NCBI GenBank assembly: GCA_964347265.1
Contig: CAYFXV010000001.1
Location: forward strand, 14,397 to 78,396
Length of the DNA stretch: 64,000 bases
From: an uncultured archaeon
GTDB lineage: Archaea > Aenigmatarchaeota > Aenigmatarchaeia > Aenigmatarchaeales > Aenigmatarchaeaceae
Direction: 5' to 3'
Part shown: in pieces, positions 1-64,000 of the stretch
How positions within the stretch are numbered: position 1 is the first letter of the stretch
Layout: each line of letters opens with the position of its first letter
Program-made: the position numbers and the translations under genes
Notes under the pieces: generated by a model
What the model was told of the DNA's origin: nothing
Database searches by the model: none
Seen by the model: the letters and a program-made list of their open reading frames with translations, nothing else

Positions 1-1148
1 GTGTATACTTTACTTCTAATTCCTTTAACTTGTAAGGATAATTCATCTAATAATTTTAAAAATTTTTCAACATCAAAGAATCTTGGTAATGGGATTATTT
101 TGTCTCCATCTAAAAACAAATACGTAGCCATACCACAAGCTGCATTTGCTGTTAATTCATATCTTGGTCTTTCTGTTAAAGCTTCAAAGAAATGTGTTAT
201 TGGAGCAACTGTGGGAACTGGATACCAATCTTCTCTTCTAACAGCTCCATTTGTTTGTTCTTCTATTTTTTTAATAACATCAGGAATAGTTATTCTAAAC
301 TTTTCTCTATCTGCTTTCGTTATTCTTCCTACAAGAGAAACAGGTTGATAATTAACTCCACGAACGATATCAATGTTTTTTATTCCAAATCTTAAGATGT
401 TTCCAACATCATTATCATTAACAGTATTAATAATAGTTGGAACAAGAACTATTCCTACATGTGCTTTTCTACAATTTTCTATTATTTGGGGGATTTCCCA
501 ATGATTTTTGGGATTTGTTTGGGATGTTGTTCCATCATAACTCAAATATATTGTATTGATACCTGCTGCTTTTACTGCCCTAGCAAACTCTAAACTCTGA
601 GATAATCTAATTCCATTGGTATTCAATTGAACATGGTCATAATCTTCTTCTTTTGCAATTTTAATAATATCAATAATATCATCTCTTAACGTAGGTTCAC
701 CTCCAGTCAATTGCACAGCGTTTGTTTTAACAGGCTGTTCTTTCTTCATCGCTCTTAACATCATTCTTATTTGTTCTAAAGATGGTTCATAAACATAACC
801 CATTGCTTTTGCATAAAAGAAACAGTAAAAGCATTGTAAATCACAACGATTTGTAACAACAATATTTCCTAAGGCTGTGTGAGATTTATGCATTTTACAT
901 AAACCACAAGCTGTCGGACATATGGGGTTTTCAATATTAACATTAGGATTAGAAATACCCTTTCCATCGTGAGCAAAACTCATAGCTTTTAAATACATCT
1001 GGTAATCTCCCCAATATAAATCTTCAAACTCTCCATGCTCAAAACATTTTTTTCTTATCCAAACTTTATTATCTCTTTCGAAAATCTCTGCTGGAAGAAT
1101 TTTTAAACATTCGGGACAAAGGGATTTGGTATCTTTTATTTTGTTCAT
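1..1148 (-). CDS. Radical SAM protein. It has an N-terminal CPEC zinc-ribbon-like segment. The gene is partial: its C-terminus lies beyond the window start.
   Basis: Not in the ORF track because there is no stop codon inside the window. Manual reverse-complement translation from the ATG at 1148 gives MNKIKDTKSLCPECLKIL...NIVVTNRCDLQCFYCFF... with a CX3CX2C motif (CDLQCFYC), and the frame stays open to position 1. The track ORFs on the + strand at 1..348 and 192..395 overlap it and are likely spurious. Confidence 0.7.
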   Translation of the reverse strand, partial: MNKIKDTKSLCPECLKILPAEIFERDNKVWIRKKCFEHGEFEDLYWGDYQMYLKAMSFAHDGKGISNPNVNIENPICPTACGLCKMHKSHTALGNIVVTNRCDLQCFYCFFYAKAMGYVYEPSLEQIRMMLRAMKKEQPVKTNAVQLTGGEPTLRDDIIDIIKIAKEEDYDHVQLNTNGIRLSQSLEFARAVKAAGINTIYLSYDGTTSQTNPKNHWEIPQIIENCRKAHVGIVLVPTIINTVNDNDVGNILRFGIKNIDIVRGVNYQPVSLVGRITKADREKFRITIPDVIKKIEEQTNGAVRREDWYPVPTVAPITHFFEALTERPRYELTANAACGMATYLFLDGDKIIPLPRFFDVEKFLKLLDELSLQVKGIRSKVY

Positions 1149-1160
1149 GGTATCTAACTT

Positions 1161-1787
1161 TTGGAACTTTTTAAAAGTTATAAAAGTTTATATATTTCGA
1201 TTAATATAAAGTTAACTATGAGTTATATTTTTTATAGAACTTTGTCTTATGTCTTATCGGCACCCTTTATTGCACTATATGTCATAATTATATTTTCTTT
1301 TTTGTCACCAATCGGTTTAGGATACATAAATCCTTTTTCAAGTATATTGGTTGGATCAATTTTTCTAGTTTTAATTCCCATGGGTTCAGTATATTACTTT
1401 AATAAAAAAGATATAGAAGTTAATAAAAAAGAAGATAGAACAAAACTGTACTTAATTTCAATTGTTAGTTATTTGATGTCTTCTGCAATTTTTTGGCTTT
1501 TAAACTCTCATATCATGTTTGTAATATCCATGGCTTATGTTTTCGTATCGTCTGCAGTTTCTATAATAAATATTTTTTGGAAAATATCAGCACATTCAGC
1601 GGGGATTGCTGGACCAACAACTGCTTTGGTTCATGTATTTGGAACAAACTTAATACCTCTTTATATATTAACTCTTTTAGTTTTTTGGATAAGAATAAGA
1701 ATTAAAGCTCATAATATTTTACAACTCATAATAGGGGCAATAGTAGCTATTTTTATAACTTCATTGGTCTATACAATATTGTGGTAA
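1161..1787 (+). CDS. Polytopic membrane protein, possibly a PAP2-like phosphatase.
   Basis: 208 aa and highly hydrophobic with multiple predicted TM segments. It carries weak PAP2-like motifs (SAHSAG; R-x5-H-x3-Q). Confidence 0.4.
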   Translation: MELFKSYKSLYISINIKLTMSYIFYRTLSYVLSAPFIALYVIIIFSFLSPIGLGYINPFSSILVGSIFLVLIPMGSVYYFNKKDIEVNKKEDRTKLYLISIVSYLMSSAIFWLLNSHIMFVISMAYVFVSSAVSIINIFWKISAHSAGIAGPTTALVHVFGTNLIPLYILTLLVFWIRIRIKAHNILQLIIGAIVAIFITSLVYTILW

Positions 1788-1788
1788 T

Positions 1789-2265
1789 ATGAAAAAATTG
1801 AATGAAATCAAAAAAGATATTTATTCAAGTTTTGCGGACATAGCATCCTCAATAGGTTATTCTGAAATTCATGGAAGAATAATTGCTGCTCTATTGGTAT
1901 CTGATGGAAAGCTTTCTTTGCAAAATTTAGCAAAAGAGACTGAATATTCAATCTCAACACTATCATTAAGTTTAGATTTGTTAGAATTTTTAGGAATGAT
2001 TAAAAAAATTAAAAAAGCTGGAGATAGAAAACTTTATGTTGAACTTCAGGGTGATCTATTAGAAGGTCTAAAAAGAGCTTTTGTATTAAAGATTCAAAAA
2101 AATATAAACGACAGTTTGAATAGTTTTGAAAGATATAAAGAAATTTTAAAAGAATCAAAAGGTAATAAAAAGGAAAGAGTTATGAATGTATTAGGCACAT
2201 TGGAAGAAGAAATCAAAAAATTAGATAATTATATAAAACTTTTATCAAAAATAAAATTACCGTGA
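1789..2265 (+). CDS. Winged-helix transcriptional regulator (MarR/GbsR-like).
   Basis: 158 aa. The wHTH-like segment reads EIHGRIIAALLVSDGKLSLQNLAKETEYSISTLSLSLDLLEFLGMIKK, followed by a coiled C-terminal region. Confidence 0.5.
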   Translation: MKKLNEIKKDIYSSFADIASSIGYSEIHGRIIAALLVSDGKLSLQNLAKETEYSISTLSLSLDLLEFLGMIKKIKKAGDRKLYVELQGDLLEGLKRAFVLKIQKNINDSLNSFERYKEILKESKGNKKERVMNVLGTLEEEIKKLDNYIKLLSKIKLP

Positions 2266-2269
2266 TTAA

Positions 2270-2401
2270 ATGAAAATTGGTATATGTCAGTGCTGCGGTG
2301 GTGTAGCTACACAAACTTGTAAATTTTGTGGTGCTTTAGTTTGTATAAAATGCACTACCTCAAATGGTTGCAAAGTTTGTGAGGGAAGAAAAAAAATTTA
2401 G
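2270..2401 (+). CDS. Small Cys-rich zinc-ribbon protein (43 aa, four CxxC pairs).
   Basis: Manually found ORF, below the track's size cutoff: MKIGICQCCGGVATQTCKFCGALVCIKCTTSNGCKVCEGRKKI. It sits directly downstream of the wHTH gene on the same strand. Confidence 0.35.
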   Translation: MKIGICQCCGGVATQTCKFCGALVCIKCTTSNGCKVCEGRKKI

Positions 2402-2438
2402 TCTCATCTCGTTTCCGATTGACTTAAAATTTCTTACC

Positions 2439-2666
2439 TTATATAGATTGTAAGGCTTCTACTAAACTATCTTTTATTTCACTTTCAGCAGGAAATCCTA
2501 ACGCATTCTTGAATCTTTTTTGACCTGTTGGGGTGATGAATCCTTTTGAAATTGAAATGAATTCGTTCTCTCCTTCAGGTGTTTTAGCTACTTTTCTAGC
2601 TACTTCCAAGAATTTATTATTTCCGAACTTGATTTCCCTACTGTCTTTTGTTTCGAATTCTACCAT
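2439..2666 (-). CDS. Hypothetical small protein.
   Basis: 75-aa ORF with a clean start and stop. I recognise no motif. Confidence 0.35.
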   Translation of the reverse strand: MVEFETKDSREIKFGNNKFLEVARKVAKTPEGENEFISISKGFITPTGQKRFKNALGFPAESEIKDSLVEALQSI

Positions 2667-2721
2667 TTCTATACCTCCCTATTTTCTAAATTTAATAGCT
2701 GTTAACTATATTTAAATAGGT

Positions 2722-3075
2722 ATGATAAACTATTTAAATAGTCACCACAAAGTAATAAATATGCCATTTATACTGTTAAAACTAAAACAAAATGCTGAAG
2801 AGCCATATGCAATTCATGACTTGGAAAAGTTCGGGATATGGCTATTTAGAAAAAAGCATTTAATAGTGGGAAGCGTTCTTAGCAATAAAAACGACATAAC
2901 TTTAATTAGAACTAGTGAAACAAAGAGAAGAAAGTTTGGAGAAATAATAAAAACTAAAACTGGATGGTATTACAAGTTAGTAAACAAGAAAAAGAAGACA
3001 CTTGAGGGAACATTTAAAGACGGATTAAAAGTACCTATTTTTGACAATATTATAGAATTTAAAGAAAAGTTGTAA
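2722..3075 (+). CDS. Hypothetical basic protein.
   Basis: 117-aa Lys-rich ORF. An alternative start is the Met at 2761. No recognisable motif. Confidence 0.3.
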   Translation: MINYLNSHHKVINMPFILLKLKQNAEEPYAIHDLEKFGIWLFRKKHLIVGSVLSNKNDITLIRTSETKRRKFGEIIKTKTGWYYKLVNKKKKTLEGTFKDGLKVPIFDNIIEFKEKL

Positions 3076-3324
3076 TTAAATTACTGTTGAAGATTCAACC
3101 TCTACTTCAGAAATTCCATTTATAGATTTTATCTCAGTCTCTATACCTTCTATTCCTTTATCAGGAACTATAATTAATATTTTCAAGGCCTTTAAACCAA
3201 AAGCTAAAGGTTCTATTTTTGAATCTTTAATTTCTATTTTTTTAGCTATTTCCTCTTTCACTTTTTCTAAATCTGTATCAGTAGATTTGGGCATTATTTT
3301 TAATGAAACGGCAACATCTCCCAT
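3076..3324 (-). CDS. ef1b: Translation elongation factor aEF-1beta.
   Basis: 82 aa. The sequence MGDVAVSLKIMPKSTDTDLEKVKEEIAKKIE... closely matches archaeal EF-1beta (MGDVA.TLK.MPES.D.DLE.L...). Its length is typical. Confidence 0.85.
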   Translation of the reverse strand: MGDVAVSLKIMPKSTDTDLEKVKEEIAKKIEIKDSKIEPLAFGLKALKILIIVPDKGIEGIETEIKSINGISEVEVESSTVI

Positions 3325-3489
3325 TATGGACCCTCGAAATTACAAACATTACATTTATAAAGTCTTGAAAGTTTCTTACACTTTCTACAACGAATAATAG
3401 TTCCTTCTCCACAATTTGGACATTTAAATACAACAAATTCGTCCTGTCCTACAACATCTATTCCACAACTTGAACATATTAATTTCATT
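3325..3489 (-). CDS. Zn-ribbon RNA-binding protein (COG2888/DUF1610-like), the conserved partner of aEF-1beta.
   Basis: Manually found 54-aa ORF: MKLICSSCGIDVVGQDEFVVFKCPNCGEGTIIRCRKCKKLSRLYKCNVCNFEGP. It has four CxxC pairs and abuts the ef1b start, matching the conserved archaeal gene pair. Confidence 0.7.
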
Positions 3490-3543
3490 TTATTCACTTC
3501 AAGTTATATATATTTAAAACTTTCGATATTATTTATTGATTCA

Positions 3544-4695
3544 ATGCTCTATAAAAACCTTAATTTAAATCTTATTAAAATTCCTAAAGTTAGGGTTGCT
3601 ACTGGTCTTTATTCTCATTGGGACTCTATAGTTAAGATTGATGAAAATATTTTGAACTGGATTAAAAAGGCTTATAAAGAAGAACCAAAAGGTGTTATAC
3701 TTAATTCTTTAGAAGAGACAGTATTTACTATAAAAGAAGCCCTCGAAAATGAAGGTAAAGAATTTTTAATATCTGAAGATGTTTATAATAGATTAGATCA
3801 GTTTTTCTTAAAAAGAGAATTTAGAATTGGTGGTAATGGATATAACATGGGAAACATGTTATTTTTATCAGAAATTATTCCTGTTGTATCTTATCCTATA
3901 AGATCTAAAAAATTAATGGAAAATTCTCCTGAGTTTAAAATTGTTTTAAAGGGTGAATTAAAGAAACCAATAGAAACAATAAGGATAACAGATCAGGATT
4001 ATGATCACATAATTATTGAACTTGAAAATTCTAGACATATTTTGTCATGGGACCCAATGACATCTCGGGGAATTTTTGATTATGAATTTTTAAAATTTGC
4101 TTCTGATCCAAAAAATATAGATATATTGATTCTTGCATATGCCCATTTGTTATTGCCTGATTATAAAAAGAAAACAGATGCAATTATAGATTTCTTAAGT
4201 GAAAAAAGGCCAAGAACTCATCTAGAGTTTGGTCTAGGTTGCGAAGAGTCTATGAAATATGCTATGGAAAAATTCTCAGAAGATAAATGTTGTGAGTCTT
4301 GGGGATTAAATGAAATAGAATGCAAAGTTTACTTAAATGCAACATCTGAAAATAAAAATGATTTAATAGAGTCTGCTCTAAATGCTATTAAAGAATACAA
4401 TATAGATAGAGTCTGTGTTCATACACCTGAATTTGTTTTTTCTATTTCTAAATATGATATAATGAAGGAGTATAGAGCTCTAATAACTGCTTGTCTTTTT
4501 GCTGCAGCAAGAACTTTTGGTGATTTAAAATTAAAAATTGCTAAATCATTGCCAACAACATATGAACCTGTTAAAGAAAAAATAGAAGAATACAATTTTT
4601 GTTTAGTACCATGTTTAATAAATAAATTCCCTAGAGTTTTAACAGGAATTGGTGATGGTTTTGCTGCTATTCAAGCTGTTAAAGCTCTAAGCTGA
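3544..4695 (+). CDS. ADP-dependent sugar kinase (ADP-glucokinase/phosphofructokinase family).
   Basis: 383 aa. All three family motifs are present: RIGGNGYNMGNML (the GG...AN region), NEIE (NxxE), and the C-terminal GIGDGFAA (GXGD catalytic motif). Confidence 0.65.
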   Translation: MLYKNLNLNLIKIPKVRVATGLYSHWDSIVKIDENILNWIKKAYKEEPKGVILNSLEETVFTIKEALENEGKEFLISEDVYNRLDQFFLKREFRIGGNGYNMGNMLFLSEIIPVVSYPIRSKKLMENSPEFKIVLKGELKKPIETIRITDQDYDHIIIELENSRHILSWDPMTSRGIFDYEFLKFASDPKNIDILILAYAHLLLPDYKKKTDAIIDFLSEKRPRTHLEFGLGCEESMKYAMEKFSEDKCCESWGLNEIECKVYLNATSENKNDLIESALNAIKEYNIDRVCVHTPEFVFSISKYDIMKEYRALITACLFAAARTFGDLKLKIAKSLPTTYEPVKEKIEEYNFCLVPCLINKFPRVLTGIGDGFAAIQAVKALS

Positions 4696-4983
4696 TTTAG
4701 CAATTTTCTTAGCCAACCTGTTTAAAGAAGCTCTTAGAATGTCTCCTTTGATGTTTTTCTTCTTTATTCTTTTCATACTAGCAGCAAACTTTGGTCTATC
4801 CATTGTTCCTTTTAACCAAGCCTCAAAATCATTCCTATCATCTCTTAAATGAAACTCTAGGCTTTCTATAGGAACTGTCTTCAGGCATTCTGAAAATTCA
4901 GAAAGATTATGAGCAATCTTTCCTGTAAAGCCTGAAGTAGTACAAAACCAAAAAGCTTTATCATTTGATACATTTTTTCCCAT
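4687..4983 (-). CDS. Hypothetical protein.
   Basis: 98-aa ORF convergent with the kinase gene. Unknown family. Confidence 0.35.
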   Translation of the reverse strand: MGKNVSNDKAFWFCTTSGFTGKIAHNLSEFSECLKTVPIESLEFHLRDDRNDFEAWLKGTMDRPKFAASMKRIKKKNIKGDILRASLNRLAKKIAKSA

Positions 4984-5122
4984 TTTATCACCATTCTATG
5001 GATTTTTTAACATTTTTCATTATATGTTTAAATACAGTTTTTAATTAAAATTTAAATATGTAGTAAACCATATACATTACGTATAAACTATAAAGGATTC
5101 TAATATTTAAAGATGATGTAGA

Positions 5123-6268
5123 ATGAAGGTACTGATGCTTGGTTGGGAATTCCCACCAGCCAAAACTGGAGGCTTAGGTACCCATTGCTATGAACTTGTT
5201 AAAAATTTAAGTAAAAGAGGCGTTAGTGTTCTACTATTAATTCCAAAAAGAACAGGGAATAAAAAACATAATATACCAAATGTAGAAATAATAGAAGTAG
5301 GTTCTGTTGCCTTAAACCCTTATAATACAACAAAACCTGATGATAAATTTGAAAAAGGTTATGGATGGAACTTCTTTGAAGAAGTTAGAGCTTTTAACAA
5401 AAGATGCGTTGAAATAGCAAAAAACAAGAAATTCGATGTTGTTCATTGTCATGATTGGATGACAATAGATGCTGGAATTAAAATTAAAAAAACAACAGGA
5501 AAACCTCTAGTTTTCACTGTTCACTCAACAGAATATGATAGAACAGCTTATATCTATCCTATGAAATTTATAATTGATATTGAGAAAGGGGGGATTCAAA
5601 AAGCAGATTTGGTTATAACAGTTAGCAAAGGTATGAAAAAACAATTAATAGAGAAATATAATGCTGAAGAGAAAAAGATTATAGTAATATATAATGGAAT
5701 AAATCCCTCTAAATATTTTGGATTGATTAAGAAAGGTAATAAAGGAATTGTCCTTTTCTTAGGAAGGCTAACAAATCAAAAAGGACCTTATTTCTTTTTA
5801 CATACAGCAAAAAAGGTTTTAGAAAAAAGGAAAGATATCATGTTCATAGTTGCTGGTCAGGGAGAACAGATGCCAGAACTAATTAGAATTGCAATTGGAT
5901 TAGGTATTATGGATAATGTTGTTTTTACTGGTTATTTAACCGAAGAAGAGCTTTTACAAGCTTATTATATGGCTGATGTTTATGTTATGCCATCAGTAGC
6001 AGAACCATTTGGAATTACAGCATTAGAGGCAATTGCTTCAGGAACTCCTGTTATTGTTTCTAAAAATGCTGGTGTTGCAGAAAAAATATTGCATTGTTTT
6101 AAAGTGGATTTCTGGGACACCCATGAAATGGCTAATAAAATAATATGCTTATTGAAATACCCCGTTCTGGGAGAATGTATGAGAAAAAATTCTTATAAGG
6201 AGATAAGAAACTTTGGATGGGATAGAGTAGCTGAACAAACAATATCAGTTTATAGGAGAGCTATATGA
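5123..6268 (+). CDS. GT-B glycosyltransferase. It is probably a small archaeal (GT5/GT4-type) glycogen synthase.
   Basis: 381 aa. N-terminal MKVLMLGWEFPPAKTGGLGTH resembles the Pyrococcus glycogen synthase N-terminus. The C-terminal E-x7-E region is PSVAEPFGITALEAIASGTPVIV. Confidence 0.6.
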   Translation: MKVLMLGWEFPPAKTGGLGTHCYELVKNLSKRGVSVLLLIPKRTGNKKHNIPNVEIIEVGSVALNPYNTTKPDDKFEKGYGWNFFEEVRAFNKRCVEIAKNKKFDVVHCHDWMTIDAGIKIKKTTGKPLVFTVHSTEYDRTAYIYPMKFIIDIEKGGIQKADLVITVSKGMKKQLIEKYNAEEKKIIVIYNGINPSKYFGLIKKGNKGIVLFLGRLTNQKGPYFFLHTAKKVLEKRKDIMFIVAGQGEQMPELIRIAIGLGIMDNVVFTGYLTEEELLQAYYMADVYVMPSVAEPFGITALEAIASGTPVIVSKNAGVAEKILHCFKVDFWDTHEMANKIICLLKYPVLGECMRKNSYKEIRNFGWDRVAEQTISVYRRAI

Positions 6269-7440
6269 CATCGCTTTGTTTTTATTTTCAGGTTCACCAA
6301 CCAATGAGATTAAATAGATTTTCTATCTTTACTAAAGGTTCTCCTTATTTTGATGAAGAAAGAAACAAAGCGTATTTAAAAAAAGTTTCAAATAAATGTT
6401 ATTTACCAACTAACAAACTTCTTTTAGATCTAATAAATGAATATGAGAAAAAATTCAAAATTGCCTTTAGCTTAACTGGAGTTTTTGTAGAGCAATGTAA
6501 AAAATATGCACCTGAAGTTTTAGAATCTTTTAAAGAATTAACCAAGACTGGAAACGTTGAGTTTTTAAATGAAACTTATTATCATTCTTTAGCAGTCTTA
6601 TTTTCTGAAAAGGAATTTAAAGAACAAATAAAACTTCATAGGAAAATGATATTAGAATTGTTTAACCAAAAACCAAAAATTTTTAGAAATACTGAAGCAA
6701 TGTATTCAAACAGTATTGCCAAACTAATTGAAAAATTAGGATATAGAGGAATAATAACAGAAGGTCATGAAAGTATTCTAGGGTGGAGATCACCTAATTA
6801 CTTGTACTATCCAAATGGTTGTAAAAAAATTTCAGCCTTATTGAGGAACTATAAATTAAGTGATGATATTGGTTTTAGGTTTTCTGCTCGATGGTGGGAA
6901 GAATATCCACTGACTGCTGATAAATATTCGATATGGTTATCAAAATGTGAAGGTCATTGTATTAATGTATTCATTGATTATGAAACATTTGGAGAACATC
7001 AATGGGAAGATACAGGAATATTTAATTTCTTAAAATACTTACCATCTGAAATTTCTAAATATCCAAGTCTTGATTTTAAAACTCCATCTGAAATTATTAA
7101 ATCATATAAACCTGTTGGAGTCATAGATGTTCCACATACAATTTCTTGGGCAGATGTCCAAAGAGATCTTTCAGCCTGGCTTGAGAATGAAATGCAAAAA
7201 CTTGCTTTTGAACAAATGGCAAAACTTGAAGAACATGTTAAGAAAAACCCAGAATTGTTGCATACATGGAGATTACTTCAAACTTCTGATCATTTTTATT
7301 ATATGTGTACTAAGTGGTTTGCTGATGGTGATGTTCACAAATATTTTAATCCTTATAATTCTCCTTATGATGCATTTATTAACTTTATGAACATTTTACA
7401 AGACCTAAGAAGAAAGTTGGGTTTAAATGAAAGTAGATGA
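6265..7440 (+). CDS. GH57-family glycoside hydrolase (alpha-amylase, 4-alpha-glucanotransferase or branching-enzyme-like).
   Basis: 391 aa. N-terminal FYFQVHQPMR matches the GH57 region-I HQP signature. It overlaps the upstream GT gene by 4 nt, which suggests an operon. Confidence 0.5.
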   Translation: MTSLCFYFQVHQPMRLNRFSIFTKGSPYFDEERNKAYLKKVSNKCYLPTNKLLLDLINEYEKKFKIAFSLTGVFVEQCKKYAPEVLESFKELTKTGNVEFLNETYYHSLAVLFSEKEFKEQIKLHRKMILELFNQKPKIFRNTEAMYSNSIAKLIEKLGYRGIITEGHESILGWRSPNYLYYPNGCKKISALLRNYKLSDDIGFRFSARWWEEYPLTADKYSIWLSKCEGHCINVFIDYETFGEHQWEDTGIFNFLKYLPSEISKYPSLDFKTPSEIIKSYKPVGVIDVPHTISWADVQRDLSAWLENEMQKLAFEQMAKLEEHVKKNPELLHTWRLLQTSDHFYYMCTKWFADGDVHKYFNPYNSPYDAFINFMNILQDLRRKLGLNESR

Positions 7441-9373
7441 TCTAAAATGGGAATATCTACCAATAGAAAATCCTGATTGGGATTATGCTAGAAACCTCTT
7501 TACTGTTCTAAAAAGACCTCAAGCAACTTGGTCTCAATCTATTTTTTCTGTAAGACATAAAAACTTAATTGCACCTAACAGAGATTATAAATTTCAAGGA
7601 TTATATGTTTTTGTTAATAAGGAGTATTGGAAATTTTTAGATGCTATATTCTTTGGAATAAAAGAATTTCATATGGAACCTAAAAAAGTAATAATTTTTC
7701 CTTGGAAATCTGTTTATCAATATTTTGGAGATGGAATCGATGTTGATGTTTCTTATTATTTATCTAGAGATATGAGAGAAGGCATAACAGCAAAAATCAT
7801 ATTTGATATAAAGAACTCTTTTTTTAAAGAACTAATAATTAAACCTTTAGTTGATATTAGGAATATTTTTTCAGATTCAAAACCAGAAAAAATTAAAACT
7901 AAAGTTAATAACAACTCTTTGACTGCATCCTTTGGAAAAAATAAAATTTCTTTTTTTGTTAATGATAGTAGTATTTTAGCTGAAAAGGAGATTTTAAATT
8001 GGAAATATAAATTGGGAAGTGGATTTAGAGAAAATACTAGCAATGGTATAAGATTTGTTTCAGAATGGGCTAGGCCTGTATTCATTGGAGAAATTCACAA
8101 AAGATTATCTGGAGATGAAAAGATTTCTTTAATAATAAACTGTAATAGAAAAAATGATGATTTCGATGAAAATGAGGAAAAATTATATGTAAATCAAATA
8201 ACTAAGAAATTTAATTGTAAAAATGAATTGTTAGCAAGAATAATCTCATTGGATAGTTTTGGTATATTAGAAAAAAATATTTTAATACCAGAAGCCGGAG
8301 ATTTCTGGTTTAGACAAATATGGCTAAGGGATTTGTTAGAATCGTTAATTAATAATTTTCAAACTTTCATCAAATTAGATAACAAAAAAATAAATGAAAT
8401 AATAAAATGGATACTAAAACAACAAAATAGAAAAACTGGGAGATTCCCAAATTTCAAAAATAATTATAATTCTGTTGATACAAGTCTTTTATTCTTTATT
8501 TTAGCTGAAAAATACCTAAAACACTTCAATGATAAAACAATGGAAAAAAGAATTTTAGAAAGTTTTAATTTACTTTTTAAAAAATTTTCTGAAAATAAAA
8601 TAGAAAATAATGGGCCACCAGTAATTAAACATTATATGTTATACTCTATGCCATGGCATTCTTGGACAGACTCTAGAATTCCTTTCAGAGGAGATATGAT
8701 ATCTACAAGAATTCCACATGAATGGGTTAAAGAAGAGAATTTAGAAGAAATACTCAAACCATGTTTGTTACCTGAAATAAATGCAATGTTTATTAGAACT
8801 TTAAAAGTGGTGGAACTGTTAGGAAAAGATCTTGGAAATTTTTATAAAAAATCTTTAGAAAAATATAAAAAAATATTTCAAAATAATGATTTTCTATATT
8901 CTATAATTATTAACGATAAAAAAGATGCTACAGAAACTTCAATGGCATTGAATTCTGCTGTTTTGTTATATAATCATGTTTTTAATAAAAAAGATTTGGA
9001 AAAAATGTGGCCATCTGTTCAGAAATTATTAGTTAAAAGAAGTGGAAAATTGTTTGGTATTCTTTGTAGAAATATAAAAGATAGAATATATTACAACGAT
9101 TACCAATATCATGGAGCAGTTGTTTGGCCAAGAGACACTCCTTATCTCATTAGATACCTGAAAACAATTGGAAAAAATGATTTAGTAAAAGAAATTCTGG
9201 AAAGTAATTTAGAACATCAGATGAATGAATCTGGAATATTTTATTGTAATGAGTTATTTTCACTTCCTGAAGGAAAGAATCCATCCCCAACTAAAAGTGA
9301 TGGTAATCCTGTCCCAGTTAAGAACCCTATCCAATTATGGTCACATTTTTGTGATGATTATTTAAGAAGCTAA
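7427..9373 (+). CDS. Amylo-alpha-1,6-glucosidase / glycogen-debranching-enzyme-like six-hairpin glycosidase (GDE_C or GH15-like).
   Basis: 648 aa. It contains FWFRQIWLRDLLESL (a W.RD-type motif), and its size and operon context with glycogen enzymes fit. Confidence 0.45.
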   Translation: MKVDDLKWEYLPIENPDWDYARNLFTVLKRPQATWSQSIFSVRHKNLIAPNRDYKFQGLYVFVNKEYWKFLDAIFFGIKEFHMEPKKVIIFPWKSVYQYFGDGIDVDVSYYLSRDMREGITAKIIFDIKNSFFKELIIKPLVDIRNIFSDSKPEKIKTKVNNNSLTASFGKNKISFFVNDSSILAEKEILNWKYKLGSGFRENTSNGIRFVSEWARPVFIGEIHKRLSGDEKISLIINCNRKNDDFDENEEKLYVNQITKKFNCKNELLARIISLDSFGILEKNILIPEAGDFWFRQIWLRDLLESLINNFQTFIKLDNKKINEIIKWILKQQNRKTGRFPNFKNNYNSVDTSLLFFILAEKYLKHFNDKTMEKRILESFNLLFKKFSENKIENNGPPVIKHYMLYSMPWHSWTDSRIPFRGDMISTRIPHEWVKEENLEEILKPCLLPEINAMFIRTLKVVELLGKDLGNFYKKSLEKYKKIFQNNDFLYSIIINDKKDATETSMALNSAVLLYNHVFNKKDLEKMWPSVQKLLVKRSGKLFGILCRNIKDRIYYNDYQYHGAVVWPRDTPYLIRYLKTIGKNDLVKEILESNLEHQMNESGIFYCNELFSLPEGKNPSPTKSDGNPVPVKNPIQLWSHFCDDYLRS

Positions 9374-9398
9374 CTAATTAATGATATGAGGTATTGTT

Positions 9399-11189
9399 AT
9401 GAAAACCCAAGCAAATGTTTTGTTTGAAGTAGCTTTTGAGGTATGCAACAAAGTTGGAGGAATATATGCTGTTATAGAGTCAAAAGCTGCCCGAATGGTT
9501 GAATTATATAAAAATAATTACTTTGCTGTAGGACCTTATTATCCTGAAAGAGCTATTCTAGAAACCATAAAACAAAAACCTCCAAAATTTTGTGAAAAGG
9601 TTTTTTCTAGCTTAAATAAAAACGGAATTAAGTGTCATTATGGAAAGTGGATTGTAGAAGGAAAACCAAATGTCATACTAGTTGAATTTAATGATCTATT
9701 AGAAAAAGTTAATAATATAAAAACAGAATTATGGAAAAAATATAAAGTTGATTCTTGGGGAACTAAGTTTGATTTTGAAGAACCTGTTGCTTGGTCAACA
9801 GCTGCTGGAATGCTAATAGAAAAACTTTTTCCATGTTTTGAAAATAAAAATGTTGTTGCTCATTTTCATGAATGGTTATCAGGAGCAGCTTTATTATATC
9901 TAAAAGATAAAGTCCCTACTGTTTTTACCACACATGCAACAATGTTAGGAAGAACAATAGCTGGATGGGGAGAAGATTTGTATAAAGAGGTTAATGATGC
10001 AATTTATACTAATACTCCTTTAGATCCAAAAAGACCTCACAAATATGGAGTTCAAGCAAAACACCAAATGGAAAAAGCTTGCGCTGAAAATTGTACTATT
10101 TTTTCAACAACATCTGAAATAACATCCAAAGAAGCAATCTACATACTAGGAAAAATACCTGATATAATATTACCAAATGGTTTAGATATAGAAAGATTTC
10201 CTACAATGGAAGAGTTTGCTTTATTACACAGAAAATACAGAGAAAAAATCAAGCATTTTCTAAGTGCCTATTTTAATCCTTATTATGAAACAGATTTGTG
10301 GGATGCAATGGTTTTTTTCACATCTGGAAGATATGAATTCAGAAATAAAGGATATGATGTTCTAATAGAAGCTTTAGGAAAATTGAATGAAAGAATGAAA
10401 AAAGAAAAAATTAAAAAAAATATTTTTGTTTTCTTCTATGTTCCTAGAGGCGATATTAAAGATAATATTGAAATCATGGAAAGTACTCAATTATATGATG
10501 ATATGAGAGAAACCGTAGACGATGAATTGCCTTGGATAGAAGAAATGATTTTGGATTCGCTTGCAAAAGGCAAAATGCCAAAAATGAGAGTTATACTTAA
10601 AAAAGAGTTTTTAGAGGAATGTAAAAGAAAAATAGCTGCCTTTAAAAGAAAAGGCAATCCTCCTTTTTCTGCATATATTGTTGATGAAGATGATTTAATT
10701 GTAAATGCTTTTAAGGAAAACAGGCTCTTGAATAGAATTGATGATAAAGTTAAAGTAATATTTTATCCTTCTTATTTATCAACAACAGACAGATTATTAG
10801 GATTAAACTATGAACAAGCTGTTCAAGGTTCTCATTTAGGCGTGTTTCCTTCATATTATGAGCCTTGGGGATATACCCCCCTTGAGTGTGCTGCAAATGG
10901 TGTTTTGTCTATAACTTCTGATTTTGCTGGCTTTGGAATATTTATTAAACAGAATTCTGATCAAAGTAAAAACCCTGGAATAGGGGTTTTAGAAAGAGAT
11001 AGCAAAAGTCGTGAAGAAGTTATTGAAAAATTATATGAAATGTTATGGAACATTGTTATTATGTCTAGAAAAGAAAGAATACCTAAGAAAGCTCAAGCAA
11101 AAGACTTAGCTTCACTAGCTGATTGGAAAATATTAATTAAAAATTATGTTCAAGCACATAACATGGCTTTAGAAAGATTTAAGAAATAA
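9399..11189 (+). CDS. Glycogen synthase, GT3 (eukaryote-type) family.
   Basis: 596 aa. N-terminal LFEVAFEVCNKVGGIYAVIESKA closely matches the fungal/animal glycogen synthase N-terminus (LFE.A.EV.N.VGGIY.V..SKA). HFHEWLSGAALLYLK matches the HFHEW block. Confidence 0.7.
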   Translation: MKTQANVLFEVAFEVCNKVGGIYAVIESKAARMVELYKNNYFAVGPYYPERAILETIKQKPPKFCEKVFSSLNKNGIKCHYGKWIVEGKPNVILVEFNDLLEKVNNIKTELWKKYKVDSWGTKFDFEEPVAWSTAAGMLIEKLFPCFENKNVVAHFHEWLSGAALLYLKDKVPTVFTTHATMLGRTIAGWGEDLYKEVNDAIYTNTPLDPKRPHKYGVQAKHQMEKACAENCTIFSTTSEITSKEAIYILGKIPDIILPNGLDIERFPTMEEFALLHRKYREKIKHFLSAYFNPYYETDLWDAMVFFTSGRYEFRNKGYDVLIEALGKLNERMKKEKIKKNIFVFFYVPRGDIKDNIEIMESTQLYDDMRETVDDELPWIEEMILDSLAKGKMPKMRVILKKEFLEECKRKIAAFKRKGNPPFSAYIVDEDDLIVNAFKENRLLNRIDDKVKVIFYPSYLSTTDRLLGLNYEQAVQGSHLGVFPSYYEPWGYTPLECAANGVLSITSDFAGFGIFIKQNSDQSKNPGIGVLERDSKSREEVIEKLYEMLWNIVIMSRKERIPKKAQAKDLASLADWKILIKNYVQAHNMALERFKK

Positions 11190-11195
11190 AAATTC

Positions 11196-11591
11196 TCAAG
11201 CTCTCATATCAGGAAGTTCCGGTAATCGAACACTTAAAGATCTAGTAGGTATTCTATTCATTATCATTCTGTTTAGGTTTTTAATAGTTATTATTTCTTT
11301 TAATCTCCTACTGGTTTTAAATGGAACAGCATGATATACTCTTCTAGGTTTTTCATTATCCAGATGTCCTTTTTTTGAACTAACATAACCTTTTTCTTCT
11401 AAAGTGTGTAATAATGGATAAATTTCAGAGGGACTAAAAAGAACTCCATACTTTTCTCTAAAATCGGTAAGAAGCTTATAACCATGAGTGGGTTCTTTCA
11501 ATATATTTCTTAAAAATATTTCTTCCATATTGGCCTTCAAATCTTTTCTAACTAATTGTTTTATTGTTTCCATTCTCGATATTGTTTCCAT
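11196..11591 (-). CDS. PadR-family transcriptional regulator.
   Basis: 131 aa. THGYKLLTDF...YPLLHTLEEKGYV is a PadR wHTH signature. Confidence 0.65.
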   Translation of the reverse strand: METISRMETIKQLVRKDLKANMEEIFLRNILKEPTHGYKLLTDFREKYGVLFSPSEIYPLLHTLEEKGYVSSKKGHLDNEKPRRVYHAVPFKTSRRLKEIITIKNLNRMIMNRIPTRSLSVRLPELPDMRA

Positions 11592-11679
11592 ATTTTGTCA
11601 CCAATTAATAGTCATAATACTATTATGGAATAAATTGTAGAAAAAGAAAATTTACCCTTACGGCAGTAAAAAATACTTA

Positions 11680-12114
11680 TTAGTATTTTTTCAAATGTCC
11701 ATGAATATACTTCTCAAATATTGTAAGAAATACTAATTTATCTCTTCCAGTATTAATAACTCTATGATACTTGTTAGGGAGAACTGTAACCAAATCTCCT
11801 TTTTTAACATTAATCTTCTTCTTATCAACAATTATATATCCTCTACCTTTCAAAAAAATATAAACTTCTTCAGCATTGTGTTTGTGTCCCCTAGTCATTT
11901 TAAATTCAGAATTGACTTTTCCAGGATATAGAAAATTCATACAAACCATAAGTCTTTTCAAACCAGTTTTTTTAACAGGCAAGTCAATTAAAACTTCGTT
12001 AATATCGTTTTTATGACCTTTAATGTTTTTGTAGATATTTTTACCTTTTTCGATCGCGTCTTTAACTTTCATTTTTAATGTCTTACCTTTGAACTTATTG
12101 ATGTTAAATTTCAT
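11680..12114 (-). CDS. Cupin-domain protein, probably a cupin-type glucose-6-phosphate isomerase (cPGI).
   Basis: 144 aa. MTRGHKHNAEEVYIFLKG matches the cPGI signature T.GH.H....E.Y. It sits beside the TIM and FBPA/P genes. Confidence 0.5.
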   Translation of the reverse strand: MKFNINKFKGKTLKMKVKDAIEKGKNIYKNIKGHKNDINEVLIDLPVKKTGLKRLMVCMNFLYPGKVNSEFKMTRGHKHNAEEVYIFLKGRGYIIVDKKKINVKKGDLVTVLPNKYHRVINTGRDKLVFLTIFEKYIHGHLKKY

Positions 12115-12779
12115 TTCATCCCCATTATTAATTCTTCCATAGCTTTTTCAACATTTCCTGCTTTGACTACACCAGAAGCTAATATAACTCCTTTTGTTCC
12201 AAGTTCAATTGCTTTTTTAACATCTTCTCTTGTTTTAATCCCTGCTCCGCAAAGAACATAGGTTCTTGGTGAAATTTTCTTAACATCATTAACAGATTTT
12301 TTTATTATTTCTGGTTTAGCAGTTGAAACAGAAACATCACCTCCAATTAATTCTGGAGGTTCAATTGCAATAAAATCTGGTTTAAATTCTGCTATTTTTT
12401 TTACTTCATTATTATCTTTAGCACAAACAATCGACACTAATTCATATTCTTCACATAAGTCAACACATTTCTTAATATCTTCATGCGGAATCCTTCTTTC
12501 AGAATGATTTATTATAGAACCGACTCCGCCTAATTCCTTTACTTCTTTAGGAAGCAAAGCTCCTGTATGTGCACCTGGTTCATAAGGATCTAGATGTTGA
12601 GAAATAGTTGAAGTAATTTTGGCAACTTCATTTAACAAAGGAGTAGGCGGTGCAATTAAAATAGTTACATTATATTTATTAGACAACTCTTTAGCAACTT
12701 CTGCAAACTTTATAGGCTTTTCTCCAAGAACTTGTTCATACTCTTTCAAATTTATTATTAATATAGGAAGTTTCATCAT
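12111..12779 (-). CDS. tpiA: Triosephosphate isomerase (archaeal short type).
   Basis: 222 aa. It has the INHSERR motif, the GAGIKT phosphate-binding region and typical archaeal TIM length. Confidence 0.85.
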   Translation of the reverse strand: MMKLPILIINLKEYEQVLGEKPIKFAEVAKELSNKYNVTILIAPPTPLLNEVAKITSTISQHLDPYEPGAHTGALLPKEVKELGGVGSIINHSERRIPHEDIKKCVDLCEEYELVSIVCAKDNNEVKKIAEFKPDFIAIEPPELIGGDVSVSTAKPEIIKKSVNDVKKISPRTYVLCGAGIKTREDVKKAIELGTKGVILASGVVKAGNVEKAMEELIMGMK

Positions 12780-13870
12780 ATATCCTGGAATCTATTTTTT
12801 AGTTTTTCCTTTACTGCAGGTAAGGTTGTGTATTCCATTTCATCTGCACCTAACCTATGTGGTTCGAATGGTCCTTGTCTTCTTAGAATATCTGCAATTT
12901 TTAATGCTTCTTGTCTAGCTTTGTCAAATGATTTATCCTTAAGCATGTCCCTTGATGTACCTAACATTCCATTGGCTAATTGAAAACCCAATGCCATAAC
13001 TCTTGGCGGTCCATCAAATCTTGAGGGCGTAGCATCTTCAACAGCCACAGGCATTAAAGGACCGTGATGACTTCCTCTCATCCAACCAGCAACAATCCAT
13101 GGATGTGCAAATCCTTCTAAAACTTCTCCAACTGCTGGCAAACCATGTTGCGCTCTTACAAACATAACTGGATCATCTTTTCCAACATATTTTCCTGCAA
13201 TTAAACTTAATCTACTTGTAGATGTGGAAACTGCATACAATTTGTCTGAAGTTCTGTAAACATGTTTTATAACATATCTTCCAGGTTGTCCAATTAATGC
13301 TAACAAATCATAAATCTCTTCAGGACATTTTAATTCAACTTTTTTATTTTCTATAACATCATGAACCTCGAATGTAAATCCTCCATGCATATGAGGATCA
13401 ATAACTAGACCTGCTGTTGAGAATGGGTCTGCAAACATTTTGTATAATGGAATATTCCATGCTCCTGGCTCTGTTTTATCTGCCATAAAAATAATAACTG
13501 GTTCTGATTTTCTTTCTTCGAATTCCAGTTCTGCAACACCTGGTCCCATTCCTTTTAGATTCCCTGAGAAAGTATCTTTTAATAAATCTTGACCAGCTCC
13601 ATAAAGTTTTAGTTCTTTAGCTTTTTCTGTGCATTTTTTAAAAGTATTCCAAGCCATAGCATGCACATCTTTATTATCAACACCATGTTGATGAGTCATT
13701 ATTAGTTGTAAATCATCTCCACATCCTGTAACATAAAAATCTATTAAAAAACCTTTGTTTTTCTCGTCTTGAAGAATGTTTCTTGCCATTTCAAGAATTT
13801 CTGGATGACTTGAAGAATGTCCAACGTATCCTCCTATGTCAGCTTTGATAACACTTAGCGTAATTTTCAT
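12776..13870 (-). CDS. fbp: Bifunctional fructose-1,6-bisphosphate aldolase/phosphatase (FBPase class V).
   Basis: 364 aa. N-terminal MKITLSVIKADIGGYVGHSSSHPE...DDLQLIMTHQHG is highly characteristic of archaeal FBPA/P. A TATA-like TTTATATTA lies about 25-35 nt upstream on the minus strand. Confidence 0.9.
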   Translation of the reverse strand: MKITLSVIKADIGGYVGHSSSHPEILEMARNILQDEKNKGFLIDFYVTGCGDDLQLIMTHQHGVDNKDVHAMAWNTFKKCTEKAKELKLYGAGQDLLKDTFSGNLKGMGPGVAELEFEERKSEPVIIFMADKTEPGAWNIPLYKMFADPFSTAGLVIDPHMHGGFTFEVHDVIENKKVELKCPEEIYDLLALIGQPGRYVIKHVYRTSDKLYAVSTSTSRLSLIAGKYVGKDDPVMFVRAQHGLPAVGEVLEGFAHPWIVAGWMRGSHHGPLMPVAVEDATPSRFDGPPRVMALGFQLANGMLGTSRDMLKDKSFDKARQEALKIADILRRQGPFEPHRLGADEMEYTTLPAVKEKLKNRFQDI

Positions 13871-13913
13871 ACATTACAAATTGTAGAGGTTTAATATAAA
13901 GATTTCACAAAAA

Positions 13914-13940
13914 TGTGCGGAGGGCAGGATTTGAACCTGC
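13914..13940 (-). repeat. 27-nt tRNA 3'-end fragment (T-arm plus 3' acceptor strand), copy 1 of a direct repeat.
   Basis: The minus strand reads GCAGGTTCAAATCCTGC-CCTCCGC-A, a canonical T stem-loop plus 3' acceptor strand. No complementary 5' acceptor (GCGGAGG) lies upstream, so this is not an intact tRNA. Confidence 0.6.
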
Positions 13941-13992
13941 TGAAAAAGACAACCTACGGTTTTCTTCCTTAACCATCTTTCCCTTCATAAAA

Positions 13993-14454
13993 TCATTTTT
14001 TATTAATTAATACTTCCAATTCTCTTAAAGATAAACCGTCTTCTCTATAATGGGGAAAACCTTTTTCTTCTGCAAATTTCATAGCTTCGAATAATTCTCT
14101 ACCAAATCCTCTTAAAACAGTTGTTAAATCAGTATCTCTTTCATCGTTTATTCTATATCTTTTTGAAGCCCAATGCAAAAATTTATCTTTTATTCTACCA
14201 AAAGATGAAGTTTTTACATCTTTTACAATATGAGAAAGTTCTGAAGCTAAAACACCTTTTTTAACCGATTCGCTTGCAGATTTTACTGTTTCATCAACCT
14301 CTAGAAAAAATCCTTCTGGATCTAATTCTCCATATTCTGCTAAAGCATCACCTAATTTCTTATATTCTATTTGTATATCACAATCTAATAAATCTATGTA
14401 TCCTTTTATTATTACTGTGTCTAAAAGTCGTCTTAGTTTTCCCATAATTTTCAA
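13993..14454 (-). CDS. Hypothetical protein flanked by the tRNA 3'-end repeats.
   Basis: 153-aa ORF with no recognisable motif. It lies exactly between the two 27-nt repeat copies. Confidence 0.4.
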   Translation of the reverse strand: MKIMGKLRRLLDTVIIKGYIDLLDCDIQIEYKKLGDALAEYGELDPEGFFLEVDETVKSASESVKKGVLASELSHIVKDVKTSSFGRIKDKFLHWASKRYRINDERDTDLTTVLRGFGRELFEAMKFAEEKGFPHYREDGLSLRELEVLINKK

Positions 14455-14514
14455 TAGAATACTAATCTTTAAATCACTTTTGCTGCCCTCAAGTCAGCGG
14501 TGAAGAACATGAGC

Positions 14515-14541
14515 TGTGCGGAGGGCAGGATTTGAACCTGC
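14515..14541 (-). repeat. 27-nt tRNA 3'-end fragment, copy 2 of the direct repeat.
   Basis: Identical 27-mer TGTGCGGAGGGCAGGATTTGAACCTGC on the + strand. As with copy 1, no 5' half is adjacent. Confidence 0.6.
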
Positions 14542-14601
14542 GAACCCATTACTAGAGCAATACAAATATATTAAAGTACAAAGTATTCTTATTAGAGAAA
14601 A

Positions 14602-16071
14602 ATGTTTGATTCAATAAAATTTGTTAAGGACAATAAAACTGTTTACAAAATTCTAATTAATGGAAGATGGAAAGAATCTTCTAATAAAAAAACTTTTGGA
14701 ATAAAAAACCCAGCCGACGGATCATTAATAGCAGAAGTTCAGAAAGCTACTAAAAAAGACGCTGAAAATGCTGTTAAAGCTGCCTTTAATGCAAAATCAA
14801 AAATAGCAAACATGGATGCTTCTGAAAGAGGAGACATTTTAGATAAAATGGGAAATTTATTAGAACAACACAAAGAAGAATTCATAGACATTATTTGTAA
14901 GGAGTCTGGAAAAACAAGAAAACTAGCTCAAGGAGAACTTCATGCTTCAATAGGAAGACTACATTATGCATCTGATGAAGCAAAAGAAATAAGAGGAGAA
15001 CTAATAAAAGGAGATATTGCAGGTAAAAGAAATTCAATGGGAATTGTTATTAGACAACCTTTAGGAGTTTTATTAGCTATAACACCATTTAATTATCCTT
15101 TGTTTACAGGAATTGCAAAAATAGCTCCTGGAATAGCAATTGGAAACTCAATTGTGGTTAAACCTGCAAGCGCTGATCCTATATGCTTGTTAATGTTTGC
15201 AAAAATTATGCAAGAAGCAGGAATACCAGATGGTGTAGTAAATATAGTTACAGGTTCAAGTTCAGAAATAGGAGATTATTTGTGTTCTCATCCTAAGATT
15301 GATATGATTTCATTTACAGGAAGCAGTGCAGTTGGAAAACATATAACATCTATTGCTGGAATGAAAAAATTACATTTAGAATTAGGAGGAAAAGCACCAG
15401 CAATTGTTTTAGAAGATTGTAACTTTGATATAGCTGTTAAAGAAGTTGCAATTGGTTCTTTAAAGTTCTCAGGCCAAAGATGCGATTCAATAAGTAGGGT
15501 GTTAGTTGTAGAACCAATAGCTGATAAATTTGTTAATGCCATGTTAGAAGAAATTAAAAAATGGAAACTTGGAAACCCTAGAGATCCTGAGACTGTTGTT
15601 GGGCCTTTAATAAATGAAGCTGCTGCCAAAAAAGTTGAGGAATTAGTTAATGATGCTGTTAAAAAGGGTGCAAAACTTTTATATGGTGGGAAAAAATATG
15701 ATCGTGGATATTTTGAACCAACAGTTCTAGATTTTGTTAATAGAGATATGAGAATTGCTTGGGAAGAAACATTTGGACCTGTGGTTACGATTATAAGAGT
15801 TAAAGATTATGAAGAAGCAATTAAACTTGCAAATGAATCTGAATATGGATTAGATGCTTGTATATTTACAAAAGATATTGATAAAGCATTTGATGCTGCG
15901 CAAAGAATTGAAGCTGGTTCTGTTCATATAAATGCTCATCCAACTCATGGTTTAGGAGTGTTCCCATTTGGTGGAGATGAAAGCTCTGGAGTAGGAAGAG
16001 AAGGAATTAAATATAGCATAGAAGATATGTCAAAAGTTCATGTTATGGTTTTGCATTCTCACAAAGAATGA
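14602..16071 (+). CDS. Aldehyde dehydrogenase family protein, probably a non-phosphorylating glyceraldehyde-3-phosphate dehydrogenase (GAPN).
   Basis: 489 aa with ALDH motifs ELGGKAP and FSGQRCDS (catalytic Cys). The GAPN assignment rests on the glycolytic neighbourhood. The internal minus ORF 15288..15629 is spurious. Confidence 0.7.
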   Translation: MFDSIKFVKDNKTVYKILINGRWKESSNKKTFGIKNPADGSLIAEVQKATKKDAENAVKAAFNAKSKIANMDASERGDILDKMGNLLEQHKEEFIDIICKESGKTRKLAQGELHASIGRLHYASDEAKEIRGELIKGDIAGKRNSMGIVIRQPLGVLLAITPFNYPLFTGIAKIAPGIAIGNSIVVKPASADPICLLMFAKIMQEAGIPDGVVNIVTGSSSEIGDYLCSHPKIDMISFTGSSAVGKHITSIAGMKKLHLELGGKAPAIVLEDCNFDIAVKEVAIGSLKFSGQRCDSISRVLVVEPIADKFVNAMLEEIKKWKLGNPRDPETVVGPLINEAAAKKVEELVNDAVKKGAKLLYGGKKYDRGYFEPTVLDFVNRDMRIAWEETFGPVVTIIRVKDYEEAIKLANESEYGLDACIFTKDIDKAFDAAQRIEAGSVHINAHPTHGLGVFPFGGDESSGVGREGIKYSIEDMSKVHVMVLHSHKE

Positions 16072-17124
16072 TTATTTCATTTTAAAATTTAATATTTCAT
16101 CTGGAGTTAATGCTTTGTTATAAATTCTAAATGAATCTATTATTCCATTAAAAGCCTCTCCAGCACTTGAAGGTATAGCACCTATACCAAAATCATTTGT
16201 CATATCCATTACATAATTATATGAACCGGTTTCAACAGACTTTCCATTTCTGTATATTATCCAATTTCCTGTTATGGTTTCGTATGTCATAACAAAATGT
16301 GTCCAAATATCATAACCCCAACCACTCGACCATACAGACATAGCTGACCAAGTTGTTCCATCACCTAAATAACAATACATAGTTGTGGAACCAGAAAAGA
16401 AATAACATGTACTAAAATATCTAGAAAGGAAAGGTCGTTGCATACTACCTTTTTCTCTCATATTAAACCAGAATTCTATTGTAAAACCATCTGGAAAATT
16501 CCCAAATTTATTTATTGCTACATAATCATCTATTCCATCAAATTCTAAAGCCTTACCAAATTTACCATTAACCCATTTGGGACATTCAGAAGTAGGGGGG
16601 TCTGAACAAATAGTAGTATAATCATATAATGTTCCATCATTTTCATATCCAGATTTATCATGTGCAATTGTTCCTCTACCTTCATCAAAATCTAAAGCTA
16701 AAAGAGCAGAATTATGTAAAAGAGATTCTACTCTCTGAACAATTTGTAAACTTGGATTAGATATTTTTAAGTCATAATCTCCTATACTTATTCCTAATAT
16801 ATCAACTGTTATAGTTCCTATTTCTCCTTTTCTTATAGTTTCAGGTGTCATGTTAAATTCAAGAGGTTCATCATCCAAGAAAACATTTAAACTGTCATTA
16901 ACTATTACTCCGCTTCCACAATTTTTTATATAAATATTATTTTTATGGATTGAATCTACTATCATACAAGTAGAGAGAATCTCTCTTGTTCTTGTTGTTC
17001 TTTCAGTTCCAGATTCTGTTAATTCTTTTACTGTCCCAAAAGTAAATAACCAAAAAAGGGTTGTTAGGAATATTAAAATTAACAAGACTAATAGTAATGT
17101 TACAATCGCTGAAAGACCACGCAT
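16072..17124 (-). CDS. Type IV pilin-like protein with a LamG/concanavalin-like lectin domain.
   Basis: 350 aa. N-terminal MRG/LSAIVTLLLVLLILIFL resembles an archaeal class III (prepilin) signal peptide. The C-terminal region (DGIDDYVAINKFGNFPDGFTIEFWFN...) is LamG-like. Confidence 0.5.
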   Translation of the reverse strand: MRGLSAIVTLLLVLLILIFLTTLFWLFTFGTVKELTESGTERTTRTREILSTCMIVDSIHKNNIYIKNCGSGVIVNDSLNVFLDDEPLEFNMTPETIRKGEIGTITVDILGISIGDYDLKISNPSLQIVQRVESLLHNSALLALDFDEGRGTIAHDKSGYENDGTLYDYTTICSDPPTSECPKWVNGKFGKALEFDGIDDYVAINKFGNFPDGFTIEFWFNMREKGSMQRPFLSRYFSTCYFFSGSTTMYCYLGDGTTWSAMSVWSSGWGYDIWTHFVMTYETITGNWIIYRNGKSVETGSYNYVMDMTNDFGIGAIPSSAGEAFNGIIDSFRIYNKALTPDEILNFKMK

Positions 17125-17155
17125 AATTATAATTTAAAACAAGGTAATTATATTT

Positions 17156-18466
17156 ATGAGTATTTTTAGGGCTTATGATATTCGTGGAATTTATGGAAAA
17201 GATTTAACAGAAAAAGTCATGAAAAATATAGGAAAGGCTTTAGGAACTTTTCTTGGTGGTAACAAAAATGTTTGTGTTGGGTATGACACTAGAAAGTCAT
17301 CTAAAAAATTATTTGAAGCATTTTCTTCAGGATTAACTTCTACAGGTTGTAATGTTATATCTCTGGGATTAGTAGCAAACCCTATGCTATATTTTTATGC
17401 TTGGAAAAACAAAATTTTTGGAGCCTTAATAACTGCAAGCCATAATCCAAAAAATTGGAATGGTTTAAAAATGGTGAGACCAAATGGAGTCAGTTTCATA
17501 GAAGAGATTAAATTAATAGAGAATACATATGATTCCAAAAAATTTATTAAAGGTAGGGGAAGGATAACTAAAGCAGATGTATTTAAAAATTATAAAAAAT
17601 TTTTAGAAAGTAAGTTTGGGGTTATTAGAAAAAAAGTTGTCGTTGAGTGTTTTGGAGCAGCTGCTGTTACTGCTCTGCCAATTCTAAGAAGTTTAGGACT
17701 TGATGTAATAAGTCTTCATGACAAACCTGATGGAAATTTCTTTGGGTTTACGAGACCTGAACCAAAAGGAGAAAATCTAAATATGCTTAAAAAAGCTGTT
17801 AAAAGAGAAAAAGCTGATTTTGGAGTTGCATTTGATGGAGATGGTGACAGATCTGTTTTTGTTGATAACAGAGGTAGAGAACCTAATGTAAGCTCAGTAA
17901 TAGCAACTTTTGTTGATTATATATTAAAGAAAAAGAGGGGGTCTATTCTTTTAACAGCTGATTGTGCAAGCGAAATTGAAGATATTGCCAAAGAGTTGAG
18001 AGGAAAAACTATTTGGTGGAGAGTTGGACATGGATTTATAGAAGAAAAAAGTGCAAAAGAAAAAGTTTTATTTGCTGGAGAACAAAGTTCTCATCTTTAT
18101 TTCAATGAATTTTATCCATTCTCTGATGGCATACTTGCAACTATTTATTTAGCTAAAATACTTTCAGAAAGTAAAAAAACACTATCGGAATTACTTGACG
18201 AAATAAAAATACATCCAATAAAAAAATTATATATTAATGTTGGAAGCGATGAAAACAAAATAAGAATTATAGAAAGTTTAAAGAAAAGATATCCTAATGC
18301 TCTAGATATAATGGATGGCATTAAAATGAAATTAGATGATGTAGAATGGGTTCTAATAAGAGCAAGTCAAACAAATCCAGAAATAAATTTATGCGTGGAA
18401 GCAAGGAATGAAAACAGGATGAAAAACATTATTAGAGAATACATTAAATTAGTTAAACAAATTTAA
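17156..18466 (+). CDS. Phosphoglucomutase/phosphomannomutase (alpha-D-phosphohexomutase).
   Basis: 436 aa. It has the active-site loop TASHNPKNWNGLK (TASHNP), the metal-binding FDGDGDR, and overall domain order. Confidence 0.85.
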   Translation: MSIFRAYDIRGIYGKDLTEKVMKNIGKALGTFLGGNKNVCVGYDTRKSSKKLFEAFSSGLTSTGCNVISLGLVANPMLYFYAWKNKIFGALITASHNPKNWNGLKMVRPNGVSFIEEIKLIENTYDSKKFIKGRGRITKADVFKNYKKFLESKFGVIRKKVVVECFGAAAVTALPILRSLGLDVISLHDKPDGNFFGFTRPEPKGENLNMLKKAVKREKADFGVAFDGDGDRSVFVDNRGREPNVSSVIATFVDYILKKKRGSILLTADCASEIEDIAKELRGKTIWWRVGHGFIEEKSAKEKVLFAGEQSSHLYFNEFYPFSDGILATIYLAKILSESKKTLSELLDEIKIHPIKKLYINVGSDENKIRIIESLKKRYPNALDIMDGIKMKLDDVEWVLIRASQTNPEINLCVEARNENRMKNIIREYIKLVKQI

Positions 18467-19470
18467 TATTGTCTTGCAATATCAGAAAGCCTTTCTGGAA
18501 TTATATGAGGTACTGTTTCTCCTGAAAACTCTAAATATCCTTCCCAAGATTTAGTTCCTTGATTCAAAGGAGCTCTTGAAAATATTCTAAATTGATTACA
18601 AAAATTATCTCTAGGGGCTGCACTAAGATTTACAATATTTAATTGTTCAGAAACTCTATCAATTTTAATTCTTATTGCCTTGTCTAAGAATTTTGCAACA
18701 GCACTAATTTCTTTATCATTCATTTTTTGAAAACTAGAATTTTCTAAGGTCATTACAACAAATTCCGTTTTTCCAAAAACAGGAGACCATTCAACAAAAA
18801 ATACAACCTTGCTTTCTTCATCAAAATCTATAACCAATTCTTCTTTAATTAAAGCCTTAACCCAAGATTTCCAATACTTTTTACTTCCTAATTTCATAGT
18901 CAGGGCAGTTTTAGCTAAGGGTTTGTCTTCACAATGGAATTGAGCATGAAAATGTTCTAAAGAAGATGCTGCCTTAGAACCGCAATTAACATGCATAGAA
19001 ACATATTTTTTCTTTGAAAGTTTTCCTATTTTCTTTACAAGCTTAATACTATCTACCCAATTATTCAATAACAAATCTCTCGGATCTACTATGTGTCTTT
19101 TATAATTATGAACTACTACACCATGTATTTTCGCAAAAGGAAATAAATTTGAAAAAACAAGAGAATCATTTAAGATATATTGTTTTTTCAATCCAGTTTC
19201 TTTTGAAAACTTAGCACATTTTTTAGGATCACAAAAAAAGCATCTTAATGAAGGTGTTTTGAAACCGAGAGTAGTAGTTTCTATTTTTCTAGCTTCTCTT
19301 TCAGGAGCTATTCTAGATCTAGAATAAAAAGCAGGGTTGTTTCTTATTTTAGTTTCACATGCTTTAGATTGACCTTCTGGCTCTACAACAAAAACCCTAA
19401 TTGTTTTTTCGAGTTTTTTTAAGTCTGTTTTTCTAACCCCTTTTAGGTACTTTTCTAAAGCTTTTAGCAT
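18463..19470 (-). CDS. GalT-family (HIT-like) nucleotidyltransferase, either a galactose-1-phosphate uridylyltransferase or an NDP-glucose phosphorylase-like enzyme.
   Basis: 335 aa. It has an N-terminal zinc motif CFFCDPKKC and an H-x-H-x-Q motif in LEHFHAQFH, matching GalT's HPHGQ. It is adjacent to the phosphohexomutase. Confidence 0.5.
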   Translation of the reverse strand: MLKALEKYLKGVRKTDLKKLEKTIRVFVVEPEGQSKACETKIRNNPAFYSRSRIAPEREARKIETTTLGFKTPSLRCFFCDPKKCAKFSKETGLKKQYILNDSLVFSNLFPFAKIHGVVVHNYKRHIVDPRDLLLNNWVDSIKLVKKIGKLSKKKYVSMHVNCGSKAASSLEHFHAQFHCEDKPLAKTALTMKLGSKKYWKSWVKALIKEELVIDFDEESKVVFFVEWSPVFGKTEFVVMTLENSSFQKMNDKEISAVAKFLDKAIRIKIDRVSEQLNIVNLSAAPRDNFCNQFRIFSRAPLNQGTKSWEGYLEFSGETVPHIIPERLSDIARQY

Positions 19471-19521
19471 AAAAATATTTCATATAACTTTTATTAATAG
19501 TTTTAAAATTTAACTATTATT

Positions 19522-19595
19522 GCCCCTATAGTTCAATTTGGATAGAATAACTCCCTGCGGAGGAGTTGATTTGGGTTCGAATCCCAATGGGGGCA
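19522..19595 (+). tRNA. tRNA-Arg (anticodon GCG).
   Basis: Manual fold: acceptor GCCCCTA/TGGGGGC, anticodon stem ACTCC/GGAGT with loop CTGCGGA, T-loop TTCGAAT. The track ORF 19538.. overlaps it. Confidence 0.8.
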
Positions 19596-19624
19596 TTTAT
19601 TTTTATAGAAAAATAATATCTTTT

Positions 19625-19933
19625 ATGGTAGAATCCCCTTTTGTTATTTTAATTGAAATGTTGCAGGCCTTGATTGAGAACTTTATTGGTAGTTTTCAAA
19701 TTATTTATATAAAATTAATTGAACTTTTTATTACATTATCAATTATATCTGGAGTTAGTCCTGTAGCTTTTGTTGTTGTTGTAATTTTTGGTTCATTAGT
19801 TCTATTCTTTATTTTAAAGTTTGTTTTTGGTTCATCAAAGATATTGTTAGTAATATTCTTATTTTATTTCATATTCATGGTAATAATTTCATTTTCTATG
19901 TTATCTGCAACCCAAGCTGCACCACCTGCTTAG
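19625..19933 (+). CDS. Small hydrophobic membrane protein (hypothetical).
   Basis: Track ORF 19538..19933 trimmed to an internal Met downstream of the tRNA. It is strongly hydrophobic. Low confidence. Confidence 0.25.
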   Translation: MVESPFVILIEMLQALIENFIGSFQIIYIKLIELFITLSIISGVSPVAFVVVVIFGSLVLFFILKFVFGSSKILLVIFLFYFIFMVIISFSMLSATQAAPPA

Positions 19934-19935
19934 AA

Positions 19936-20634
19936 TTATAATTTTTGAATCAGTCTAGCAGTATCAGTTAAGGCTTTCTCTAATTTTTTATCTTCTGGCC
20001 TTTCAAGTAATATAAATTCAACAGAAGTTACAAAACCTTCTTTAATAAGAAAATTAGGAGTAATGTGCACATACAACATGCCTTTTTTTATTAAATTAAT
20101 TAAGAATTTTTTCTTATTCAAGAATTTACAAACTTTATCTGCTTTTTCATTTTTCAAAGAAAATAATCTATACAAACCTACAGATAAACTGTAAAGACCT
20201 ATAACTAAGAACAAAAACAAAATAAGTGCCCTAAATAGTATTAAAAATACAACTTGGAATAATGTAAACCAAATCAAATATGCTGTATACAATAAAATTA
20301 TTCCAAACAAAGTTACCAAAATAACTCTTATAGGTAAGTTCCCCCAATCTGCAGCTCTAAACTTTCTCTTTCCCTCATCATAAACTATCCATAAGTTATG
20401 TGGTTTTGTATATGCTCTTAAAACATAAGTAAGGGGATATTGAACAAATTCTACTCTAATTTTTCCAATTTTCTTAATCTTAACCCCAGAAACAAACCAA
20501 TAAAGACATACTGCAATGATTAAAGCTTCAATCAACAGAAGTATTGAAAAAAGTTGTCTTGATATAAAAGAAACAGGAAAAGACAGTATAAGTACTACAA
20601 AAAAAGTAATCATAAAAAACTTCAATTTGTTCAT
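19936..20634 (-). CDS. Membrane protein, possibly a bacterial-PH-domain (YdbT-like) protein.
   Basis: 232 aa with N-terminal TM helices, a soluble segment and further TM segments. No definitive motif. Confidence 0.35.
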   Translation of the reverse strand: MNKLKFFMITFFVVLILSFPVSFISRQLFSILLLIEALIIAVCLYWFVSGVKIKKIGKIRVEFVQYPLTYVLRAYTKPHNLWIVYDEGKRKFRAADWGNLPIRVILVTLFGIILLYTAYLIWFTLFQVVFLILFRALILFLFLVIGLYSLSVGLYRLFSLKNEKADKVCKFLNKKKFLINLIKKGMLYVHITPNFLIKEGFVTSVEFILLERPEDKKLEKALTDTARLIQKL

Positions 20635-20666
20635 ATATATAGATAGATTTTTATTTTATAAATGTA

Positions 20667-21002
20667 ATGTTTATTTTCATGGTAACAATAGAAGACTTCC
20701 AAAAAATAGATATAAGAGTAGGTAAGGTAATTGAAATCAAAGATGCAGAAACAAAAAAACCAATGTACGTTCTTAAAGTGGATTTTGGAGAGTCGGGGAT
20801 TAAACAGTCTATAGCAGGTATAAAACCTAATTACGAAAAAGAAGAGCTTTTAAATAAAAAATTCATATTTGTAATTAATCTAGAACCTAAAAGAATAGCA
20901 AATATATTATCAGAGTGTATGATATTAGCAGCAGAAAAAGATGATAAAGTGGTCATTTTACAACCTGAAAGGGATATAGAAATTGGTTCAAAGATTTCAT
21001 AG
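20667..21002 (+). CDS. tRNA-binding domain protein (CsaA/Trbp111/EMAP-like).
   Basis: 111 aa. FQKIDIRVGKVIEIKD... matches the OB-fold tRNA-binding domain (Myf domain) signature. Confidence 0.7.
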   Translation: MFIFMVTIEDFQKIDIRVGKVIEIKDAETKKPMYVLKVDFGESGIKQSIAGIKPNYEKEELLNKKFIFVINLEPKRIANILSECMILAAEKDDKVVILQPERDIEIGSKIS

Positions 21003-21009
21003 TGATGGA

Positions 21010-21552
21010 ATGGTTGATTTATTTGTAGAATTTGTAAAATCTTTATTAATTATTTTTCCAGCTTATGCTGCTAATGGATTTCCTCCCTTAGCTAAAGGTG
21101 AAAAACCCATGGATTTAAAAAGAAAATGGTTTGACAATAGAAGAATATTTGGAGATGGGAAAACATTTGAAGGATTTGGTTTTGGTTTATTTTCAGGATT
21201 TGTAATTGGTGCTTTAGAAGCTTATCTTTATCCTGATCTTAATGCTTATGCAATGTTTTTTGGAGTCCAATTACCTCTAATTAATTTATTTATTGGTTTC
21301 ATGATAGCTTTAGGAGCGTTGTGTGGTGATTTGGCTGGAAGTTTTCTGAAAAGAAGGTTTAAATTAAAAAGAGGTGCAGATGTTCCATTATTAGACCAAT
21401 GGAATTTCATTATAGGAGCTGTTTTATTTACTTTTTGGTTTACTGAAATAACAATCTGGATGTTTTTAATAATGCTTTTAATAACACCAATATTTCATAG
21501 GATAGCTAATATAATTGCGCATAAAATAAGAGTAAAAAAAGAGCCGTGGTAA
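21010..21552 (+). CDS. carS: CDP-archaeol synthase (CarS).
   Basis: IFPAYAANGFPPLAKGEKPMDLKRKWFDNRRIFGDGKTFEGF matches the CarS/DUF46 signature. I chose the start at the second Met; the track ORF begins at 20983. Confidence 0.75.
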   Translation: MVDLFVEFVKSLLIIFPAYAANGFPPLAKGEKPMDLKRKWFDNRRIFGDGKTFEGFGFGLFSGFVIGALEAYLYPDLNAYAMFFGVQLPLINLFIGFMIALGALCGDLAGSFLKRRFKLKRGADVPLLDQWNFIIGAVLFTFWFTEITIWMFLIMLLITPIFHRIANIIAHKIRVKKEPW

Positions 21553-21553
21553 A

Positions 21554-22237
21554 ATGAAAATAGATTGTCACTGTCATACAATTTACAGCAAACATTGGTT
21601 TTGGGGATTTGATGCTATAAACACGCCCTTGGAAATGATAAAAGTTGCAATAAAAAAAGGTATGGATGGATTAGCAATAACAGACCATGACACAGTAAAA
21701 GGAAGTTTAGTTGGAAAAAAAGTAGCAAAAAGATTTAAAAATTTTATTATAATAACTGGTTCTGAAATAAAAACAAAGGAAGGAGAAATAATTGGTTTAG
21801 ATATAAAAGAAAATATTCCAATAAACCTAAGCATTGGAGAAGCTATAGAAAAAATTCATGATTTAGGAGGTATAGCAGTAGCTCCGCACCCCTTCGGAAG
21901 CTATGTTTTTAGAAAATGTGCTCAAGAAAATGCTTTAAAAGCAGACGCAATAGAAGTTTATAACTCAACTTTAACAAAAAAACAAAATAACAAAGCTTTG
22001 CGTTTAGCAAAAAAATTTAAAAAATCTTTTACAGCTGGGAGTGATGCTCATTCTGCAAGAGAAGTTGGAAATGCTGGAATAATAGTTAATGGAAATCCTA
22101 TAGACTCAATTTTAAAAAACAAAGTAAAAATTTTTGGAAGACATACAAGCATATTAAGAATAGCTGGCACAATATCTAAAAAATTCATTAGATCTATTGA
22201 ATGGAGAATAACAGGTGGAAGGAGAAAATATAGTTAA
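21554..22237 (+). CDS. PHP-domain metal-dependent phosphoesterase.
   Basis: 227 aa. MKIDCHCHTIYSKH and GSDAHS histidine motifs are typical of PHP. Confidence 0.75.
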   Translation: MKIDCHCHTIYSKHWFWGFDAINTPLEMIKVAIKKGMDGLAITDHDTVKGSLVGKKVAKRFKNFIIITGSEIKTKEGEIIGLDIKENIPINLSIGEAIEKIHDLGGIAVAPHPFGSYVFRKCAQENALKADAIEVYNSTLTKKQNNKALRLAKKFKKSFTAGSDAHSAREVGNAGIIVNGNPIDSILKNKVKIFGRHTSILRIAGTISKKFIRSIEWRITGGRRKYS

Positions 22238-22245
22238 AATTTGTT

Positions 22246-22734
22246 TCAGAAAAATTGTAAAATCCAATTTATTCCGTAAAATCCTCCATAAGCAAGGACT
22301 AAAGCCATTATAGTTTTTCCTATGAAACTTGCCAAAAGAAATTTCTTAAATGGATACCTCAAAGTTCCACCAATTATGCCAACTATATCATCTGGAAGAG
22401 GTGTTGCAGCGAATAATACTATTATAAAAAAACCACCATATTTTTTAAACTTTTTTTCCCATTTTTTAATATCTTTCTTATATTTCTTATTTATTATTTT
22501 TCTTCCTCCTAAACCTAAAACATAACCAACTATTTCTCCTATTGCTTCACCTAATCCAGCTAGAATTCCAACTAGAAGAGGATCCAATATAGCACCAGCA
22601 GCAAAAACAATAATATCAGTAGGAAGAATAAATATTATAGTAGAAGAACCTATTAAACTAACTAAGAAAACTCCTAAGTAACCATAAGTTTGGACCAAAG
22701 ACGTAAAAAATTCTAAAATCATTAAAAACACCAA
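22246..22734 (-). CDS. DedA/VTT-domain membrane protein.
   Basis: 162 aa with TM helices and the PLPDDIVGIIGG motif typical of DedA. Confidence 0.65.
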   Translation of the reverse strand: MVFLMILEFFTSLVQTYGYLGVFLVSLIGSSTIIFILPTDIIVFAAGAILDPLLVGILAGLGEAIGEIVGYVLGLGGRKIINKKYKKDIKKWEKKFKKYGGFFIIVLFAATPLPDDIVGIIGGTLRYPFKKFLLASFIGKTIMALVLAYGGFYGINWILQFF

Positions 22735-22765
22735 TAATATATTTTAAGCATTATAACATAATATT

Positions 22766-23365
22766 ATGCTTTATAAAAAAAGAAAATACTTTAAGGAGTT
22801 AAGTAAAAATTTTGGTCGTGTTTTTAGTAAATTCCCTCTCTCTCCAAACCAATGGACAATTTCAAGTTTGATTTTAGCTATAATACTTGTTTATTTTTTA
22901 ATCAATCAAAATTTTTTAATTTCCTTTATTGTTGGCATTTTCACTGTTTCTATTGATATGATAGATGGTGCTGTTGCAAGAGTAACTAAAAGAGCAACAA
23001 AATTTGGAGCTTATTTAGATACTATAATTGATAGATTTATAGAATTTTTTACTATACTTGGCCTATTTTTTGTAGACTATCCTAATTTTATTTTTACTTC
23101 AAAAACTTGGTTAATGGTTTTACTTTTTGGTTCTTTGATGTCATCATATTCAAAACCTGCTGCTCTTGAAAAGAACTTAATTAAAAAGGAATTAAAGGGC
23201 GGCGGAATTCTAGAACATACAGATAGATTAATTTTATTTCTAATTATAATTTTAATATCTAATTTTTCATTGGAGTATGCAAATTATTTAATTGTTTTAA
23301 CTTCGATTCTAACATTGGTATCATTTATTCAAAGATTTTTTATTGTAACAAAAAGATATATATAA
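22766..23365 (+). CDS. CDP-alcohol phosphatidyltransferase (archaetidyl-serine/inositol-phosphate-synthase type).
   Basis: 199 aa. DMIDGAVARVTKRATKFGAYLDTIIDR matches D-G-x2-A-R-x8-G-x3-D-x3-D. Confidence 0.8.
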   Translation: MLYKKRKYFKELSKNFGRVFSKFPLSPNQWTISSLILAIILVYFLINQNFLISFIVGIFTVSIDMIDGAVARVTKRATKFGAYLDTIIDRFIEFFTILGLFFVDYPNFIFTSKTWLMVLLFGSLMSSYSKPAALEKNLIKKELKGGGILEHTDRLILFLIIILISNFSLEYANYLIVLTSILTLVSFIQRFFIVTKRYI

Positions 23366-23385
23366 AACAAAACAGATTTGGTTTT

Positions 23386-23724
23386 ATGAAACAAGCCATT
23401 CTAGTAAGAACTGATCTGAAAATGGGTAAAGGTAAAATAGCCGCACAGTCTGCCCATGCTAGTTTTGTAGCTTTTTTAAAGTCCAATAAAAGAAGTAGGG
23501 AAAAATGGATGAAGGAAGGCATGAAAAAAGTTATTTTAAAAGTCTCTGGTGAAAAAGAACTAAAAAAGTTCCATAGATTGGCAAAAAAGGAAAAGTTACC
23601 TTGCAATTTTATAAGAGATGCTGGCTTAACTCAAACTAAACCAGGAACTATAACTGCTCTAGGAATAGGTCCTGCAAATGATAAGAAAATTGACAAAATA
23701 ACTGGAAAATTAAAATTATTGTGA
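23386..23724 (+). CDS. pth2: Peptidyl-tRNA hydrolase, archaeal type (Pth2).
   Basis: 112 aa. LVRTDLKMGKGKIAAQSAHA and the C-terminal ITALGIGPA are Pth2 signatures. Confidence 0.85.
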   Translation: MKQAILVRTDLKMGKGKIAAQSAHASFVAFLKSNKRSREKWMKEGMKKVILKVSGEKELKKFHRLAKKEKLPCNFIRDAGLTQTKPGTITALGIGPANDKKIDKITGKLKLL

Positions 23725-23725
23725 T

Positions 23726-23989
23726 ATGATGAAGAAAAAATATAAAATAAAAATATATTGGAAACAAATAATTTTGATTGAATTCATACTTGCAATTAGT
23801 TTTTTAATTCCATATTCAATTAGTGCAAATGGTGTTGAAAGTTATGGATTTCCTTTTGCTGTTATAAGAGTAAACAAAATTTCAAATCTTATAAACACAG
23901 ATTGGAATGGATTCTTGTTCAATGTCATCTTTTATATAGCTTTAGTATTTTTATTAAATGTAATTTGGATAAAAATTAAAAAGAAATGA
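23726..23989 (+). CDS. Small membrane protein (hypothetical).
   Basis: 87 aa with two predicted TM segments. Confidence 0.35.
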   Translation: MMKKKYKIKIYWKQIILIEFILAISFLIPYSISANGVESYGFPFAVIRVNKISNLINTDWNGFLFNVIFYIALVFLLNVIWIKIKKK

Positions 23990-23993
23990 TTAT

Positions 23994-24836
23994 ATGTTAG
24001 AAGAATTCATAAATGAAAATTTCTTAATTCCATTATGTCATTATTATACTCCAGTTGGAACAATAAGTTATGGCTTAATTATGGTTTTAGCAGTTATAGG
24101 AACTTACAAACTTCTAAAATATTTAAAAATAAAAATAGATAAAAAATTCTTTATCGGACTTATAACTTTTATAGTATATGGCGGTTGGACAAGAGCTTTA
24201 AGAGATCATAAATTAGGTATTTATCAAAGTAATATTTTTTGTTCGCCACCTATTTACTTTTTTATATTTTTCATAGCTCTAGCTTCTTTATTACTAGGAA
24301 TTTCAATAGAAAAAATAACTAAGAAGAAGAAACGTAAAATTTCTTATGAAAAAATAATGTTTGTAATAGGTTTATGTTTTTTATTGTATAATGCAACTTT
24401 AACTAACATAAAAAACTTTTTTGCATTTTCCTCTATTTTATTATTGGTTGGTTTTTGGTCTTTAGTTTTTTTGGGTATACACAAAATAAAACCGAAATTA
24501 TTATCATTACAAAATGCTGGAATAATAGTTTCACATTTGTTAGATGCAAGCTCAACCTTCATAACACTTTCTTTCTTTGGTTATTGTGAACAACATATCT
24601 TACCAGGTGTTTTAACAGGAGCATATTGTGATGCAAAAAGCTTACCAAATTATTTAATTTTACCATTTAACCCGTGGGTAATGTTTCCATTAAAAATAAT
24701 TGTGGTTTGGATTGTTTTAGCATTAATTGATAGATCTAAAGAGGATATTTTCTTAAAAAGGTTTTTAAAAATCGTAATTTTGATATTAGGGCTAGCATTG
24801 GGCATAAGAGATTTTCTTACGGTTTCTATGCTCTAA
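23994..24836 (+). CDS. Polytopic membrane protein (hypothetical, DUF63-like).
   Basis: 280 aa with multiple TM helices and conserved Cys/His. Confidence 0.4.
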   Translation: MLEEFINENFLIPLCHYYTPVGTISYGLIMVLAVIGTYKLLKYLKIKIDKKFFIGLITFIVYGGWTRALRDHKLGIYQSNIFCSPPIYFFIFFIALASLLLGISIEKITKKKKRKISYEKIMFVIGLCFLLYNATLTNIKNFFAFSSILLLVGFWSLVFLGIHKIKPKLLSLQNAGIIVSHLLDASSTFITLSFFGYCEQHILPGVLTGAYCDAKSLPNYLILPFNPWVMFPLKIIVVWIVLALIDRSKEDIFLKRFLKIVILILGLALGIRDFLTVSML

Positions 24837-24874
24837 AATTAAAGTTTAAGAATTTATGTGTTTAGATAATAAAT

Positions 24875-26116
24875 ATGATGTATCCTATAGATGTGGTATA
24901 TTTGGTATTCGTCTTCATAACATTGTATTTTTCTATATTATTTTTTCTATTATTTTTAAGAAACAAAAGATTAATTAAAAGAATACCTAAACTTACAAAA
25001 CATCCTTCTGTAAGCATAATTATACCAGCTTATAACGAAGAAAATGTCATAGGTAAAACAATTGAAAACTTGAAAAAGCTGATTTATCCGAAAAATAAAC
25101 TTGAAATAATAGTAGTGAATGATGGTTCTAGTGATAAAACTGGACAAATAGCAAGAAGTTTTAAGGGAGTAAAGGTCTTTGATAAAGTTAATCAAGGTAA
25201 AAAAGCATATGCACTTAATTTTGGATTAAAAAGAGCTAAAGGTGAAATAATAGGTTGTATAGATGCTGACTCTTTTCCACGATCAAATGCACTTTTAAAA
25301 TCAGTATCCTTTTTTAATGATCCAAAAGTAGGTGCTGTAACTACTTCTATTTTTGTAAAGGAACCAAAAAAATTGATCCAAAAACTTCAATATTTAGAAT
25401 ACATAATGATAGTTTGGTCTAGAAAATTACTTGAATTTTTAGATGGCATATATGTTACTCCAGGAGCAATGAGTTTGTATAGAAAAAGCGTTTTACAAGA
25501 AGTTGGTGGTTTTGATGAAAAGAATGTAACAGAAGATATAGAAATTGCTTGGAGAATACTTCGTAAAGGATATTTAATTAAGATGTCAACTCTTGCAAGA
25601 GTTTATACAAATGTTCCTTCATCATTTAAAAAATGGTGGAAACAAAGAATAAGATGGAATATAGGAGGTTTTCAAACATCAGTTAAACATATAGACACTA
25701 TTTTTAGATCCAGATTTAAAAGCTTAGGAATATTTGTTGTTCCATTTTTTATATTATCTTATCTTATTTCACTACTTGGTTTTGGAGTATTTGTATATGT
25801 TCTGGGCACAGCAGTCTATGGCTATTCTAATATTATTTTTAAATCATTTCTCTATAGTTCTAATCCTATTAAATATACAAACTTTATGGATTTTTTAATA
25901 CTTCCAAATGTTTTCACAATTTTTGGTTTAAGTATCTTTATTTTATCATTAGTTTGGATGTTCATAGGTTTGAGAGCTACAGGTATGAAAATAAAAGGAT
26001 TTAAAGGAATATATAAGATTTTAATTTACTTAAGTCTGTATATTACAATTTTCCCTATAGTTTTGATAGATTCTATATTTAAATTTGTGAGAGGTAAAGA
26101 TTATAGATGGCGATAA
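24875..26116 (+). CDS. Processive family-2 glycosyltransferase with NodC/HasA/cellulose-synthase-like architecture.
   Basis: 413 aa. N-terminal TM, GT-A domain (SIIIPAYNEE, VVNDGSSD, DADS) and the QRIRW motif (QxxRW of processive beta-glycan synthases), followed by C-terminal TM helices. Confidence 0.8.
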   Translation: MMYPIDVVYLVFVFITLYFSILFFLLFLRNKRLIKRIPKLTKHPSVSIIIPAYNEENVIGKTIENLKKLIYPKNKLEIIVVNDGSSDKTGQIARSFKGVKVFDKVNQGKKAYALNFGLKRAKGEIIGCIDADSFPRSNALLKSVSFFNDPKVGAVTTSIFVKEPKKLIQKLQYLEYIMIVWSRKLLEFLDGIYVTPGAMSLYRKSVLQEVGGFDEKNVTEDIEIAWRILRKGYLIKMSTLARVYTNVPSSFKKWWKQRIRWNIGGFQTSVKHIDTIFRSRFKSLGIFVVPFFILSYLISLLGFGVFVYVLGTAVYGYSNIIFKSFLYSSNPIKYTNFMDFLILPNVFTIFGLSIFILSLVWMFIGLRATGMKIKGFKGIYKILIYLSLYITIFPIVLIDSIFKFVRGKDYRWR

Positions 26117-26117
26117 A

Positions 26118-26771
26118 ATGCAAAGTGATATTTTAATAAAAACCACTTTTATAACAGTAGTTGTTTTTGTATTAGGTATACTTGTTGGTATCTGGTTAGA
26201 CAATGCAAGACTTGAAGATATAAAAGAAAGATTAGCTTTTATGGATATTGAATGGAACGACGCAAGATTACAAAGTGTATTATATCAAAATTTTATAAAC
26301 AGTACAGAGTCTTGTGAAAATGCTATTAATTCAAATTTAGATTTTAATGAGAAGATCTATAAAGAAGGTATAGAAATTGAAAGACGTGAAAATGTAAATA
26401 AATTTACTCCAGAAATAATGTCTGAAAAAAGAAGATATGCCTTATTGCAATTACAGTTTTGGTTAAACAGCATAAACTTGAAAGAATCATGTAAAGCTAA
26501 TTATAGTTCCATTGTATATTTTTACTCATTCTTTGATGAAAATGCAAAAATTAATCAAAAAATTCAGAGTACTATCTTGTCAGACTTGAAAGAAGAATGT
26601 GGAAATCAATTAATTCTAATACCACTTCCTTTTGATTTAAATATCTCCACAATAGAATTCATAAAATCAAATTACAAAATTAATTCTACTCCGTCTATTT
26701 TAATAAATGAAAGAACTGTTTTAGAAGGCATACAAAATAAAGAAAAAATTTTAGAATATATGAGCTGTTAA
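26118..26771 (+). CDS. Membrane-anchored protein translationally coupled to the GT2 synthase.
   Basis: 217 aa with an N-terminal TM. Its start is 2 nt after the GT2 stop. Unknown family. Confidence 0.45.
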   Translation: MQSDILIKTTFITVVVFVLGILVGIWLDNARLEDIKERLAFMDIEWNDARLQSVLYQNFINSTESCENAINSNLDFNEKIYKEGIEIERRENVNKFTPEIMSEKRRYALLQLQFWLNSINLKESCKANYSSIVYFYSFFDENAKINQKIQSTILSDLKEECGNQLILIPLPFDLNISTIEFIKSNYKINSTPSILINERTVLEGIQNKEKILEYMSC

Positions 26772-27379
26772 GTCATTAAAACTAAAAGCATTTTATCAAC
26801 TGCTAAATCTAAATCAGTATACTTTCTATCGATTTCAGAAAAGTCTCTACCTTGTAAAATTATAAGATTATTATTAACTATTACAGACGTTTGGTTAGCA
26901 TAAGAAGGACCTAACAATAGTATTACAGGTTCTATTGGAGTTGGAATTAATTCATCGGTTGAGTTTATAGGTAATGACTTAAAACATCTTACCTCTTCAT
27001 CTTCAAAAAATAACATACAAGAACTACCGTCTACATCTTTAAAACTTCCTGTTTGACCTTTATAATAGTGTCTGTAAACTATTCCTAATTTATTTGTTGT
27101 TTCAAAGCTTGAGGCAACATAAAAAGCATTTTCAGTTTCATTGGGAATGAAAGCTATGTAAATTTTATAAACTTCTGGATTTAGTAAAACATCTTTAATA
27201 GCATCTTCATTAGGATAAACTGGTGTTTTATTGGCCTCAAACAAATTTGCTCTAAAATGTCTTATATCACCTTCATAATACAAAGAATAAGGATCTTTAA
27301 AGGTTCCTAAATTATTTAATAGGAAAACAAAAGCAATAACAATTATTGCTATTATTACTATAATATAATTTTTTTCCAT
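26768..27379 (-). CDS. Secreted/membrane-anchored hypothetical protein.
   Basis: 203 aa with an N-terminal hydrophobic anchor. Confidence 0.4.
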   Translation of the reverse strand: MEKNYIIVIIAIIVIAFVFLLNNLGTFKDPYSLYYEGDIRHFRANLFEANKTPVYPNEDAIKDVLLNPEVYKIYIAFIPNETENAFYVASSFETTNKLGIVYRHYYKGQTGSFKDVDGSSCMLFFEDEEVRCFKSLPINSTDELIPTPIEPVILLLGPSYANQTSVIVNNNLIILQGRDFSEIDRKYTDLDLAVDKMLLVLMT

Positions 27380-27394
27380 ATACTAACCTCTGAT

Positions 27395-27462
27395 TCTCGA
27401 GAAATAAAAAGAAAAAGAAAAAAGGGGTAGCTGATTTCTTCAAACTATTCTATTAAGAATAG
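27395..27462 (-). terminator. Putative terminator of the S-layer-like gene: a hairpin overlapping the stop codon followed by T-tracts.
   Basis: Inverted repeat CTATTCT-atta-AGAATAG at 27445..27462 spans the stop. On the transcribed strand it is followed by CCCCTTTTTCTTTTTCTTTTT. Confidence 0.4.
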
Positions 27463-30239
27463 CTTGGAGATGCTACTGTTCCCGTAACAGTTACTTCAGC
27501 ACCTGCTTTTTGTGTGTCTGTTGCTCCTGGGAATCCAGTTTGGACAATTCTAGCTGCTAAGTCTGTATCTCCTGCTTCCCAACCGGCTATCAATAGAGCT
27601 GTCTTACCTGTTGCGAATTTGTCTGCAACAAGTTTTATCAAACCTGCATTCTCAGGTATTCCTGATGCAGCTCCACATGTATAGTCAGTATGACCCATGA
27701 CTTCAGCTGCTAGCTTGTTAATACAAGGTCCACCAACTATGACTAAATCATAGTTTGATTTGTCTGAGCTTGTTACTTCGGTATCAAGTTTAACAACATC
27801 TGATGTAATTGGTAATACAACATCTGTTGTTATTACGCCTCCAACTCCACCACTTGTTATTACACCTGTTGGAGTCAACACATAAACATTTCCATATGTG
27901 AACACATCTGGATAGCTTATTGTTGCTGAACCTCCAAGGTTTGAAGTCAAGTGATCTGATAGAGTACCGTAAGTTGTCATACCCTTGTATTGTGTTGATG
28001 TTCCTAAGAGCGGAACGTCTGCATAAGCGCTGTCATCTGAATAAAGTGAGGTAGCTATGCTTACTTTGTTGTTTGTACTATCCCATGATACTGGTAGATA
28101 CAACCAATTATGTGTTTGTCCGCCTTGTTGTGCTTCTTCAACTAAGATAAAACCTGTACCATCATACCAAGCACTTGTACTTGTTCCTAGTTTAACTGTG
28201 TAGTTCATAGCAGCACTAGTTCTTCCAACTCTTACTACATAATCAATGTGGTTCTTTGCAAATGTTCCACTTCCATAAGCTCCGTCTTCAACTGGTTCTC
28301 CAATTGCTGTTTCATTAGTCCAAGTTCCTGCTGTAGGACCATATGTAGCAACTGTTGTTGTATTGTCAGCATTTCTAACAAGTCTTATACCTGCAAATCC
28401 TAGTTGTGGATAAATCCAGGTTCCTGCGGTCATTGCACCTGAAGAATAGTTTGTATAGAAATACAAACCACCTTGACCTGTTGTTATTAACTTTGGTGCA
28501 AGGAAAGAGTATTCTCTACCAAGAGGTCCTGGTGTAGTAAAATCTGTGTATGCTGTTCCTGCAATATATCCATCTCCATTTAGGTCAACATTGATAGTTT
28601 TAGATGTATTGCTTATAAGGTAAACTCTATAAATGTTTCCATCAACTATCAAATTTGCTATGGCTCCATTTGAAGTTTGGTTACCTGTTGCTGTAATTGA
28701 ATTTCCTGACTCATCTGTAAATGTAAATTCACCAGTTGCTGCTGTATAAGCTGTAAATACCATTGTGTGGGAGAATCCTCCTTTCTGTATCACGAAAAAG
28801 TCTTGATCAACTGCGCTAATGTTTGCTCCCTCATCAAATACAACATCTCTCCAATCGTTTTCAGTGCCTGATGCTGTTACGGGTGCTGATGCCCATCTCC
28901 ATGTTACTCCGTCTGATGAATAGACTGAGAACATTTGTTCTTCAGCATCTGCAGCATTCTTGTATTTTAAGAACATGTTGTATCCAGAAGGATTGAATGT
29001 TATTGATTGTCTGTTTGCTGCATCTGTAAAATCTGGAATAATACTGTTGAATTTTATGTCAAAGGTTGATGCAAAGGAATCTGCCACTTTATCTCCTGCA
29101 GATAACCACTTATCTAAAGTTGGAGTATAGGTTAAAGAGAATACGGACCAACCACCTGATACACTTGAAGTCATTCCTGATACTAATTCAGATACGACTG
29201 ATGTACCTTTTGTTACTGTTCCTGCAGAACTTACTTTAACTTTGTCTGCGCCTATTGCTAATGTTGCATAATCTGCTGCTCCTGTCTTACCTTGGAAGAC
29301 TTTTATTGCAGCAATTTGTGTTCCATCAGACAAAGTTTTGGTTTCTCCTGCCTTTAATGTAAATGATTCACCATTTACATCCCCAATGGCAGAATAATAT
29401 GTTGATGTTCCTATAGTTTGTGCAGCAACTCCTGTCAAAGTAACTGTATAGTCTTTTCCTTCAGATGTTATTGTTTGTGGTGCTCCTGTTTCTACAGTAA
29501 CTAAATTCTTACCTCCAAGTAAGGTCATAGTTGAGATTGTATCAGTTGAACTACCATATGTGGCATCTGATATAACGAAATCTTTTCCTAAAATACTTAT
29601 AGTTGTACCTTGAATTACAGCCTGCAATAGTGTATTACTGGTAACACCTGATAAAGAGACTGGTGTTGAAAATGTTAGTTTGTATGTATAAAGTGGATAA
29701 GATGCTGGAACTTTAAAGGAAATTCTTGGCGTATTTTCAGTTGTAGGTCTTTCAAATTTTATTTGTGCGCCATTGCTACCTAAATCAGTCTCACCCAATA
29801 AATACAAATACTGTTTATATTGGTAAGCTCCACCAGATGCTGATGAATAAGTTTTGGTTCCTAACAAAGATGGTATATCTGAAGTTGTTATAATTCCCTT
29901 AACATTTTGCGGGTTTGTATAAGGTGTTAAAAATATACCAGATGTTTCTATTTTTGCTCCACCTGTAACACTTTCTCCTGCAATTGTTGTTGTTACATCT
30001 GTGGTTGTCTTAGCATTTGCTGCCATATTAACAGCTACATCAACAGCACCTGCAACATCAGCTGGTGCGGCTCTTGCCCCGATTACAAACAGTGGAAAAC
30101 TAACTGTTGAATCTGTTACTGTTATCATATCTGATATTTTTCCTAATTCTGTTACAGTAGATGCTAACACTGGACTCATTAATGACATTCCTGTCATAAG
30201 TGCTGAACCTGCTATCGCAGCCAATTTTTTAAATTGCAT
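27453..30239 (-). CDS. Large secreted Thr/Ser/Gly-rich surface protein, an S-layer protein candidate.
   Basis: 928 aa with signal peptide MQFKKLAAIAGSALMTGMSLMSPVLAS and low-complexity T/S/G-rich beta-type sequence. It has a strong SD (GGAGG) and a GC-rich leader. The internal + ORF 30001..30264 is spurious. Confidence 0.5.
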   Translation of the reverse strand: MQFKKLAAIAGSALMTGMSLMSPVLASTVTELGKISDMITVTDSTVSFPLFVIGARAAPADVAGAVDVAVNMAANAKTTTDVTTTIAGESVTGGAKIETSGIFLTPYTNPQNVKGIITTSDIPSLLGTKTYSSASGGAYQYKQYLYLLGETDLGSNGAQIKFERPTTENTPRISFKVPASYPLYTYKLTFSTPVSLSGVTSNTLLQAVIQGTTISILGKDFVISDATYGSSTDTISTMTLLGGKNLVTVETGAPQTITSEGKDYTVTLTGVAAQTIGTSTYYSAIGDVNGESFTLKAGETKTLSDGTQIAAIKVFQGKTGAADYATLAIGADKVKVSSAGTVTKGTSVVSELVSGMTSSVSGGWSVFSLTYTPTLDKWLSAGDKVADSFASTFDIKFNSIIPDFTDAANRQSITFNPSGYNMFLKYKNAADAEEQMFSVYSSDGVTWRWASAPVTASGTENDWRDVVFDEGANISAVDQDFFVIQKGGFSHTMVFTAYTAATGEFTFTDESGNSITATGNQTSNGAIANLIVDGNIYRVYLISNTSKTINVDLNGDGYIAGTAYTDFTTPGPLGREYSFLAPKLITTGQGGLYFYTNYSSGAMTAGTWIYPQLGFAGIRLVRNADNTTTVATYGPTAGTWTNETAIGEPVEDGAYGSGTFAKNHIDYVVRVGRTSAAMNYTVKLGTSTSAWYDGTGFILVEEAQQGGQTHNWLYLPVSWDSTNNKVSIATSLYSDDSAYADVPLLGTSTQYKGMTTYGTLSDHLTSNLGGSATISYPDVFTYGNVYVLTPTGVITSGGVGGVITTDVVLPITSDVVKLDTEVTSSDKSNYDLVIVGGPCINKLAAEVMGHTDYTCGAASGIPENAGLIKLVADKFATGKTALLIAGWEAGDTDLAARIVQTGFPGATDTQKAGAEVTVTGTVASPSYS

Positions 30240-30269
30240 TTTTTATTCCTCCTCATTTAATTAAAGTTT

Positions 30270-30317
30270 GCGCGGTGTATGCGCTTTTTCTGGCGCCAAA
30301 AATGCGCTTGCGCGCCA
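30270..30317 (-). promoter_or_regulatory. GC-rich structured leader or operator upstream of the S-layer-like gene.
   Basis: GCGCGGTGTATGCGC and GGCGCCAAAAATGCGCTTGCGCGCC palindromic elements sit about 30-80 nt upstream of the start. They are strongly GC-rich against the ~27% GC background. Confidence 0.45.
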
Positions 30318-30491
30318 AAAAGATTAATACCTCTATTTATTTCTGACGCCATTTTGATTAAGAAATATTGTATAAAGCTAGGATATATAAACTTCTAGAA
30401 ACTGTTTACTGAACTGTTTATCATTGTTTACTTATATATTTTGAAATTAAAATAAGAATTTTTATATCTTCTAATTGTTTCTAAAGGCTTT

Positions 30492-31397
30492 TTATGCCTT
30501 TTTTCCAAATTTCTTCTCTATATAAACCTTGTTTTTCCTACCAATCCTTTCAAGTTTTATAAGACCTCTTTCTTTCAAACTTTTAAGAACTTTTGAAACT
30601 TTTGCTTTAGAATATCCACTATCTTTAACAATTATCTTTTGATTAACGCCATTACCATGTTTCATAACTGTATTAAAAATTATTTTTTCATCTTTTTTTA
30701 ACACAGGTAATATTAATTTTACAGTTTTATTTTTCCAATAAAATTGATAAAAAACTATGACGCCTGCAAATATTATTATGATTGTTATTGTAAAAAATTC
30801 AATCGGAAATTCAGATATAATAACATCTCCTATTTTTTCAAAAGCTACAAAAACATCAATTCTATCTCCTTTTTTAAAATCATTCATTTGCCAGTTAATA
30901 ATTGTTCTTCTGCCATCTGATCCTATTAAAGCATTTTCTGGACTATAAGAATTTTCTACAGGCTCTCTTAAACCAGTTCCTTCTGGAAGCTTAACTAAAA
31001 TAGGAATAATTTCAGTATCACCTCTAAATTTAAAAGAATCTGTAAACAAAAAATAATTATTTCTCTTATTAACTTTTTGATTTGAATTATAAGTTATAAT
31101 GACGTCTGTTCTTTCTGAAGCTTTCATAGTACAAACTATATTTGTTTCTAACATTCCAGGTTGGATTTTACAATCTGCAACAGAATCAACTTTAATGTTA
31201 TCAGGAGAACCTAGAGGTGTGATAAAACTTTGGTCTTGATGATTTACAAATATTAAAGTTAATTTATATTCAACTGTATTATTTTCAAAAATTTCTGCTG
31301 TAACTCCGTATTGATATAATTCTTGCGAAAAACAAGGAACTGAAAATAAAATAAAGAATATTAAAATTAGGATTTTTTTCATTTTATCACTCTTCAC
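30492..31397 (-). CDS. Single-pass membrane protein with an extracytoplasmic N-terminal domain and a cytoplasmic C-terminal winged-helix DNA-binding domain.
   Basis: 301 aa. It has a signal peptide (MKKILILIFFILFSVPCFSQ), a ~190-aa ectodomain, a TM (FFTITIIIIFAGVIVFYQFYW), then FNTVMKHGNGVNQKIIVKDSGYSKAKVSKVLKSLKERGLIKLERIGRKNKVYI (wHTH). Confidence 0.5.
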   Translation of the reverse strand: MKSDKMKKILILIFFILFSVPCFSQELYQYGVTAEIFENNTVEYKLTLIFVNHQDQSFITPLGSPDNIKVDSVADCKIQPGMLETNIVCTMKASERTDVIITYNSNQKVNKRNNYFLFTDSFKFRGDTEIIPILVKLPEGTGLREPVENSYSPENALIGSDGRRTIINWQMNDFKKGDRIDVFVAFEKIGDVIISEFPIEFFTITIIIIFAGVIVFYQFYWKNKTVKLILPVLKKDEKIIFNTVMKHGNGVNQKIIVKDSGYSKAKVSKVLKSLKERGLIKLERIGRKNKVYIEKKFGKKA

Positions 31398-31824
31398 CTC
31401 TCATGAAAACTATTCCACCAGCACCAGCTGCTGCAAGTCTATGCATCATATTTGAAATTGAATTCAAAATTGATTGAGCTTCACCAACATCTAAATTGAA
31501 TTTTTCTGGTTCTAATATTTCTATAGCAGATGGTCCATATTCAATAGCAATCTGTGCAAGGTTATCAAACTTTTTAGATATTAAATTAACTTCACATGTT
31601 ACAGAATATCCAACCTCAACATTTTGAATTGGTGTTTCAACTCTCTTAGTTTCCCCAAAACTTTTTTTATAAATTTTTACTCTATTGTCTCTGTCAAGTT
31701 TGTTAACCAAAGACTCTAGTGCATCTTTTGCTACGTTTTCATTTATTGCTAAAGCTTCGAACATAACCCAAGATTTAAACCATCCTTCTCTAACTTTTTC
31801 GTTTGCTTCTTCCTCGCTTATCAT
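31387..31824 (-). CDS. Hypothetical protein.
   Basis: 145-aa ORF. It overlaps the upstream gene by 11 nt. Family not recognised. Confidence 0.4.
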   Translation of the reverse strand: MISEEEANEKVREGWFKSWVMFEALAINENVAKDALESLVNKLDRDNRVKIYKKSFGETKRVETPIQNVEVGYSVTCEVNLISKKFDNLAQIAIEYGPSAIEILEPEKFNLDVGEAQSILNSISNMMHRLAAAGAGGIVFMRGEE

Positions 31825-31863
31825 ATAAGAATTAATTTCTTTCTTAAAGCTTTAAATTTGTTT

Positions 31864-32895
31864 CTAAAAGTGTTCTGGCACCCATCTTTTTCCAAAAATA
31901 GGTATTTCCTCTCCACATTTAGGACATTTAAAATCTTTTTTCAATGAGAATTTTTTAACACCTAAAATTGTTCTTTCAATAACAAGGTTTCCACAATTAT
32001 GACAATAAGTATTTTCCAACTTATGATTATGAACATTTCCTAAATAAACATATTTTAGTCCTTCTTTTTTTGCTATTTCATAAGCTTTTTCCATTGTTTT
32101 GATAGGTGTTCTAGGCAAATCTGTCAATTTATGGGTTGGAAAAAATTGAATTAAGTGAAACGGTGTTTTGTCTCCTAAGTTATCAAATATCCATTTACAA
32201 AGTTTTTTCACATCTTCCATATTGTCCCCAACTTTAGGAACTATTAAATCTGTTATTTCAATATAAATTTTGTTTTTCTTGTAAGCTAACAAAGCATCAA
32301 AGATTGGTTCTACTTTAGGAACGCTTGAAAATTCATTGTAAAACTTTGGATTTGCAGAACCTTTTAAATCAACAACAGCTGCGTCCAAATATTTTGATAT
32401 TTCTTTTATTGCTTCTGGAGAAGTATAACCATTTGTAACAAACATGTTATAAAATCCATTTTTTCTAGCTATTTTTGCAGTATCATAAGAAAATTCATAA
32501 AATATTGTTGGCTCTGTATAAGTATAAGAAAAGCCTTGAACACCAAATTTCTTTGCTAAATCAATTAATTGCTCAGGAGTATGATCTTGTCCAATAACAT
32601 TTGTCCATTCTTGTGATATTCCATAATTACAACAAAACTTACATCTAAAATTACATCCAACAGTAGATATAGATACGGTTCTAGAACCTGGAGCAAACAT
32701 GTATAATGGTTTTTTTTCAATAGGATCTACTGCTACTGAACAGAGTTTTCCATAAACAAGAGAATATAATTTGTCTTTAATGTTTTTCCTAACTCTACAA
32801 AATCCTACTTGATTTTCTGCTATAATACAATTTCTAGCACATAAACCACATTTAATAGCGTTTTTAATTTGTTTATAGAACATAGCTTCTTTCAT
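31864..32895 (-). CDS. Radical SAM enzyme of the COG1180 type (PflA/AmrS-like activating enzyme).
   Basis: 343 aa with CGLCARNC at the N-terminus and the radical SAM motif CNFRCKFC (CX3CX2C). Confidence 0.65.
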   Translation of the reverse strand: MKEAMFYKQIKNAIKCGLCARNCIIAENQVGFCRVRKNIKDKLYSLVYGKLCSVAVDPIEKKPLYMFAPGSRTVSISTVGCNFRCKFCCNYGISQEWTNVIGQDHTPEQLIDLAKKFGVQGFSYTYTEPTIFYEFSYDTAKIARKNGFYNMFVTNGYTSPEAIKEISKYLDAAVVDLKGSANPKFYNEFSSVPKVEPIFDALLAYKKNKIYIEITDLIVPKVGDNMEDVKKLCKWIFDNLGDKTPFHLIQFFPTHKLTDLPRTPIKTMEKAYEIAKKEGLKYVYLGNVHNHKLENTYCHNCGNLVIERTILGVKKFSLKKDFKCPKCGEEIPIFGKRWVPEHF

Positions 32896-32933
32896 AATAA
32901 CTTATATAATTTTCAAATATTTTATAGTATTAT

Positions 32934-33007
32934 GCCCCAATAGCTCAGTTGGCTAGAGCGACTGTCTCGTAAACAGTAGGTCGGCGGTTCAAATCCGCCT
33001 TGGGGCT
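32934..33007 (+). tRNA. tRNA-Thr (anticodon CGT).
   Basis: Manual fold: acceptor GCCCCAA/TTGGGGC, anticodon stem ACTGT/ACAGT with loop CTCGTAA, T-loop TTCAAAT. Confidence 0.8.
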
Positions 33008-33101
33008 ACTTTAACCAATTCTCAAAACTAGAAAAGATTTAATAATATTGTTCTTTAATTCTTGAAAATAATTAAAAAGTTAGGGTTCTAATAATTATAT
33101 T

Positions 33102-33899
33102 GTGAATGAAATGTCAGAATTGAAAGTCTTACAAATTGAGACAACTAATCTTTGTAATTCTCATTGTGTGTTTTGTGTTCATGATAGAATAAAAGAATAT
33201 GAAAATATGAGTGATGAACTATTTAAAAAAATATTGAATGACGCCAAAAAAATTGAAACAATAAAAAGAATAATCCCCATGATGACTGGCGAACCACTTA
33301 TGGATAAAAAATTTATAAATCGTCTTAAATTGATAAACGGGATATTACCAAACAAACAAATAGAAGTATATAGCAATGGCTCTTTTCTTACTTCTAAAAT
33401 CATAAAAGAATTAGCTTCTATAGAGAATTTGACGATGTTTTTTAGTATTAATGGTACTAGCAAAAAAACTAGAAAAAAATTAATGGGTTTAGATGATTAT
33501 GATTATGTAGTCAAAATGGTAAATTTATATGCTTTAACTGAAAAACCATTTAGAACAATATTTGTGGCTCACCCTTCAGTTAAAAAAGAAGAATTTCATA
33601 ATTTTATAAGAAGTTGGAGCAATAAGGCTTTGATTATCCCCTATGCCAATTTTATAGGAGAAAAATACAGAAGTGATACAATTGAAAAAACTTGCGTTAG
33701 AGCAATTAGTCATATGACTGTTATGTGGAATGGAAAAGTCAATCTTTGTTGTTTTGATGCTTTGGGAAAAGTCATTTTTGGAGATTTGAACACACAATCT
33801 ATTAAAGAAGTTTGGAATTCTAAAAAAAGACAATCTTATGCGAAAGCACATTTAAATGGAGAAATAATAGAACCTTGCAACATTTGTGTTTACATATAA
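33102..33899 (+). CDS. Radical SAM protein with a C-terminal Cys-rich SPASM/twitch-like extension.
   Basis: 265 aa. LQIETTNLCNSHCVFCV contains CX3CX2C. The C-terminal cysteines are CCFDALGKV...EPCNICVYI. Internal minus ORFs 33179..33463 and 33576..33851 are spurious. Confidence 0.65.
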   Translation: MNEMSELKVLQIETTNLCNSHCVFCVHDRIKEYENMSDELFKKILNDAKKIETIKRIIPMMTGEPLMDKKFINRLKLINGILPNKQIEVYSNGSFLTSKIIKELASIENLTMFFSINGTSKKTRKKLMGLDDYDYVVKMVNLYALTEKPFRTIFVAHPSVKKEEFHNFIRSWSNKALIIPYANFIGEKYRSDTIEKTCVRAISHMTVMWNGKVNLCCFDALGKVIFGDLNTQSIKEVWNSKKRQSYAKAHLNGEIIEPCNICVYI

Positions 33900-34080
33900 G
33901 AAGGCGACATATAAAATTTATATAAGCTTATAAAAGCTATAGTGACAGAATGGAAAAAAACAAAAATTATTTTTCGTTTCTAATTCAATTTTAAACATAA
34001 TATTATTAATAATATATTACTTTGCTTAATCTATACGGCTTTGAAAAAGATTTAAATAGATGCTATAAAAATCATATAAA

Positions 34081-34389
34081 GTGGATGAAATGGATTGGAT
34101 AACCTTTGTTAAAAAAGAAAATGTTAAAAAGGCTGAAGAAAAATTAAGAAGTGATTTTGATATAGCAGCCAAACAAAGCATAACAGTCAGAGATGCAAAG
34201 TCATTGGACATAGAAAAAGATGGAAGTTTCATTTTAATTAATGGAACAGAAGAGGGAATAGAAAAATGTAAAGAACTAATAAAAGAATTTGTTGAAGAAA
34301 TTGATGAAGATTATTTGAATAAAGCAGAAGAAAAAATTAAAGAAGAAGAAGAAAAAGCAGCAGAAGCATTTGGTGGAATATTGGGATAG
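34081..34389 (+). CDS. Acidic hypothetical protein.
   Basis: 102 aa with a Glu/Lys-rich C-terminus. No recognisable motif. Confidence 0.35.
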   Translation: MDEMDWITFVKKENVKKAEEKLRSDFDIAAKQSITVRDAKSLDIEKDGSFILINGTEEGIEKCKELIKEFVEEIDEDYLNKAEEKIKEEEEKAAEAFGGILG

Positions 34390-34391
34390 AA

Positions 34392-34649
34392 ATGATGGCT
34401 ATATTTACATTAGGAGCAGACGAAATAAGAATAAAACAAATGGAAAATATAGCTGAAGCTTGGGGATTTGCTGGAAAATATTCTAACACAGAAAATTTAT
34501 TGATTGATGCCAGAAAAAAGAAGTTTGATTCTATTTTAGTTATAGACCGTGAGGCTTTCGAAGATAAAGCCAAAATAGAACTTAATAATCTTGGTGTAGA
34601 AATAATTAGTTTAAAGGATAAGAAAGTTTTAGAAAAAAAGATTTTTTAA
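34392..34649 (+). CDS. Hypothetical small protein.
   Basis: 85 aa. Its start is 3 nt after the previous stop, so the two are probably co-transcribed. Confidence 0.35.
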   Translation: MMAIFTLGADEIRIKQMENIAEAWGFAGKYSNTENLLIDARKKKFDSILVIDREAFEDKAKIELNNLGVEIISLKDKKVLEKKIF

Positions 34650-34686
34650 TAAAATATTAATTTAATTCTAACAATTAGTTTTTTAT

Positions 34687-34758
34687 GCGCCGATAGTCTA
34701 ATGGTTAGGACATCAGCTTCCCAAGCTGACGATCTGGGTTCGAATCCCGGTCGGCGCA
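34687..34758 (+). tRNA. tRNA-Gly (anticodon CCC).
   Basis: Manual fold: acceptor GCGCCGA/TCGGCGC, anticodon stem TCAGC/GCTGA with loop TTCCCAA, T-arm CTGGG-TTCGAAT-CCCGG. Confidence 0.8.
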
Positions 34759-34812
34759 TCATTCTTGACGGGATGAGAAACTGATATAAATCAGGAATAT
34801 AAGCTAATTTAT

Positions 34813-35286
34813 ATGAAGAAACCATTTGAAATAGGTTTTAGTTTTGGTCTAACTTCTGGAATAATAACAACTCTTGGGTTAATGGTAGGTCTGCATTCTG
34901 GTACTCACTCAAAACTTGCAGTTATCGGAGGTATACTAACAATAGCAGTAGCAGATGCATTTTCAGACTCATTAGGTATGCATATTTCTGAAGAATCTGA
35001 AAAAAAGAAAACAAAAGATATATGGGAATCAACAATTTCTACTTTTCTATCAAAATTCTTTTTTGCATTGACATTTATTATTCCGATTTTATTACTCGAA
35101 CTTTTAACAGCAATTTTAGTAAGTATAGTTTGGGGTCTATTAATGATAGGTATTCTTAGTTTTAGGATAGCTAAAAAACAAAAAGAAACAGCGTGGAAGG
35201 TAGTTGCAGAACATTTGATTATAGCATTGGTAGTTATAGTTATAACTCATTATGTGGGTGATTGGATATCATTAACATTTGGTTAG
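34813..35286 (+). CDS. VIT1/CCC1-family membrane protein (iron/manganese transporter-like).
   Basis: 157 aa. GLTSGIITTLGLMVGLHSGT...AVADAFSDSLGMHISEESE resembles the VIT family (DUF125). Confidence 0.55.
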   Translation: MKKPFEIGFSFGLTSGIITTLGLMVGLHSGTHSKLAVIGGILTIAVADAFSDSLGMHISEESEKKKTKDIWESTISTFLSKFFFALTFIIPILLLELLTAILVSIVWGLLMIGILSFRIAKKQKETAWKVVAEHLIIALVVIVITHYVGDWISLTFG

Positions 35287-35309
35287 TCGAATCCCGGTCG
35301 GCGCATCAT
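35287..35309 (+). repeat. 23-nt direct repeat of the tRNA-Gly 3' end (att-like).
   Basis: TCGAATCCCGGTCGGCGCATCAT is identical to 34740..34762 (the tRNA-Gly T-loop/acceptor plus 4 nt downstream). It directly follows the VIT gene's stop. Confidence 0.65.
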
Positions 35310-35767
35310 AACAAATGAACTATTATTATGAAAATTTCGGAGCCAATAGCATGTAAAAGAAAACTTGGTAAGAATGATTTGCTTCTATAATTAATAGTTC
35401 CAAAAACTATTCCACCTATTGCTGAATAAGGAATTTCAAGAAATGGTTTTCCAATATGTGCTAGTGTATAGGGTATATCTTGAAGTACTATTGACCATTT
35501 ACCAAATCTTTTAGATAAGCCAAACAATAGAAATCCTCTAAAAAACAATTCTCCGACAAACATTCCAAAAAACCTATCAAATATACCTATAGGTGTTAAT
35601 GGTCGAGTTAAATAATATGCTCTAAAATCTGATAAGTTTGCTGCAAAAAATGATAGAGGGAGAGATAAAATCAATAACAAAAGAATTGTTAATAAATCTT
35701 TTCTATCTATAGAATTTAAACCAATATTGTTTTTCATATAAATTCTATTATTTATTAATTCTAACAT
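35306..35767 (-). CDS. CPBP-family intramembrane metalloprotease (CAAX protease/Abi-like).
   Basis: 153 aa with motifs VGELFFRGFLL (EExxxR), YTLAHIG and FLLHAIGSE. Confidence 0.65.
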   Translation of the reverse strand: MLELINNRIYMKNNIGLNSIDRKDLLTILLLLILSLPLSFFAANLSDFRAYYLTRPLTPIGIFDRFFGMFVGELFFRGFLLFGLSKRFGKWSIVLQDIPYTLAHIGKPFLEIPYSAIGGIVFGTINYRSKSFLPSFLLHAIGSEIFIIIVHLL

Positions 35768-35786
35768 AAAGATAAATAGTGTTTAA

Positions 35787-36437
35787 ATGAATGTTATCGA
35801 AGATTTATCAGAATTTCTTAAAATCTCTAAAGATAATGTGATCTCAAAAATGAAAAAAGGAGTTTTTTTAGTAAAGGATGATTGGATAAAAGCAAACCCA
35901 AAAACAGAAGAAGAAGTAATCAAATTTTACAAGAATTGTAAAAACTATTTATTTGATTTAGCTGCTTGGCACGAACAACCATATAAAAAACAATGGGACT
36001 TACAATTGATAGAAGTTGTAAAAAAAATAGAACCGAGTGTAAAAACTATTCTGGATTATGGTTGTGGTATAGGTTCTAATGGGTTTTTATTTCATGAGGC
36101 AGGATTTAATGTAACATTAGCAGATTTAGATTCTTTTACTTTAGATTTTGCTAAATTTATAATTAAGAAATATGGTCTGCCTATTAAAGTAATAGAAGTT
36201 GATAAAGAAGAAGTAAAAAGTAAATTCGATGTTATTATTTGTCTGGATACACTTGAACATATTTTAGATCCAAAAACACTTTTAGAGAAATTATCTCATT
36301 ATTTGAATCCTGAAGGAAAAATTATTCTAACAATTACTGAACGTGATGAATATCGTCCTATGCACTATGAAATGAAAAGCGATTTCTGGGAATATATGGG
36401 AAATTTAGTTAGAGAAAATAAAATCTTATTATTATAG
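35787..36437 (+). CDS. Class I SAM-dependent methyltransferase.
   Basis: 216 aa. LDYGCGIGSNGFLFHEAGFNVTLADLD (motif I), then ICLDTLEH. Confidence 0.8.
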   Translation: MNVIEDLSEFLKISKDNVISKMKKGVFLVKDDWIKANPKTEEEVIKFYKNCKNYLFDLAAWHEQPYKKQWDLQLIEVVKKIEPSVKTILDYGCGIGSNGFLFHEAGFNVTLADLDSFTLDFAKFIIKKYGLPIKVIEVDKEEVKSKFDVIICLDTLEHILDPKTLLEKLSHYLNPEGKIILTITERDEYRPMHYEMKSDFWEYMGNLVRENKILLL

Positions 36438-36444
36438 ATTTCGA

Positions 36445-37104
36445 TTATTCTTTCTGTATTCTTTTTTCCAAAAGTAGATAAGAAATTTTTTCATCAACTA
36501 TTATTTCTCCAATATGTTTACAAACAATTGATGTATCTAAAAAAACTTTAAATCCTTCTTTCTTTGCATTTTCACAAAAAGTCATATCTTCATTTAATTG
36601 TTCTACAATATCTGTATGTATATTTTTAAACTCAAAAAAAGTATTATAACCCCTTTCTTTTAATTTTTCAAAAACCTCTTTTTTAACTAAAACACAACCA
36701 AAACCAACAATATCAACTTCATGAAGGGCATTCAGTTTTACAAAATCAAGTAGTTTATATTTGCCTTCTTTATTTTTCATACAAACAACTGGCCTATATG
36801 GTGGTTTTCTTTGAAAATAAAGTGCTGAAATTATATCCTTATCTTTAGCGAATAAGTTGTCTAAAGTATTAGGAGGAATTAGCATATCTGAATCAATAAA
36901 CCAAAGATAATCTGGATTTTCTAATAAAGCTTTTTCAACAAGCTCATTTCTAGCTGCATCAAGTGGGAAACGTTTTGAAAAAACTAACCTTATATCATAC
37001 TTAGTTATGTTCTCATTTATTATGTTTAAAAAATTTAGAAAAAAATCACTATTAATAGTATTTGTTAGCGGTATGCAAAGGGAAACTCGTTTTTTGTTGT
37101 TCAT
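36445..37104 (-). CDS. GT-A-fold glycosyltransferase-like protein.
   Basis: 219 aa. The N-terminal CIPLTN...D..AARN and a DSD (DxD) motif suggest a nucleotide-sugar transferase fold. Confidence 0.4.
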   Translation of the reverse strand: MNNKKRVSLCIPLTNTINSDFFLNFLNIINENITKYDIRLVFSKRFPLDAARNELVEKALLENPDYLWFIDSDMLIPPNTLDNLFAKDKDIISALYFQRKPPYRPVVCMKNKEGKYKLLDFVKLNALHEVDIVGFGCVLVKKEVFEKLKERGYNTFFEFKNIHTDIVEQLNEDMTFCENAKKEGFKVFLDTSIVCKHIGEIIVDEKISYLLLEKRIQKE

Positions 37105-37193
37105 CTTAATCGTCTATTAAAAATAATATTAAGAGAAATATTTAAATTGTTAAATAAATTACCAATTTATTTAAAGGAAAACAACAATTTAGT

Positions 37194-37670
37194 ATGGCTG
37201 AAAACACTTATTTAATATTTCATCCAACAAGATTAGCATATTTTCTCTGGTATCTTATTGCAATAATTATAATAATTGTTGGTATTTTATCATTTTTTGA
37301 TATTATACCAATTTCAACTTTAATTGCAGATTATAATACTTATATTTTGATTTTCTTCAGTGCTGCTGGGATTATTTTAGTGGGAATTGCCGAAATTTTA
37401 AGAAAAACTGACAAATATGCAATAACAAATTTTAGAATTATCGAGAAAAAAGGTATAATAAATATTGAGGAAGACTCTATATACTGGGAAAAAGTAGCTA
37501 ATTATTCTTTAAGTCAAAATTTGGTGGATAGGATTTTTAAGATTGGCACAATAAAATTGTGGAGCATGGGTGGTGGAGGAGAAGGAATAGAACCTGAAGT
37601 AGTAATTAAAAAGGCTCCTCATATTAAAAAAATAAGATTTCTTTTGGATAAGTTGATACAAAAAAGATAA
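37194..37670 (+). CDS. Membrane protein with a bacterial-PH (YdbS/DUF304-like) domain.
   Basis: 158 aa with two N-terminal TM helices, then YAITNFRIIEKKG...IGTIKLWSMGGGGEG. Confidence 0.45.
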   Translation: MAENTYLIFHPTRLAYFLWYLIAIIIIIVGILSFFDIIPISTLIADYNTYILIFFSAAGIILVGIAEILRKTDKYAITNFRIIEKKGIINIEEDSIYWEKVANYSLSQNLVDRIFKIGTIKLWSMGGGGEGIEPEVVIKKAPHIKKIRFLLDKLIQKR

Positions 37671-37706
37671 TTCTTATAAATATTTGTTGTTTTAATAAAA
37701 TAAGAT

Positions 37707-37779
37707 GGGCCAGTGGTCTAGCGGCTATGACGCTACCTTGACAGGGTAGATATCGCAGGTTCGAGTCCTGCCTGGCCCA
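37707..37779 (+). tRNA. tRNA-Val (anticodon GAC).
   Basis: Manual fold: acceptor GGGCCAG/CTGGCCC, anticodon stem CTACC/GGTAG with loop TTGACAG, T-arm GCAGG-TTCGAGT-CCTGC. Confidence 0.8.
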
Positions 37780-37793
37780 CTTAGAGTGATAAA

Positions 37794-38225
37794 ATGAAAG
37801 CTTGGAAAATTATAGTAGCTGGAATTGTGTTTGCAATAATAGCTCAAATAATACACTATGTAGAAGCAATTGCTACAATGGGTTTCTACATGGATCCAAC
37901 ATATTTCACAGTTTGGAGCAAAATAATGATGCCAACAGAAGGTGCACCGCCAGCTGAATTCTATTACTTTTCAATTGGATTTGGAATAATAACAGGAATA
38001 ATTTATGCTGTGGTTTATGCAATGGTTAAAAAAAGTGTACCAGGAAAAACAATTGTTAAACAGGGCCTATATTTCGGTTTCCTCTTGTTTCTACTAGGAA
38101 TACCTCATACTTTGGCAATGTATTTAATAATTAACTTGCCAACATTATTACTATTTTACTGGACAATAACAGGCCTTATAATTAATTTAATAGGCGGAGT
38201 TATTATTGCTGGAATAGTTAAGTAG
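37794..38225 (+). CDS. Polytopic small membrane protein (hypothetical).
   Basis: 143 aa with four predicted TM helices. Confidence 0.4.
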   Translation: MKAWKIIVAGIVFAIIAQIIHYVEAIATMGFYMDPTYFTVWSKIMMPTEGAPPAEFYYFSIGFGIITGIIYAVVYAMVKKSVPGKTIVKQGLYFGFLLFLLGIPHTLAMYLIINLPTLLLFYWTITGLIINLIGGVIIAGIVK

Positions 38226-38233
38226 TGTTTTAA

Positions 38234-39496
38234 ATGAAAATTTTTGCCGATTTACATTTACATAGTCATTATAGTAGGGCAACTTCTAATAAAATGAATA
38301 TAGAAAATCTGGAAAGATATGCAAAAATTAAAGGAATAAATCTTTTGGGAACCGGAGATTTTACACACCCTTCTTGGTTAGATGAATTGAAAAGAAGCTT
38401 AATAGAAGTTGGAAATACTGGTTTATTTCAATTTAAAGACAAAAGTATATATTTCATGCTTCAAGCAGAAGTTTCAAATATTTATAATCAAGATGAAAAA
38501 ACAAGAAAAATACATAATGTTATTTTAGCTCCTAGTTTTGAAATTGTAGAACAGATAAATGATTTTCTTAAAAACTATGGTAAATTGGCAAGTGATGGAA
38601 GACCTATTTTAACTAATATAAACTGTGCAGAACTTGTAGAGAGTTTGATTAATATTTCCAGAGATACAGTAATAATACCAGCACATATATGGACTCCTTG
38701 GTTCTCTTTATTTGGAAGCAAATCTGGTTTTGATTCAATAGAAGGATGCTTTAAAGATAAGACAAAACACGTATTTGCTTTAGAAACAGGCCTTTCTAGT
38801 GATCCTGCAATGAATTGGAGACTATCTTCATTAGATAATTTTGCATTGGTTTCAAATAGTGATAGTCATAGCCCATGGCCTAATAGATTGGGTAGAGAAT
38901 TAAATGTTTTTGATATTGAAATGAAATATAAAGACATAATAAATGCGATTAAAAATAAGAATCCTAAAGAATTTCTTTATACTGTTGAAGTTGATCCTTC
39001 TTATGGTAAGTATCATTGGGATGGTCATAGAAATTGTAATGTTTGTTTGAATCCTAAGGAATCAAGAAAATATCATGATATTTGTCCTGTTTGTGGAAAT
39101 CCTTTAACAATAGGTGTGGAACACAGGGTTGAAGAACTGGCAGACAGAAAAGAAGGTTTTGTTCCTAAAAATGCTATTGTTTTTAAAACTTTGCTCCCAT
39201 TATCAGAATTAATAGCACATATCTATAATACCCAACCTTTTTCTAAGAAAGTCTGGACAGAGTCTACAAAATTAATAAAGAGCTTTGACTCTGAATTAAA
39301 TGTTCTATTAAATGCTAATAGAGAAAATTTAAAACTTTTAGTTAATGAAAGACTTGTTGATTTAATAATAAAAAACAGAGAAGGAAAATTAAAGGTTCAA
39401 CCTGGATATGATGGAGTTTATGGAAAATTAATATTAGATGGAAAAATTTCTATTAAACAACCTCAAAAAAGAATTGATAGTTATATTAATAAATAA
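38234..39496 (+). CDS. PHP-domain phosphoesterase with a C-terminal Zn-ribbon (archaeal TIGR00375-like family).
   Basis: 420 aa. N-terminal MKIFADLHLHSHYSRATS is the PHP His motif. Its Cys clusters are CNVCLNP...CPVCGNP. Confidence 0.6.
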   Translation: MKIFADLHLHSHYSRATSNKMNIENLERYAKIKGINLLGTGDFTHPSWLDELKRSLIEVGNTGLFQFKDKSIYFMLQAEVSNIYNQDEKTRKIHNVILAPSFEIVEQINDFLKNYGKLASDGRPILTNINCAELVESLINISRDTVIIPAHIWTPWFSLFGSKSGFDSIEGCFKDKTKHVFALETGLSSDPAMNWRLSSLDNFALVSNSDSHSPWPNRLGRELNVFDIEMKYKDIINAIKNKNPKEFLYTVEVDPSYGKYHWDGHRNCNVCLNPKESRKYHDICPVCGNPLTIGVEHRVEELADRKEGFVPKNAIVFKTLLPLSELIAHIYNTQPFSKKVWTESTKLIKSFDSELNVLLNANRENLKLLVNERLVDLIIKNREGKLKVQPGYDGVYGKLILDGKISIKQPQKRIDSYINK

Positions 39497-39545
39497 TAAA
39501 AATGAGAGTAGAGAAATGTTTCTCTACTTTTAAAACAGCGAAAAA

Positions 39546-40514
39546 CTACTTGCCTGAAACTGTTACGCTAGCTGTTCTTTCAACCCAATAACCATAGTCT
39601 GCTGTTACTTTGATCTGATCTGACCTAAATGTTGAAGGTATGGATGTTACAGTTACATCACAAGTTATTGTTGCTTCACCTTTTGTTAATTCAAATGTAT
39701 CGGCACAATCTTCCTCACCACTCCATCCAGGTACATCTGATACATCTATGTCTATCCAGTTTAATTGTGTTTCTGCATCAATTTCATAATCAGTTCCATC
39801 ATAAGCAACTGCACCTTGTAGGTAAACTGTTCCACCACCTACGCTACTAGCTTTTATTTGTAGTGTAAATGTTTGATCACCATCAACAATTACATTTGTT
39901 GGTTTTACTGTCACATATAATGCAACAGGACCTCCTGTTGAAGTGAATGAATTTTGATTTAATGATCTTCCTGCTGCTTTTGCTGCATCAGCTTCTGCCT
40001 CATCATAAATCCATACATTACCTGTAACAGTAGTTGTGTAATCGTAATAAAGTCTTCCTATGAATACATCAGTTCTTGATATTCCTGGATCAATAGCTGT
40101 AGGTGAGGTTAAATACCAGTTTACTGTCTTCTCGTCTGCTGGGACATCTCTAACTGGGTCATACGGATCCATATCCTTTCCCATAGTTTGATGAGTTGTA
40201 GTGGTAGTACCTCTTTCAGTCCAATATAAACCACCGTCTGGTGAGAAGTCACTTCGAAGAGCTGAACCTTGCAACACAGCTAATGCACTACCATCTGGTA
40301 CACTTGAACCACCTTTGTTAATAATTGTCATTGTAATTTTTGCTGAACGGTTGTTATAAACTTCTGTATTATCTATAGAGAATTCTTCTACTACTAAACC
40401 GCCTCCAGCAAAAACTGTAGGTGATGTTATCCATGGTATTGATATTGGTCCGCCCTGAATACACCCTGCTATAAAGATTATAGCCAGCGTAGCTAACAAA
40501 ATCTCTTTTTTCAT
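39546..40514 (-). CDS. Secreted lipoprotein-like protein, paralog A.
   Basis: 322 aa with signal peptide plus lipobox-like LAIIFIAGCIQG. It is a paralog of 40623..41582 and shares ETQLNW, the KAAGR block and overall layout with it. Confidence 0.5.
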   Translation of the reverse strand: MKKEILLATLAIIFIAGCIQGGPISIPWITSPTVFAGGGLVVEEFSIDNTEVYNNRSAKITMTIINKGGSSVPDGSALAVLQGSALRSDFSPDGGLYWTERGTTTTTHQTMGKDMDPYDPVRDVPADEKTVNWYLTSPTAIDPGISRTDVFIGRLYYDYTTTVTGNVWIYDEAEADAAKAAGRSLNQNSFTSTGGPVALYVTVKPTNVIVDGDQTFTLQIKASSVGGGTVYLQGAVAYDGTDYEIDAETQLNWIDIDVSDVPGWSGEEDCADTFELTKGEATITCDVTVTSIPSTFRSDQIKVTADYGYWVERTASVTVSGK

Positions 40515-40622
40515 TTAAAAATCACCTTTTATTTCTATCATAAAATTGTAAGGCGTATATTTATAGATTTAGGTTAGGGAGTTGTACATTGCTTACACTA
40601 CAAAAAATTTGCATTTTAGAAT

Positions 40623-41582
40623 TTATCTTCCTTGAACTGTTACAACTGCTTCTCTTTCTTGGTAATAACCATAGGTCACTAATACATTGAGTAGATATGA
40701 TTTAAAAGTTGATGGTGCTGAAGGTACTTTAGCTTCACAAACTAGTGTCATGGATCTTCCTCCAAAAACTTCCTGATCACCAGTACATTCTGCAACATTT
40801 AAATTTGGAGCATCCACAGCCACATTAAGCCAGTTTAATTGTGTTTCTGCATCTAATGCTAAATCAGAAACTGTTGCACTATCGTAATCTATGTCTTTAT
40901 TAAAAATTGTACCAGTTGCAGTATTAGTTATATCTATGTTAAAAGTAAATTCGGTTTCACCTTCATACAGTATTATTGGATTTGGAGTTAATCTAACATT
41001 TACACCAACTGGTCCTGAAATTGGTGTGAAACTTGATGTTCTCAGGGCTCTTCCTGCTGCTTTTGTTGCTTCTGCTTCCGAATCTGTATAAACCCATATG
41101 TTACCATTCACACCTGATGAATAATCACTGTAAACTCTTAGTATGAATGTGTCTTGTCTTGTTTGACCTGGTGTTATGGTCGGAGAAACCAAACTCCAGC
41201 TAAATCTTTCCATATCAGGTGGAGTGCCTCTTACAACGTTTTCAGGATCCATATCTTTAGAAAAATATCTTATTTCACTTCTATCATCACCTGCATCCCT
41301 ACCATACCAATATTTACCAGTTGTATCATCAAGATCAATATTTGAACCTGTTAAATAAACTAGAGCTGAATCATTTGCAACTGTTGTTCCTCCCCTGTTT
41401 TCAATTTCTCCTACTACTCTTACTGTTCTATTACTATAAACAGGAGTTGGATCTGCTGTAAAACTTATTATTTCTAAACCTATGCCTCCAAGTCCTACTG
41501 TTGGCCCCAATCCTGGTATTTCTCCTATACATCCTGCAACTAAAGCTATTGCTAAAATTGATATTAAAATTTTGGATTTCAT
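40623..41582 (-). CDS. Secreted lipoprotein-like protein, paralog B.
   Basis: 319 aa with signal/lipobox LAIALVAGCIGE. It has the same domain layout as paralog A, including TKAAGRALRTSSF versus AKAAGRSLNQNSF. Confidence 0.5.
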   Translation of the reverse strand: MKSKILISILAIALVAGCIGEIPGLGPTVGLGGIGLEIISFTADPTPVYSNRTVRVVGEIENRGGTTVANDSALVYLTGSNIDLDDTTGKYWYGRDAGDDRSEIRYFSKDMDPENVVRGTPPDMERFSWSLVSPTITPGQTRQDTFILRVYSDYSSGVNGNIWVYTDSEAEATKAAGRALRTSSFTPISGPVGVNVRLTPNPIILYEGETEFTFNIDITNTATGTIFNKDIDYDSATVSDLALDAETQLNWLNVAVDAPNLNVAECTGDQEVFGGRSMTLVCEAKVPSAPSTFKSYLLNVLVTYGYYQEREAVVTVQGR

Positions 41583-41689
41583 ATTTTCACTGATATAAAA
41601 TTGTAAAGTACGTATTTATAGTTAGCGGTCATTATTACACTTTATAAAAACAATGTGGATTAACAAATTAAAAGAATAAATATTCAGTA

Positions 41690-42952
41690 TTATTGTTTTG
41701 CTATAGGTGCATTGTGGATAAGTAAGTCATTTTCACCAAAGTAATTATGAGCTTCAGTCTCTATATTATAAACATAACCTGTATATGCGTTTATTTTATT
41801 TGAAACTAGAGAAACTAAAACTGCTTCTTCATTTAAAGATGGGAATACTTTATGATTCCATGTAAACCAGTTACCATTATAAAAATAAATATCCCAAAAT
41901 CCAAAATGAGATGTTTTTTCTTTAACTTTTGTTTCAACTTTTTTACCATCTTTATATCCTATTACTGTATCACCAACTTTCAAATCTTCAATTCTTTTAA
42001 ATCCTTCAGGCGTTAAAACCTTAAAACCCTCTATTAAACAACCTCCACCGCCTCCAAAAGGTGTGGGAGTTGTAGGTTTTTCTCCTTTTACTGTTATAGG
42101 AATATGGTTGTAAAGAGTGTATTTATAACCAATATCCATATTTAAAGATTTAATACTCATTATGGTTTGTGGAGCAGTGGAAAATTCACAAATTGTTGGA
42201 ACAGCCCTACCTTTTATAAATTTCAAATCTTTATTTAATGTAAAGGTCCCTCCACTCGACGTATAATTGGGACAACTACTTATAATTATATTGTTTGGAG
42301 CAGTGAATTTTATATCTAAATTATCAAAAAAACCATCTCCCCTATTATTATAATTAATATACATATCATATCCTGATAGATCCGCTATAAATGGCTGTGA
42401 TTCAGAAAAAGTTAAATAAACATTTAATGGGCCTTTTGCAAAAGTAGATTGAATAGGAATATCTTGAAGTGTTCCTTCTACTTCTCTTACAACATATTCA
42501 GATTCTGATAAAACTACTATATCTTGAAAAACAGAACTGGTCGCAGAATATGCTACAAAAAACTTTATTATACATCGTCTATCTATCTCTGATTCTTCTG
42601 ATTTCCATCTCCAATGCCACATACAAGTTTGGTTTGCTTTTAATGTTCCAGATGCATCAGTACCACAATCGTCTTTTAGAAATTTATTAGTAGCAACATC
42701 AAAACAAGGATAATCATAAACTATTAAATTAACATTGTTTAAATCATAAAGTTGCTTATTCCTTAATTCAAAAAAAACTTGAACTTCTCTTCCTCCTCTA
42801 ATTTCTGAAGAAGTTGTTTCTGCTTTTATGTAAAGGTCTGGACTTCCTGGATCAATTAAAAAAGTCTCTGGTTGTGGTAGTGATGGAAATGGAGGTAGAA
42901 TCGAACATAAAGAAATCAGAACAATGGGAAGTAATAAAAGTAAATATTTCAT
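41690..42952 (-). CDS. Secreted protein with a C-terminal Hint domain (hedgehog/intein-like, bacterial-intein-like type).
   Basis: 420 aa with a signal peptide. A Gly5 linker is followed by CLIEGFKVLTPEGFKRIEDLKVGDTVIG (intein block A), KTSHFGF (block B, TxxH), YNIETEAHNYFG (block F) and NDLLIHN (block G, terminal HN). Only 6 non-nucleophilic residues (APIAKQ) follow. Confidence 0.7.
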   Translation of the reverse strand: MKYLLLLLPIVLISLCSILPPFPSLPQPETFLIDPGSPDLYIKAETTSSEIRGGREVQVFFELRNKQLYDLNNVNLIVYDYPCFDVATNKFLKDDCGTDASGTLKANQTCMWHWRWKSEESEIDRRCIIKFFVAYSATSSVFQDIVVLSESEYVVREVEGTLQDIPIQSTFAKGPLNVYLTFSESQPFIADLSGYDMYINYNNRGDGFFDNLDIKFTAPNNIIISSCPNYTSSGGTFTLNKDLKFIKGRAVPTICEFSTAPQTIMSIKSLNMDIGYKYTLYNHIPITVKGEKPTTPTPFGGGGGCLIEGFKVLTPEGFKRIEDLKVGDTVIGYKDGKKVETKVKEKTSHFGFWDIYFYNGNWFTWNHKVFPSLNEEAVLVSLVSNKINAYTGYVYNIETEAHNYFGENDLLIHNAPIAKQ

Positions 42953-43881
42953 GGTCTTACCTCAACATCAACATTTCCTATTGTATAATAGTCGTAATCA
43001 ATTGATGCATTTATAAAATATGTTTTTTCTGGACCTGGAGAAATAATAGATGGTGTTGTAATGCCAGAACATCTTATTTCAAGAGATTTTTTATTTATTA
43101 TATAAATATCTTCATCACTCGTACATATTCTGCTTCCAGAATCACAATCAAAAAATGGACAAGTATCAACACCTCCGGTAACAGTGAAACCTTCAGGAAA
43201 TTCTATTTTAAATTTACCGCTAGGAATTTTTCTTAATAATCCAGTCCCTTTATCATGCACCACTAAATAAACTGCTAAAGAAGTACCAGTTTTTGCAGGC
43301 AAACTAGTTCCAAAATCAAAATAAATTTTTATAGGGCCTCTCCCAACATTTACAGTTGGTGTAAAAGTAGTTGTCTTTCCTGCCCTATGTAATTCTTGTA
43401 AGTGTGCTGTTTCAATTACAAGAATATCAATCTCTGATACTGCTGTGTGTTCAAAATCAAATTTAAATTTTATAGGACAAGTTGTTTTTATATTTGCAAT
43501 ATCTTCTGATGAAGGAGCTTGAAAAGTCCATTCAACTAATCTTGTTTCTGTTGGAGAAAGTTTAGTCCAAGCAGGATTACTTGTTGGGGGAATATCAGGA
43601 ACTCCTCCTACAGGTGTACATAAGCCAGTATCATAAATATTATAACCAACTTCTTTAGTATAAATTTCATCTTGGTTTAATAATTCAAAATAAATTGAAA
43701 ACTCATCTTCCGTACGAACAGATGTTGAAGGTAGAACAGTCAAATTGTGTATAGAGATTACATCATGTGGTTTTTCTTTTACTTTAGGACCAGAAGGAGT
43801 AAAAAATGGTATTTCAAATGGTAGACCTACACATCCTGAAAATAATAAAATTAATATTAAACTTAATAACAATTTTTTCAT
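42949..43881 (-). CDS. Lipoprotein-like secreted protein of the envelope cluster.
   Basis: 310 aa. Signal peptide ends in LLFSGCVG (lipobox-like). Its 4-nt overlap with the downstream Hint-protein gene indicates translational coupling. Confidence 0.45.
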   Translation of the reverse strand: MKKLLLSLILILLFSGCVGLPFEIPFFTPSGPKVKEKPHDVISIHNLTVLPSTSVRTEDEFSIYFELLNQDEIYTKEVGYNIYDTGLCTPVGGVPDIPPTSNPAWTKLSPTETRLVEWTFQAPSSEDIANIKTTCPIKFKFDFEHTAVSEIDILVIETAHLQELHRAGKTTTFTPTVNVGRGPIKIYFDFGTSLPAKTGTSLAVYLVVHDKGTGLLRKIPSGKFKIEFPEGFTVTGGVDTCPFFDCDSGSRICTSDEDIYIINKKSLEIRCSGITTPSIISPGPEKTYFINASIDYDYYTIGNVDVEVRP

Positions 43882-43921
43882 TAAATCTCCACTTTATATT
43901 TTATTTTTTAATTTAAAGATT

Positions 43922-46246
43922 TTATTGCGGAGGTGCAATTGCCAATTGTAAGCTTCGTGATTGTGTATTCAAATATCTGTAGTCAGTCAATCCTACTATC
44001 AAACTAGTTTTACTATCAACATCTGCAGGTAAAGCATCGGGTTTTATGAAAAAGGAAACTCTCTTGAATTCTTGAGATTCTATATCTCTACCATGGGTGC
44101 ATGTTATTACATAAAATCCAGAGGGGTTTGTAACTTCGCAACTATCAAAACTGTAATATAAGTCCGAATTAGATAAATTATCAATCAAATTATCAGGAAC
44201 TTTAATTACGAATTTCGCTTGTTTTATTATACCCGTACCTTCATTAAGAAGAGAAGCTATAACAATGTTCGTTTCATCGCTTCTTAATGGCTGTTTCCTA
44301 GAAATTAATGTTGCCTTAACAGGACCTCCAGTATAATAAGATGTCAATTCTTTTATTACTATTTGTTTGTTTTTAAGCAAATCCATGTATAAGCCCGTAT
44401 CCATAACATCAATTGGTATGGATACATTAACTTTATAATTATAAGTCAAATTAGCATTTACTTTAAATAATGTGGTAGCATAAGTATAGGTTGTACCTGG
44501 AACACAAGGAGCTGGATTACCATCTACATCGAGACATTGTCCTCCCAAATCAAGTGTTCCATTAGTCCAAGAATCTTCTTTATAAATAAATGAAGCTACT
44601 TCTATCTCACTTGGATATGTAACATCACTCCAAGTACAAGTGGATCCTGAACCACTACCACGACCACATTCTATTTCAGTAATAGATCCAACATCAGATA
44701 TTTTTGCTGTAACAGGATCTGTCCAAGTTGCATAAATCTCTAATGTTGAAGCTCCGAAAACAGAAGGATCTGATTGATATTCTCCTTTGTTAGTAAGTTC
44801 TATAAAACCTATTGTTGGTTCACTTGGTTCCAAAGTTCCAGGTATAGATGTATAAATATCAAAGCCTGTAAATTCGAGGGATAGTATTGTTCCTGTTGGT
44901 ATGCTTTTTGCTACTTGTATTTTTTGTTGTTGCAATAAATAGTATTGTTGAGGATTAGTCAATAACAACCAACTATCTGATAATCCGCTTTGGGCTTGTG
45001 CTAGAAGAACATTTAATGGGCTCAAATATGTTTCACCAAAACCTTGAACTTGGGGCCACCACACTCCGAATATTGCACTACCAACAAAACCTGTGTATGT
45101 AGTTGAAAATATGAACAATGATATCAAAATTACTATAACTCCAACAGCTGGTCTTGCTTCTGGTCCAGCTGTTGCACCTGAAAACAAGGAAAAAAACCAA
45201 ACAACTGAAAACAATACCACATTCACATCAGAAATATCAAAAGCAAAAGGTCCGAAAGGTTGAAAGAACGTAAAGAGAGCCCCAATCATAACAAGTGAAA
45301 AAATTAATGATTCTGCAGCTCTACCTTTTTTTGAAAGACTTAAATTTATTGTTATTACACCGCCTTCTTCTTCAATATGAGTAGGAATTGCTATAAAAAA
45401 TGCTGCAGACATCAAACCTAATGGCCAACTTAAAGGACCAGCAAAAGTTGAAGAAATTTGAAATGCTAAATAAATACCAAGAACTAATCTTACCCATGCT
45501 AATATAAGCTTATATGGTTGACTAGTCTTGTATCGGAATGGTAAGTTGAAATAAAATATAAATCCAAAAACTAAAGCTAGCATACGGTTCAAAGTAAAAA
45601 AGTCCAATAGTATGAAAAAGAATGCAACTAATTTGGCGAAAGCTTTTACTGTCAAAAAGCCCATAGCTCCACCACTTATCTGTTCCCCTCGTCCGACTTC
45701 ACTGACAATACTACGTTCTGAAGGAAAAACAGAATGAATTGCAATAAAAACAAACCCTATTGCTAAATATGTTCTAGGAGGTATACCAAAGAATGGTGGA
45801 ATAATTATAGAACATGCTGCGGCTATTATATAAATGAGAATTTGAAAAAATTTAAGTTGTGTTCCTTTTCCTGCTATTTCTGCGATAGTTCTAAAGCTAG
45901 GTTTTTTTACTTTAGAAGATGTTGGTCTTCCTTTTGTATAAGCTATGTCCTCTCCTTCCTGAGTCTTTGTTAATGCATGACCTCTCATTTTTTTAAAAAA
46001 ACTAACTAATCCAGTATCTCCCGCTGCTTCTGCTTGTTTTTGCCTTTCCATTGCATAACTTATGTTTGCACCACTATAGGCTTTTCTAACTGCTGTATTA
46101 AAATCTACTCCTTTTGCAGTATACTCATCTATTTTTTGTAACATATACAAATATCTTTGTTTTTTCGCATCTGAAAGATCATCTCTAGAAGCTTGTTTAA
46201 AAATATAATTATATAATTTTTTGTAATCTGTTTTCTTTGTTGCCAT
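43922..46246 (-). CDS. Large polytopic membrane protein: ~130-aa cytoplasmic N-terminus, 8-10 TM helices and a ~380-aa extracytoplasmic C-terminal domain.
   Basis: 774 aa. The hydrophobicity pattern is readable from the sequence, and no known family motif was recognised. The + ORF 43745..43951 overlaps this gene's 3' end and is spurious. Confidence 0.45.
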   Translation of the reverse strand: MATKKTDYKKLYNYIFKQASRDDLSDAKKQRYLYMLQKIDEYTAKGVDFNTAVRKAYSGANISYAMERQKQAEAAGDTGLVSFFKKMRGHALTKTQEGEDIAYTKGRPTSSKVKKPSFRTIAEIAGKGTQLKFFQILIYIIAAACSIIIPPFFGIPPRTYLAIGFVFIAIHSVFPSERSIVSEVGRGEQISGGAMGFLTVKAFAKLVAFFFILLDFFTLNRMLALVFGFIFYFNLPFRYKTSQPYKLILAWVRLVLGIYLAFQISSTFAGPLSWPLGLMSAAFFIAIPTHIEEEGGVITINLSLSKKGRAAESLIFSLVMIGALFTFFQPFGPFAFDISDVNVVLFSVVWFFSLFSGATAGPEARPAVGVIVILISLFIFSTTYTGFVGSAIFGVWWPQVQGFGETYLSPLNVLLAQAQSGLSDSWLLLTNPQQYYLLQQQKIQVAKSIPTGTILSLEFTGFDIYTSIPGTLEPSEPTIGFIELTNKGEYQSDPSVFGASTLEIYATWTDPVTAKISDVGSITEIECGRGSGSGSTCTWSDVTYPSEIEVASFIYKEDSWTNGTLDLGGQCLDVDGNPAPCVPGTTYTYATTLFKVNANLTYNYKVNVSIPIDVMDTGLYMDLLKNKQIVIKELTSYYTGGPVKATLISRKQPLRSDETNIVIASLLNEGTGIIKQAKFVIKVPDNLIDNLSNSDLYYSFDSCEVTNPSGFYVITCTHGRDIESQEFKRVSFFIKPDALPADVDSKTSLIVGLTDYRYLNTQSRSLQLAIAPPQ

Positions 46247-46300
46247 ATTAATCCCAATGCTTTTATCTAAACTAAATATGAGAAATCGTACTTATAATAT

Positions 46301-47086
46301 TTATTCAAAAAACACTATTACCTGAGCAGAAGAAACATCATACCTTGTATTCGGTTCTGTAGAAAATTCAATTGTATTATTTCCAGTTTTAAGAACACTA
46401 GTAGGAAAGTCCTTATAGATTGTTGTTATCCCACTATGAACTTTTACCCTATTTATAATAACATCAAGGTCTCCTATTCCTTCTCTATCAGCATAAACAA
46501 CAATTCTTGCTCTTTCCATATACTCAATCTCTAAATCATTTAATTCAAAATTAAAACTTTTAGTTTTCTTACCATAATAATTAACAATAACATCTGAATC
46601 AAAGATGTAAACAGTTGGAGCCCAAATTTTCCAACCAGAGTTTTCAGCCTTTATTTCTAAAATATTGTTTTTTTCTAAAATGTCTTTATCAAATCCAATT
46701 AGTTTTTCGCCAACAGGGGGATAGTCTGCATAAACTTGTTGTCCATTGACTAAAATTATCAATCTGCCATAATAGTTTGTGTTCCAAACTCTAAGATTTA
46801 TCAAAACTTCAGAAACTTCATCTGGATCTGAAACTTGAAAACCAACTCTTTTCTCTTCATTAACAAATGCGCCATTAGAAACCTCTCCTTTTACATAACC
46901 AACTTTTTCTTCTCCTGTTGTAAAAGAAACTTCAAAATTATAAAATTCTATTGTTCTATCAGCTGGTAAATATCTATAAGGATATGTTCTAGAAGGTCTA
47001 AAAATTAAGCCACCTCCTCCAAAAACTAGCAAAAATACAATTAAACAAATTATTGCTATTACTAAAATCGGTAGGAAGTCTGGCAT
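46301..47086 (-). CDS. N-terminally anchored extracytoplasmic protein, first gene of the envelope cluster.
   Basis: 261 aa. N-terminal TM MPDFLPILVIAIICLIVFLLVFGGGG, then a soluble domain. Confidence 0.45.
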   Translation of the reverse strand: MPDFLPILVIAIICLIVFLLVFGGGGLIFRPSRTYPYRYLPADRTIEFYNFEVSFTTGEEKVGYVKGEVSNGAFVNEEKRVGFQVSDPDEVSEVLINLRVWNTNYYGRLIILVNGQQVYADYPPVGEKLIGFDKDILEKNNILEIKAENSGWKIWAPTVYIFDSDVIVNYYGKKTKSFNFELNDLEIEYMERARIVVYADREGIGDLDVIINRVKVHSGITTIYKDFPTSVLKTGNNTIEFSTEPNTRYDVSSAQVIVFFE

Positions 47087-47123
47087 AGTTGATATTTAAA
47101 CACATAAGAATAAAAATATTCTC

Positions 47124-48140
47124 ATGCGCTCACGTTTTGATTTAAAGCACAACATAGGGAAAATAACTCCTCATTCAAAAGAGGATTTATACATATTAAA
47201 AGAAGTTATAACTCCTGGAAATTTTATTACTGCAAAGTCTCCAAGAAGTGTTAAAATAAGAAGAGAAGGAGAACTAATAAGAGCTAAAACAGGAAGAAAG
47301 GAATCAATAATGAAAATACTTGTTGAAAAAATTGAATTAAAAGATAAATTAAGACTAACTGGAAAGATTTTAGAAGCTCCTGAAAGAGTGGAGAGAGGTT
47401 ATCACACAATTGAAATCGAGCCTAACAAATTTTTAAAAATAGAAAAAGAATGGAAATCTTGGGAAATTGATAGAATTAAATCTGCTGAAAGAAGACCTGA
47501 ACCAGTTTTAGTATGTATATTAGATGAAAATGAAGCTGATTTTTATTTTTTAAAAGAAAGATACAAACATTTGTTTAATTTAGTTTCTAAAGCAACTGGA
47601 AAAAGATTTGATTCAAAAAAAGCTGAAAAAGAAAGAAAAGAATATTATGTTAATATTTTAAATGAATTGAAAAAAAGATCTAAAAATGTTAAAAAAATTG
47701 TAATAGCTGGCCCTGGATTTGCAAGAGATGATTTGCAAAAACTAATGAAACAAAGGGGAAAAGAATTGTTAGAAAAATTAATGATGGAATTTACTTATCA
47801 AACAGGAAATTTAGGTTTGCAAGAATTGTTAAAAAAGGGTTTAATAGAAAAAATAACTAAATACAGTAGAATTTCTCAAGAAACAAAAGCTGTTGAAAAA
47901 TTATTAGAAGAAATAAATAAAAATGGGAAAGCTGTTTATGGTTTGGAAAATACTAGAGAAGCTTTGGAAAATGGAACTGTTGATTTTCTTTTAGTTTCTG
48001 ATATTAAATTAAGAGAATTTGAAGAATTGTTAGATTTGGCAGACAAAATAAAATGTAAAATAATGATAATAGCTTCTGAACATGCTGCTGGAGAAAGACT
48101 GGTTGGATTAGGTGGAATAGCAGGATTGCTAAAATTCTGA
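47124..48140 (+). CDS. pelA: Protein Pelota (Dom34 homolog; mRNA surveillance/ribosome rescue).
   Basis: 338 aa, with Pelota-typical size and eRF1-like domain features (..IAGPGFARDDL.., C-terminal GERLVGLGGIAGLLKF). Confidence 0.75.
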   Translation: MRSRFDLKHNIGKITPHSKEDLYILKEVITPGNFITAKSPRSVKIRREGELIRAKTGRKESIMKILVEKIELKDKLRLTGKILEAPERVERGYHTIEIEPNKFLKIEKEWKSWEIDRIKSAERRPEPVLVCILDENEADFYFLKERYKHLFNLVSKATGKRFDSKKAEKERKEYYVNILNELKKRSKNVKKIVIAGPGFARDDLQKLMKQRGKELLEKLMMEFTYQTGNLGLQELLKKGLIEKITKYSRISQETKAVEKLLEEINKNGKAVYGLENTREALENGTVDFLLVSDIKLREFEELLDLADKIKCKIMIIASEHAAGERLVGLGGIAGLLKF

Positions 48141-48226
48141 ATCTAGCAAATATTTTAACTCTATTATTGTAGTTAATAAAACGAAAAGTTTAAATTTATG
48201 AATTATTTATTCTATATTGTGTTTGT

Positions 48227-48385
48227 ATGCCAGATGATCTTGATGTATTTATTGCATCTCAGAGGAGAAATAATACTAAATTAAAACATTTTGAAGAAGT
48301 TGGCAAAGATATATTTGTAGAATACAAAACTCCCATTAAACGAGAATATAAAGACTATATAAACATTTCTTCTCTTTTTAAATAA
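48227..48385 (+). CDS. Possible small protein (52 aa) in an otherwise empty 275-nt gap.
   Basis: Manually found ORF: MPDDLDVFIASQRRNNTKLKHFEEVGKDIFVEYKTPIKREYKDYINISSLFK. No recognisable motif; it may be non-coding. Confidence 0.2.
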   Translation: MPDDLDVFIASQRRNNTKLKHFEEVGKDIFVEYKTPIKREYKDYINISSLFK

Positions 48386-48415
48386 TTTAAATATAAATTT
48401 ATCCAAATTCTAAAC

Positions 48416-49171
48416 ATGATTGACAAACTTTTAAGAGCTTATTTAATTGAGAAAAAACCTTGGTATGGAATTGTATTAGGTTTTCTTTTTGCAAGCTTAG
48501 GAATAATATTTGCTTTTCTTATTTTTAGAACAGAACCATCATTTCCTGCAGTTTTTTTAACAACTTTAGCAGCAGCACCTTTAATTGTTAAATTAATAAA
48601 AAGTGAAAGACAAAAAGAAAACATATTAAGAAGACATGAAAATATTATTGGAGTTTATTTTTATTTGTTCTTTGGAATGACCATTGCATTTGCTTTATTT
48701 AATGCTTTTTTACCAACTGAAATTTCTAGTTCTATTTTTAGTGAACAGCTAAACAAATTTTCTGCAGGTTATTTTACAGGACAATCTCAACTATTTTTTG
48801 AAATAATTTTAAATAATCTTGGCTTAGTTTTATTCTTTTTCATATTATCTTTGTTTTATGGTTCTGGTTCAATGTTTCTTTTATCTTGGAACTCGTCCAT
48901 ACTTGGAGTAATGTGGGGCAATATATTGAAGATTTCACTTTCTTTAATGGATCCACTTGTTTTTGTTCAAAATGTTTTTTTCATATTTCCTTTCTTATTA
49001 CCTGAAGTTGAGGCTTATTTCTTAGCTTCAATAGCTGGTGGTATAGTTTCTGTAAACTTGGATAATAAGAAAAAATTAGAAACTGCAATGAATGATTCTT
49101 TGATGTTTTTAGTATTATCTATAGTGTTGATAATAATTGCTGGTGGTATAGAAACTATTTTGATTGCATAA
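48416..49171 (+). CDS. Polytopic membrane protein (SpoIIM/DUF95-like).
   Basis: 251 aa with six or more TM helices. Confidence 0.35.
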   Translation: MIDKLLRAYLIEKKPWYGIVLGFLFASLGIIFAFLIFRTEPSFPAVFLTTLAAAPLIVKLIKSERQKENILRRHENIIGVYFYLFFGMTIAFALFNAFLPTEISSSIFSEQLNKFSAGYFTGQSQLFFEIILNNLGLVLFFFILSLFYGSGSMFLLSWNSSILGVMWGNILKISLSLMDPLVFVQNVFFIFPFLLPEVEAYFLASIAGGIVSVNLDNKKKLETAMNDSLMFLVLSIVLIIIAGGIETILIA

Positions 49172-50501
49172 ATTTATGTCAGAATTATTAATTATGATTA
49201 TGAAAAAATGGATTTTTTTATTATTCTCATTAACGTTTGTTTTTGTTACAATAAATTTGACAAGGGTTGAAGCTATAACAAACCCTACCCCTGATCCTGA
49301 ATGTGATAGAAAAGAACCAGGAGAAAGCTTAAATGACGGAATTTGTAATTTAACTTGTCAATATATCGAATGCAATCCTGATGGAACTAGTGATTATGAA
49401 GTTAAGGTATTCAGGGAAGATTTCGATTATCTTGATAGCGATATATGGGCTTTTGAAGGAGTTGGACCCTTAGTTGAAAGTGGGAATTTAGTTGTGCACG
49501 TACTAGCATGGCAAACAAATTATGATACAAAGATTTTCACTGGAGAAAAATTTGGAAAAGCAATTTATGAGTTTAAAATTAAAATGACTGAAAAAGTTCA
49601 AGATGTTGCATCATTCTTTTTCTTGTATGAAGGACAAGAAACTGGATGTAAACCAGATTCGTATCCATTTTGTCAGGAAATAGATGTTGAATTTTTCGGT
49701 TACGTTCCCGAAGGATCAAACCCAAGAATAGATGATAGAAATTCAATTGTTTTTGCAAGTAGAAATTCTACTGGTCATTGGAGTTGGCATATAGTATCAG
49801 CTCCAAGCAACTTGGACGATGAGAATTGGCATTTATTCAGATTAGAATATAGAACAGATTCGATAGTACTTACAGTTGATGATTCAGTAATTGGAACTAT
49901 TACAGATATCATTCCGGATAAAAATATGCACATATATTTTGGGGCATATGGAAGTACCCATGAAAATTCGTATACCATGTATGTCGCTTATGTTGAAGTA
50001 TTTAAATTATTTAATGTATGTAAATTAGAATGTGGTGCTGATTCTGAGTGTGATGAAATAATACCAGGGTGTAGTGGTTGTAATGATACTTGCCGATATT
50101 GCTCTGGTGACGTAGATGGTGACGGTGATGTTGATTATAATGATTTCATTATTCTTGCAGGGGCTTATGGCTCGAGCAGCGGTCAACCAGCCTATGATGT
50201 GTGTGCAGACTTTGATAAAGACGGTGATGTTGACTATGATGATTTCATGGTTCTTGCAGGAAACTATGGGAAGAGTTGTCTAGGATCTACAGGAACGTTT
50301 ACAGGTCCTTCTAGAATAACAGAGAGCATGATGAAGAAATTAGAAAAAGAGAAAAAACCAAAAGCATACTTTACATTGCCTTATTTGTTAGAAGTTGTGA
50401 TTCCGTTTGTTAGTTTTGTAATTATAGCCTTGATTGAGATTTTTGTTTTAGGATTGATAATTAGAAAATTGCATGAGATGTATCCTAAGAAAAAGAAATA
50501 A
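49164..50501 (+). CDS. Secreted GH16-family glycoside hydrolase (beta-glucanase/laminarinase-like) with a dockerin-like module and a C-terminal TM anchor.
   Basis: 445 aa with a signal peptide. The GH16 catalytic motif is QEIDVEF (E-x-D-x-x-E). It has two Ca-binding dockerin-like repeats, DVDGDGDVDYNDFIILAGAYG and DFDKDGDVDYDDFMVLAGNYG, and a terminal hydrophobic helix followed by KKKK. Confidence 0.65.
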   Translation: MHKFMSELLIMIMKKWIFLLFSLTFVFVTINLTRVEAITNPTPDPECDRKEPGESLNDGICNLTCQYIECNPDGTSDYEVKVFREDFDYLDSDIWAFEGVGPLVESGNLVVHVLAWQTNYDTKIFTGEKFGKAIYEFKIKMTEKVQDVASFFFLYEGQETGCKPDSYPFCQEIDVEFFGYVPEGSNPRIDDRNSIVFASRNSTGHWSWHIVSAPSNLDDENWHLFRLEYRTDSIVLTVDDSVIGTITDIIPDKNMHIYFGAYGSTHENSYTMYVAYVEVFKLFNVCKLECGADSECDEIIPGCSGCNDTCRYCSGDVDGDGDVDYNDFIILAGAYGSSSGQPAYDVCADFDKDGDVDYDDFMVLAGNYGKSCLGSTGTFTGPSRITESMMKKLEKEKKPKAYFTLPYLLEVVIPFVSFVIIALIEIFVLGLIIRKLHEMYPKKKK

Positions 50502-50503
50502 TT

Positions 50504-51355
50504 CTATGCAATTGTTATTGTTGAATTTGTTGAATGAATTGTAGTATTACTAATACCTGTTGTTGTTATTGTAAAATCACCAATTAGTGTAGCCATTGCA
50601 ATTTGAATATTTAATACAGAAGTTGCAAAACCTTCAGAAGGAACATTAACAGGACTTATTGAATATGAACATATAGAACCAATAGGACAACCTGAAAGAG
50701 ATAAATGAACTAAACCTGAAAACCTATTGATTGAGCTTACATTAATTACAAATGAGGCTTTTTGAGCAACAACTTTAGTATAATTAGGTATTGACTCTAT
50801 AGAAAAGTCTTTTATGCAAGAACTATTATAAGCGCATCTAGATTCTATATCGCAGTTTGATGGTTCACATGTTCTAACCATATACATTTGAGAAGTACAA
50901 GGTCCTCCACAACCTTTATTAATCCACCTTGTACAAAGACATTCTTTAGGTTTAACAGTTAAATAATAAGTTGATGTTTTTTTAATACCAAAACTAGATG
51001 CAAAAATGTTTATTGGATAAGTTCCTTCAGGTGTTGATTCTGATGGTATAATTGTTAATTCAGAAGTATAAGTTGGTGTAGCATTATTTACTGATAAAAA
51101 ACATGCAGTATGTTTTGGACAATTTGAAATATATATTTCAACTTCTCTAGAATCTTCAGAATCAGAAAATACTATGACTGTAGATGTTATAGATTTTTCT
51201 TGACTTATTGTTCCTTCTTTTGGCTCTATGTAAATATTAAAATCAAATGGTTGAGGAAAAATATAAAACATAAAATCAAGAAAAAACCATCCAATGAAAA
51301 ATATTGTAAATACGATTAAGAGGGATATTATTTGTAAAAATGATTTCTTTTTCAT
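50504..51355 (-). CDS. Cys-rich secreted or membrane-anchored hypothetical protein.
   Basis: 283 aa with an N-terminal TM and clustered cysteines (CLCTRWINKGCGGPCTSQ...CEPSNCDIESRC). Confidence 0.4.
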   Translation of the reverse strand: MKKKSFLQIISLLIVFTIFFIGWFFLDFMFYIFPQPFDFNIYIEPKEGTISQEKSITSTVIVFSDSEDSREVEIYISNCPKHTACFLSVNNATPTYTSELTIIPSESTPEGTYPINIFASSFGIKKTSTYYLTVKPKECLCTRWINKGCGGPCTSQMYMVRTCEPSNCDIESRCAYNSSCIKDFSIESIPNYTKVVAQKASFVINVSSINRFSGLVHLSLSGCPIGSICSYSISPVNVPSEGFATSVLNIQIAMATLIGDFTITTTGISNTTIHSTNSTITIA

Positions 51356-51385
51356 AAATAATTTTTAGAATAATTAGATAATAAA

Positions 51386-51458
51386 TGGACCCGTCGGGAC
51401 TTGAACCCGAAACCTCCACCATGCCAAGGTGGCGATCTACCAATTGATCTACAGGCCC
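51386..51458 (-). tRNA. tRNA-Ala (anticodon GGC).
   Basis: Reverse-complement fold: acceptor GGGCCTG/CGGGTCC with a G3:U70 identity pair, anticodon loop TTGGCAT, T-loop TTCAAGT. Confidence 0.8.
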
Positions 51459-51466
51459 AAAAATAA

Positions 51467-51539
51467 TGGGCCAGGGGAGATTCGAACTCCCGACCTCCAC
51501 GGTGTAAGCGTGGCGTCATAACCACTAGACCACCGGCCC
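51467..51539 (-). tRNA. tRNA-Val (anticodon TAC).
   Basis: Reverse-complement fold: acceptor GGGCCGG/CTGGCCC, anticodon stem CCACG/CGTGG with loop CTTACAC, T-loop TTCGAAT. Confidence 0.8.
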
Positions 51540-51587
51540 TTAAGAAACAATAAAACTTGCAACATATAAAAAATTAACTAAAATAAT

Positions 51588-52151
51588 ATGTTTATGAGAC
51601 TTTCAAGAAAATTTTACTCAAGAAACACAAAAACAGTTGCAAAAGAATTGTTAGGAAAAATCTTAGTTCATAAAAAATGTAAAGGAAAGATAGTTGAAAC
51701 TGAAGCTTATTTTGGAAAGTATGATCCTGCTTCTCATGCCTATTGTAAAATTACAAAAAGAAATATAATAATGTACCAGAAACCCGGAACTGCTTATGTT
51801 TATTTTACTTATGGAAATCATTGGATGTTTAATGTTGTTACAGAGAAAAAAGGTATACCTGGAGCTGTTTTAATAAGAGCTGTAGAACCATTAAATGGAA
51901 TTGAAATAATGAAAAGAAGAAGAAAAATAAATAATATTAAAAATCTTACAAATGGTCCTGGTAAATTAACTAAAGCTTTTAGTATTAATAAAAAACATAA
52001 TTGTCTAGACTTAACAAAAAGTAATTTGTTTATAGAAAATTCTAATGAAAAGTTTAAAATTGTTAAAACAACTAGAATTGGTCTTTCTAAAGGTCAGGAA
52101 AAATTATTAAGATTTTATATAAAAGATAATGGATTTGTTTCTAAAAAATAA
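51588..52151 (+). CDS. DNA-3-methyladenine glycosylase (MPG/AAG family).
   Basis: 187 aa. ETEAYFGKYDPASHAY...GTAYVYFTYGNHWMFNVV...GAVLIRAVEP matches the MPG family. Confidence 0.8.
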   Translation: MFMRLSRKFYSRNTKTVAKELLGKILVHKKCKGKIVETEAYFGKYDPASHAYCKITKRNIIMYQKPGTAYVYFTYGNHWMFNVVTEKKGIPGAVLIRAVEPLNGIEIMKRRRKINNIKNLTNGPGKLTKAFSINKKHNCLDLTKSNLFIENSNEKFKIVKTTRIGLSKGQEKLLRFYIKDNGFVSKK

Positions 52152-52155
52152 GTGA

Positions 52156-52269
52156 TGGGCGAGGTGAGATTTGAACTCACGACCTCCAGTATTTACAGAA
52201 CGCAGCCACAAAAAATGACTAACGTCATTTTATAAGACTGGCGCTCTAACCAAACTAAGCTACCCGCCC
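52156..52269 (-). tRNA. Intron-containing tRNA. The anticodon is TAT (tRNA-Ile) if the intron is at the canonical 37/38 position.
   Basis: Reverse complement: acceptor GGGCGGG/CTCGCCC, D-arm GCTT..GAGC, anticodon stem CCAGT/ACTGG enclosing CTTATA plus a ~39-nt insert (with hairpin ATGAC-GTTA-GTCAT), T-arm GTGAG-TTCAAAT-CTCAC. Confidence 0.65.
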
Positions 52270-52306
52270 AATACCAATTTATTTATTGCTAAACTAATTT
52301 AAAAAT

Positions 52307-53200
52307 ATGTTGAATTTAAGACAAGAGGTTCAAGGATTCCTAGAAAAAAGCGATTATGTTACTTGTGAATATAAAGGTTGTTTTGATATAGCAGCCAAGA
52401 AAGATGCTTTATTGCTATTAAAAGTTTTGTTAAACATTGATGGTTTTCAAAGAGAACAAGCAAGAAACTTAAAAATCATATCAAACAATCTTGATGCTCA
52501 TCCTTTTTTAATAGGAGTTCAAACTAATAGAGAAAAACTAAAAACTGGAATAGTTTATGAAAGATATGAAACACCAACTGTTTCTTTAAAAACCTTTGAA
52601 GATCTAATTGTTAATTCAATATTTCCTAGAATATATAGAGATAGAGGAGGATTGTATGTAGAAATTGATTCTGCAATATTAAGAGAAATAAGAAAGAAAA
52701 AAGGTTTAACTCAAAGAGAATTGGCAGAAGCTATTGGAATTAATAAAAAGGTTATTTATGAACATGAGAAAAAGCAGTTAAGAATGTTATTAGAAATAGC
52801 TGAAAAAATAGAGAGAACACTTAATCAAAAAATAATAAAACCAATAGAAGTTTTTAAAAAATATGAAGAGCACGGATATCCTAAAGATTCTATAGAAAGA
52901 GGAGTTAAAAAACATTTGGAAAAAATAGGTTTTAAAACTGATTTTGTAAAACAAGCCCCTTTAGATGTTTTTGCTAAAGAAAAATCATTAGTTTTATCTG
53001 ATATTGAAATAAATAAAAGAAAAATGAAACAACATGCTGCAAGTTTAAAAGATTTTATAAACGTGGTAAAAAAGCCTGCTATTCTCATAACTGAAAAAAC
53101 AAGAGATGAAGAAATATTAGGAATACCTGTAATTGAGAGAAAAAAACTAAAAGAAATTGATAAAAAAGAATTGATTAAAAAAGCTAAGAAAGCAATTTAA
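52307..53200 (+). CDS. Archaeal HTH (XRE-type) transcriptional regulator of the MJ1164/PF0535-like family.
   Basis: 297 aa. Central HTH KGLTQRELAEAIGINKKVIYEHE. Its length and layout match the conserved archaeal putative HTH-type regulator family. Internal minus ORF 52825..53088 is spurious. Confidence 0.6.
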   Translation: MLNLRQEVQGFLEKSDYVTCEYKGCFDIAAKKDALLLLKVLLNIDGFQREQARNLKIISNNLDAHPFLIGVQTNREKLKTGIVYERYETPTVSLKTFEDLIVNSIFPRIYRDRGGLYVEIDSAILREIRKKKGLTQRELAEAIGINKKVIYEHEKKQLRMLLEIAEKIERTLNQKIIKPIEVFKKYEEHGYPKDSIERGVKKHLEKIGFKTDFVKQAPLDVFAKEKSLVLSDIEINKRKMKQHAASLKDFINVVKKPAILITEKTRDEEILGIPVIERKKLKEIDKKELIKKAKKAI

Positions 53201-53233
53201 ATAATTCTAAAAAGTATAATTTCTAGTGTTTTA

Positions 53234-53518
53234 ATGGGGATGATAAAAGAATTTATGGATTTTGTAAGGAAACAAAATGTTGTATCAGTTGCATTAGGTT
53301 TGGTAATTGGTTTTGGAACTAAAACATTGATAGATGCATTAATAGCAGATTTAATAGCTCCAGTATACGAACCATATTTGGGATTTGGCCCTGATGCTGT
53401 AATGACAGTGGGTTTATCTGTCTTTAAGGTGGGTCATTTCATACAAGCATTAATCAGTTTTCTAGTGATCCTACTTGTAGCTTTTATAATAGGAAAATCA
53501 ATGGGAAAAAAGCTGTAA
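53234..53518 (+). CDS. mscL: Large-conductance mechanosensitive channel MscL.
   Basis: 94 aa. EFMDFVRKQNVVSVALGLVIGFGTKTLIDALIADLIAP matches the MscL N-terminus/TM1 consensus. Confidence 0.75.
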   Translation: MGMIKEFMDFVRKQNVVSVALGLVIGFGTKTLIDALIADLIAPVYEPYLGFGPDAVMTVGLSVFKVGHFIQALISFLVILLVAFIIGKSMGKKL

Positions 53519-53611
53519 TTTAAATATCTTTCCTTTTTCTATTCTTAACCATTAAGTTTAAATATACTTACATACACATATTTTTTATCATACTATTTAT
53601 GAGGTGATAAA

Positions 53612-55327
53612 ATGACTAATGGACAAGCTCAATTAGGAGGCCAACCAATATTAGTCCTACCTGAAGGAACCTTAAGAACTTTAGGTAAAGGAGCTCAAAG
53701 AACTAATATAGCAGCAGCAAAAGCTGTTGCAGACGCAGTAAGAACAACTTTAGGACCAAAAGGAATGGACAAGATGTTAGTTGATAATCTAGGAGATATT
53801 GTAATAACAAATGATGGTGTAACAATTTTAGAAGAAATGCAAATAGAACATCCTGCTGCAAAAATGTTAGTAGAAGTTGCAAAAACACAAAACGAAGAAG
53901 TTGGAGACGGGACAACAACTGCAGCTGTTTTAGCAGGAGAATTACTAAAAAAAGCAGAAGATCTCTTAGAACAGAACATACACTCAACAGTTATTACAAG
54001 GGGTTATAAGATTGCAAGAGAAAAGGCATTAGAAATTCTTGATAAAATTTCTGAAAAAATAGAGCTAGAAGACACAGAAGATTTAGTAAAAATAGCAATA
54101 ACGTCAATGACAGGAAAAAGTGCAGAAATGGCATCAGAACACTTAGCAAGAGTTGTTGTAGAAGCAGTTAGAACTGTTATGGAAGACAAAGAAATTGATA
54201 AAGAAAACATTAAACTTGAAAAAAAGCAGGGAGGTTCAGCAGAAGATACAGAACTAATAAAAGGTGTAATAATTGACAAAGAAGTTGTTCACCCTGGAAT
54301 GGCTAAAAAAGTAAAATATGCAAAAATTGCTTTGTTAGATTCTTCGTTAGAAATTGAGAAGACAGAAACTGATGCACAAATACGAATAACATCACCAGAC
54401 CAGTTACAAAGTTTTCTAGATCAAGAAGAAAAAATACTAAAAGACATGGTTAACAAGGTTGCTTTGTCAGGATGTAGTGTATTATTCTGTCAAAAAGGAA
54501 TAGATGATGTAGCTCAGCATTATCTTGCTAAAAAAGGTATTTTAACAGCTAGAAGAATCAAGAAATCTGATATGGAAAAATTAGCAAGAGCAACAGGAGG
54601 AAAAATAGTTTCAAACATCTCAGATTTAAGTGAAGACGATTTAGGAGAAGCAGGCATTGTTGAAGAAAAGAAAATTTCTGGAGAAGAAATGATATTTGTC
54701 AGAGATTGTAAGAATCCAAAAGCAGTTTCAATATTAATCAGAGGTGGAACAGAACATGTTGTTGCTGAGGTTGAAAGAGCAATTGAAGATGCTATAGGAG
54801 CAACTAGCTCAGCCTTAGAAGTTGGTAAAATAGTTGCTGGTGGAGGAGCACCAGAAGAAGTTGTTGCAAGAGAATTAAGAGAATTTGCTCAAAGATATTC
54901 AGGAAGAGAACAACTAGCAATTAAAGCTTTTGCAGATGCAATGGAAATAATACCAAAGACGTTAGCAGAAAACGCAGGTCTAGACCCACTAGATATGTTA
55001 ACCGAACTAAGATCAGCACAAGAAGGCGATAGGAAAGAACATTATGAAGGACGTGAAATAAAAAAAACAGTTAAATTACATGATACTAAAACATATGACT
55101 TAAAAAAAGAACATTATGGAATAGATGTGTACACAGGAAAAATAGTTGATATGAAAGCAAAAGGTGTTATTGAACCATTGAAAATAAAAACACAAGCAAT
55201 AAAATCTGCTGCAGAAGCTGCAGAAATGATACTAAGAATAGATGATATAATATCTGCAGGAAAATTAGAAAAAGGTGGAGCACCACCAATGCCTCCAGGC
55301 GGACCAGGAATGGGAGGAATGTACTAA
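53612..55327 (+). CDS. ths: Thermosome subunit (group II chaperonin).
   Basis: 571 aa. [36 protein letters not shown] and the C-terminal GGMGGM-like tail are all present. Internal minus ORFs are spurious. Confidence 0.95.
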
Positions 55328-55397
55328 TTTTCCCATTTTTTCTTTTTCTTAAACTTTTATATAGAGGTTTTGATACAATTTTACTTAGGAGAACAAT

Positions 55398-55841
55398 ATG
55401 AAAGGAATATCCACAATATTGGCAATGATATTGATTGTTATCATAGTTGTTGCTTTGATAGGATTGACTTATACTTTTGCAGTAGGACTATTTGGAACAG
55501 CAACAGCAGGAGCTACTGAACAAACAGCAGCAGTTACAGAAAGATTGCAGAAAAGTGTTGCTATAGTTGCATCAAGTTGTAGTATATCTGGAGCTAATGC
55601 TACTTATCGTTTTACACTTAAGAATACAGGAACAATGACTGTTGAAGCTGCTTCATTAAAAGCTTTTGTAGATGGAACTCTAATTCAAGGAGCATCATTT
55701 GAAGATATACCTAAAGGACAAATTGATACACAGGAAAGAGCATTTACAAATGAAACGGCATCTCAAGGAACAGCAATAACTCATACTCTAAGAATTGCAG
55801 CACCTGCAGGAGAAGTAGATTCTTCAGTAACTTGTCAATAA
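55398..55841 (+). CDS. Archaeal type IV pilin-like protein with a class III signal peptide.
   Basis: 147 aa. MKG/ISTILAMILIVIIVVALIGL is an N-terminal prepilin-like signal with a hydrophobic helix. The remainder is Thr/Ala-rich. Confidence 0.6.
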   Translation: MKGISTILAMILIVIIVVALIGLTYTFAVGLFGTATAGATEQTAAVTERLQKSVAIVASSCSISGANATYRFTLKNTGTMTVEAASLKAFVDGTLIQGASFEDIPKGQIDTQERAFTNETASQGTAITHTLRIAAPAGEVDSSVTCQ

Positions 55842-55878
55842 AAAACATTTATATAGAAGCTTCAGCAAAACTATAGTT

Positions 55879-56397
55879 ATGCCAGAAGAAGATGTAGCTT
55901 ATGAAATAATACCAGTAACTCCTATCAAGAAACTAGAAGAAAGAATAGAAAAGATAGAAACAACAAGAACAACGCCCGATCTGCAGAATTTAATAAATCA
56001 GATAATAGAATTAATAAGAAACAATCAAAAAATTGTAAATGATGTTATCCAAGCAAATGCAGATTTAAAAAATGAACTTTCTAAGTTACCTTCTAAAATT
56101 GACGAATTATTAACTACTATAAATAATTTTCTTTCTTTAGTAGAGGCTGCTGGAAGAGAAGAGGTAGCAGCTAAACCCCCAGAACCCAAACCTGATGTAT
56201 TTAAACTAATGGTTGAAGAATTAAAGAAAATTTCTGAACAAAATAAAAAACTCATAGAAAGCAACCAATCTGTTCTTGAAGAACTAGATAAAATGAGCAA
56301 AAGAGTTAAGTCAAAAGGAGCAGCAGGCATGCCTGTTTCAACATTATTGTCCACATATCCTTTAAGAAAAGACATAAAAAAACCTGAACAAACATGA
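55879..56397 (+). CDS. Coiled-coil protein within the pilus locus (accessory protein, unknown).
   Basis: 172 aa, predicted helical, with a central Pro-rich linker. Internal minus ORF 56025..56375 is spurious. Confidence 0.4.
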   Translation: MPEEDVAYEIIPVTPIKKLEERIEKIETTRTTPDLQNLINQIIELIRNNQKIVNDVIQANADLKNELSKLPSKIDELLTTINNFLSLVEAAGREEVAAKPPEPKPDVFKLMVEELKKISEQNKKLIESNQSVLEELDKMSKRVKSKGAAGMPVSTLLSTYPLRKDIKKPEQT

Positions 56398-56834
56398 AAG
56401 GTATAAGCGCGATAATTGCAATAATTTTGATTTTGATGATAGTTGTTGCTTTGGCTGCTTTAGCATATACATGGTTTACTGGGATATTTGCTAGTTTGAC
56501 TACGAGTGCTGCTAATGCAACTACAACAGCTACAACAGCAATGGGAATGCAAATTAGAATAGAGGCTGCAAAATTTTTTGAAACACCATCTCATCAAGTT
56601 AATGCTACAATCAGAAACACAGGAACTGTAGATGTTGATCCAAACAAATTTGGAGTTTATATAGATGGAAGCCTTCACACAAGTACATATTATGATTCAG
56701 AACCATCTACCAAAATACCACCTGGAGGAACTGTAACTATCAATATCACAAACACCACAGCTGCATGCCCAAACAAAGTATTAAAAGTATCAATAGAAAC
56801 TGGTTTAGACGATTATAAAACAATAACTTGTTGA
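56394..56834 (+). CDS. Type IV pilin-like protein (paralog 1).
   Basis: 146 aa. The N-terminus MKG/ISAIIAIILILMIVVALAALAYTWFTGIFA is identical to the next gene's. Confidence 0.65.
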   Translation: MKGISAIIAIILILMIVVALAALAYTWFTGIFASLTTSAANATTTATTAMGMQIRIEAAKFFETPSHQVNATIRNTGTVDVDPNKFGVYIDGSLHTSTYYDSEPSTKIPPGGTVTINITNTTAACPNKVLKVSIETGLDDYKTITC

Positions 56835-56839
56835 TAAAC

Positions 56840-57256
56840 ATGAAAGGTATAAGCGCGATAATTGCAATAATTTTGATTTTGATGATAGTTGTTGCTTTGG
56901 CTGCTTTAGCATATACATGGTTTACTGGGATATTTGCTGGTTTGACTGGTGGTGCAGAAACTGCAGTAGAAGCTACTACCACAGCTATGGGAGTCAATTT
57001 TAGAATAGAAACAGCAAAAAATGTTACAGATGACGTATCAGTCACTATAAGAAATATTGGAACAAGCACAATAAATGTAAGTAAAATGACAGCTTATGTT
57101 GATGATGAAAAAGAAGAAATAACAGATATAGCAGACTCTATTTTAGATTATGGTGAAACGACAACTTTCTTTGTTAATAATACTGTTGAACCAAATGGAA
57201 AAAAATTAAAAATAGTAGCTGTAACTGGTTTAGAACAAACAGCAACAATTACTTAA
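56840..57256 (+). CDS. Type IV pilin-like protein (paralog 2).
   Basis: Start trimmed to MKGIS. The first ~100 nt are identical to paralog 1, and the C-terminal domain diverges. Confidence 0.65.
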   Translation: MKGISAIIAIILILMIVVALAALAYTWFTGIFAGLTGGAETAVEATTTAMGVNFRIETAKNVTDDVSVTIRNIGTSTINVSKMTAYVDDEKEEITDIADSILDYGETTTFFVNNTVEPNGKKLKIVAVTGLEQTATIT

Positions 57257-57279
57257 TAAACTAAAAACAATTAACTATC

Positions 57280-57789
57280 ATGAAAGCGCAGTCAGAGACA
57301 TTGGTGTTTGTTCTTTTGTTTTTATTAAGTGTTGGTTTATTTACAGTAGCTGTTTTTTGGAGTAAAGATGTTTTTCAACAAAACGTTGATATGACAAAGG
57401 TTTCTTCTGCTGAGAAATTCATGAAAGATATTGATTACACTATTAAGAGTTTGATAAAATTTGGTGGTTACAAGGAAATTGATTATAGAGTTGATGGACC
57501 AATAACACTAATTGATGGCAAAACTATTGAAGTAAGAACAGTTGTACCCTCTGAAATTTCATTACCAAGATATTGGAATAATATATCTTCTGACTCTTCT
57601 TTTATAAGAGAAATGCTAGATGGAGATGTATTTAGAATCCAGTTAATTTATCCTGAAAACGAATATAAAATTGAGTTTTTTACTGAAGGTCCAACTATAG
57701 CAAAACCAAAAATAGTTAAAGTTGAAAAAAATTCTACATATATTGAAAATAATAAAGCAGCAATCAAAATAAGAATAACCTTTATATAA
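57280..57789 (+). CDS. Pilin-like or FlaF/FlaG-like N-terminally anchored protein.
   Basis: 169 aa with N-terminal hydrophobic helix MKAQSETLVFVLLFLLSVGLFTVAV. It lies in the pilus operon. Confidence 0.45.
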   Translation: MKAQSETLVFVLLFLLSVGLFTVAVFWSKDVFQQNVDMTKVSSAEKFMKDIDYTIKSLIKFGGYKEIDYRVDGPITLIDGKTIEVRTVVPSEISLPRYWNNISSDSSFIREMLDGDVFRIQLIYPENEYKIEFFTEGPTIAKPKIVKVEKNSTYIENNKAAIKIRITFI

Positions 57790-57798
57790 ATATTCTTT

Positions 57799-58215
57799 AT
57801 GAAAGGGCAGTATTTAACTGTTGAATACATAATTTTTTTCATAATTGGAATAGGAATGATAATCTCTGTTTATTTCATATTCTCAAATGTAAATGAAATA
57901 TCTGAGAGAAACACATTAAAATCTCAACTTAAAGCTGTGGGAAAAATAATAAAAGGAACTGCCATAAACATATTAGAAATTTCATCTTCGACAAACAGTG
58001 AAATAAATTATAATTTATCTATACCTCCAAAGTTATCTAGATGTGTATATATGATAGAAGTTAATGATAACTTGAATCTAAATTGCAGTCATGATGTTAG
58101 TACTGGTGTTGTTTTGAGTCTGTATAATCTTAATATTACAACAGAAAATATTATATATAGCACAAAAGGCTATCTTGAAATGAATGCTCATAATGAAACG
58201 GTTGAGTTAAAATGA
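57799..58215 (+). CDS. Pilin-like or FlaF/FlaG-like N-terminally anchored protein.
   Basis: 138 aa with N-terminal MKGQYLTVEYIIFFIIGIGMIISVYFIF. Confidence 0.45.
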   Translation: MKGQYLTVEYIIFFIIGIGMIISVYFIFSNVNEISERNTLKSQLKAVGKIIKGTAINILEISSSTNSEINYNLSIPPKLSRCVYMIEVNDNLNLNCSHDVSTGVVLSLYNLNITTENIIYSTKGYLEMNAHNETVELK

Positions 58216-60029
58216 AGAAAATTAAATTAAAGCATATGCAACCTAAAGGAAAATTAAAATTAAAGCTTAGTAAATTCTTTTGGAGAACTGTTAGAGGATA
58301 CAAAATACTTAAAAAAATGGAACTATCGGGATTTGGGGGAAGAAGACTTAAAGGAATGAGATTTCCTTACCCACAAGAAAGTATTATGGGAGGAGGAAGA
58401 CTAGAAATAAAAGGACCTTCTGTAAAAATTAGTGAAATAAAAGCAGAAAAATTTGTGGTTGGAGAAGAGGAAGAATTTAAGGGAATACCAATAGTTACTG
58501 AAGTCGGGACTATAGTTAAAATAAGTGGTCCTGAATATAGTTTAAGGGATGTAAACATTTTTTATGATCTTATAAAATATGATTCCAAAGTTTTTGCATC
58601 TGCAAATATAAGATGGTCTGATGCTCAATCTTCTTTGATTTATAAGCTTATAGAACCGAAGTTAACAATAAATGAAAGGAATTTGTTGAATAAAATAAAA
58701 ATGATGCTTATAGAAAAATTAGATGTTGACTTTACAACATTAAGAAAGGGGCAAGCTAGAAGTTATTTATTCAAAAGATTTGAAGAGATGATAACAACGA
58801 TGGCACCTAATATTCCTGAAGATAAGAAAAAAGACTTTTTGTATTATATTGAGAGAGATTTTGTAGGTTTGGGGAAAATAGAAGCTTTAATGAAGGATCC
58901 TAATTTAGAAGATATATCATGTGATGGTGTTGGTGTTCCCTTATACGTATACCATAGAGATCCTTTAATAGGAAGTGTTAAGACAAATATATTCTTTGAA
59001 AGTTCCGAAGAACTTGATGTTTTTGTAAGTAAACTTTCACAAAGATGTGGAAAAAGCATTTCAGTTGCACAACCACTTATTGGAGGAACTTTGCCAAGCG
59101 GTTCTAGAGTTCAAGCAACTTTAGGAACTGACATAGCTAGAAAAGGAAGTAATTTTACTATTAGGAAATTTACTGAAAAACCATTAACACCTGTAAATTT
59201 ATTAAATCTTCAAACACTTGACCCTAAAATTGCTGCATATTTATGGCTGACTGTAGAATATGGTAGAAGTATTTTAATTTCTGGAGGTGTTGCTACTGGA
59301 AAAACAACTCTTTTAAATGCTATGTCCTTATTTATTAAACCAGAATTAAAGATTGTTTCAATAGAAGACACAGCCGAGCTACTTCTTCCACATTCCCATT
59401 GGGTTCCCAGTGTTGCCAGATTACCAATAGTAGAAATAGGAAGAAAAAAATTAGGAGAAGTAGATCTTTTTGATTTATTAAAAGAATCCTTAAGACAAAG
59501 ACCAGATTATTTAATAGTAGGAGAGGTTAGGGGCAGAGAAGCTTATGTCCTATTTCAGCAAATAGCTACTGGTCATAGTTCTTTATCAACAATACATGCA
59601 GATTCTATGGAAAGATTAATAGATAGATTAACAACACCACCGATTAGCCTTCCAGCAAATCTTATAGAAGCTTTAGACATAATTATTTTTCTTGTTAGAA
59701 TAAAATATGGACCAACATATGTAAGAAGAATAAGAGGTATCTACGAGATTGTCGGTTTTGATAAAAAAAAGAACTTTCCTATTGTAAATGAGATATTTAG
59801 ATGGAATCCGAATAATGATAGTTATGATGCAGTAAATCCATCTATTGTTTTAAAAAGAATTTCTCAGCAACATGGAATAAAACAAGTATATTTGCAACAA
59901 GAAATATCTCGTAGAATAAAAATTTTAGAATGGATGACTGAAAAAAATATAGAAGATTACAGAGATGTAGCAAAGATTTCAAAACTTTATTATGCAAGAC
60001 CAGATGAATTGCTAGAAGCCATACCATAG
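58212..60029 (+). CDS. flaI: FlaI/ArlI-type secretion ATPase (type IV pilus/archaellum assembly ATPase, TadA/VirB11 superfamily).
   Basis: 605 aa. Walker A is GGVATGKTT, Walker B/Asp box is LIVGEVRG, and it has a His box. The true start may be an internal Met (MELSG or MRFPY). Confidence 0.85.
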   Translation: MKKIKLKHMQPKGKLKLKLSKFFWRTVRGYKILKKMELSGFGGRRLKGMRFPYPQESIMGGGRLEIKGPSVKISEIKAEKFVVGEEEEFKGIPIVTEVGTIVKISGPEYSLRDVNIFYDLIKYDSKVFASANIRWSDAQSSLIYKLIEPKLTINERNLLNKIKMMLIEKLDVDFTTLRKGQARSYLFKRFEEMITTMAPNIPEDKKKDFLYYIERDFVGLGKIEALMKDPNLEDISCDGVGVPLYVYHRDPLIGSVKTNIFFESSEELDVFVSKLSQRCGKSISVAQPLIGGTLPSGSRVQATLGTDIARKGSNFTIRKFTEKPLTPVNLLNLQTLDPKIAAYLWLTVEYGRSILISGGVATGKTTLLNAMSLFIKPELKIVSIEDTAELLLPHSHWVPSVARLPIVEIGRKKLGEVDLFDLLKESLRQRPDYLIVGEVRGREAYVLFQQIATGHSSLSTIHADSMERLIDRLTTPPISLPANLIEALDIIIFLVRIKYGPTYVRRIRGIYEIVGFDKKKNFPIVNEIFRWNPNNDSYDAVNPSIVLKRISQQHGIKQVYLQQEISRRIKILEWMTEKNIEDYRDVAKISKLYYARPDELLEAIP

Positions 60030-60037
60030 ATGATTTC

Positions 60038-60919
60038 ATGAATATTTGGAGAACTCTTAGGGACTTATCATTTAAATTCTTCAAACATAGCTTAGATCCA
60101 TCTGTTAATTTATTTGAAAGTATAAAACCCGACTTATTAAAGGCGGACATAGGACTAACCTTAGTAGAATACGTCTATGTGATGTTTTTTTCAATTTTAT
60201 TGTTCTTTGTTATAGAATTTCCTCTAATTACAATTATAACAAGTATATTCTTACAGGATATTATTCTAGCTGTTTTATTTTCATTTACTTTAAACATTGT
60301 GATTGTTCTGATTGTTTTCTTTATTTTTTATACGTATCCTAGTATGGCTGCAGGAAATAGAAAAAAAGATATTGAAGCTGCCTTACCCTTTGCAACAACT
60401 TATATGGCAACAATAGCAAACTCAGGAGCACCTCCTATAACAATGTTTAAAGTTATTTCACACTTTGGAGAATATGGAGAAGTTTCTAAAGAAGCTGAGA
60501 AAATTTATAAAGATGTAGAAGTTTTTGGTATGGATTTAGTAGGTGCTATAAGAAAAACCGCTAATAGAACACCATCTGAAGAACTAAAAGAATTATTATG
60601 GGGTTTAGACACTGTTTTAACAAGCGGTGGCAACATTGGTGATTTTTTACACGAAAAATCTAGACTATTCATAGCAGAATATGGAAGAAGATTACAGAGA
60701 TACTCTAGGACTTTATCTGTTTTAATAGAAATTTACTTAACTTTGGTTTTAGTGGGTTCTGTATTTTTCATAATTATAACTGCCTTAATGTCAATATTAG
60801 GTGGAGGAGGCATGACTACTTATCTGTCTTTCATACAATTTTTAGTAATTTTTATAGTTTTACCTTTCATGTCTGTCGGTTTTATATTTTTGATAAAATC
60901 TATAGCTCCAGCAGCGTGA
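60038..60919 (+). CDS. flaJ: FlaJ/TadC-like membrane platform protein, N-terminal half (first T2SS_F-like domain).
   Basis: 293 aa with TM segments and a cytoplasmic domain (ATYMATIANSGAPP...). It is directly followed by the second half in another frame. Confidence 0.6.
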   Translation: MNIWRTLRDLSFKFFKHSLDPSVNLFESIKPDLLKADIGLTLVEYVYVMFFSILLFFVIEFPLITIITSIFLQDIILAVLFSFTLNIVIVLIVFFIFYTYPSMAAGNRKKDIEAALPFATTYMATIANSGAPPITMFKVISHFGEYGEVSKEAEKIYKDVEVFGMDLVGAIRKTANRTPSEELKELLWGLDTVLTSGGNIGDFLHEKSRLFIAEYGRRLQRYSRTLSVLIEIYLTLVLVGSVFFIIITALMSILGGGGMTTYLSFIQFLVIFIVLPFMSVGFIFLIKSIAPAA

Positions 60920-60923
60920 TGAA

Positions 60924-61874
60924 ATGAAGAAACATGAAAAAAAGAAGCAAGAAAAAAAGAGATTTAATATAAAATTTATACCAATAATAATAGCAGCAAT
61001 GTTAATTATCATAAGCACGTTTTTCTATGAAAATATAGGATTAATGGGAAATCTTATTCTTTTGGCAGTTATAATAGGGATAATTCCTTATGCATTTTTT
61101 TCGTATTTTGAATATAAAAAAGTAAAGACAATGGAAGAGCAATTACCAATATTTTTATTAGATTTGTCTGAAGCACAAAAAATAGGAATGACATTGCCAG
61201 AAGCATTAAAACAAGTATCAAAAACTGATTATGGGAAGTTAACAGAAGAGATTAATAAAATAAATTATCAACTTTCTTGGGGTGTACCTACACAAGAAGC
61301 TATGAACAATTTTGCTCTAAGATTAAAAAAATCAAAATTAATAGGAAGAGTTGTTAGAATTATAAATGAAGCTTATAGTTCTGGAGGCGATATTGCTAGA
61401 ACAATGGAAGCTACAGCCTCAGATATAACGTCAATAAAAGAGGCTGAAAGAGAAAGAAGATCTGTTACATATCAACACATGTTGATAATGTATGCTATTT
61501 TTTATATATTCATTGGAATAGTTATTGCTCTTTCTCAAACTTTAATACCTTTAATGGAACTAGATATTCAAGCTGGAATAGCAGGTGATATAATGAGTTT
61601 TAGAGATCCATGCGACATTTGTATAAATAATCCAGAGCTTTTTTGTATAAATTGTTCAATTTTTTCAGTTGTCTGTCAGATGTTTGGGATTGAAACAAGC
61701 TGTTATTATTATGCATTATTTCTTTTAATGGTTTTGATCCAAGGGATATTTTCTGGATTAGTAGCAGGACAGATTGGTGAAGGCTCTGTAACTGCTGGCT
61801 TAAAGCATAGTTCAATAATGACAATATCTGGTTTTAGTGTACTCTTATTCTTACTAAAGGCCGGTGTGATATAA
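60924..61874 (+). CDS. flaJ: FlaJ/TadC-like membrane platform protein, C-terminal half (second T2SS_F-like domain).
   Basis: 316 aa. Its cytoplasmic domain (LSWGVPTQEAMNNFALRL...YSSGGDIARTM) plus C-terminal TM helices match the second FlaJ repeat. Confidence 0.6.
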   Translation: MKKHEKKKQEKKRFNIKFIPIIIAAMLIIISTFFYENIGLMGNLILLAVIIGIIPYAFFSYFEYKKVKTMEEQLPIFLLDLSEAQKIGMTLPEALKQVSKTDYGKLTEEINKINYQLSWGVPTQEAMNNFALRLKKSKLIGRVVRIINEAYSSGGDIARTMEATASDITSIKEAERERRSVTYQHMLIMYAIFYIFIGIVIALSQTLIPLMELDIQAGIAGDIMSFRDPCDICINNPELFCINCSIFSVVCQMFGIETSCYYYALFLLMVLIQGIFSGLVAGQIGEGSVTAGLKHSSIMTISGFSVLLFLLKAGVI

Positions 61875-62278
61875 TGCATGGACAGACAAGAATAGAATTC
61901 ATTTTTGCTATTGTAATATTTTCAATAGTGATTTTTTATGTTGTGACTCAAATAAATACTGTGTTTTCTAGTATTATTTCAGATTATGAAATTGACGCTT
62001 TAAAAGCAGAAGCTTTAAATTCAATCACAAACCTTGTAGAAAGTGAATTATTAGCAAATGAACCTTATAATCTTTCAAAAGAAAAGATAGAAAACTTAAA
62101 CCAAAATTGTGGTCTTTTGGATAATTTTGGTATTGAATCTTATAGATTAAAGATTTACAATTCAACTGATCTAATGTTATTTTGCGGTATTGACAGCTTA
62201 AAACCTCCAAAAGTGTTTGTTATGAAATACGTCATAATTGAAAATGATTCTGGGAACACTACACTAGAATTGTGGTAA
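61874..62278 (+). CDS. Pilin-like or FlaG-like small anchored protein.
   Basis: 134 aa with N-terminal MHGQTRIEFIFAIVIFSIVIFYVV. Confidence 0.4.
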   Translation: MHGQTRIEFIFAIVIFSIVIFYVVTQINTVFSSIISDYEIDALKAEALNSITNLVESELLANEPYNLSKEKIENLNQNCGLLDNFGIESYRLKIYNSTDLMLFCGIDSLKPPKVFVMKYVIIENDSGNTTLELW

Positions 62279-62279
62279 A

Positions 62280-64000
62280 ATGAAAGGCTTTATTTATTTA
62301 TTAGAAATATCAATTGCCTTAATATTAATGTTAGTAGTCTTAGGAACCATATCTACTTATAATGTAAAAGAAAGTTGGGAAAGAGTTGATTTAGTAGGTG
62401 TTGCTGATAATTTAATAAAAATAATTGAAATTTTGGGTATTGAGAATACCTTAAATGGCAATCTAAGTAGAATTGAAATTTTAATTCCTCCAAATGTTGA
62501 TTTTGGATTAAGAGTTAATGGAATACCTAAAAAAGATATAATTGTTGGTTGTTTTGAGTTAGGATGGCCAGATACGAGTTGTGGTGGTTTAATTAGTATC
62601 TTAACGCGGTCTGTTTATTTAAACAATAGAGAGATTAATTTTAACGTTGTCTACTTATATAAGTTTAGTACCCCAATCCCAAATTATATAGATGTCATGG
62701 TATTCCACGAATGCTATGGAGCTTGTGAATGGAACTCTACAGTAAGAAGCTGGCTTGAGGATTATTTAAATAGAGGCGGTTCACTAATTTGGATAAACAA
62801 AACTGATGGAACAGACATCGATTTTAATCAATTTTTTGGTTTAACACCTTCTTCAGGAACAGAAAGCTTTCTTAATTTTACAAAATATGAACCTGAATGG
62901 GATGAAACTATGAAATATTTTTTAGGAGCTGGCTTTATTGTTGATATTTCAGGTGGTTCACCATATTCAAATATTTGGTACATATGGAGAAATTGCGGCG
63001 CAACATGCGGAAGTAATTTTGATTATTCACGTTATATAACTCAATTATCACCAAATACACTTAATTTCACAAACTTTTCAGCAAACCAAGGTCCAAATCC
63101 TCTTTGGTTTGTTGTAAATGAGGGTGAAATATTTACTCTTACAGGTCCTGATGGAAACAAATATTTTTTTAAGCTTAGAAAAATATGGGATAATGATAAA
63201 ATAAGTATACAGCCTTTAAACACAAGCTTTATTTTTCTTGATAATTCTGGTAAAAGTGTTGTAGGAAATAATATTTTAGCTAATTCAGACCAAACCTATG
63301 CTTCGGCAACAAAAAAAGGAAGCAATATCATATGGATGGGAGATAGCAGAGAATTCTGGGATTCAACACATGATTTTTTAACCAAAGCTGCAATACTATC
63401 TCTCACAGAAAAAGAATGGTTTCTAAAAAAATATAAATCTAGATATGAAAATGTAGAAGTTAGTTCTTTTATGTCATTATGTTGTGACATGCCTGAAACA
63501 GTTGAACTAAGTTTTATTTTGTGGTATAGGGCTTATTTATGGTATCCTGGCGACAAGGATGCTTGGACAGAATCATTAACTGGTTGGAGTGCTGGAAATC
63601 CTCCAACAGGAAATTTAGACTTAAGTACTGACAAAAAGATAGGAGATTATAGCATAAATTTCACTTCTACAAATAATGGTTTTAGAACTTTTTTCCATTT
63701 TTTTGATGTTAGTTCTATAAATCCTGATGATTACATCTTAAAATTTTGGTACAAAGGAAATAACACAAGGTGGATATTAGCTGATCAATATTTAAATTAT
63801 GAATTTGAAGATAATTTTTGCCCAATGCCTGGAGGAGTTATTTCTGGATACACAGGGGAACATAAAAATTGGACCTTAATTGAAGTTGATTTATCTTCTT
63901 TATCAGCTAATGGAGCACACGACGATACTGAAGGTTGTAATGTTAATAACGATTTTTATGATATAGAAGGAATTATTTTTCAGGATTGGAAATTCACATG
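62280..64000 (+). CDS. Large pilin-like adhesin with a class III signal-like N-terminus. The 3' end is partial and continues beyond the window.
   Basis: Not in the track because there is no stop codon. Manual translation from the ATG at 62280 is open to the window end (over 570 aa). It reads MKG/FIYLLEISIALILMLVVLGTIS..., then a large Asn/Trp/Cys-containing extracellular domain. Minus ORFs 63041..63223 and 63296..63490 are spurious. Confidence 0.55.
   Translation, partial: MKGFIYLLEISIALILMLVVLGTISTYNVKESWERVDLVGVADNLIKIIEILGIENTLNGNLSRIEILIPPNVDFGLRVNGIPKKDIIVGCFELGWPDTSCGGLISILTRSVYLNNREINFNVVYLYKFSTPIPNYIDVMVFHECYGACEWNSTVRSWLEDYLNRGGSLIWINKTDGTDIDFNQFFGLTPSSGTESFLNFTKYEPEWDETMKYFLGAGFIVDISGGSPYSNIWYIWRNCGATCGSNFDYSRYITQLSPNTLNFTNFSANQGPNPLWFVVNEGEIFTLTGPDGNKYFFKLRKIWDNDKISIQPLNTSFIFLDNSGKSVVGNNILANSDQTYASATKKGSNIIWMGDSREFWDSTHDFLTKAAILSLTEKEWFLKKYKSRYENVEVSSFMSLCCDMPETVELSFILWYRAYLWYPGDKDAWTESLTGWSAGNPPTGNLDLSTDKKIGDYSINFTSTNNGFRTFFHFFDVSSINPDDYILKFWYKGNNTRWILADQYLNYEFEDNFCPMPGGVISGYTGEHKNWTLIEVDLSSLSANGAHDDTEGCNVNNDFYDIEGIIFQDWKFT

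Follow-up and report, generated by a model that had tools for sequence, protein, structure and literature searches.

The gene at 16072-17124 of the 64-kb stretch of archaeal DNA analyzed here (the window) probably encodes a modular archaeal type IV pilin that carries a LamG domain and acts as a minor, adhesin-bearing subunit binding glycans. Modular pilins are defined by a pilin module joined to a module that is not specific to pili, and the product combines a pilin module with PF13385. As judged from profile comparisons and structure prediction, its N-terminal part is shown to be a pilin module homologous to other pilins of the window and to solved archaeal pilins. The open reading frame lies on the minus strand and encodes 350 aa at exactly the coordinates given in the first-pass annotation (ORF list), and its product is 100% identical to GTN40_00580, a "hypothetical protein" from a Candidatus Aenigmarchaeota archaeon MAG (NCBI). 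The start codon of the MRG-bearing frame is the first one downstream of an in-frame stop, so the leader cannot be extended.

Table 1. Coordinates of the LamG-bearing gene, its parts and the pilus genes of the window (a slash marks a putative cleavage site).
Feature	Position	Strand	Basis
Whole gene, 350 aa, pilin-like protein with nested LamG	16072-17124	-	ORF list; stop codon 16072-16074 included
Leader M-R-G, putative prepilin-peptidase site RG/LS	17116-17124	-	Direct reading and pattern search
Hydrophobic N-terminal alpha-helix alpha1, residues 4-46	16987-17115	-	AF2 and alignment with pilin helices
Beta-sandwich globular part of pilin module, residues 47-137	16714-16986	-	AF2, profile, Foldseek and UpsA matches
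LamG/concanavalin-A-like jelly-roll domain, residues 138-344	16093-16713	-	Pfam and predicted fold
Hypervariable LamG core, residues 206-322	16159-16509	-	Pairwise identity, nucleotide alignment, AF2 confidence
Terminal beta-strand LNFKMK, residues 345-350, assigned to pilin module and not LamG	16075-16092	-	Tails of LamG-less relatives and AF2
Three ~140-aa pilins (55398-55841, 56394-56834, 56840-57256)	55398-57256	+	MKG/IS N-termini, UpsA, TIGR02537
Coiled-coil ORF between pilins	55879-56397	+	
Pilus assembly genes	57280-62278	+	Pfam matches
Two small pilin-like ORFs, KA/Q and KG/Q	57280-57789, 57799-58215	+	
PilB/ArlI-type ATPase	58212-60029	+	T2SSE, E=4.9e-31
Two PilC-type platform proteins	60038-60919, 60924-61874	+	T2SSF, E~1e-15 for both
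DUF7287 pilin-like ORF	61874-62278	+	DUF7287

The N-terminus of the product is MRGLSAIVTLLLVLLILIFL, which the first-pass annotation quoted and likened to the class III signals of the locus pilins. On direct reading the protein starts MRG/LSAIVTLLLVLLILIFLTTLFWLF, a class-III-type sequence in which MRG/LSAIV is followed by ~25 hydrophobic residues; a charged residue precedes the G/A at -1, positions +1/+2 are small or hydrophobic, and a hydrophobic stretch of ~20 residues lies at the extreme N-terminus. The likeness is genuine: a FlaFind-like regular expression, applied to the six-frame translation of the window, matched only four ORFs, namely the pilins starting at 55398, 56394 and 56840 and the present gene, so the class III N-terminus is not a chance product of an AT-rich genome. 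Comparison of homologues places mostly K/R/H/Q at -2 and G/A at -1 throughout the family, and members with longer leaders (MPKA, MRKG, MQKG) retain the identical putative site. Characterized cleavage sites of archaeal pilins include RALS, RAVS and KGQV, and archaeal proteins that are not pilus subunits can bear class III signals too (PMC4371748). The leader is merely three residues long, which was counted against the pilin reading.

An alpha-helix is predicted by AF2 at residues 2-46, with pLDDT of 81-94 across residues 1-30, and presumably serves as the polymerization helix; it can be aligned with the helices of the window pilins and of the solved archaeal pilins 8fk7, 8q30 (which we take to be the AapB pilin of Sulfolobus acidocaldarius) and Iho670. 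Between the helix and LamG lies a beta-sandwich that was absent from the earlier description of the gene, with AF2 strands at residues 54-136 (pLDDT ~90); C53, N68, C69 and G70 of the pilin module are invariant across the family. In the PDB, the family profile of this module had no matches other than subunits of archaeal type IV filaments (8fk7, E=1.9e-4; 8q30, E=2.8e-4; then Iho670). Within the window, hhalign related the module to the pilin at 56394 (probability 97.6%, E=3e-12) and tblastn matched it to 55398-55730 (E=9e-8). Identity to the locus pilins is just 22-28%, so co-assembly with them is uncertain.

Matches to curated pilin models come mainly from the family rather than from the single sequence. 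Nine of 11 family modules match the UpsA model, the best with E 2.2e-10, and five of 11 members match Pilin_N (best E=5.9e-6). Taken alone, the protein matches UpsA at E=0.004-0.03, with 17 bits against an equivalog cut-off of 130, and neither Pilin_N (PF07790) nor TIGR02537 (arch_flag_Nterm) at E<=1. Its homology to the curated pilin N-terminal models is thus supported transitively only, as family members and the pilin at 56394 match them and the protein itself does not. Foldseek with the N-terminal model returned FlaG/FlaF as the top six matches at a weak E of 2.5e-3. This fold match speaks for the pilin module, but its weakness, and the fact that FlaG and FlaF are membrane-anchored parts of the archaellum and not filament subunits, were counted against the pilin reading.

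A complete pilus assembly operon is present ~38 kb from the gene, where the first-pass annotation had placed the pilus locus 40 kb away. Its three ~140-aa pilins are presumed to be the major pilins of the filament: the UpsA model matches them with E from 1e-9 to 8e-12, the pilin at 56394 scores above the TIGR02537 cut-off, and there are weak Pilin_N, Arch_flagellin and CARDB matches. With the FlaI model the ATPase reaches E=5.9e-121, still below the cut-off, and neither of the archaellum genes FlaH and FlaX was seen beside it. We presume that this operon is the assembly machine for the LamG-bearing product, and infer the link between the two. The gene does stand alone as described, since housekeeping genes surround both it and its homologues, and pilus genes lie within 3-9 kb of family members in about two of the ~20 contexts examined. 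Archaeal pilin genes are frequently distant from the assembly genes (PMC4371748). A prepilin peptidase gene was looked for in the 64-kb window by scanning for GxGD-type motifs, by screening on transmembrane counts, and by Pfam/NCBIfam searches of all multi-pass membrane ORFs. Neither an A24-type motif nor a family match came up, which was counted against the pilin reading; the candidates proved to be DUF63, VTT, CDP-alcohol transferase, SpoIIM-like, VIT or unknown proteins.

If this arrangement is as we suppose, the prepilin would insert in the membrane and have its three-residue leader cut off by a prepilin peptidase of the PibD/FlaK type, whose gene would lie outside the window. It would then be added at low frequency, by the PilB-type ATPase and the two PilC-type platform proteins (58.2-61.9 kb), to filaments made mainly of short pilins, from whose surface or tip LamG would project and bind glycans, for example of a host cell envelope or a substrate. 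The minor status of the pilin, its position at the tip and the binding of host or substrate glycans are suggested by analogy with PilC (PMC9934059) and TafC (PMC11821415).

The same observations could also be accommodated, though we consider this rather unlikely, by a surface lectin on a pilin-like anchor that makes no long pilus, either a membrane-anchored pseudopilin, cleaved or uncleaved, standing within or beneath the S-layer as FlaF/FlaG do, or part of a short assembly of the bindosome kind for capturing sugars close to the membrane. The soluble domains of FlaG/FlaF are the best structural matches of the N-terminal module, the family genes are mostly remote from pilus operons, and the sugar-binding proteins of the Sulfolobus bindosome likewise use class III signals (PMC4371748). 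The gene and its ortholog also occupy conserved sugar-metabolism surroundings (PGM/PMM, aldehyde dehydrogenase, FBP aldolase/phosphatase, glycogen synthase, GH57). However, the paralogs have unrelated neighbors of the housekeeping kind (MCM, eIF-2beta, tRNA synthetases), and the sugar-related surroundings are therefore probably mere inherited gene order. The profile matches to true filament-forming pilins (8q30, 8fk7) and to UpsA, the absence of a solute-binding-protein domain from the product (Pfam), and the lack of FlaH/FlaX beside the ATPase also argue against such an anchor.

The LamG domain itself is well supported. Laminin_G_3 (PF13385) scores 78.9 bits (E=5.9e-22) on residues 196-344, above the gathering cut-off of 27.6 bits, in an alignment that spans model positions 1-150 of 151, and the predicted structure is a two-sheet beta jelly-roll, that is, a LamG/ConA-like fold. 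The stretch DGIDDYVAINKFGNFPDGFTIEFWF, quoted earlier as LamG-like, falls within this region. The first-pass annotation was therefore right about the domain and less so about its extent and place: instead of a ~250-aa C-terminal region, the non-pilin part covers ~207 aa (residues ~138-344) and is nested. Alignments with relatives and the AF2 model place LamG ahead of the last beta-strand of the pilin module and not as an addition to its C-terminus. The AF2 model has a strand at residues 345-349, which would pack against the pilin sandwich, and relatives of ~145 aa that lack LamG end in the clade-specific tail of the LamG-bearing forms (..LKMK, ..FRII, ..LIELT). Such LamG-less versions occupy identical syntenic slots in related genomes. 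Because the first two sat on contigs of 616 bp and 644 bp, we considered an assembly artefact; this was rejected, as others lie on contigs of 146 kb and 8.5 kb and the LamG-less forms have a linker of their own at the junction.

The pilin-module family comprises at least 360 sequence clusters, and among the best 166 of these about two thirds are long enough to hold a LamG-sized domain. Several diverged paralogs occur per genome, each with a different LamG. Sequence comparison indicates that the two modules have discordant histories: in the pair P0007/P0024 the pilin modules are 42% identical and the LamG domains 80%, many other pairs show the reverse, with pilin modules more alike than LamG, and across 688 pairs the two identities correlate at r=0.29. 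The N-terminal frame of LamG shares 79-88% nucleotide identity with that of P0016. Gene conversion between paralogs of one MAG was considered as an explanation for this value, but strong purifying selection together with codon bias could yield similar identity.

The pilin module of this family forms a distinct subfamily with an SSCM...NCG motif, which also exists as a short ~145-aa form (P0067) in the same genome, so the family could form a filament of its own. The protein would then be the major subunit, and LamG on every subunit would make a lectin-coated fibre from subunits comparable in size to the 303-aa Iho670 of the Ignicoccus adhesion filament. In archaeal type IV filaments the globular domains do face outward, and subunits can be large, as in Iho670, one of the PDB matches of the N-terminal module's profile. 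Nevertheless, diverged paralogs with different LamG domains and the presence or absence of LamG at one locus suit accessory subunits better, and lectin-bearing modular pilins of bacteria are minor subunits (PMC9934059); we judge a separate filament improbable.

Variation within the minor-pilin candidate and its relatives is concentrated in the LamG core, which we presume to be the ligand-binding part. Mean pairwise identity in this core is 19%, compared with 49-58% for the flanking parts; core identity is 15-24% while neighboring genes mostly reach 75-97% (PGM/PMM 58%). Against the syntenic ortholog the core cannot be aligned at the nucleotide level, while its flanks are 77-82% identical, and AF2 confidence is low at residues 225-248. 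These comparisons suggest that the core evolves fast or has been replaced. The analysis assigned no residue of the domain to sugar binding, which was counted against the adhesin reading. With tblastn, neither a second LamG copy nor a silent cassette turned up in the window. A diversity-generating retroelement seems an unlikely source of the variability, since the core varies through indels and stretches without homology and not by adenine-specific substitutions.

The domain matches AbnA domain 4, which we take to be the sugar-binding and not the catalytic part of that protein. A product that degrades glycans instead of binding them, as an enzyme of the ConA-like "glucanase" superfamily that is secreted or anchored, is very improbable, because the matched AbnA domain is a separate non-GH43 domain solved with bound ligand (entry titles), the Pfam match is to PF13385 and to no glycoside hydrolase family, and conservation is lowest in the core, where an active site would be expected. 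Glucanase activity was rejected, as the GH16 catalytic motif ExDxxE and any GH16 Pfam match are absent.

The variable LamG core, the several paralogs per genome, the LamG-less loci and the exchange of LamG between paralogs together suggest, at the level of sequence, that the family provides adhesin specificities that can change while the pilin scaffold stays constant. More speculatively, and with more doubt than confidence, Aenigmarchaeota and probably other DPANN archaea may maintain dispersed pilin scaffolds into which LamG cassettes are inserted, exchanged and deleted, giving a recombination-driven repertoire of type IV pilus adhesins that sets or shifts host or substrate specificity. Aenigmarchaeota belong to the DPANN archaea, and a LamG-bearing pilin bears on how these find and hold their hosts. 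LamG-domain proteins have repeatedly been named as candidate adhesins without a delivery mechanism (e.g. PMC7414124). Placing LamG within a pilin offers a delivery route, display on a type IV pilus, as shown for PilC and proposed for Saccharibacteria. Should the proposed repertoire be real, archaea would have their own equivalent of the systems for adhesin and antigenic variation, and the repertoire would offer a molecular way into the question of how DPANN archaea recognize hosts. Recombinant LamG cores and the natural LamG-plus and LamG-minus versions of one locus could serve as reagents, the cores for glycan arrays.

In kind, the protein resembles the bacterial modular lectin pilins that are already known; the archaeal family appears to swap, lose and gain its lectin part. 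It extends the modular-pilin principle to archaea, and what is new is the nesting of LamG, the LamG-less syntenic forms and the discordant module histories, the last as evidence for cassette exchange. The closest analogue is the glycan-binding lectin pilin PilC of Streptococcus sanguinis (PDB 7OA7/7OA8), for which glycan binding has been shown and a location at the pilus tip is thought likely (PMC9934059). PilC, a bacterial protein with a prepilin-type N-methylation motif, is a product of the pil locus and ends in its lectin module; the archaeal protein has an archaeal scaffold, a stand-alone gene, a nested LamG and a multi-paralog family with exchanged LamG, and the two share no sequence homology beyond the fold. 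Raynaud et al. 2021 (PMC8179133) count PF13385 among the 15 modules most often added to bacterial modular pilins with IPR012902. PilX1/PilX2, lectin-like minor pilins of the ultrasmall, episymbiotic Saccharibacteria, have been proposed as binders of host wall glycans (PMC11623550); in their ecology these bacteria parallel DPANN archaea. Common to all of these and to the present protein is a carbohydrate-binding module displayed on a pilin. The globular domain is an alpha-beta roll in bacterial pilins and of the archaeal beta-sandwich type here, and surveys of bacterial modular pilins used the bacterial N-terminal motif, so that archaea fell outside their scope. UpsA/UpsB and the pilins 8q30 and 8fk7 share with the protein a class-III-type signal, a hydrophobic helix and a beta-sandwich, with a likeness detectable in sequence, but are only 130-145 aa long and have no extra domain.

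TafC of the Haloarcula hispanica Tat-fimbriae (NF052521; PMC11821415) is an archaeal filament subunit ~370 aa long; its N-terminal part is Ig-like and of pilin type, and its laminin-G-like domain has been modelled facing outward at the filament end. It is Tat-exported, assembles by donor-strand exchange and is not a type IV pilin. Its model matches our protein weakly (E=2.5e-5), with 23.6 bits where the cut-off is 410, and the N-terminus has no twin-arginine motif; the protein is not a member of this family. Elsewhere among the homologues, the relative P0019 has a further lectin domain (Gal_Lectin), and the bacterial protein P0035, which combines PF07963 with PF13385, is a distant homologue of the LamG domain.

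The target open reading frame, which encodes a 350-aa protein, lies in an AT-rich window (GC ~0.27-0.37), and its product is 100% identical to the NCBI entry 'hypothetical protein GTN40_00580' (Candidatus Aenigmarchaeota, a DPANN MAG). The ORF directly adjoins the stop codon at which a convergent aldehyde dehydrogenase gene ends, and a divergent phosphoglucomutase/phosphomannomutase (PGM/PMM) gene is 31 bp away; the surroundings, 38 kb from the pilus operon, consist of carbohydrate-metabolism and housekeeping genes. Since position 17124 is the first start codon past an in-frame stop, the leader is limited to Met-Arg-Gly. The first-pass annotation had noticed a class III-like N-terminus, as in the pilins of the operon, together with a LamG domain. 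We searched all six frames of the window with a FlaFind-like pattern (charged residue, G/A, hydrophobic residues, long hydrophobic run), which matched only four ORFs, namely the three operon pilins and the target. Residues 196-344 align with the whole of the Pfam model Laminin_G_3 (78.9 bits, cut-off 27.6; E=5.9e-22). Therefore, both halves of that observation are real and not due to chance. The putative RG|LS site of the target resembles characterised archaeal processing sites, which include RALS, RAVS and KGQV (PMC4371748).

AlphaFold2, used with a 19-sequence family alignment (mean pLDDT 79, pTM 0.70), predicts a long helix, a beta-sandwich and an all-beta domain. Residues 1-140 align end to end with all three operon pilins; the pilin module matched the pilin starting at 55398 when compared with the window by tblastn (E=9e-8), and hhalign of an 11-sequence family profile with the pilin starting at 56394 gave a probability of 97.6% (E=3e-12). 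Against all PDB sequences the 11-sequence profile obtained four matches only, all of them archaeal type IV filament subunits (8fk7, E=1.9e-4; 8q30, E=2.8e-4; the Ignicoccus Iho670 filament; and the Iho670 core). The NCBIfam UpsA pilin model is matched by 9 of the 11 family modules (best E=2.2e-10) and Pfam Pilin_N by 5 of the 11 (best E=5.9e-6). For a separate model of residues 1-140 (pLDDT 75), the six best Foldseek matches are to the FlaG and FlaF soluble domains of S. acidocaldarius, and are weak (E 2.5e-3 to 1.5e-2). The target alone reaches neither Pilin_N nor TIGR02537, and reaches UpsA only at E=0.004-0.03; it is therefore through profiles and transitive homology that it is placed in the pilin superfamily. 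Six lines of evidence, from sequence and from models, agree in identifying the N-terminal part as a pilin module. The six cysteines of the target occur as three local pairs (53/69, 173/181, 240/251), with C53 and C69 invariant across the family, and there are two N-glycosylation sequons, which is compatible with an extracellular protein.

The type IV pilus operon of the window is complete and encodes, besides its pilins, a T2SSE-type ATPase (E=4.9e-31), two T2SSF platform proteins and a DUF7287 pilin-like ORF; no prepilin peptidase gene was found within the 64-kb window. It is normal for archaeal pilin genes to be dispersed, as in the case of Haloferax pilA1-6 and Methanococcus EpdE (PMC4371748). 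Two small ORFs of the operon have a +1 Gln-type processing site, where the remaining pilins have G|I/L, and may encode minor pilins; an ortholog of the second adjoins the ATPase gene in another locus (L019). A coiled-coil-like ORF that separates the first pilin gene from the second has no signal sequence and only weak, scattered Pfam matches.

Features of the window and of related loci (L, contigs or loci holding relatives of the target)
Feature	Position	Strand	Details
Glycogen and gluconeogenesis cluster	3544-13870		ADP-dependent sugar kinase, GT4/starch-synthase-like gene, GH57, glycogen synthase, glucose-6-phosphate isomerase (cupin type), TIM, FBP aldolase/phosphatase
Target ORF	16072-17124	-	350 aa
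Target long helix	residues 2-46		AlphaFold2
Target beta-sandwich	residues 54-136		AlphaFold2, pLDDT ~90
Target all-beta domain	residues 140-349		AlphaFold2, low confidence at 225-248
Probable S-layer protein	27453-30239	-	928 aa
ORF with weak intein match	41690-42952	-	420 aa
Membrane-protein-like ORF	43922-46246	-	774 aa
Probable surface protein	49164-50501	+	445 aa
Probable intron-containing tRNA	52156-52269	-	match over 114 nt
Type IV pilus operon	55.4-62.3 kb
Three operon pilins	starts 55398, 56394, 56840		~140 aa, N-termini MKG|IS
Coiled-coil-like ORF	55879-56397	+	172 aa
First small operon ORF	57280-57789	+	N-terminus MKA|Q
Second small operon ORF	57799-58215	+	N-terminus MKG|Q
LamG-less version, syntenic slot	L006 144-584		~145 aa
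LamG-less version, syntenic slot	L007 100-534		~145 aa
LamG-less version, syntenic slot	L026 8001-8447		~145 aa
LamG-less version, syntenic slot	L029 785-1213		~145 aa

A word-indexed search recovered 51 relatives (designated by P-numbers), the closest ~28 of which have the full-length architecture; where a source is named among these, it is Aenigmarchaeota. When the pilin module (140 aa) was used in an exhaustive phmmer search of 1.84 billion cluster representatives, 360 proteins matched with E<=1e-3, of which 113 had E<=1e-10. Among the best 166 matches, 94 are 301-400 aa long and likely carry one LamG-sized added domain, 25 are 501-620 aa long and likely carry two LamG-type domains, as P0002, P0005 and P0008-P0010 do, and 20 (<=160 aa) are likely the pilin module alone. 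The N-termini of these 166 are overwhelmingly M-[KRHQ]-[GA]-[IVLA], and occasional longer leaders (MPKA, MRKG, MQKG) leave the processing site unchanged. Species-representative genomes encode 2-4 paralogs each, and all 18 loci there are in archaeal MAGs. Genomic contexts are for the most part housekeeping; in L019 one paralog has a pilus operon at a distance of 2.8 kb, and in L004 another has a T2SSE ATPase gene at 8.6 kb. In P0019 a SUEL-type Gal_Lectin domain (PF02140), a Cys-rich galactose/rhamnose lectin, is inserted inside the N-terminal frame of LamG (N-frame), and P0027 has a similar Cys-rich insert inside the pilin sandwich. The added Gal_Lectin in some relatives fits a carbohydrate-binding role.

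The ~145-aa LamG-less relatives share their clade-specific C-terminal tail with the LamG-bearing proteins closest to them: ..LKMK in the clade of the target, ..NFRII or ..NFRLI in that of P0016, and ..LIELT or ..LGELT in that of P0017. From these shared tails we infer that the last strand (residues 345-349) is part of the pilin module and that LamG is inserted ahead of it, a nested topology predicted from sequence and model together. LamG-less versions also occupy the same genomic slots. P0052 (146 aa), like the target, is flanked by the PGM gene on one side and the aldehyde dehydrogenase gene on the other, and direct reading of the reverse strand at its locus gives ..AMVLHSHKD*. P0094 (144 aa) and P0087 (142 aa) are found in the slot of P0016, between a tRNA_anti-codon-domain gene and eIF-2beta, and the 8.5-kb contig of P0087 has the same gene order as contig L001. 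Assembly GCA_012975005.1 encodes both P0016 and, on a 146-kb contig, P0067 (148 aa), and P0016 and the target have the locus-tag prefix GTN40 in common, so that LamG-bearing and LamG-less members appear to be encoded by one genome.

The two modules seem to have discordant histories. Between the target and its closest relatives, identity is 54-82% in the pilin module, 43-71% in the LamG frame regions and 15-24% in the LamG core (residues 206-322). The flanking genes of the syntenic ortholog P0006 are mostly 75-97% identical (PGM/PMM, 58%); at the nucleotide level, nt 46-611 (77%) and nt 972-1053 (82%) of the target align with P0006, and there is no alignment between nt 611 and 972. In the GTN36 MAG, the paralogs P0007 and P0024 share 80% identity in their LamG domains and 42% in their pilin modules, suggesting duplication or exchange of a LamG cassette within a genome. 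The correlation between identity in the pilin module and identity in LamG is only r=0.29 across 688 pairs. The pattern points to LamG cassettes having been replaced on, or exchanged between, pilin scaffolds, beyond fast point divergence alone.

The LamG N-frame (target residues 140-205; window 16510-16713 versus L001 10417-10624) is 79-88% identical in nucleotide sequence to that of the paralog P0016, compared with background identity (45-50%) outside it, which could reflect gene conversion or strong constraint.

Lectin-bearing pilins are an already known kind of protein from bacteria. Bacterial modular pilins carry lectin modules, with PF13385 among the commonest added modules (PMC8179133); PilC of S. 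sanguinis binds glycans and has the same domain order as the target, i.e. helix, Ig-like, ConA-like (PMC9934059); and for Saccharibacteria, binding to the host wall has been proposed as a function of lectin-like minor pilins (PMC11623550). In DPANN genomes, LamG proteins have been given as candidate adhesins (PMC7414124). Our literature search found no description of an archaeal pilin-LamG fusion, and the archaeal T4P census nowhere mentions LamG, lectin or concanavalin. The target family differs from the known bacterial lectin pilins in its archaeal beta-sandwich scaffold, its nested lectin domain, its dispersed, multi-paralog organization, the presence or absence of LamG at the same locus and the apparent swapping of LamG modules among scaffolds.

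Our analysis shows how the protein is built, that each of its two modules has homologs, that an assembly machine is encoded within the window, and what pattern the family follows. We propose that the prepilin would be cleaved after Gly3 by a prepilin peptidase and incorporated by the PilB/PilC-type machine as a low-abundance subunit, with LamG displayed outward, where it might bind glycans on host or substrate; specificity would be diversified via the variable core and cassette exchange. Alternatively, the target may be a surface lectin, membrane-anchored or bindosome/FlaF-like, outside any long filament. Less probably, it would be the major subunit of a lectin-coated filament; an enzyme is very unlikely. 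The earlier interpretation is partly supported: it holds as regards architecture (a class III-like N-terminus with a LamG domain), while adhesion would be a putative function and the tip position that it proposed is an analogy borrowed from PilC (PMC9934059) and TafC (PMC11821415). Interest in the family would rise if cassette exchange and a host-recognition role hold true.

Elsewhere in the window, an S-layer outer domain (PF05124, E=2.8e-15) is present in the 928-aa protein encoded by the most GC-rich stretch (0.37). Weak matches to GH16 (E=4.9e-5) and dockerin (E=3.5e-4) mark the 445-aa protein as another one of ConA-like fold, probably surface-exposed. The gene order of the glycogen and gluconeogenesis cluster is conserved in a related MAG (L002). 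The 420-aa ORF has a weak C-terminal match to an intein-splicing domain (E=1.1e-5, below the cut-off), and the adjoining 774-aa ORF, which matches no Pfam model, is predicted to have six membrane segments. Besides the probable intron-containing tRNA, the window contains six further tRNAs.

Follow-up and report, generated by a model that had tools for sequence, protein, structure and literature searches.

Archaea of the DPANN radiation have very small genomes and a host-attached lifestyle, and their surface chemistry is almost uncharted. We asked what a cellulose-synthase-like glycosyltransferase (GT2) and the small membrane-anchored protein encoded directly after it might do together in one of these organisms, an uncultured member of the Aenigmatarchaeota. 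The pair lies in a 64,000-nt stretch of DNA, hereafter the window, which is AT-rich (GC about 0.29). All conclusions on the pair rest on sequence and predicted structure. Four genes are central to the question:

24875..26116, + strand: membrane-integrated GT2 glycosyltransferase of 413 aa, CesA/PgaC-like in type
26118..26771, + strand: partner protein, 217 aa, predicted to consist of an N-in TM helix, a bundle of three helices on the outside and a thioredoxin-fold domain that lacks CxxC
26768..27379, - strand: P203, an exported membrane-anchored protein of about 200 aa (203-aa ORF), convergent with the partner gene and overlapping its stop by 4 nt
27453..30239, - strand: S-layer-like protein, 928 aa (PF05124, 56.9 bits)

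Both ORFs of the pair were found where an earlier note on this DNA had placed them, and the partner is 100% identical to GTN40_00655 of a Candidatus Aenigmarchaeota (DPANN) metagenome-assembled genome. The stop codon of the GT2 gene (TAA, 26114-26116) is separated by 1 nt from the start codon of the partner gene (ATG, 26118-26120). The earlier note had read translational coupling into this junction. The junction is indeed tight, but same-strand neighbours lying 1-4 nt apart or overlapping are common genome-wide here. Spacing alone is therefore weak evidence of coupling, and it is the conserved adjacency of the two genes that constitutes the real evidence for a link. The S-layer-like gene, which had been described as adjoining the pair, is nearby but is set apart from it by the 203-aa ORF. 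Its GC-content is 0.37, relative to 0.27-0.30 in its surroundings. The encoded S-layer protein lacks a C-terminal TM anchor, which calls its tethering into question, and P203 and the partner are candidate membrane-anchored stalks for this role. Several P203 homologues present a lipobox-like signal; P203 itself had no Pfam or PDB match, the PDB sequence search returning only noise.

We then analyzed the catalytic protein. It matches the GT2 families PF00535 (115 bits) and PF13641 (106 bits). In an alignment of 48 homologues spanning 47-85% identity, the D83/S85/D87 residues and the three motifs listed below were invariant, and all of them were still conserved among 60 DPANN-wide homologues sharing about 33% identity.

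25262..25270, + strand: DxD motif D130-A-D132, invariant in the 48 homologues and conserved at 95% or more in the 60 DPANN-wide homologues
25529..25537, + strand: TED motif T219-E220-D221, the presumed catalytic base region, invariant and aligned with the TED of E. coli BcsA
25643..25657, + strand: QxxRW motif Q257-R-I-R260-W261, with Q, both R and W invariant, on helix 251-271

The QRIRW of the archaeal GT2 also aligns with the QRIRW of E. coli BcsA, so the careful alignment that the earlier note had asked for recovered the QxxRW motif. The AlphaFold2 model (pLDDT 90.2, pTM 0.89) contains a helix at 4-33, a GT-A core at 46-245, the QRIRW helix at 251-271 and C-terminal helices at 283-326, 346-368 and 375-406, which amounts to one N-terminal and three C-terminal TM helices. 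This arrangement agrees with the NodC/HasA/CesA-like layout that had been claimed (N-terminal TM, GT-A motifs, QRIRW and C-terminal TM helices). In the model, the GT-A domain is packed on the interface and TM helices as in processive GT2 synthases, and the predicted fold superposes on cellulose and hyaluronan synthases over about 360 of the 413 residues. Judging from these alignments, the 413-aa protein is an inverting GT2 enzyme with the full D/DxD/TED/QxxRW catalytic set.

The relationships of this enzyme were evaluated with family profiles, structures and a tree. TIGR03937 (PgaC/IcaA) was the top profile for the window GT2, with 190.8 bits over nearly its full length relative to an equivalog cut-off of 422.3 bits, and it was the top family for all 48 members (best E-value just 9e-63). 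Scored against the archaeal GT2 profile, E. coli PgaC reached 180 bits, B. anthracis HasA 98, E. coli BcsA 93 and NodC 77, whereas ArnC reached 44 bits over the N-terminal half only. Plasmid-encoded bacterial relatives ranked in the order PgaC-like (31-34% identity), BcsA, HasA and NodC. Among structures, the best match was PcManGT, a small mannosyltransferase from an archaeon, closely followed by BcsA and hyaluronan synthase; a family-profile search of structures yielded 106 bits for PcManGT, 93 for BcsA and 45 for ceramide glucosyltransferase (E 5.5e-11). A PDB search restricted to the C-terminal TM half returned no match. We did not observe full-length similarity to polyprenyl-phosphate monosaccharide synthases (DPM1, GtrB, ArnC, AglJ/AglD type), and GT21 was not the best match either (PF13506, 54.6 bits, well under PF00535 and PF13641). 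A neighbor-joining tree with PgaC, BcsA, HasA, NodC and ArnC as references put the archaeal sequences, as a clade, next to PgaC and a GT from Enterococcus; its deep nodes are unsupported, and the tree is thus at most consistent with the profile scores. The grouping with Dol-P or AglD-type enzymes that the earlier note had named as fatal to its reading appeared in neither the profiles nor this tree. True PgaC/IcaA orthology was rejected, since the score is far below the cut-off and PgaD, IcaD and PgaB are missing. No polysaccharide deacetylase is encoded adjacent to the pair, PF01522 being just a secondary match on the GH57 protein at 6265..7440.

The partner belongs to no Pfam or NCBIfam family and has no PgaD/IcaD match, and a PDB sequence search with it returned only noise. 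An exhaustive profile search nevertheless defined a large family of 1,078 clusters at 50% identity (587 at E ≤ 1e-10), with nearly all lengths between 210 and 235 aa. Its named members include proteins from Nanoarchaeota, Ca. Tiddalikarchaeum, Aenigmatarchaeota and Altiarchaeia, as well as from Woesearchaeota- and Micrarchaeota-labelled MAGs. As the earlier note had proposed, the 217-aa protein is predicted to be membrane-anchored, with a single N-in TM helix; in the model this helix carries a GxxxG motif and is followed by an outward three-helix bundle and a thioredoxin fold.

26139..26201, + strand: predicted TM helix of the partner with F17-x-x-G20-x-x-x-G24, conserved at 80% (F17), 89% (G20) and 83% (G24) of 123 family representatives
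26499..26768, + strand: thioredoxin-like domain of the partner, spanning approximately residues 128-217 and containing cis-Pro P192 and the cysteine pair C161/C217

The net charge is +1.5 before the TM helix and -1.5 after it, which argues for an N-in/C-out orientation, and the conserved GxxxG suggests specific helix packing. The secondary structure of the outward domain (E130-136, H141-164, E165-171, H177-185, E193-196, E200-203 and H208-212) follows the β-α-β-α-β-β-α order of the thioredoxin superfamily with its cis-proline loop, and P192 is 93% conserved. The CxxC expected after strand β1 is absent from the window partner, which reads YSFFDENAK there (FFDENA replaces CxxC). Among the 123 full-length representatives, 45 have CxxC precisely where thioredoxins carry their active site, and the conserved cis-proline comes after it. 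On these alignments, the lineage of the window has lost an ancestral CxxC, yet the partner of this subfamily is strongly conserved despite the loss. Because of the loss, the head probably has a structural or binding role, and not a redox role, in this Aenigmatarchaeota lineage.

We further analyzed the linkage of the two genes across genomes. A GT2 of the family was found near the partner in all 27 GTDB species loci encoding the partner, mostly directly upstream; in three of them (L013, L015 and L034) the order is a divergent GT2, the S-layer gene and then the partner. A metagenome scan with a 10-sequence alignment (A5) yielded 80 loci, mostly of unassigned taxonomy, with CxxC-type partners. 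Flanks were long enough to judge the presence of GT2 in 63 of these: the GT2 gene was immediately upstream on the same strand in 60, nearby in three and absent in none. No locus without GT2 was therefore found among the 90 informative loci (27 genome and 63 metagenome). The gap was ≤2 nt in 59 of 77 non-redundant junctions and the genes overlapped in 41, counts that are slightly biased by picking the start codon nearest the GT2 stop; database gene calls present gaps of 0, +1 and +7 nt and overlaps of 7, 7, 7, 7 and 11 nt. The pairing is also kept in an Altiarchaeia MAG (L007, 5001-10108) with three GT2 paralogues and two partner paralogues. These partners are 20-23% identical, and the divergent one (8166-8873, - strand) has CKTC at the active-site position. 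The maintenance of the linkage across loci, paralogues and junctions shows that GT2 and partner form a genuine functional module. Near the pair, 21 of the 27 genome loci and several metagenome loci also encode P203, and in 17 of the genome loci we detected a homologue of the S-layer protein. GT2, partner, P203 and S-layer gene occur in at least three different orders, and these genes recur in CxxC-type loci too. At one locus with partner and GT2 (L124, 1-3132), the neighbours encode GyrB and a 382-aa PheRS of the monomeric type with an FDX-ACB domain; L124 may therefore be non-archaeal, and the module may extend beyond archaea.

Other lineages present additional sugar-related genes around the pair. 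One or two multi-TM proteins of 450-510 aa flank it in 32 of the 80 CxxC-type loci and in four Aenigmatarchaeota loci. These neighbours include:

L005, 1853-3334 and 3264-4751: GT-C-type multi-TM proteins
L066, 410-1861 and 1809-3254: GT-C-type multi-TM proteins
L012, 7666-9042: GT-C-type multi-TM protein
L028, 4070-5467: GT-C-type multi-TM protein
L075, L086 and L070: GT-C-type multi-TM proteins

The profile of these neighbours matches human STT3A (E 1e-19) as well as ArnT, a GPI mannosyltransferase and the C-terminal domains of AglB; of 24 members, 13 are matched by PMT_2. The proteins possess first-loop WDE/DxD-type motifs and a degenerate WWDYG. By sequence similarity, then, these neighbours are GT-C-fold transferases of the STT3/PMT-like kind. 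No GT-C gene was found within the 64-kb window. At L075, a sugar-1-phosphate nucleotidyltransferase and a UDP-glucose/GDP-mannose dehydrogenase are encoded at 8030-9615, about 3 kb from a GT-C/GT-C/GT2/partner operon, which hints at a uronic-acid-containing product in that lineage. Taken together, the wider context suggests that glycoconjugates are assembled outside the cytoplasm in connection with the S-layer.

Our preferred reading, which we regard as having an even chance of being correct, is that GT2 and partner constitute a two-subunit membrane-embedded glycan synthase serving the cell envelope. An outward protein locked to GT2 argues that the product of GT2 emerges at the enzyme, and export of a β-glycan by the pair is plausible. 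In such a synthase, GT2 would use a cytoplasmic nucleotide sugar to extend a β-linked glycan at its QxxRW/TED site, and the growing chain would pass outward through the four TM helices of the enzyme. The GxxxG helix of the partner would pack on the TM helices of GT2, in a manner comparable to the BcsB anchor on BcsA or to PgaD/IcaD on PgaC/IcaA, and the stalk and thioredoxin-like head may receive, guide or tether the emerging glycan under the S-layer. By analogy to the nearest profile, the product could be a PNAG-like β-GlcNAc polymer. A broader proposal, which we put forward only as an unlikely one, is a DPANN-wide envelope machine in which glycan synthesis and export are coupled to S-layer assembly via the outward thioredoxin subunit. 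Such a machine might make an archaeal counterpart of secondary cell wall polymers that anchors the S-layer, or it might connect the delivery of glycans with the folding and glycosylation of the S-layer protein, in the role of a redox or chaperone subunit like Ost3/6. Under this broader proposal, lineages that keep CxxC could possess a redox-gated polysaccharide synthase.

The serious rival to a glycan synthase is a lipid-linked glycan transferase for S-layer glycosylation, with a PcManGT-like GT2 and an Ost3/Ost6-like partner, which we consider possible but doubtful. The GT2 would then add one or a few sugars to a dolichyl-phosphate-linked acceptor, the lipid carrier would sit in its TM 'half-tunnel' and might be flipped there, the glycan would be moved to the S-layer protein outside by AglB or another GT-C enzyme, and the partner would hold cysteine-containing substrates. 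PcManGT (Pyrobaculum calidifontis Pcal_0472; PDB 6yv7) is the top structural match, as this scheme would have it, but it presents ADD where the archaeal GT2 has TED, and its HMMER alignment with the archaeal GT2 stops just before the QRxRW position. The TED and QRxRW motifs thus appear to place the GT2 family closer to true synthases. PcManGT also has three TM helices, one fewer than the archaeal GT2, which aligns over more residues with BcsA and HAS. It reportedly uses GDP-Man, depends on Dol-P and resides in a multi-GT cluster without a thioredoxin-like partner. GT-C genes do adjoin the pair in other lineages, in line with a lipid-linked pathway; however, the window has none, the STT3-like WWDYG is degenerate in these neighbours, and it is GT2, not the GT-C genes, to which the partner is locked. 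Moreover, a glycosyltransferase working only at the cytoplasmic face would have no obvious need of an outward subunit.

That last difficulty is shared by a membrane glycolipid synthase, in which GT2, acting like GT21 enzymes or processive glycolipid synthases, would convert archaeol-type lipids to mono- or diglycosyl archaeol and remodel lipids scavenged from the host: the outward thioredoxin-fold partner has no obvious role in it. The PF13506 (GT21) score and the ceramide glucosyltransferase structures retrieved with the family profile are compatible with such an activity, although this similarity is much weaker than that to PgaC, BcsA or HAS. In this lineage the pair sits in a block with CarS, CDP-alcohol phosphatidyltransferase, DedA/VTT and AliA/AliB, but the lipid genes are absent at L001, L005, L007, L008 and most metagenome loci, whereas the S-layer gene and P203 recur. 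We therefore rate a glycolipid synthase as very improbable. It is also quite improbable that the two proteins form no complex and that GT2 simply shares its operon with a partner that works as a general thiol-disulfide oxidoreductase outside the cytoplasm or as an S-layer stalk. Such co-location would fit the tight gene spacing of this genome, the three loci in which the partner follows the S-layer gene and GT2 is divergent, and the thioredoxin-like fold with its ancestral CxxC. It is difficult to reconcile with the presence of GT2 in 90 of 90 informative loci, with a pairing that survives paralogue duplication and several genomic contexts, and with the specific helix packing suggested by the TM GxxxG. 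A purely redox role is further disfavoured because the subfamily of the window lost CxxC and yet stays strongly conserved. Both the glycolipid synthase and mere co-location are less likely than the synthase reading and the lipid-linked transferase.

A two-subunit synthase invites comparison with characterized systems. PgaC-PgaD of E. coli and IcaA-IcaD of staphylococci are poly-β-1,6-GlcNAc synthases and the top profile match of the archaeal GT2. The enzymes are of similar size (413 aa relative to 441 aa for PgaC) and have TED and QRxRW-x-x-GG in common, and in both cases a gene for a small membrane partner follows the catalytic gene, the E. coli pgaC-pgaD junction likewise being 1 nt. This likeness is organisational only. 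The archaeal partner, with one TM helix and a 190-aa outward thioredoxin-fold domain, is unrelated to the two-TM PgaD/IcaD, and the archaeal pair lacks the PgaB/IcaB deacetylase and PgaA porin of the Pga/Ica systems. We know of no c-di-GMP control of the PgaCD type in archaea. BcsA has eight TM helices and a PilZ domain, in contrast to the four TM helices of the archaeal GT2, and BcsB of E. coli K-12 is a 779-aa protein with a C-terminal anchor and carbohydrate-binding and flavodoxin-like domains, to which we found no sequence or fold relationship of the partner. 

Outside the synthases, Ost3/Ost6 (TUSC3/MagT1) provide the eukaryotic oligosaccharyltransferase with a membrane-anchored, non-cytoplasmic thioredoxin fold bearing CxxC. 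Relatives of the partner similarly have CxxC and adjoin STT3-like GT-C genes. However, the partner is coupled to GT2 rather than to a GT-C gene, the window protein lacks CxxC, and no sequence similarity to Ost3/Ost6 was detected. The architectures also differ: in Ost3/6 a luminal thioredoxin domain precedes four TMs, whereas the partner begins with a TM helix, continues with a three-helix stalk and ends in a small thioredoxin fold. Gram-positive S-layer loci contain genes for secondary cell wall polymers, e.g. csaB beside sap/eag in Bacillus anthracis. In these loci as in ours, the S-layer gene is physically linked to genes for making or modifying a glycan of the envelope, but ours present no SLH domains, no pyruvyl transferase and a different enzyme class. 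To our knowledge, no archaeal polymer anchors the S-layer in the way of secondary cell wall polymers. Short PgaC/BcsA-like GT2 enzymes in DPANN were noted earlier, without the partner (Römling 2022, PMC10086821). In literature covering archaeal QxxRW GT2 enzymes, S-layer glycosyltransferases of Aenigmarchaeota, archaeal PgaC and DPANN thioredoxin/GT clusters, we found no description of the pairing or of the partner family.

The module is kept across many DPANN lineages, is nearly always operon-linked and lies often near the S-layer gene and, in other lineages, near GT-C genes. It is therefore a strong candidate for a core function of the envelope. Its two small genes offer a testable entry into how DPANN archaea build or decorate their surface. 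For cellulose-synthase-like enzymes, an outward thioredoxin fold would be an accessory subunit of a new type. Should the partner prove to work together with glycosylation enzymes, it would also be relevant to where the thioredoxin-like subunits of eukaryotic oligosaccharyltransferase came from.

Finally, several other genes of the window touch on sugars, lipids or the cell surface. The earlier note had described a secreted GH16 β-glucanase at 49 kb. The protein at 49164..50501 (+ strand) does contain the catalytic EIDVE, together with dockerin-like DxDxDG repeats, but its Pfam score is marginal (23.3 bits relative to a cut-off of 22). Its hydrophobic segments are N-terminal (signal-like) and C-terminal (TM-like), so it looks surface-anchored instead of freely secreted. 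We found no link between this GH16-like protein and the GT2-partner module. A run of ORFs of 310-774 aa at 38234-46246, one on the plus strand and the rest on the minus strand, has slightly higher GC-content and no Pfam family; the ORF at 41690-42952 presents a weak intein-splicing match below the cut-off.

Directly upstream of GT2, at 23994-24836 (+ strand), is a DUF63 protein. DUF63 is named AliA_AliB in current Pfam and corresponds to recently identified archaeal lipoprotein lipidation enzymes (PMC12462473). The block upstream of GT2 (20983-23365) encodes CarS, a PHP phosphoesterase, a DedA/VTT protein, a CDP-alcohol phosphatidyltransferase, PTH2 and AliA. The CarS-to-AliA block was also found in L003, L043 and L045 of this Aenigmatarchaeota lineage, and inositol-1-P synthase is added in relatives. 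Lipid head-group genes are thus co-located with the envelope module here, but the block is not kept in other contexts. Further upstream, a glycogen-type cluster at 5123-11189 encodes a GT4/GT5 synthase, a GH57 protein, a 648-aa ORF without family and a eukaryote-type glycogen synthase (PF05693), and a phosphogluco/phosphomannomutase is encoded at 17156-18466. These genes indicate that hexose-phosphate metabolism is present in this archaeon and nucleotide-sugar metabolism probably as well.

Follow-up and report, generated by a model that had tools for sequence, protein, structure and literature searches.

Transmembrane transcription regulators combine a DNA-binding domain and at least one transmembrane (TM) segment in one polypeptide; their input is presumed to be extracytoplasmic and their target lies beside the regulator gene. 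In ToxR and CadC, an N-terminal OmpR-type winged helix (wHTH) is followed by a linker of 50-65 aa and a C-terminal periplasmic sensor domain. The archaeal regulator ArnR likewise has its HTH at the N-terminus and its TM segments at the C-terminus. Single-pass forms are the commonest, accounting for 56% of transmembrane transcription regulators (PMC10269533). The preliminary description of the locus studied here called such proteins rare and uncharacterised in archaea, a view that does not hold: a census counted TM-containing DNA-binding proteins in 367 of 404 archaeal species and arrived at 4 per genome on average (PMC10269533), and ArnR and ArnR1 of Sulfolobus have been studied experimentally (PMC6396743). 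In haloarchaea, a family of membrane-bound regulators adjoins pilin genes (PMC4858521).

The gene described here lies in a 64-kb stretch of DNA (the window; GC content ~29%) from a DPANN archaeon of the Aenigmarchaeota. Its product has a predicted TM segment and a predicted cytoplasmic DNA-binding domain, which under the definition of PMC10269533 places it in the functional class of transmembrane transcription regulators. The likeness to ToxR and CadC proposed earlier proved to be functional only, since the protein shares neither domain order nor orientation nor wHTH type with them. ToxR and CadC are N-in/C-out, whereas this protein is N-out/C-in and carries a C-terminal wHTH of the DUF7343/MarR/TrmB type on a tether of ~13 aa. 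The order is also opposite to that of ArnR: here a signal peptide, an ectodomain and the TM helix come before the C-terminal wHTH. Trans_reg_C, the OmpR/PhoB-type wHTH family, is absent from the Pfam matches of the query at E<1, and no homology to ToxR, TcpP, CadC or ArnR/ArnR1 was detected with Pfam or NCBIfam. The protein also differs from soluble regulators. MarR is soluble and dimerises through helices at both its N- and C-terminus, which this protein lacks, and TrmB has a C-terminal sugar-binding domain, whereas the cytoplasmic part here, ~80 aa long, consists of a linker and a bare wHTH.

A type I membrane protein with a C-terminal winged helix

The 301-aa open reading frame first reported at 30492..31397 on the minus strand is real. 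Translation more likely begins at the ATG at 31382 than at the GTG at 31397, which would add 5 aa, giving a gene at 30492..31382 (minus strand) with a product of 296 aa. The ATG is preferred because this 296-aa product is 100% identical to the NCBI protein GTN40_00670 from a Candidatus Aenigmarchaeota MAG, because homologues start at the equivalent MKK, and because a Shine-Dalgarno-like run, GAGGTGA, lies 12 nt 5' of the ATG but only 3 nt 5' of the GTG. The protein has exactly two hydrophobic segments (Kyte-Doolittle >1.6), at aa 1-23 and 192-216. The first contains a signal-peptide-like N-terminus (aa 1-20; 31323..31382, minus strand; Kyte-Doolittle 2.0-2.15) composed of MKK, ILILIFFILFSV and PCFS followed by Q, and an N-terminal hydrophobic segment is found in 94% of 136 family representatives. 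The cleavable signal peptide proposed earlier therefore stands as a segment, while its cleavage between PCFS and Q is suggested by n-, h- and c-region features only. A lipoprotein with a lipobox was considered and ruled out, as C17 varies among homologues. The second segment is the TM helix (aa 192-216; 30735..30809, minus strand), in which hydropathy rises to 2.44 at aa 194-212; AF2 models a helix at 194-216 and a TM segment is found in all 136 representatives, in keeping with the single TM helix of the preliminary description.

The two sides of this helix differ markedly in composition. The 84-aa tail contains 24 K/R and 6 D/E residues (net +18), compared with a net charge of -6 for the ectodomain, and across the 136 representatives the mean net charges are +10.9 for the tail and -5.7 for the ectodomain. 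The more positive flank of the TM segment is the inner one in 93% of these representatives, N-x-S/T sequons are ~3 times denser in the ectodomain than in the tail, and the median Cys count is 2 in the ectodomain and 0 in the tail. This asymmetry of charge, Cys and sequons fits an oxidising, glycosylating exterior and a cytoplasmic tail. The AF2 model (pLDDT 84.8) comprises an all-beta region at 22-183, the helix at 194-216 and the C-terminal wHTH. Hydropathy, compositional asymmetry and modelled fold thus agree with the outside domain and cytoplasmic wHTH claimed at the outset, and none places the wHTH outside. The protein is a type I single-pass membrane protein, N-out/C-in, and we regard this anatomy as settled.

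The ectodomain (aa 21-190; 30813..31322, minus strand) is predicted to be all-beta, with a fold like those of Ost1 and the N-domains of M1 aminopeptidases. An outside domain had been described as ~190 aa long; the domain is present, but its size is ~170 aa. C71, C84 and the sequon at N34 (N-x-T) are invariant among 44 close homologues, and the domain carries a probable disulfide and a conserved surface motif, LPEG..P..GSDGRR..W. This motif and the domain's location suggest that its input may be an envelope component such as S-layer subunits.

The cytoplasmic wHTH (aa 230-288; 30519..30695, minus strand) matches Pfam DUF7343 (PF24034) at 50.2 bits against a gathering cutoff of 27.6, covering 59 of 62 profile positions, and the AF2 model is that of a canonical wHTH, with helices at 230-242, 248-255 and 259-271 and a beta hairpin at 275-288; both bear out the C-terminal winged helix of the first description. 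DUF7343 is matched by all 136 family representatives. TrmB (24.2 bits, cutoff 25.6) and MarR_2 (22.0, cutoff 27) fall just short of their gathering thresholds in the query, and many relatives match one or the other at E<0.01. The protein is a member of DUF7343, with MarR and TrmB related at superfamily level only. Its fold superposes on MarR/ArsR wHTHs, including those in DNA complexes, and by far most of the structural matches are to MarR/ArsR proteins that bind DNA. The recognition helix (SKAKVSKVL in the window, S-K-A-K-V-S-K/R in the family) and the wing (G-R-x-N-K) are nearly invariant among the 136 representatives, whose identities range from 23 to 66%. In pairwise comparison, the wHTH is 47-54% identical and the ectodomain 23%, making the wHTH twice as conserved. 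Such a conserved wHTH with a variable ectodomain is the usual pattern of a conserved output with diversifying input. Literature searches found no mention of DUF7343 or MJ0538, the family of the adjoining upstream gene, and a search on COG2512 returned irrelevant matches only.

A conserved neighbourhood of envelope genes

Downstream of the wHTH gene lies an S-layer protein gene (27453..30239, minus strand; Pfam S_layer_C), which we propose as the putative target. It encodes 928 aa with a signal peptide and without a C-terminal TM segment; no hydrophobic segment above threshold that could serve as a TM anchor was found in the protein. Upstream is an MJ0538-family gene (31387..31824, minus strand) for a cytoplasmic protein of 145 aa with a ferredoxin-like fold; the model is confident and its structural neighbours are only generic. 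Its stop codon lies 4 nt before the ATG of the wHTH gene, so the two genes are probably co-transcribed. Further upstream, an AmmeMemoRadiSam-type radical SAM gene (31864..32895, minus strand; NCBIfam TIGR04337, 310.8 bits against a cutoff of 220) is, in the synteny comparison, a frequent neighbour on the same strand. Beyond the S-layer gene lie genes for two N-terminally anchored ecto-proteins with sequons and no Pfam match, h203 (26768-27379, minus strand) and h217 (26118-26771, plus strand), followed by a GT2 glycosyltransferase gene (24875-26116, plus strand) and a gene for a DUF63/AliA_AliB-family membrane protein (23994-24836, plus strand). These downstream envelope genes (23994..27379) form a conserved cluster, and the S-layer and GT2 surface genes said to lie nearby are indeed there.

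The neighbourhood was compared across 41 loci, taken from metagenomes and from species representatives in GTDB. Checking its conservation had been proposed earlier, and the comparison was favourable: the order of MJ0538-like gene, wHTH gene and S-layer gene is kept in ~30 of the 41 loci, even where the membrane proteins are only 30% identical. A full-length distant homologue in a Nanohaloarchaeota MAG still adjoins an MJ0538-like gene, and others, also full length, in Acidifodinimicrobium/Parvarchaeota MAGs have neither the MJ0538-like nor the S-layer neighbour. A profile search of 1.84 billion representative proteins returned 689 representatives at E<1e-10, and the 150 of these that were listed are mostly full length, at ~300 aa. 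The 64-kb window contains no paralogue of the wHTH protein, and its long ORFs include no AglB gene.

The palindrome and the predicted S-layer promoter

The 250-bp spacer between the wHTH gene and the S-layer gene is conserved at the DNA level above the expectation from protein identities of 30-60%. Its invariant columns in 22 loci are the AAC.GT core of a palindrome, a TATA box and GC-rich boxes further downstream. In the window, the candidate operator TAAACAGTTTC (30398..30408, unstranded) starts 17 nt before the putative TATA box of the S-layer gene, TTTATATA (30384..30391, minus strand), whose position and sequence are conserved and suggest its promoter role. The offset from palindrome to TATA box is exactly 17 nt in every locus with both motifs. 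The perfect 11-mer, GAAAC-N-GTTTC, occurs 21 times in the 472 kb of loci, compared with 0.54 copies expected from base composition, and nearly all of these copies are at the S-layer promoter position. The window's own palindrome has one mismatch to it, which counts against a regulatory site. The same is true of the half-sites, which lie ~7 bp apart centre to centre, compared with ~10 bp typical of MarR/TrmB dimers. Another transcription factor could also bind the palindrome, and adjacency alone is no proof that the wHTH protein does.

Upstream of the palindrome lie boxes of the form (T/G)AAACA(A/G)T (30411..30483, minus strand): TAGAAACAAT at 30474-30483, TAAACAAT at 30423-30430 and TAAACAGTTC at 30411-30420. 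Three copies of TAAACA(A/G)T stand in tandem in the window with 10-12-bp spacing, and most of the 22 loci have two GAAACAAT-type boxes, ~21 and ~73 nt upstream of the palindrome. Two loci (L023 and L029) also have a perfect palindrome in the region of the MJ0538-like gene's promoter, which suggests that in some relatives the operon of MJ0538-like gene and regulator may be autoregulated. In the window, TAGAAACAAATTTAAAG upstream of the MJ0538-like gene was considered as the operon's own operator and rejected, as it may be just BRE and TATA.

The palindrome accompanies the wHTH gene beyond the S-layer pairing. In loci labelled Acidifodinimicrobium/Parvarchaeota (L039-L041 and L081) it lies ~335 nt downstream of Micrarchaeota-type homologues that are 25-27% identical to the window protein, and it also accompanies a 61%-identical relative of these; no S-layer gene follows in these loci. 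No copy turned up around the most divergent homologues (L031 and L033-L038), despite their having the same recognition helix, which counts against the regulatory reading. A metagenome scan for the exact pattern of palindrome and TATA box gave 39 matches, 13 of them directly after a homologue of the wHTH gene; an S-layer gene lies downstream in 11 of the 13, and in the other 2 the sequence ends at or just after the match. The remaining 26, whose number is about that expected by chance, were set aside as chance matches. The part of them that was inspected is apparently unrelated, with LAGLIDADG/GIY-YIG-type ORFs for example, a group that is probably organellar. Elsewhere in the 64-kb window, the palindrome has 4 one-mismatch matches against 2.65 expected, which is not significant; a 15-mer with up to 3 mismatches has 17 matches in the window against 9 expected, and is exact at the spacer site only. 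The lack of a paralogue and of a second strong site in the window fits a dedicated local regulator.

The position of the TATA box predicts a 5' leader of ~120 nt for the S-layer mRNA (30240..30362, minus strand). On the same strand it contains the GC boxes GGCGTC (30345-30350), GGCGCGCAAGCGC (30304-30316), TTTGGCGCCA (30291-30300) and GCGCATACACCGCGC (30270-30284) and the putative Shine-Dalgarno sequence of the S-layer gene, GAGGAGG (30248-30254). The GC boxes are nearly invariant across the aligned loci, in a genome of 29% GC, and RNAalifold gives two possible helices for the leader. Alignment leaves the role of the boxes undecided between DNA and RNA level, because they are too conserved. 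A leader peptide was considered and rejected: a 31-codon ORF runs across the GC boxes of the window, and its frame is broken by stops in another locus (L001). The leader also has a second invariant palindrome, TTTGGCGCCAAA, a possible alternative element, which counts against action at the upstream palindrome.

Proposed action at the membrane and its alternatives

The reading we favour, with confidence evenly balanced, is that the protein is a locally acting transmembrane transcription regulator of the adjacent S-layer gene. Two tethered wHTH domains, joined through their TM segments and ectodomains, would bind the palindrome and the nearby GAAACA boxes. Sites just upstream of BRE/TATA are the usual position for archaeal activators, and a protein bound at such a site would adjust how strongly the gene of the most abundant envelope protein is transcribed. 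The ectodomain may signal the condition of the envelope, such as the presence of S-layer subunits that are unassembled or unglycosylated. The S-layer promoter begins ~100 bp past the regulator's stop codon, and if the regulator were inserted and the S-layer protein secreted co-translationally, the locus they share would stay at the membrane. With the locus held there, the 13-aa tether would become workable. A fuller proposal, which we offer tentatively and consider somewhat doubtful as a whole, is a feedback circuit of the cell coat, in which the Ost1-like ectodomain monitors S-layer supply or glycosylation in the pseudo-periplasm and the tethered wHTH drives the S-layer promoter held at the membrane. 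The arrangement on which this proposal draws is seen throughout Aenigmarchaeota, with relatives elsewhere in DPANN.

The fold of the ectodomain raises a different possibility. Its top structural match by two methods is Ost1/ribophorin I, at an identity of just 7-13%; this is a subunit of a glycosylation complex and no known sensor, which counts against a regulator. Ost1/ribophorin I shares the type I layout of signal peptide, lumenal or extracellular beta domain, one TM segment and cytosolic C-terminal domain. The protein may accordingly be named as a candidate envelope-biogenesis or anchoring factor, whose ectodomain acts in glycosylation, assembly or anchoring of the S-layer and whose wHTH is a docking or nucleoid-tethering module. 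The cytosolic parts differ: a wHTH here, a ribosome-docking domain in RPN1. An S-layer protein without a TM segment, the very short tether and a conserved cluster of envelope genes that includes GT2, an AliA_AliB-family member and the genes of two anchored ecto-proteins would all suit such a factor. We nevertheless think it unlikely. There is no sequence-level relation to Ost1: Ribophorin_I (PF04597) is not among the Pfam matches of the query at E<1, a profile search of the ectodomain against PDB sequences returned nothing relevant and no OST subunit, Pfam matches of the 136 relatives were to wHTH families only, without Ribophorin_I, among the 25 of 49 families listed, and NCBIfam gave only sub-threshold wHTH matches for the query. 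A literature search on ribophorin and winged helices in archaea found nothing. The beta fold is also shared by ITIH1, 4g2a and the N-domains of M1 aminopeptidases, and the single beta domain of ~170 aa is far smaller than the lumenal region of Ost1/RPN1 (matched PDB chains: yeast Ost1, 432 aa; human RPN1, 560 aa). With no sequence signal, a widespread fold and this difference in size, we treat the likeness to Ost1 as a fold resemblance in a generic beta fold. The most conserved part of the protein is the wHTH rather than the ectodomain, no AglB is found among the window's long ORFs, and a biogenesis factor would leave the co-conserved DNA palindrome unexplained.

The tether bears on a further alternative. 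The basic juxtamembrane linker, KNKTVKLILPVLK (aa 217-229; 30696..30734, minus strand), is 13 aa long, much shorter than the tether of ToxR and CadC, which counts against a regulator acting from the membrane. Bacteria are known to process membrane-bound regulators by regulated intramembrane proteolysis, and with this precedent an envelope signal might lead to cleavage in or near the TM segment or linker, the freed wHTH then acting as a soluble transcription factor. The shortness of the tether for DNA access would be accounted for, as might the strong conservation of the juxtamembrane motif L-P-V/I-L-K-x-D-E-K, in which P226, K229, D231, E232 and K233 do not vary among close homologues and E232 is shared by all 136 representatives. 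In the model, however, this motif forms the start of wHTH helix 1 and is not an obvious cleavage site, no protease gene is conserved in the loci compared, and a target promoter so close in cis suits a protein that acts from the membrane, leaving release by proteolysis distinctly improbable. Least probable is that the wHTH binds RNA and, through the GC-box leader, holds the abundant S-layer mRNA at the membrane for co-translational secretion: the ~120-nt leader with its nearly invariant boxes and possible helices would lend itself to this, but a pair-count test gives the helices no significant covariation (the observed covariation score is equalled or exceeded in 54 of 500 shuffles, the observed paired fraction in 91 of 500), Rfam matches in the spacer (30150-30550) are at chance level (E at least 0.85), the Micrarchaeota-type homologues keep recognition helix and palindrome without the GC boxes, and the structural matches of the wHTH are overwhelmingly DNA-binding proteins.

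What is new here is the phylum-wide pairing of a predicted regulator with an S-layer gene, the precisely placed palindrome and the Ost1-like fold. As a regulator of the S-layer gene, the protein would represent a distinct transmembrane-regulator architecture, of type I, with its wHTH at the C-terminus, joined by a very short tether, and with a target promoter ~100 bp past its own stop codon. Such a layout bears on how regulators anchored in a membrane reach their DNA sites. The Ost1-like fold, a structural resemblance only, may give a lead on the origin of accessory OST subunits. The ~80-aa soluble tail and ~110 bp of DNA with a defined palindrome, conserved across an uncultured phylum, make a testable pair. 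S-layer protein is usually the most abundant protein of archaea and, to our knowledge, almost nothing has been established about how its expression is controlled. Regulators are very few in DPANN archaea, which rely on surface contact with their hosts. If the feedback circuit proposed above is true, its regulator and operator would be the first to be identified for an archaeal S-layer gene. The protein would then also be a prokaryotic counterpart of Ost1, the OST subunit, related to it in fold at the least and fused to a DNA-binding domain.

Genes adjoining the winged-helix gene

The gene for the membrane-tethered winged-helix protein, the candidate S-layer regulator, is probably translationally coupled to an MJ0538-family (PF27325) gene on the minus strand (31387-31824), which encodes a 145-aa cytoplasmic protein. 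This pairing is kept from Aenigmarchaeota as far as a Nanohaloarchaeota MAG (L037). Immediately upstream of such pairs, on the same strand, there is often a gene for an AmmeMemoRadiSam-system radical SAM enzyme (TIGR04337), which in the window lies at 31864-32895 on the minus strand and scores above the cutoff. Structure prediction yielded a confident model of the MJ0538-family protein with a ferredoxin-like fold, and its structural neighbours were generic only (ACT/RAM/S6/HPPK-like). We found no mention of the MJ0538 family in the literature.

Repeated motifs and the S-layer leader

The window contains 14 copies of the octamer TAGAAACA versus 5.8 expected, and none of 100 shuffles had as many as 14. 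Five of these copies form a minus-strand cluster in a 2.4-kb stretch around the winged-helix gene (29487-31866); they include sites in the radical SAM stop codon region and in the spacer before the S-layer gene, as well as coding positions in the winged-helix and S-layer genes. The predicted S-layer mRNA leader (30240-30362, minus strand) carries GC-rich boxes that are nearly invariant; the genome GC is 29%. Among the boxes is a 12-bp perfect palindrome with the consensus TTTGGCGCCAAA. The boxes could reflect folding of the RNA or serve as an additional site for protein binding. Covariation support for the leader helices from RNAalifold was not significant, and an Rfam search with the leader gave no match.

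The candidate operator palindrome in related loci

In three loci labelled Acidifodinimicrobium/Parvarchaeota, the winged-helix homologue is followed by an Hjc-like gene, and the same palindrome as the candidate S-layer operator, GAAACAGTTTC, was found at the end of this Hjc-like gene (regions concerned: L040, 7170-7290; L039, 5038-5140; L081, 5285-5385). Past the palindrome are the half-site GGTTTCA, a box of sequence TTTTAAATA, and a hairpin (9-bp stem) with a T-run. This arrangement could represent a small RNA; alternatively, it could be a bidirectional terminator facing sec61-beta.

Envelope genes beside the S-layer gene

The S-layer gene region (27453-30239, minus strand) has a GC fraction of 0.37, markedly above the remaining window (~0.29). 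Two long ORFs elsewhere, of 648 aa (7427-9373, plus strand) and 774 aa (43922-46246, minus strand), had no Pfam match at E<1e-4. A DUF63-family membrane protein gene (23994-24836, plus strand), labelled AliA_AliB at homologous loci in newer Pfam annotation, is a conserved part of the S-layer/GT2 cluster. The S-layer gene is always accompanied by two small conserved genes, h217 (plus strand) and h203 (minus strand), at 26118-27379. Their products, which matched nothing in Pfam or NCBIfam, are extracellular and anchored N-terminally, with several N-x-S/T sequons, and are candidates for anchoring or assembly of the S-layer.

Follow-up and report, generated by a model that had tools for sequence, protein, structure and literature searches.

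The window, by which we mean the whole 64-kb stretch of DNA analysed here, has a GC content of about 30% and carries an intact tRNA-Gly(CCC) gene on the plus strand at 34687-34758 (Rfam RF00005, 71.1 bits, full model 1-71). ARAGORN called the same gene at 34686-34760, which is slightly over-wide, and the Rfam bounds are used here. The 3′ end of the gene takes part in an exact 23-nt direct repeat, TCGAATCCCGGTCGGCGCATCAT, which a sequence scan located on the plus strand at 34740-34762 (copy 1) and 35287-35309 (copy 2), its only two occurrences in the 64-kb window. The 23-mer is composed of T55 to A73 of tRNA-Gly(CCC) (19 nt) and four flanking bases, TCAT; identity stops at 23 nt, the preceding base being t versus g and the following bases tcttgac versus aacaaat. 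No further match with three or fewer mismatches was present on either strand of the window. An all-against-all scan of the 64 kb yielded four exact repeats of at least 23 nt, and two of these are tRNA 3′ ends. The sequence-only reading had described a copy of the tRNA-Gly 3′ end (19 nt of tRNA plus 4 nt) bracketing a VIT-family gene, a description that held in every detail, and chance similarity does not explain it, as none of 100 dinucleotide shuffles contained a match to the 23-mer.

The insert is 547 bp long, and the 524 unique bases between the two copies consist of a 50-nt leader and one ORF. The ORF (34813-35286, plus strand), the only functional one of the insert, encodes a short VIT1/CCC1-family protein of 157 aa, a predicted Fe/Mn transporter, which scored 37.3 bits against Pfam PF01988 (gathering cut-off, 28.1) and whose close homologues carry the source names VIT1/CCC1. 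Very many homologues with 70-92% identity exist in archaea and bacteria. The left 50 nt of the insert (34763-34812, plus strand) were read directly and contain a TATA-like A/T-rich box, GATATAAAT, about 20-25 nt 5′ of the VIT ATG, which suggests that this leader is a putative promoter of the gene's own and that the mRNA is nearly leaderless. At the right end, the first base of copy 2 lies directly 3′ of the TAG stop of the VIT ORF, and bases 35306-35308 of copy 2 (TCA) form the TGA stop of a convergent minus-strand gene for a CPBP/Rce1-like, MrtA-like intramembrane protease (35306-35767, Pfam PF02517; the start in the source annotation is 35737, giving 143 aa). Terminal inverted repeats at 34763 or 35286 were absent, as was any attC-like inverted repeat at or near the 23-mer. 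The GC content of the insert (0.309, versus 0.301 for the window) gives no compositional mark of foreign origin, and its gene content, a widespread cellular gene, is likewise without foreign mark.

The nearest relatives of the VIT gene occupy quite different gene neighbourhoods. DNA similarity to VIT copies in four other contexts (loci L001/L024, L004 and L006) runs only from 34778 or 34801 to about 35286, spanning -35 up to the stop codon, with nothing beyond. The moved unit is essentially a bare gene which, with its putative promoter, would be self-expressing. The VIT gene was also considered as a generally tRNA-linked mobile gene, and this was rejected: among 80 GTDB loci, a tRNA gene lay within 500 nt in five and a bracketing tRNA repeat in none. 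The association between VIT and tRNA genes is restricted to the present archaeal clade.

Empty sites in relatives and exchange at tRNA genes

Positions 28813-41286 of the window (12.5 kb) are identical to part of WVZI01000016.1 of GCA_011772535.1, a metagenome-assembled genome with proteins annotated as Candidatus Aenigmarchaeota. Orthologues of the CPBP gene showed 62-87% identity, the value of 87% being found on three short metagenome contigs (L009, L010 and L011), whose flanking DNA is 88-91% identical to the window with the gene order kept. This order runs tRNA-Thr, [one variable gene], a 99-102-aa gene, an 84-85-aa gene, tRNA-Gly(CCC), [VIT], CPBP, [methyltransferase and glycosyltransferase], bPH_2 and tRNA-Val, square brackets marking genes that vary between genomes or occur in the window only. 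Each of the three contigs has an orthologous tRNA-Gly(CCC) gene, which directly abuts the CPBP stop, reading ...GGGTTCGAATCCCGGTCGGCGCATCAaaccaaatgaac, with a single copy of the 23-mer region and without VIT. BLAST breakpoints fall at 34761 and 35287 of the window, a stretch of 22 nt in L009 can be aligned with either window copy, and the counterpart of copy 2 in these empty sites is the 3′ end of the tRNA gene itself. As the close relatives have one copy and no VIT gene, this comparison shows the 547 bp to be an insertion in the lineage of the window, bounded by a duplicated tRNA tail. Copy 1 corresponds to the attL identity block, and copy 2 (attR) to the displaced former tRNA-Gly 3′ end with its 4-nt flank; the resident gene abutting the tRNA before the insertion is CPBP. 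The empty sites in L009, L010 and L011 support the attL/attR geometry of a tRNA-targeting insertion, which had first been noticed from the letters of the window alone, and the alignment of orthologous loci identifies VIT as an insertion and not as a feature that all relatives share together with the repeat.

More distant loci that combine CPBP with tRNA-Gly also lack VIT: three of them (L012-L014) have a 200-nt spacer, and three others (L015, L016 and L020) have purA at the corresponding position. A search of JGI metagenomes by CPBP alignment returned six loci, all more distant, with no additional filled site.

The tRNA genes flanking this region coincide with other sequence discontinuities. 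Identity between L009 and L010 is 100% over the stretch that begins inside tRNA-Thr and reaches tRNA-Val, and 86-89% outside it, and the tRNA-Thr of L009 is a chimera of a window-like 5′ half and an L010-like 3′ half, resulting in a C4·A69 mismatch. Between the window and L009/L010, a gene-sized block replacement starts exactly at the 3′ end of tRNA-Thr, where the following gene encodes a radical-SAM/SPASM protein in the window versus an MFS protein in L009 and L010. Just after tRNA-Val, the window has a 143-aa ORF that is absent in L010 and truncated in L009. Evidently, this population often undergoes exchange with crossovers within tRNA genes. The one-gene units and the ends of the exchange tracts suggest that genes are exchanged in these genomes mainly at tRNA tails.

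Comparable repeat-bracketed units and the search for a recombinase

Repeats of tRNA tails around small gene units were also found in relatives. In locus L001 (GCA_011773475.1), an 18-nt repeat of the tail of tRNA-Asn(GTT), starting at A57, lies 2372 bp on, with a VIT gene just beyond, and in its sister genome (L024) tRNA-Asn is situated 37 nt before VIT without a repeat, representing the empty site for the L001 insertion. Two small ORFs accompany the genes for an HTH_45 protein and a TFIIB paralogue in the 2.4-kb insertion of L001. A decayed virus or plasmid was rejected as the source of this insertion: ordinary DPANN TFBs share 80-95% identity with its TFIIB, and the same TFB and HTH_45 genes occur at a tRNA-less site in L109. 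Because of this identity and the tRNA-less site, the L001 cargo looks cellular, not viral. L012 has an intron-containing tRNA (4303-4428, 38.8 bits), downstream of which come a 69-aa ORF and then a 22-nt copy of the tail from T54. Together with the tRNA-bounded exchange tracts, the repeats in L001 and L012 bear out the earlier suggestion of recurrent tRNA-associated rearrangement.

The window itself contains a second, separate pair of tRNA-3′-end-like repeats, the 27-mer GCAGGTTCAAATCCTGCCCTCCGCACA, on the minus strand at 14515-14541 (upstream copy) and 13914-13940 (downstream copy). Between the two copies lie one 153-aa ORF (minus strand, 13993-14454) and, at 13941-13992, a conserved motif of about 45 nt, and no tRNA 5′ half adjoins the upstream copy. 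A hidden tRNA was considered for this pair and rejected, Rfam being negative at E ≤ 10 and no GCGGAGG 5′ strand being present on the same strand of the window. The motif of about 45 nt is common to the stretch before several of the fragments. In L025, two copies of a 16-nt tRNA-like sequence, CCTGCCCTCCGCATTA, spaced 517 bp apart, enclose a single 134-aa ORF directly downstream of the VIT stop; the acceptor sequence is that of the window 27-mer pair, and there is no intact tRNA. The corresponding point in L106, which is syntenic with L025, carries no tRNA-like sequence and represents an empty site. The L001 and L012 cases fit simple integration into a tRNA gene, which does not account for the window 27-mer and L025 cases. 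Across the independent cases, the left ends of the repeats fall in the T-arm (positions 49-57) and the right ends 1-4 nt past the tRNA, with lengths of 18, 22 and 23 nt, and 27 nt in the tRNA-less pair at 13914/14515. Further bracketed units are likewise single intact ORFs of 0.3-0.6 kb, a pattern that is not expected from random decay of larger elements.

A recombinase was searched for with HMMs on part of the window's ORFs, within 64 kb of the genome. The insert contains none, Pfam detected none among 20 window ORFs or in the precomputed table for 28.8-41.3 kb, and a scan for the box-II motif gave no match in any of the 73 window ORFs. The sequence-only reading was therefore correct that the bracketed segment has no integrase, and none was seen among the scanned window ORFs either. 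The searches also found neither a transposase nor Cas1. No int(N) or int(C) gene halves were present in the insert, where only 50 nt remain to the left and 0 nt to the right of the VIT ORF. We saw no attP-type junction, circle or second cassette copy with the same ends, and the insert ends did not recur elsewhere in the window with constant 23-bp duplications. The insert matched free-standing VIT genes only, and no autonomous parent element related by sequence was found. A viral origin was rejected, with no VIT relative in IMG/VR and no relevant att match in viral contigs; exact searches of viral contigs with three tRNA tails gave two matches on unrelated contigs (one of about 60% GC) and none for the third tail. 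Transposon ends were ruled out by the absence of terminal inverted repeats, and a retroviral-type primer-binding site was rejected for the fragment, as inspection showed it to be in tRNA sense without a CCA complement.

Origin of the insert

We tentatively explain the VIT unit, giving this account somewhat less than an even chance, by site-specific integration of the tyrosine-integrase type of a 547-bp circle, with the recombinase supplied in trans, which left the unit as a captured one-gene cassette. The putative circle would have contained one 23-nt tRNA-Gly tail, the promoter and the VIT ORF, and would have undergone conservative site-specific recombination, presumably by a tyrosine integrase, with the chromosomal tRNA-Gly(CCC), the crossover falling in or just past the T-loop. 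The incoming tail would complete the tRNA gene to form attL, the 5′ part of the tRNA being resident and its 3′ part from the T-loop onward incoming, and the resident tail would be shifted together with the CPBP stop codon 547 bp downstream to form attR. Both resident genes would stay intact, and the cell would gain a VIT gene ready for expression. The recombinase would have come from another element or from the host, and the unit would now be captured. The predicted attB is tRNA-Gly followed by AACAAATG, and the predicted attP is …TTTGGTTAG + 23-mer + TCTTGACGGG….

The tyrosine-integrase type is favoured by the block reaching from the T-loop to just past the tRNA end, the regenerated gene and the displaced tail. 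The variable block lengths with clustered starts argue against both a fixed staggered cut and random illegitimate joints, and fit att identity blocks. The exact gene-unit form of the insert, with its similarity to other VIT copies from -35 to the stop only, counts for the cassette, and as the insert and several of its sister units are single intact genes without debris, we lean to supply of the recombinase in trans over decay. Precedent for such action comes from purified Int-pTN3, which, acting on two direct tRNA-Leu repeats, cuts out the 762-bp spacer between them in circular form and inserts it again (PMC5495485), and from split-integrase elements, which are excised by integrases of related elements (PMC8371274). 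The TCAT shared by both copies requires that the incoming element had previously resided at the same site in a relative, or that four bases match by chance (1/256). Counting against this explanation are this requirement, the lack of a recombinase, of an attP or circle and of viral relatives in our searches, the generally tRNA-independent occurrence of VIT genes (5/80), and the window 27-mer and L025 units, which it leaves unexplained.

The sequence-only reading had offered a decayed remnant or a mini cargo cassette, and the evidence leans slightly to the cassette side. A remnant would be what is left of a larger integrase-bearing virus, plasmid or island that integrated at tRNA-Gly and was internally deleted down to VIT and two att copies, an origin that we rate as somewhat unlikely. 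It accounts equally for the att geometry and the empty site, predicts the missing integrase and suits the strongly streamlined genomes of DPANN archaea; degenerate elements and stray partial tRNAs also lie near tRNA genes in other streamlined genomes (tycheposons, 10.1101/2020.12.28.424599). However, no debris is left, the 524 unique bases being the putative promoter and the ORF with its stop touching attR; the similarity to free-standing VIT genes covers nearly the entire insert, whose GC content equals that of the host; and at least three other bracketed units are likewise single intact ORFs of similar size, so that deletions ending exactly at the att border would be needed repeatedly. The main alternative that needs no integrase, which we consider unlikely, is homology-facilitated illegitimate recombination, in which tRNA-Gly-VIT DNA of a related cell found a homologous anchor in the tRNA gene and an illegitimate joint in the T-loop duplicated the tail. 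No dedicated recombinase is required, the four identical flanking bases are naturally explained, and tRNA genes are clearly recombination boundaries here, as seen in the L009/L010 tract with its chimeric tRNA-Thr, in the gene replacement starting exactly at the tRNA-Thr 3′ end and in the repeat-free L024 locus with VIT 37 nt past tRNA-Asn. It would nevertheless produce random joints, whereas those observed start in the T-arm and end 1-4 nt past the tRNA; in addition, no tRNA-Gly-VIT donor was found, and the TAG|TCGA joint is without clear microhomology.

The polarity of the event could be the reverse, an ancestral tRNA-VIT-fragment arrangement having been lost in the relatives regarded as empty, or the fragment could be the relic of a second tRNA-Gly. 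Recombination between the 23-mers would indeed recreate the exact empty site of L009-L011, but this history seems quite improbable given that the more distant relatives with CPBP and tRNA-Gly are also without VIT, that the nearest VIT sequences lie at other loci, and that the copies are identical at 23 of 23 positions despite a divergence of about 10% from L009 in the flanks and the absence of constraint on 19 nt of copy 2; even then, the structure must have arisen by the same kind of insertion. Transposition, with a transposase or casposase making a staggered cut of 23 bp at the tRNA end followed by repair, would give a perfect duplication including the flanking bases outside the tRNA, and casposons do target tRNA 3′ ends, where they make duplications of 14-15 bp. 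However, we know of no DNA-transposon target duplication as long as 23 bp, the repeat length is not constant between cases, and neither terminal inverted repeats nor a transposase or Cas1 was found, making this route very improbable. That the repeat reflects chance, a functional motif such as a terminator, or an assembly artefact is hardly credible. The source is a metagenome-assembled genome, but 23 nt is well under assembler k-mer sizes, the same protein neighbourhood is recorded on three contigs of 50-200 kb, and alignment to three independent contigs breaks exactly at the repeat; against chance and motif stand the shuffles and the identity of the sequence with the tRNA's own tail.

Likeness to known systems and wider reading

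Islands made by integrases leave a regenerated tRNA gene and a displaced fragment at their ends, the signature used by Islander, which in addition accepts only candidates of 2 kb or more with an integrase (PMC4383910, where the sublocation classification of Williams 2002 is cited). Like tRNA-integrated islands and prophages, the VIT insert has an intact tRNA at one end and a 3′ fragment in direct orientation at the other, an identity block from the T-loop to just past the 3′ end, and an empty attB in relatives. Unlike them, it has no integrase, a single gene, a length of 547 bp and host-like composition, and Islander would reject it on two counts, the missing integrase and the size below 2 kb. 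The best reading is integrase-type recombination in the T-loop, the enzyme having been provided in trans or lost, which makes the insert a minimal, integrase-less variant of tRNA-targeted islands, a type of event well known in itself but unusually small in form.

The closest systems are bacterial CIMEs and the remnants without an integrase in Prochlorococcus islands. In streptococci, CIMEs (cis-mobilizable elements) are flanked by att sites, carry no recombination or transfer genes and are presumed to move by means of a related element's recombinase. The VIT insert likewise has att-type repeats on both sides, no integrase, and no recombination or transfer genes; CIMEs, however, are bacterial, several kb long and recognisable derivatives of ICEs or IMEs, whereas the VIT unit is archaeal, holds a single gene of cellular type and has no known parent. 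The tycheposons and remnants of Prochlorococcus resemble it in the streamlined genome, the nutrient or metal cargo, the integration at tRNA genes and the scattered partial tRNAs, but tycheposons are kb-sized with integrase and replication modules, and their integrase-less pieces are degenerate with unclear borders, whereas the borders of the VIT insert are exact (10.1101/2020.12.28.424599). The differences from CIMEs and the Prochlorococcus remnants are an archaeal (DPANN) host, a single cellular gene of half a kb and exact borders.

Archaeal suicidal integrases of the SSV, pTN3 and pT26-2 types share with the present case integration into tRNA genes, trapping, and excision and re-integration in trans (PMC8371274, PMC5495485). 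Their captures differ in having int(N) and int(C) halves at the borders, for which the VIT insert has no room, and in att sites that mostly lie over different portions of the tRNA; no such element has been reported from DPANN archaea. The review of archaeal tyrosine recombinases leaves DPANN unmentioned (PMC8371274), and one study of Aenigmarchaeota noted only a phage integrase, on a TFIIB-bearing scaffold (PMC8407114). Integron cassettes are similar in being single ORFs of about 0.5 kb whose stop adjoins a recombination site, with no recombinase of their own and a fixed chromosomal site, but the VIT unit has no attC-like palindrome or IntI, has a putative promoter of its own and uses a tRNA tail as its site, so the likeness to integrons is one of logic only.

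DPANN archaea, whose genomes are tiny, are dependent on other cells, and their routes of gene gain are poorly known. The present locus provides a base-pair-exact pair of filled and empty sites, in which a predicted metal-transporter gene was added at a tRNA gene with both neighbours undisturbed. Events of this size are systematically missed, since a candidate without an integrase or below 2 kb falls outside the criteria of standard island software. If a recombinase in trans was responsible, the locus would represent a new and simple route of gene capture in archaea; if not, it is an ordinary, if tidy, remnant of an element that integrated. It is also conceivable, though decidedly unlikely in our estimation, that Aenigmarchaeota and perhaps other DPANN archaea exchange single-gene cassettes of 0.3-0.6 kb at tRNA 3′ tails with a recombinase in trans serving both insertion and excision at the T-loops, in which case two-tailed cassettes would sometimes land at non-tRNA sites. 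Such exchange, if true, would amount to integron-like gene shuffling built on tRNA genes, overlooked so far because island finders drop candidates that have no integrase or are shorter than 2 kb. Four units are consistent with it, namely VIT at tRNA-Gly, the 153-aa ORF between the 27-mers, the 69-aa ORF of L012 and the 134-aa ORF of L025, and the window 27-mer and L025 units, along with the motif of about 45 nt, hint at it.

Gene-content differences and a probable recombination tract beside tRNA genes

Comparison of the window with L009, L010 and L011, the close-relative contigs lacking the VIT insertion at tRNA-Gly(CCC), revealed further differences in gene content nearby. The gene directly 3′ of tRNA-Thr(CGT) is a radical-SAM/SPASM gene in the window (33008-34038), whereas an MFS transporter gene occupies this position in L009 and L010, and homology between the window and these two contigs ends at the exact last base of tRNA-Thr (33007). 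A 143-aa membrane-protein ORF located directly after tRNA-Val(GAC) (37791-38231) is missing from L010, and only its last ~50 nt are left in L009. An imperfect 15-16-nt repeat (AGTGATAAAATGAAA / AGTGTTTTAAATGAAA) lies on both sides of this ORF, and the start codons of both genes are inside the repeat. Between the CPBP and bPH_2 genes, the window carries a 1415-bp segment with methyltransferase and glycosyltransferase genes (35751-37165) where L009-L011 have 9 bp; this segment adjoins no tRNA gene, and no clear flanking repeats could be defined for it.

The tRNA-Thr gene of L009 (3619-3692; 3145-3219 in L010) is chimeric: its 5′ half is window-like (GCCCCAA), while its T-arm and acceptor are L010-like (TTGAGGC). 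Because a window-like 5′ half is thus joined to an L010-like 3′ part, the L009 tRNA-Thr contains a C4·A69 mismatch. From tRNA-Thr to tRNA-Val, over ~3 kb, L009 and L010 are 100% identical, compared with only 86-89% outside this region. Taken together, the chimeric tRNA and the step in identity indicate that this stretch recombined recently, with tRNA genes as its limits.

tRNA-tail-like repeats and an associated motif

Two minus-strand copies of a 27-nt repeat resembling a tRNA 3′ end, consisting of a full T-arm followed by the acceptor strand CCTCCGC and then ACA, were found at 13914-14541 of the window, spaced 601 bp apart. They enclose a single 153-aa ORF, which generated no match in Pfam, and the bracketed unit sits between the FBP aldolase/phosphatase gene and the aldehyde dehydrogenase gene. 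No tRNA 5′ half adjoins the repeats, and a search of the window for a tRNA with the acceptor CCTCCGC returned none. Possible readings of the copies are tails that were displaced, a cassette that has moved, or split-tRNA 3′ halves.

A conserved motif of ~45 nt (ATGAAGGGAAAGAWGGTTAAGGAAGAAAACCGTAGGTTGTCTT) was present on the minus strand of the window (13941-13992), of the more distant CPBP locus L012 (3994-4036, plus a degenerate second copy) and of the VIT locus L001 (278-312), in each case immediately before tRNA-tail fragments; in L105 (1965-1992, plus strand), it precedes the VIT promoter instead. The small ORFs preceding the motif are unrelated from genome to genome. The motif includes a small hairpin, AACC-GTA-GGTT, and bears a faint likeness to the variable-arm region of class II tRNA; its 12-mer core had only three exact matches in 761 kb of loci.

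Insertions at other VIT loci

L001 carries a 2372-bp insertion at tRNA-Asn(GTT) (3571-5942), flanked by 18-nt tail repeats and containing a TFIIB paralogue, an HTH_45 gene and two small ORFs, with no integrase. The sister genome L024 has the exact empty site (3892-4001), with a tRNA-to-VIT gap of 37 nt. In L025, a single 134-aa ORF between two copies of CCTGCCCTCCGCATTA (4478-5015) is inserted directly 3′ of the VIT stop; the matching site in the syntenic empty counterpart L106 is not tRNA-like. The Nre gene of L025 also appears interrupted, by ~1.3 kb with a 411-aa ORF (5103-6420), possibly an intein or homing endonuclease.

tRNA genes, paralogues and a secreted-looking protein

Among 80 VIT loci (L023-L102) from diverse genomes, all 13 VIT-neighbouring tRNA genes detected by ARAGORN within ±4 kb were on the same strand as VIT, an orientation that may reflect replication-strand bias. 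ARAGORN missed a 114-nt intron-containing tRNA on the minus strand of the window (52156-52269; Rfam, 59.9 bits), and another in L012 (4303-4428) was detected by Rfam only.

A 103-nt exact repeat (56390-56492 and 56836-56938) spans the 5′ end of each of two neighbouring pilin/archaellin-like genes, and a 24-nt repeat (39756-39779 and 40830-40853) lies in two adjacent paralogous genes for 320-aa lipoprotein-like products. Both pairs resemble tandem paralogues, between which gene conversion may have occurred. Finally, a 420-aa secreted-looking protein (41690-42952, minus strand) generated a weak Pfam hit to a C-terminal Hint/intein-splicing-like domain (E = 1e-5, under the gathering score).
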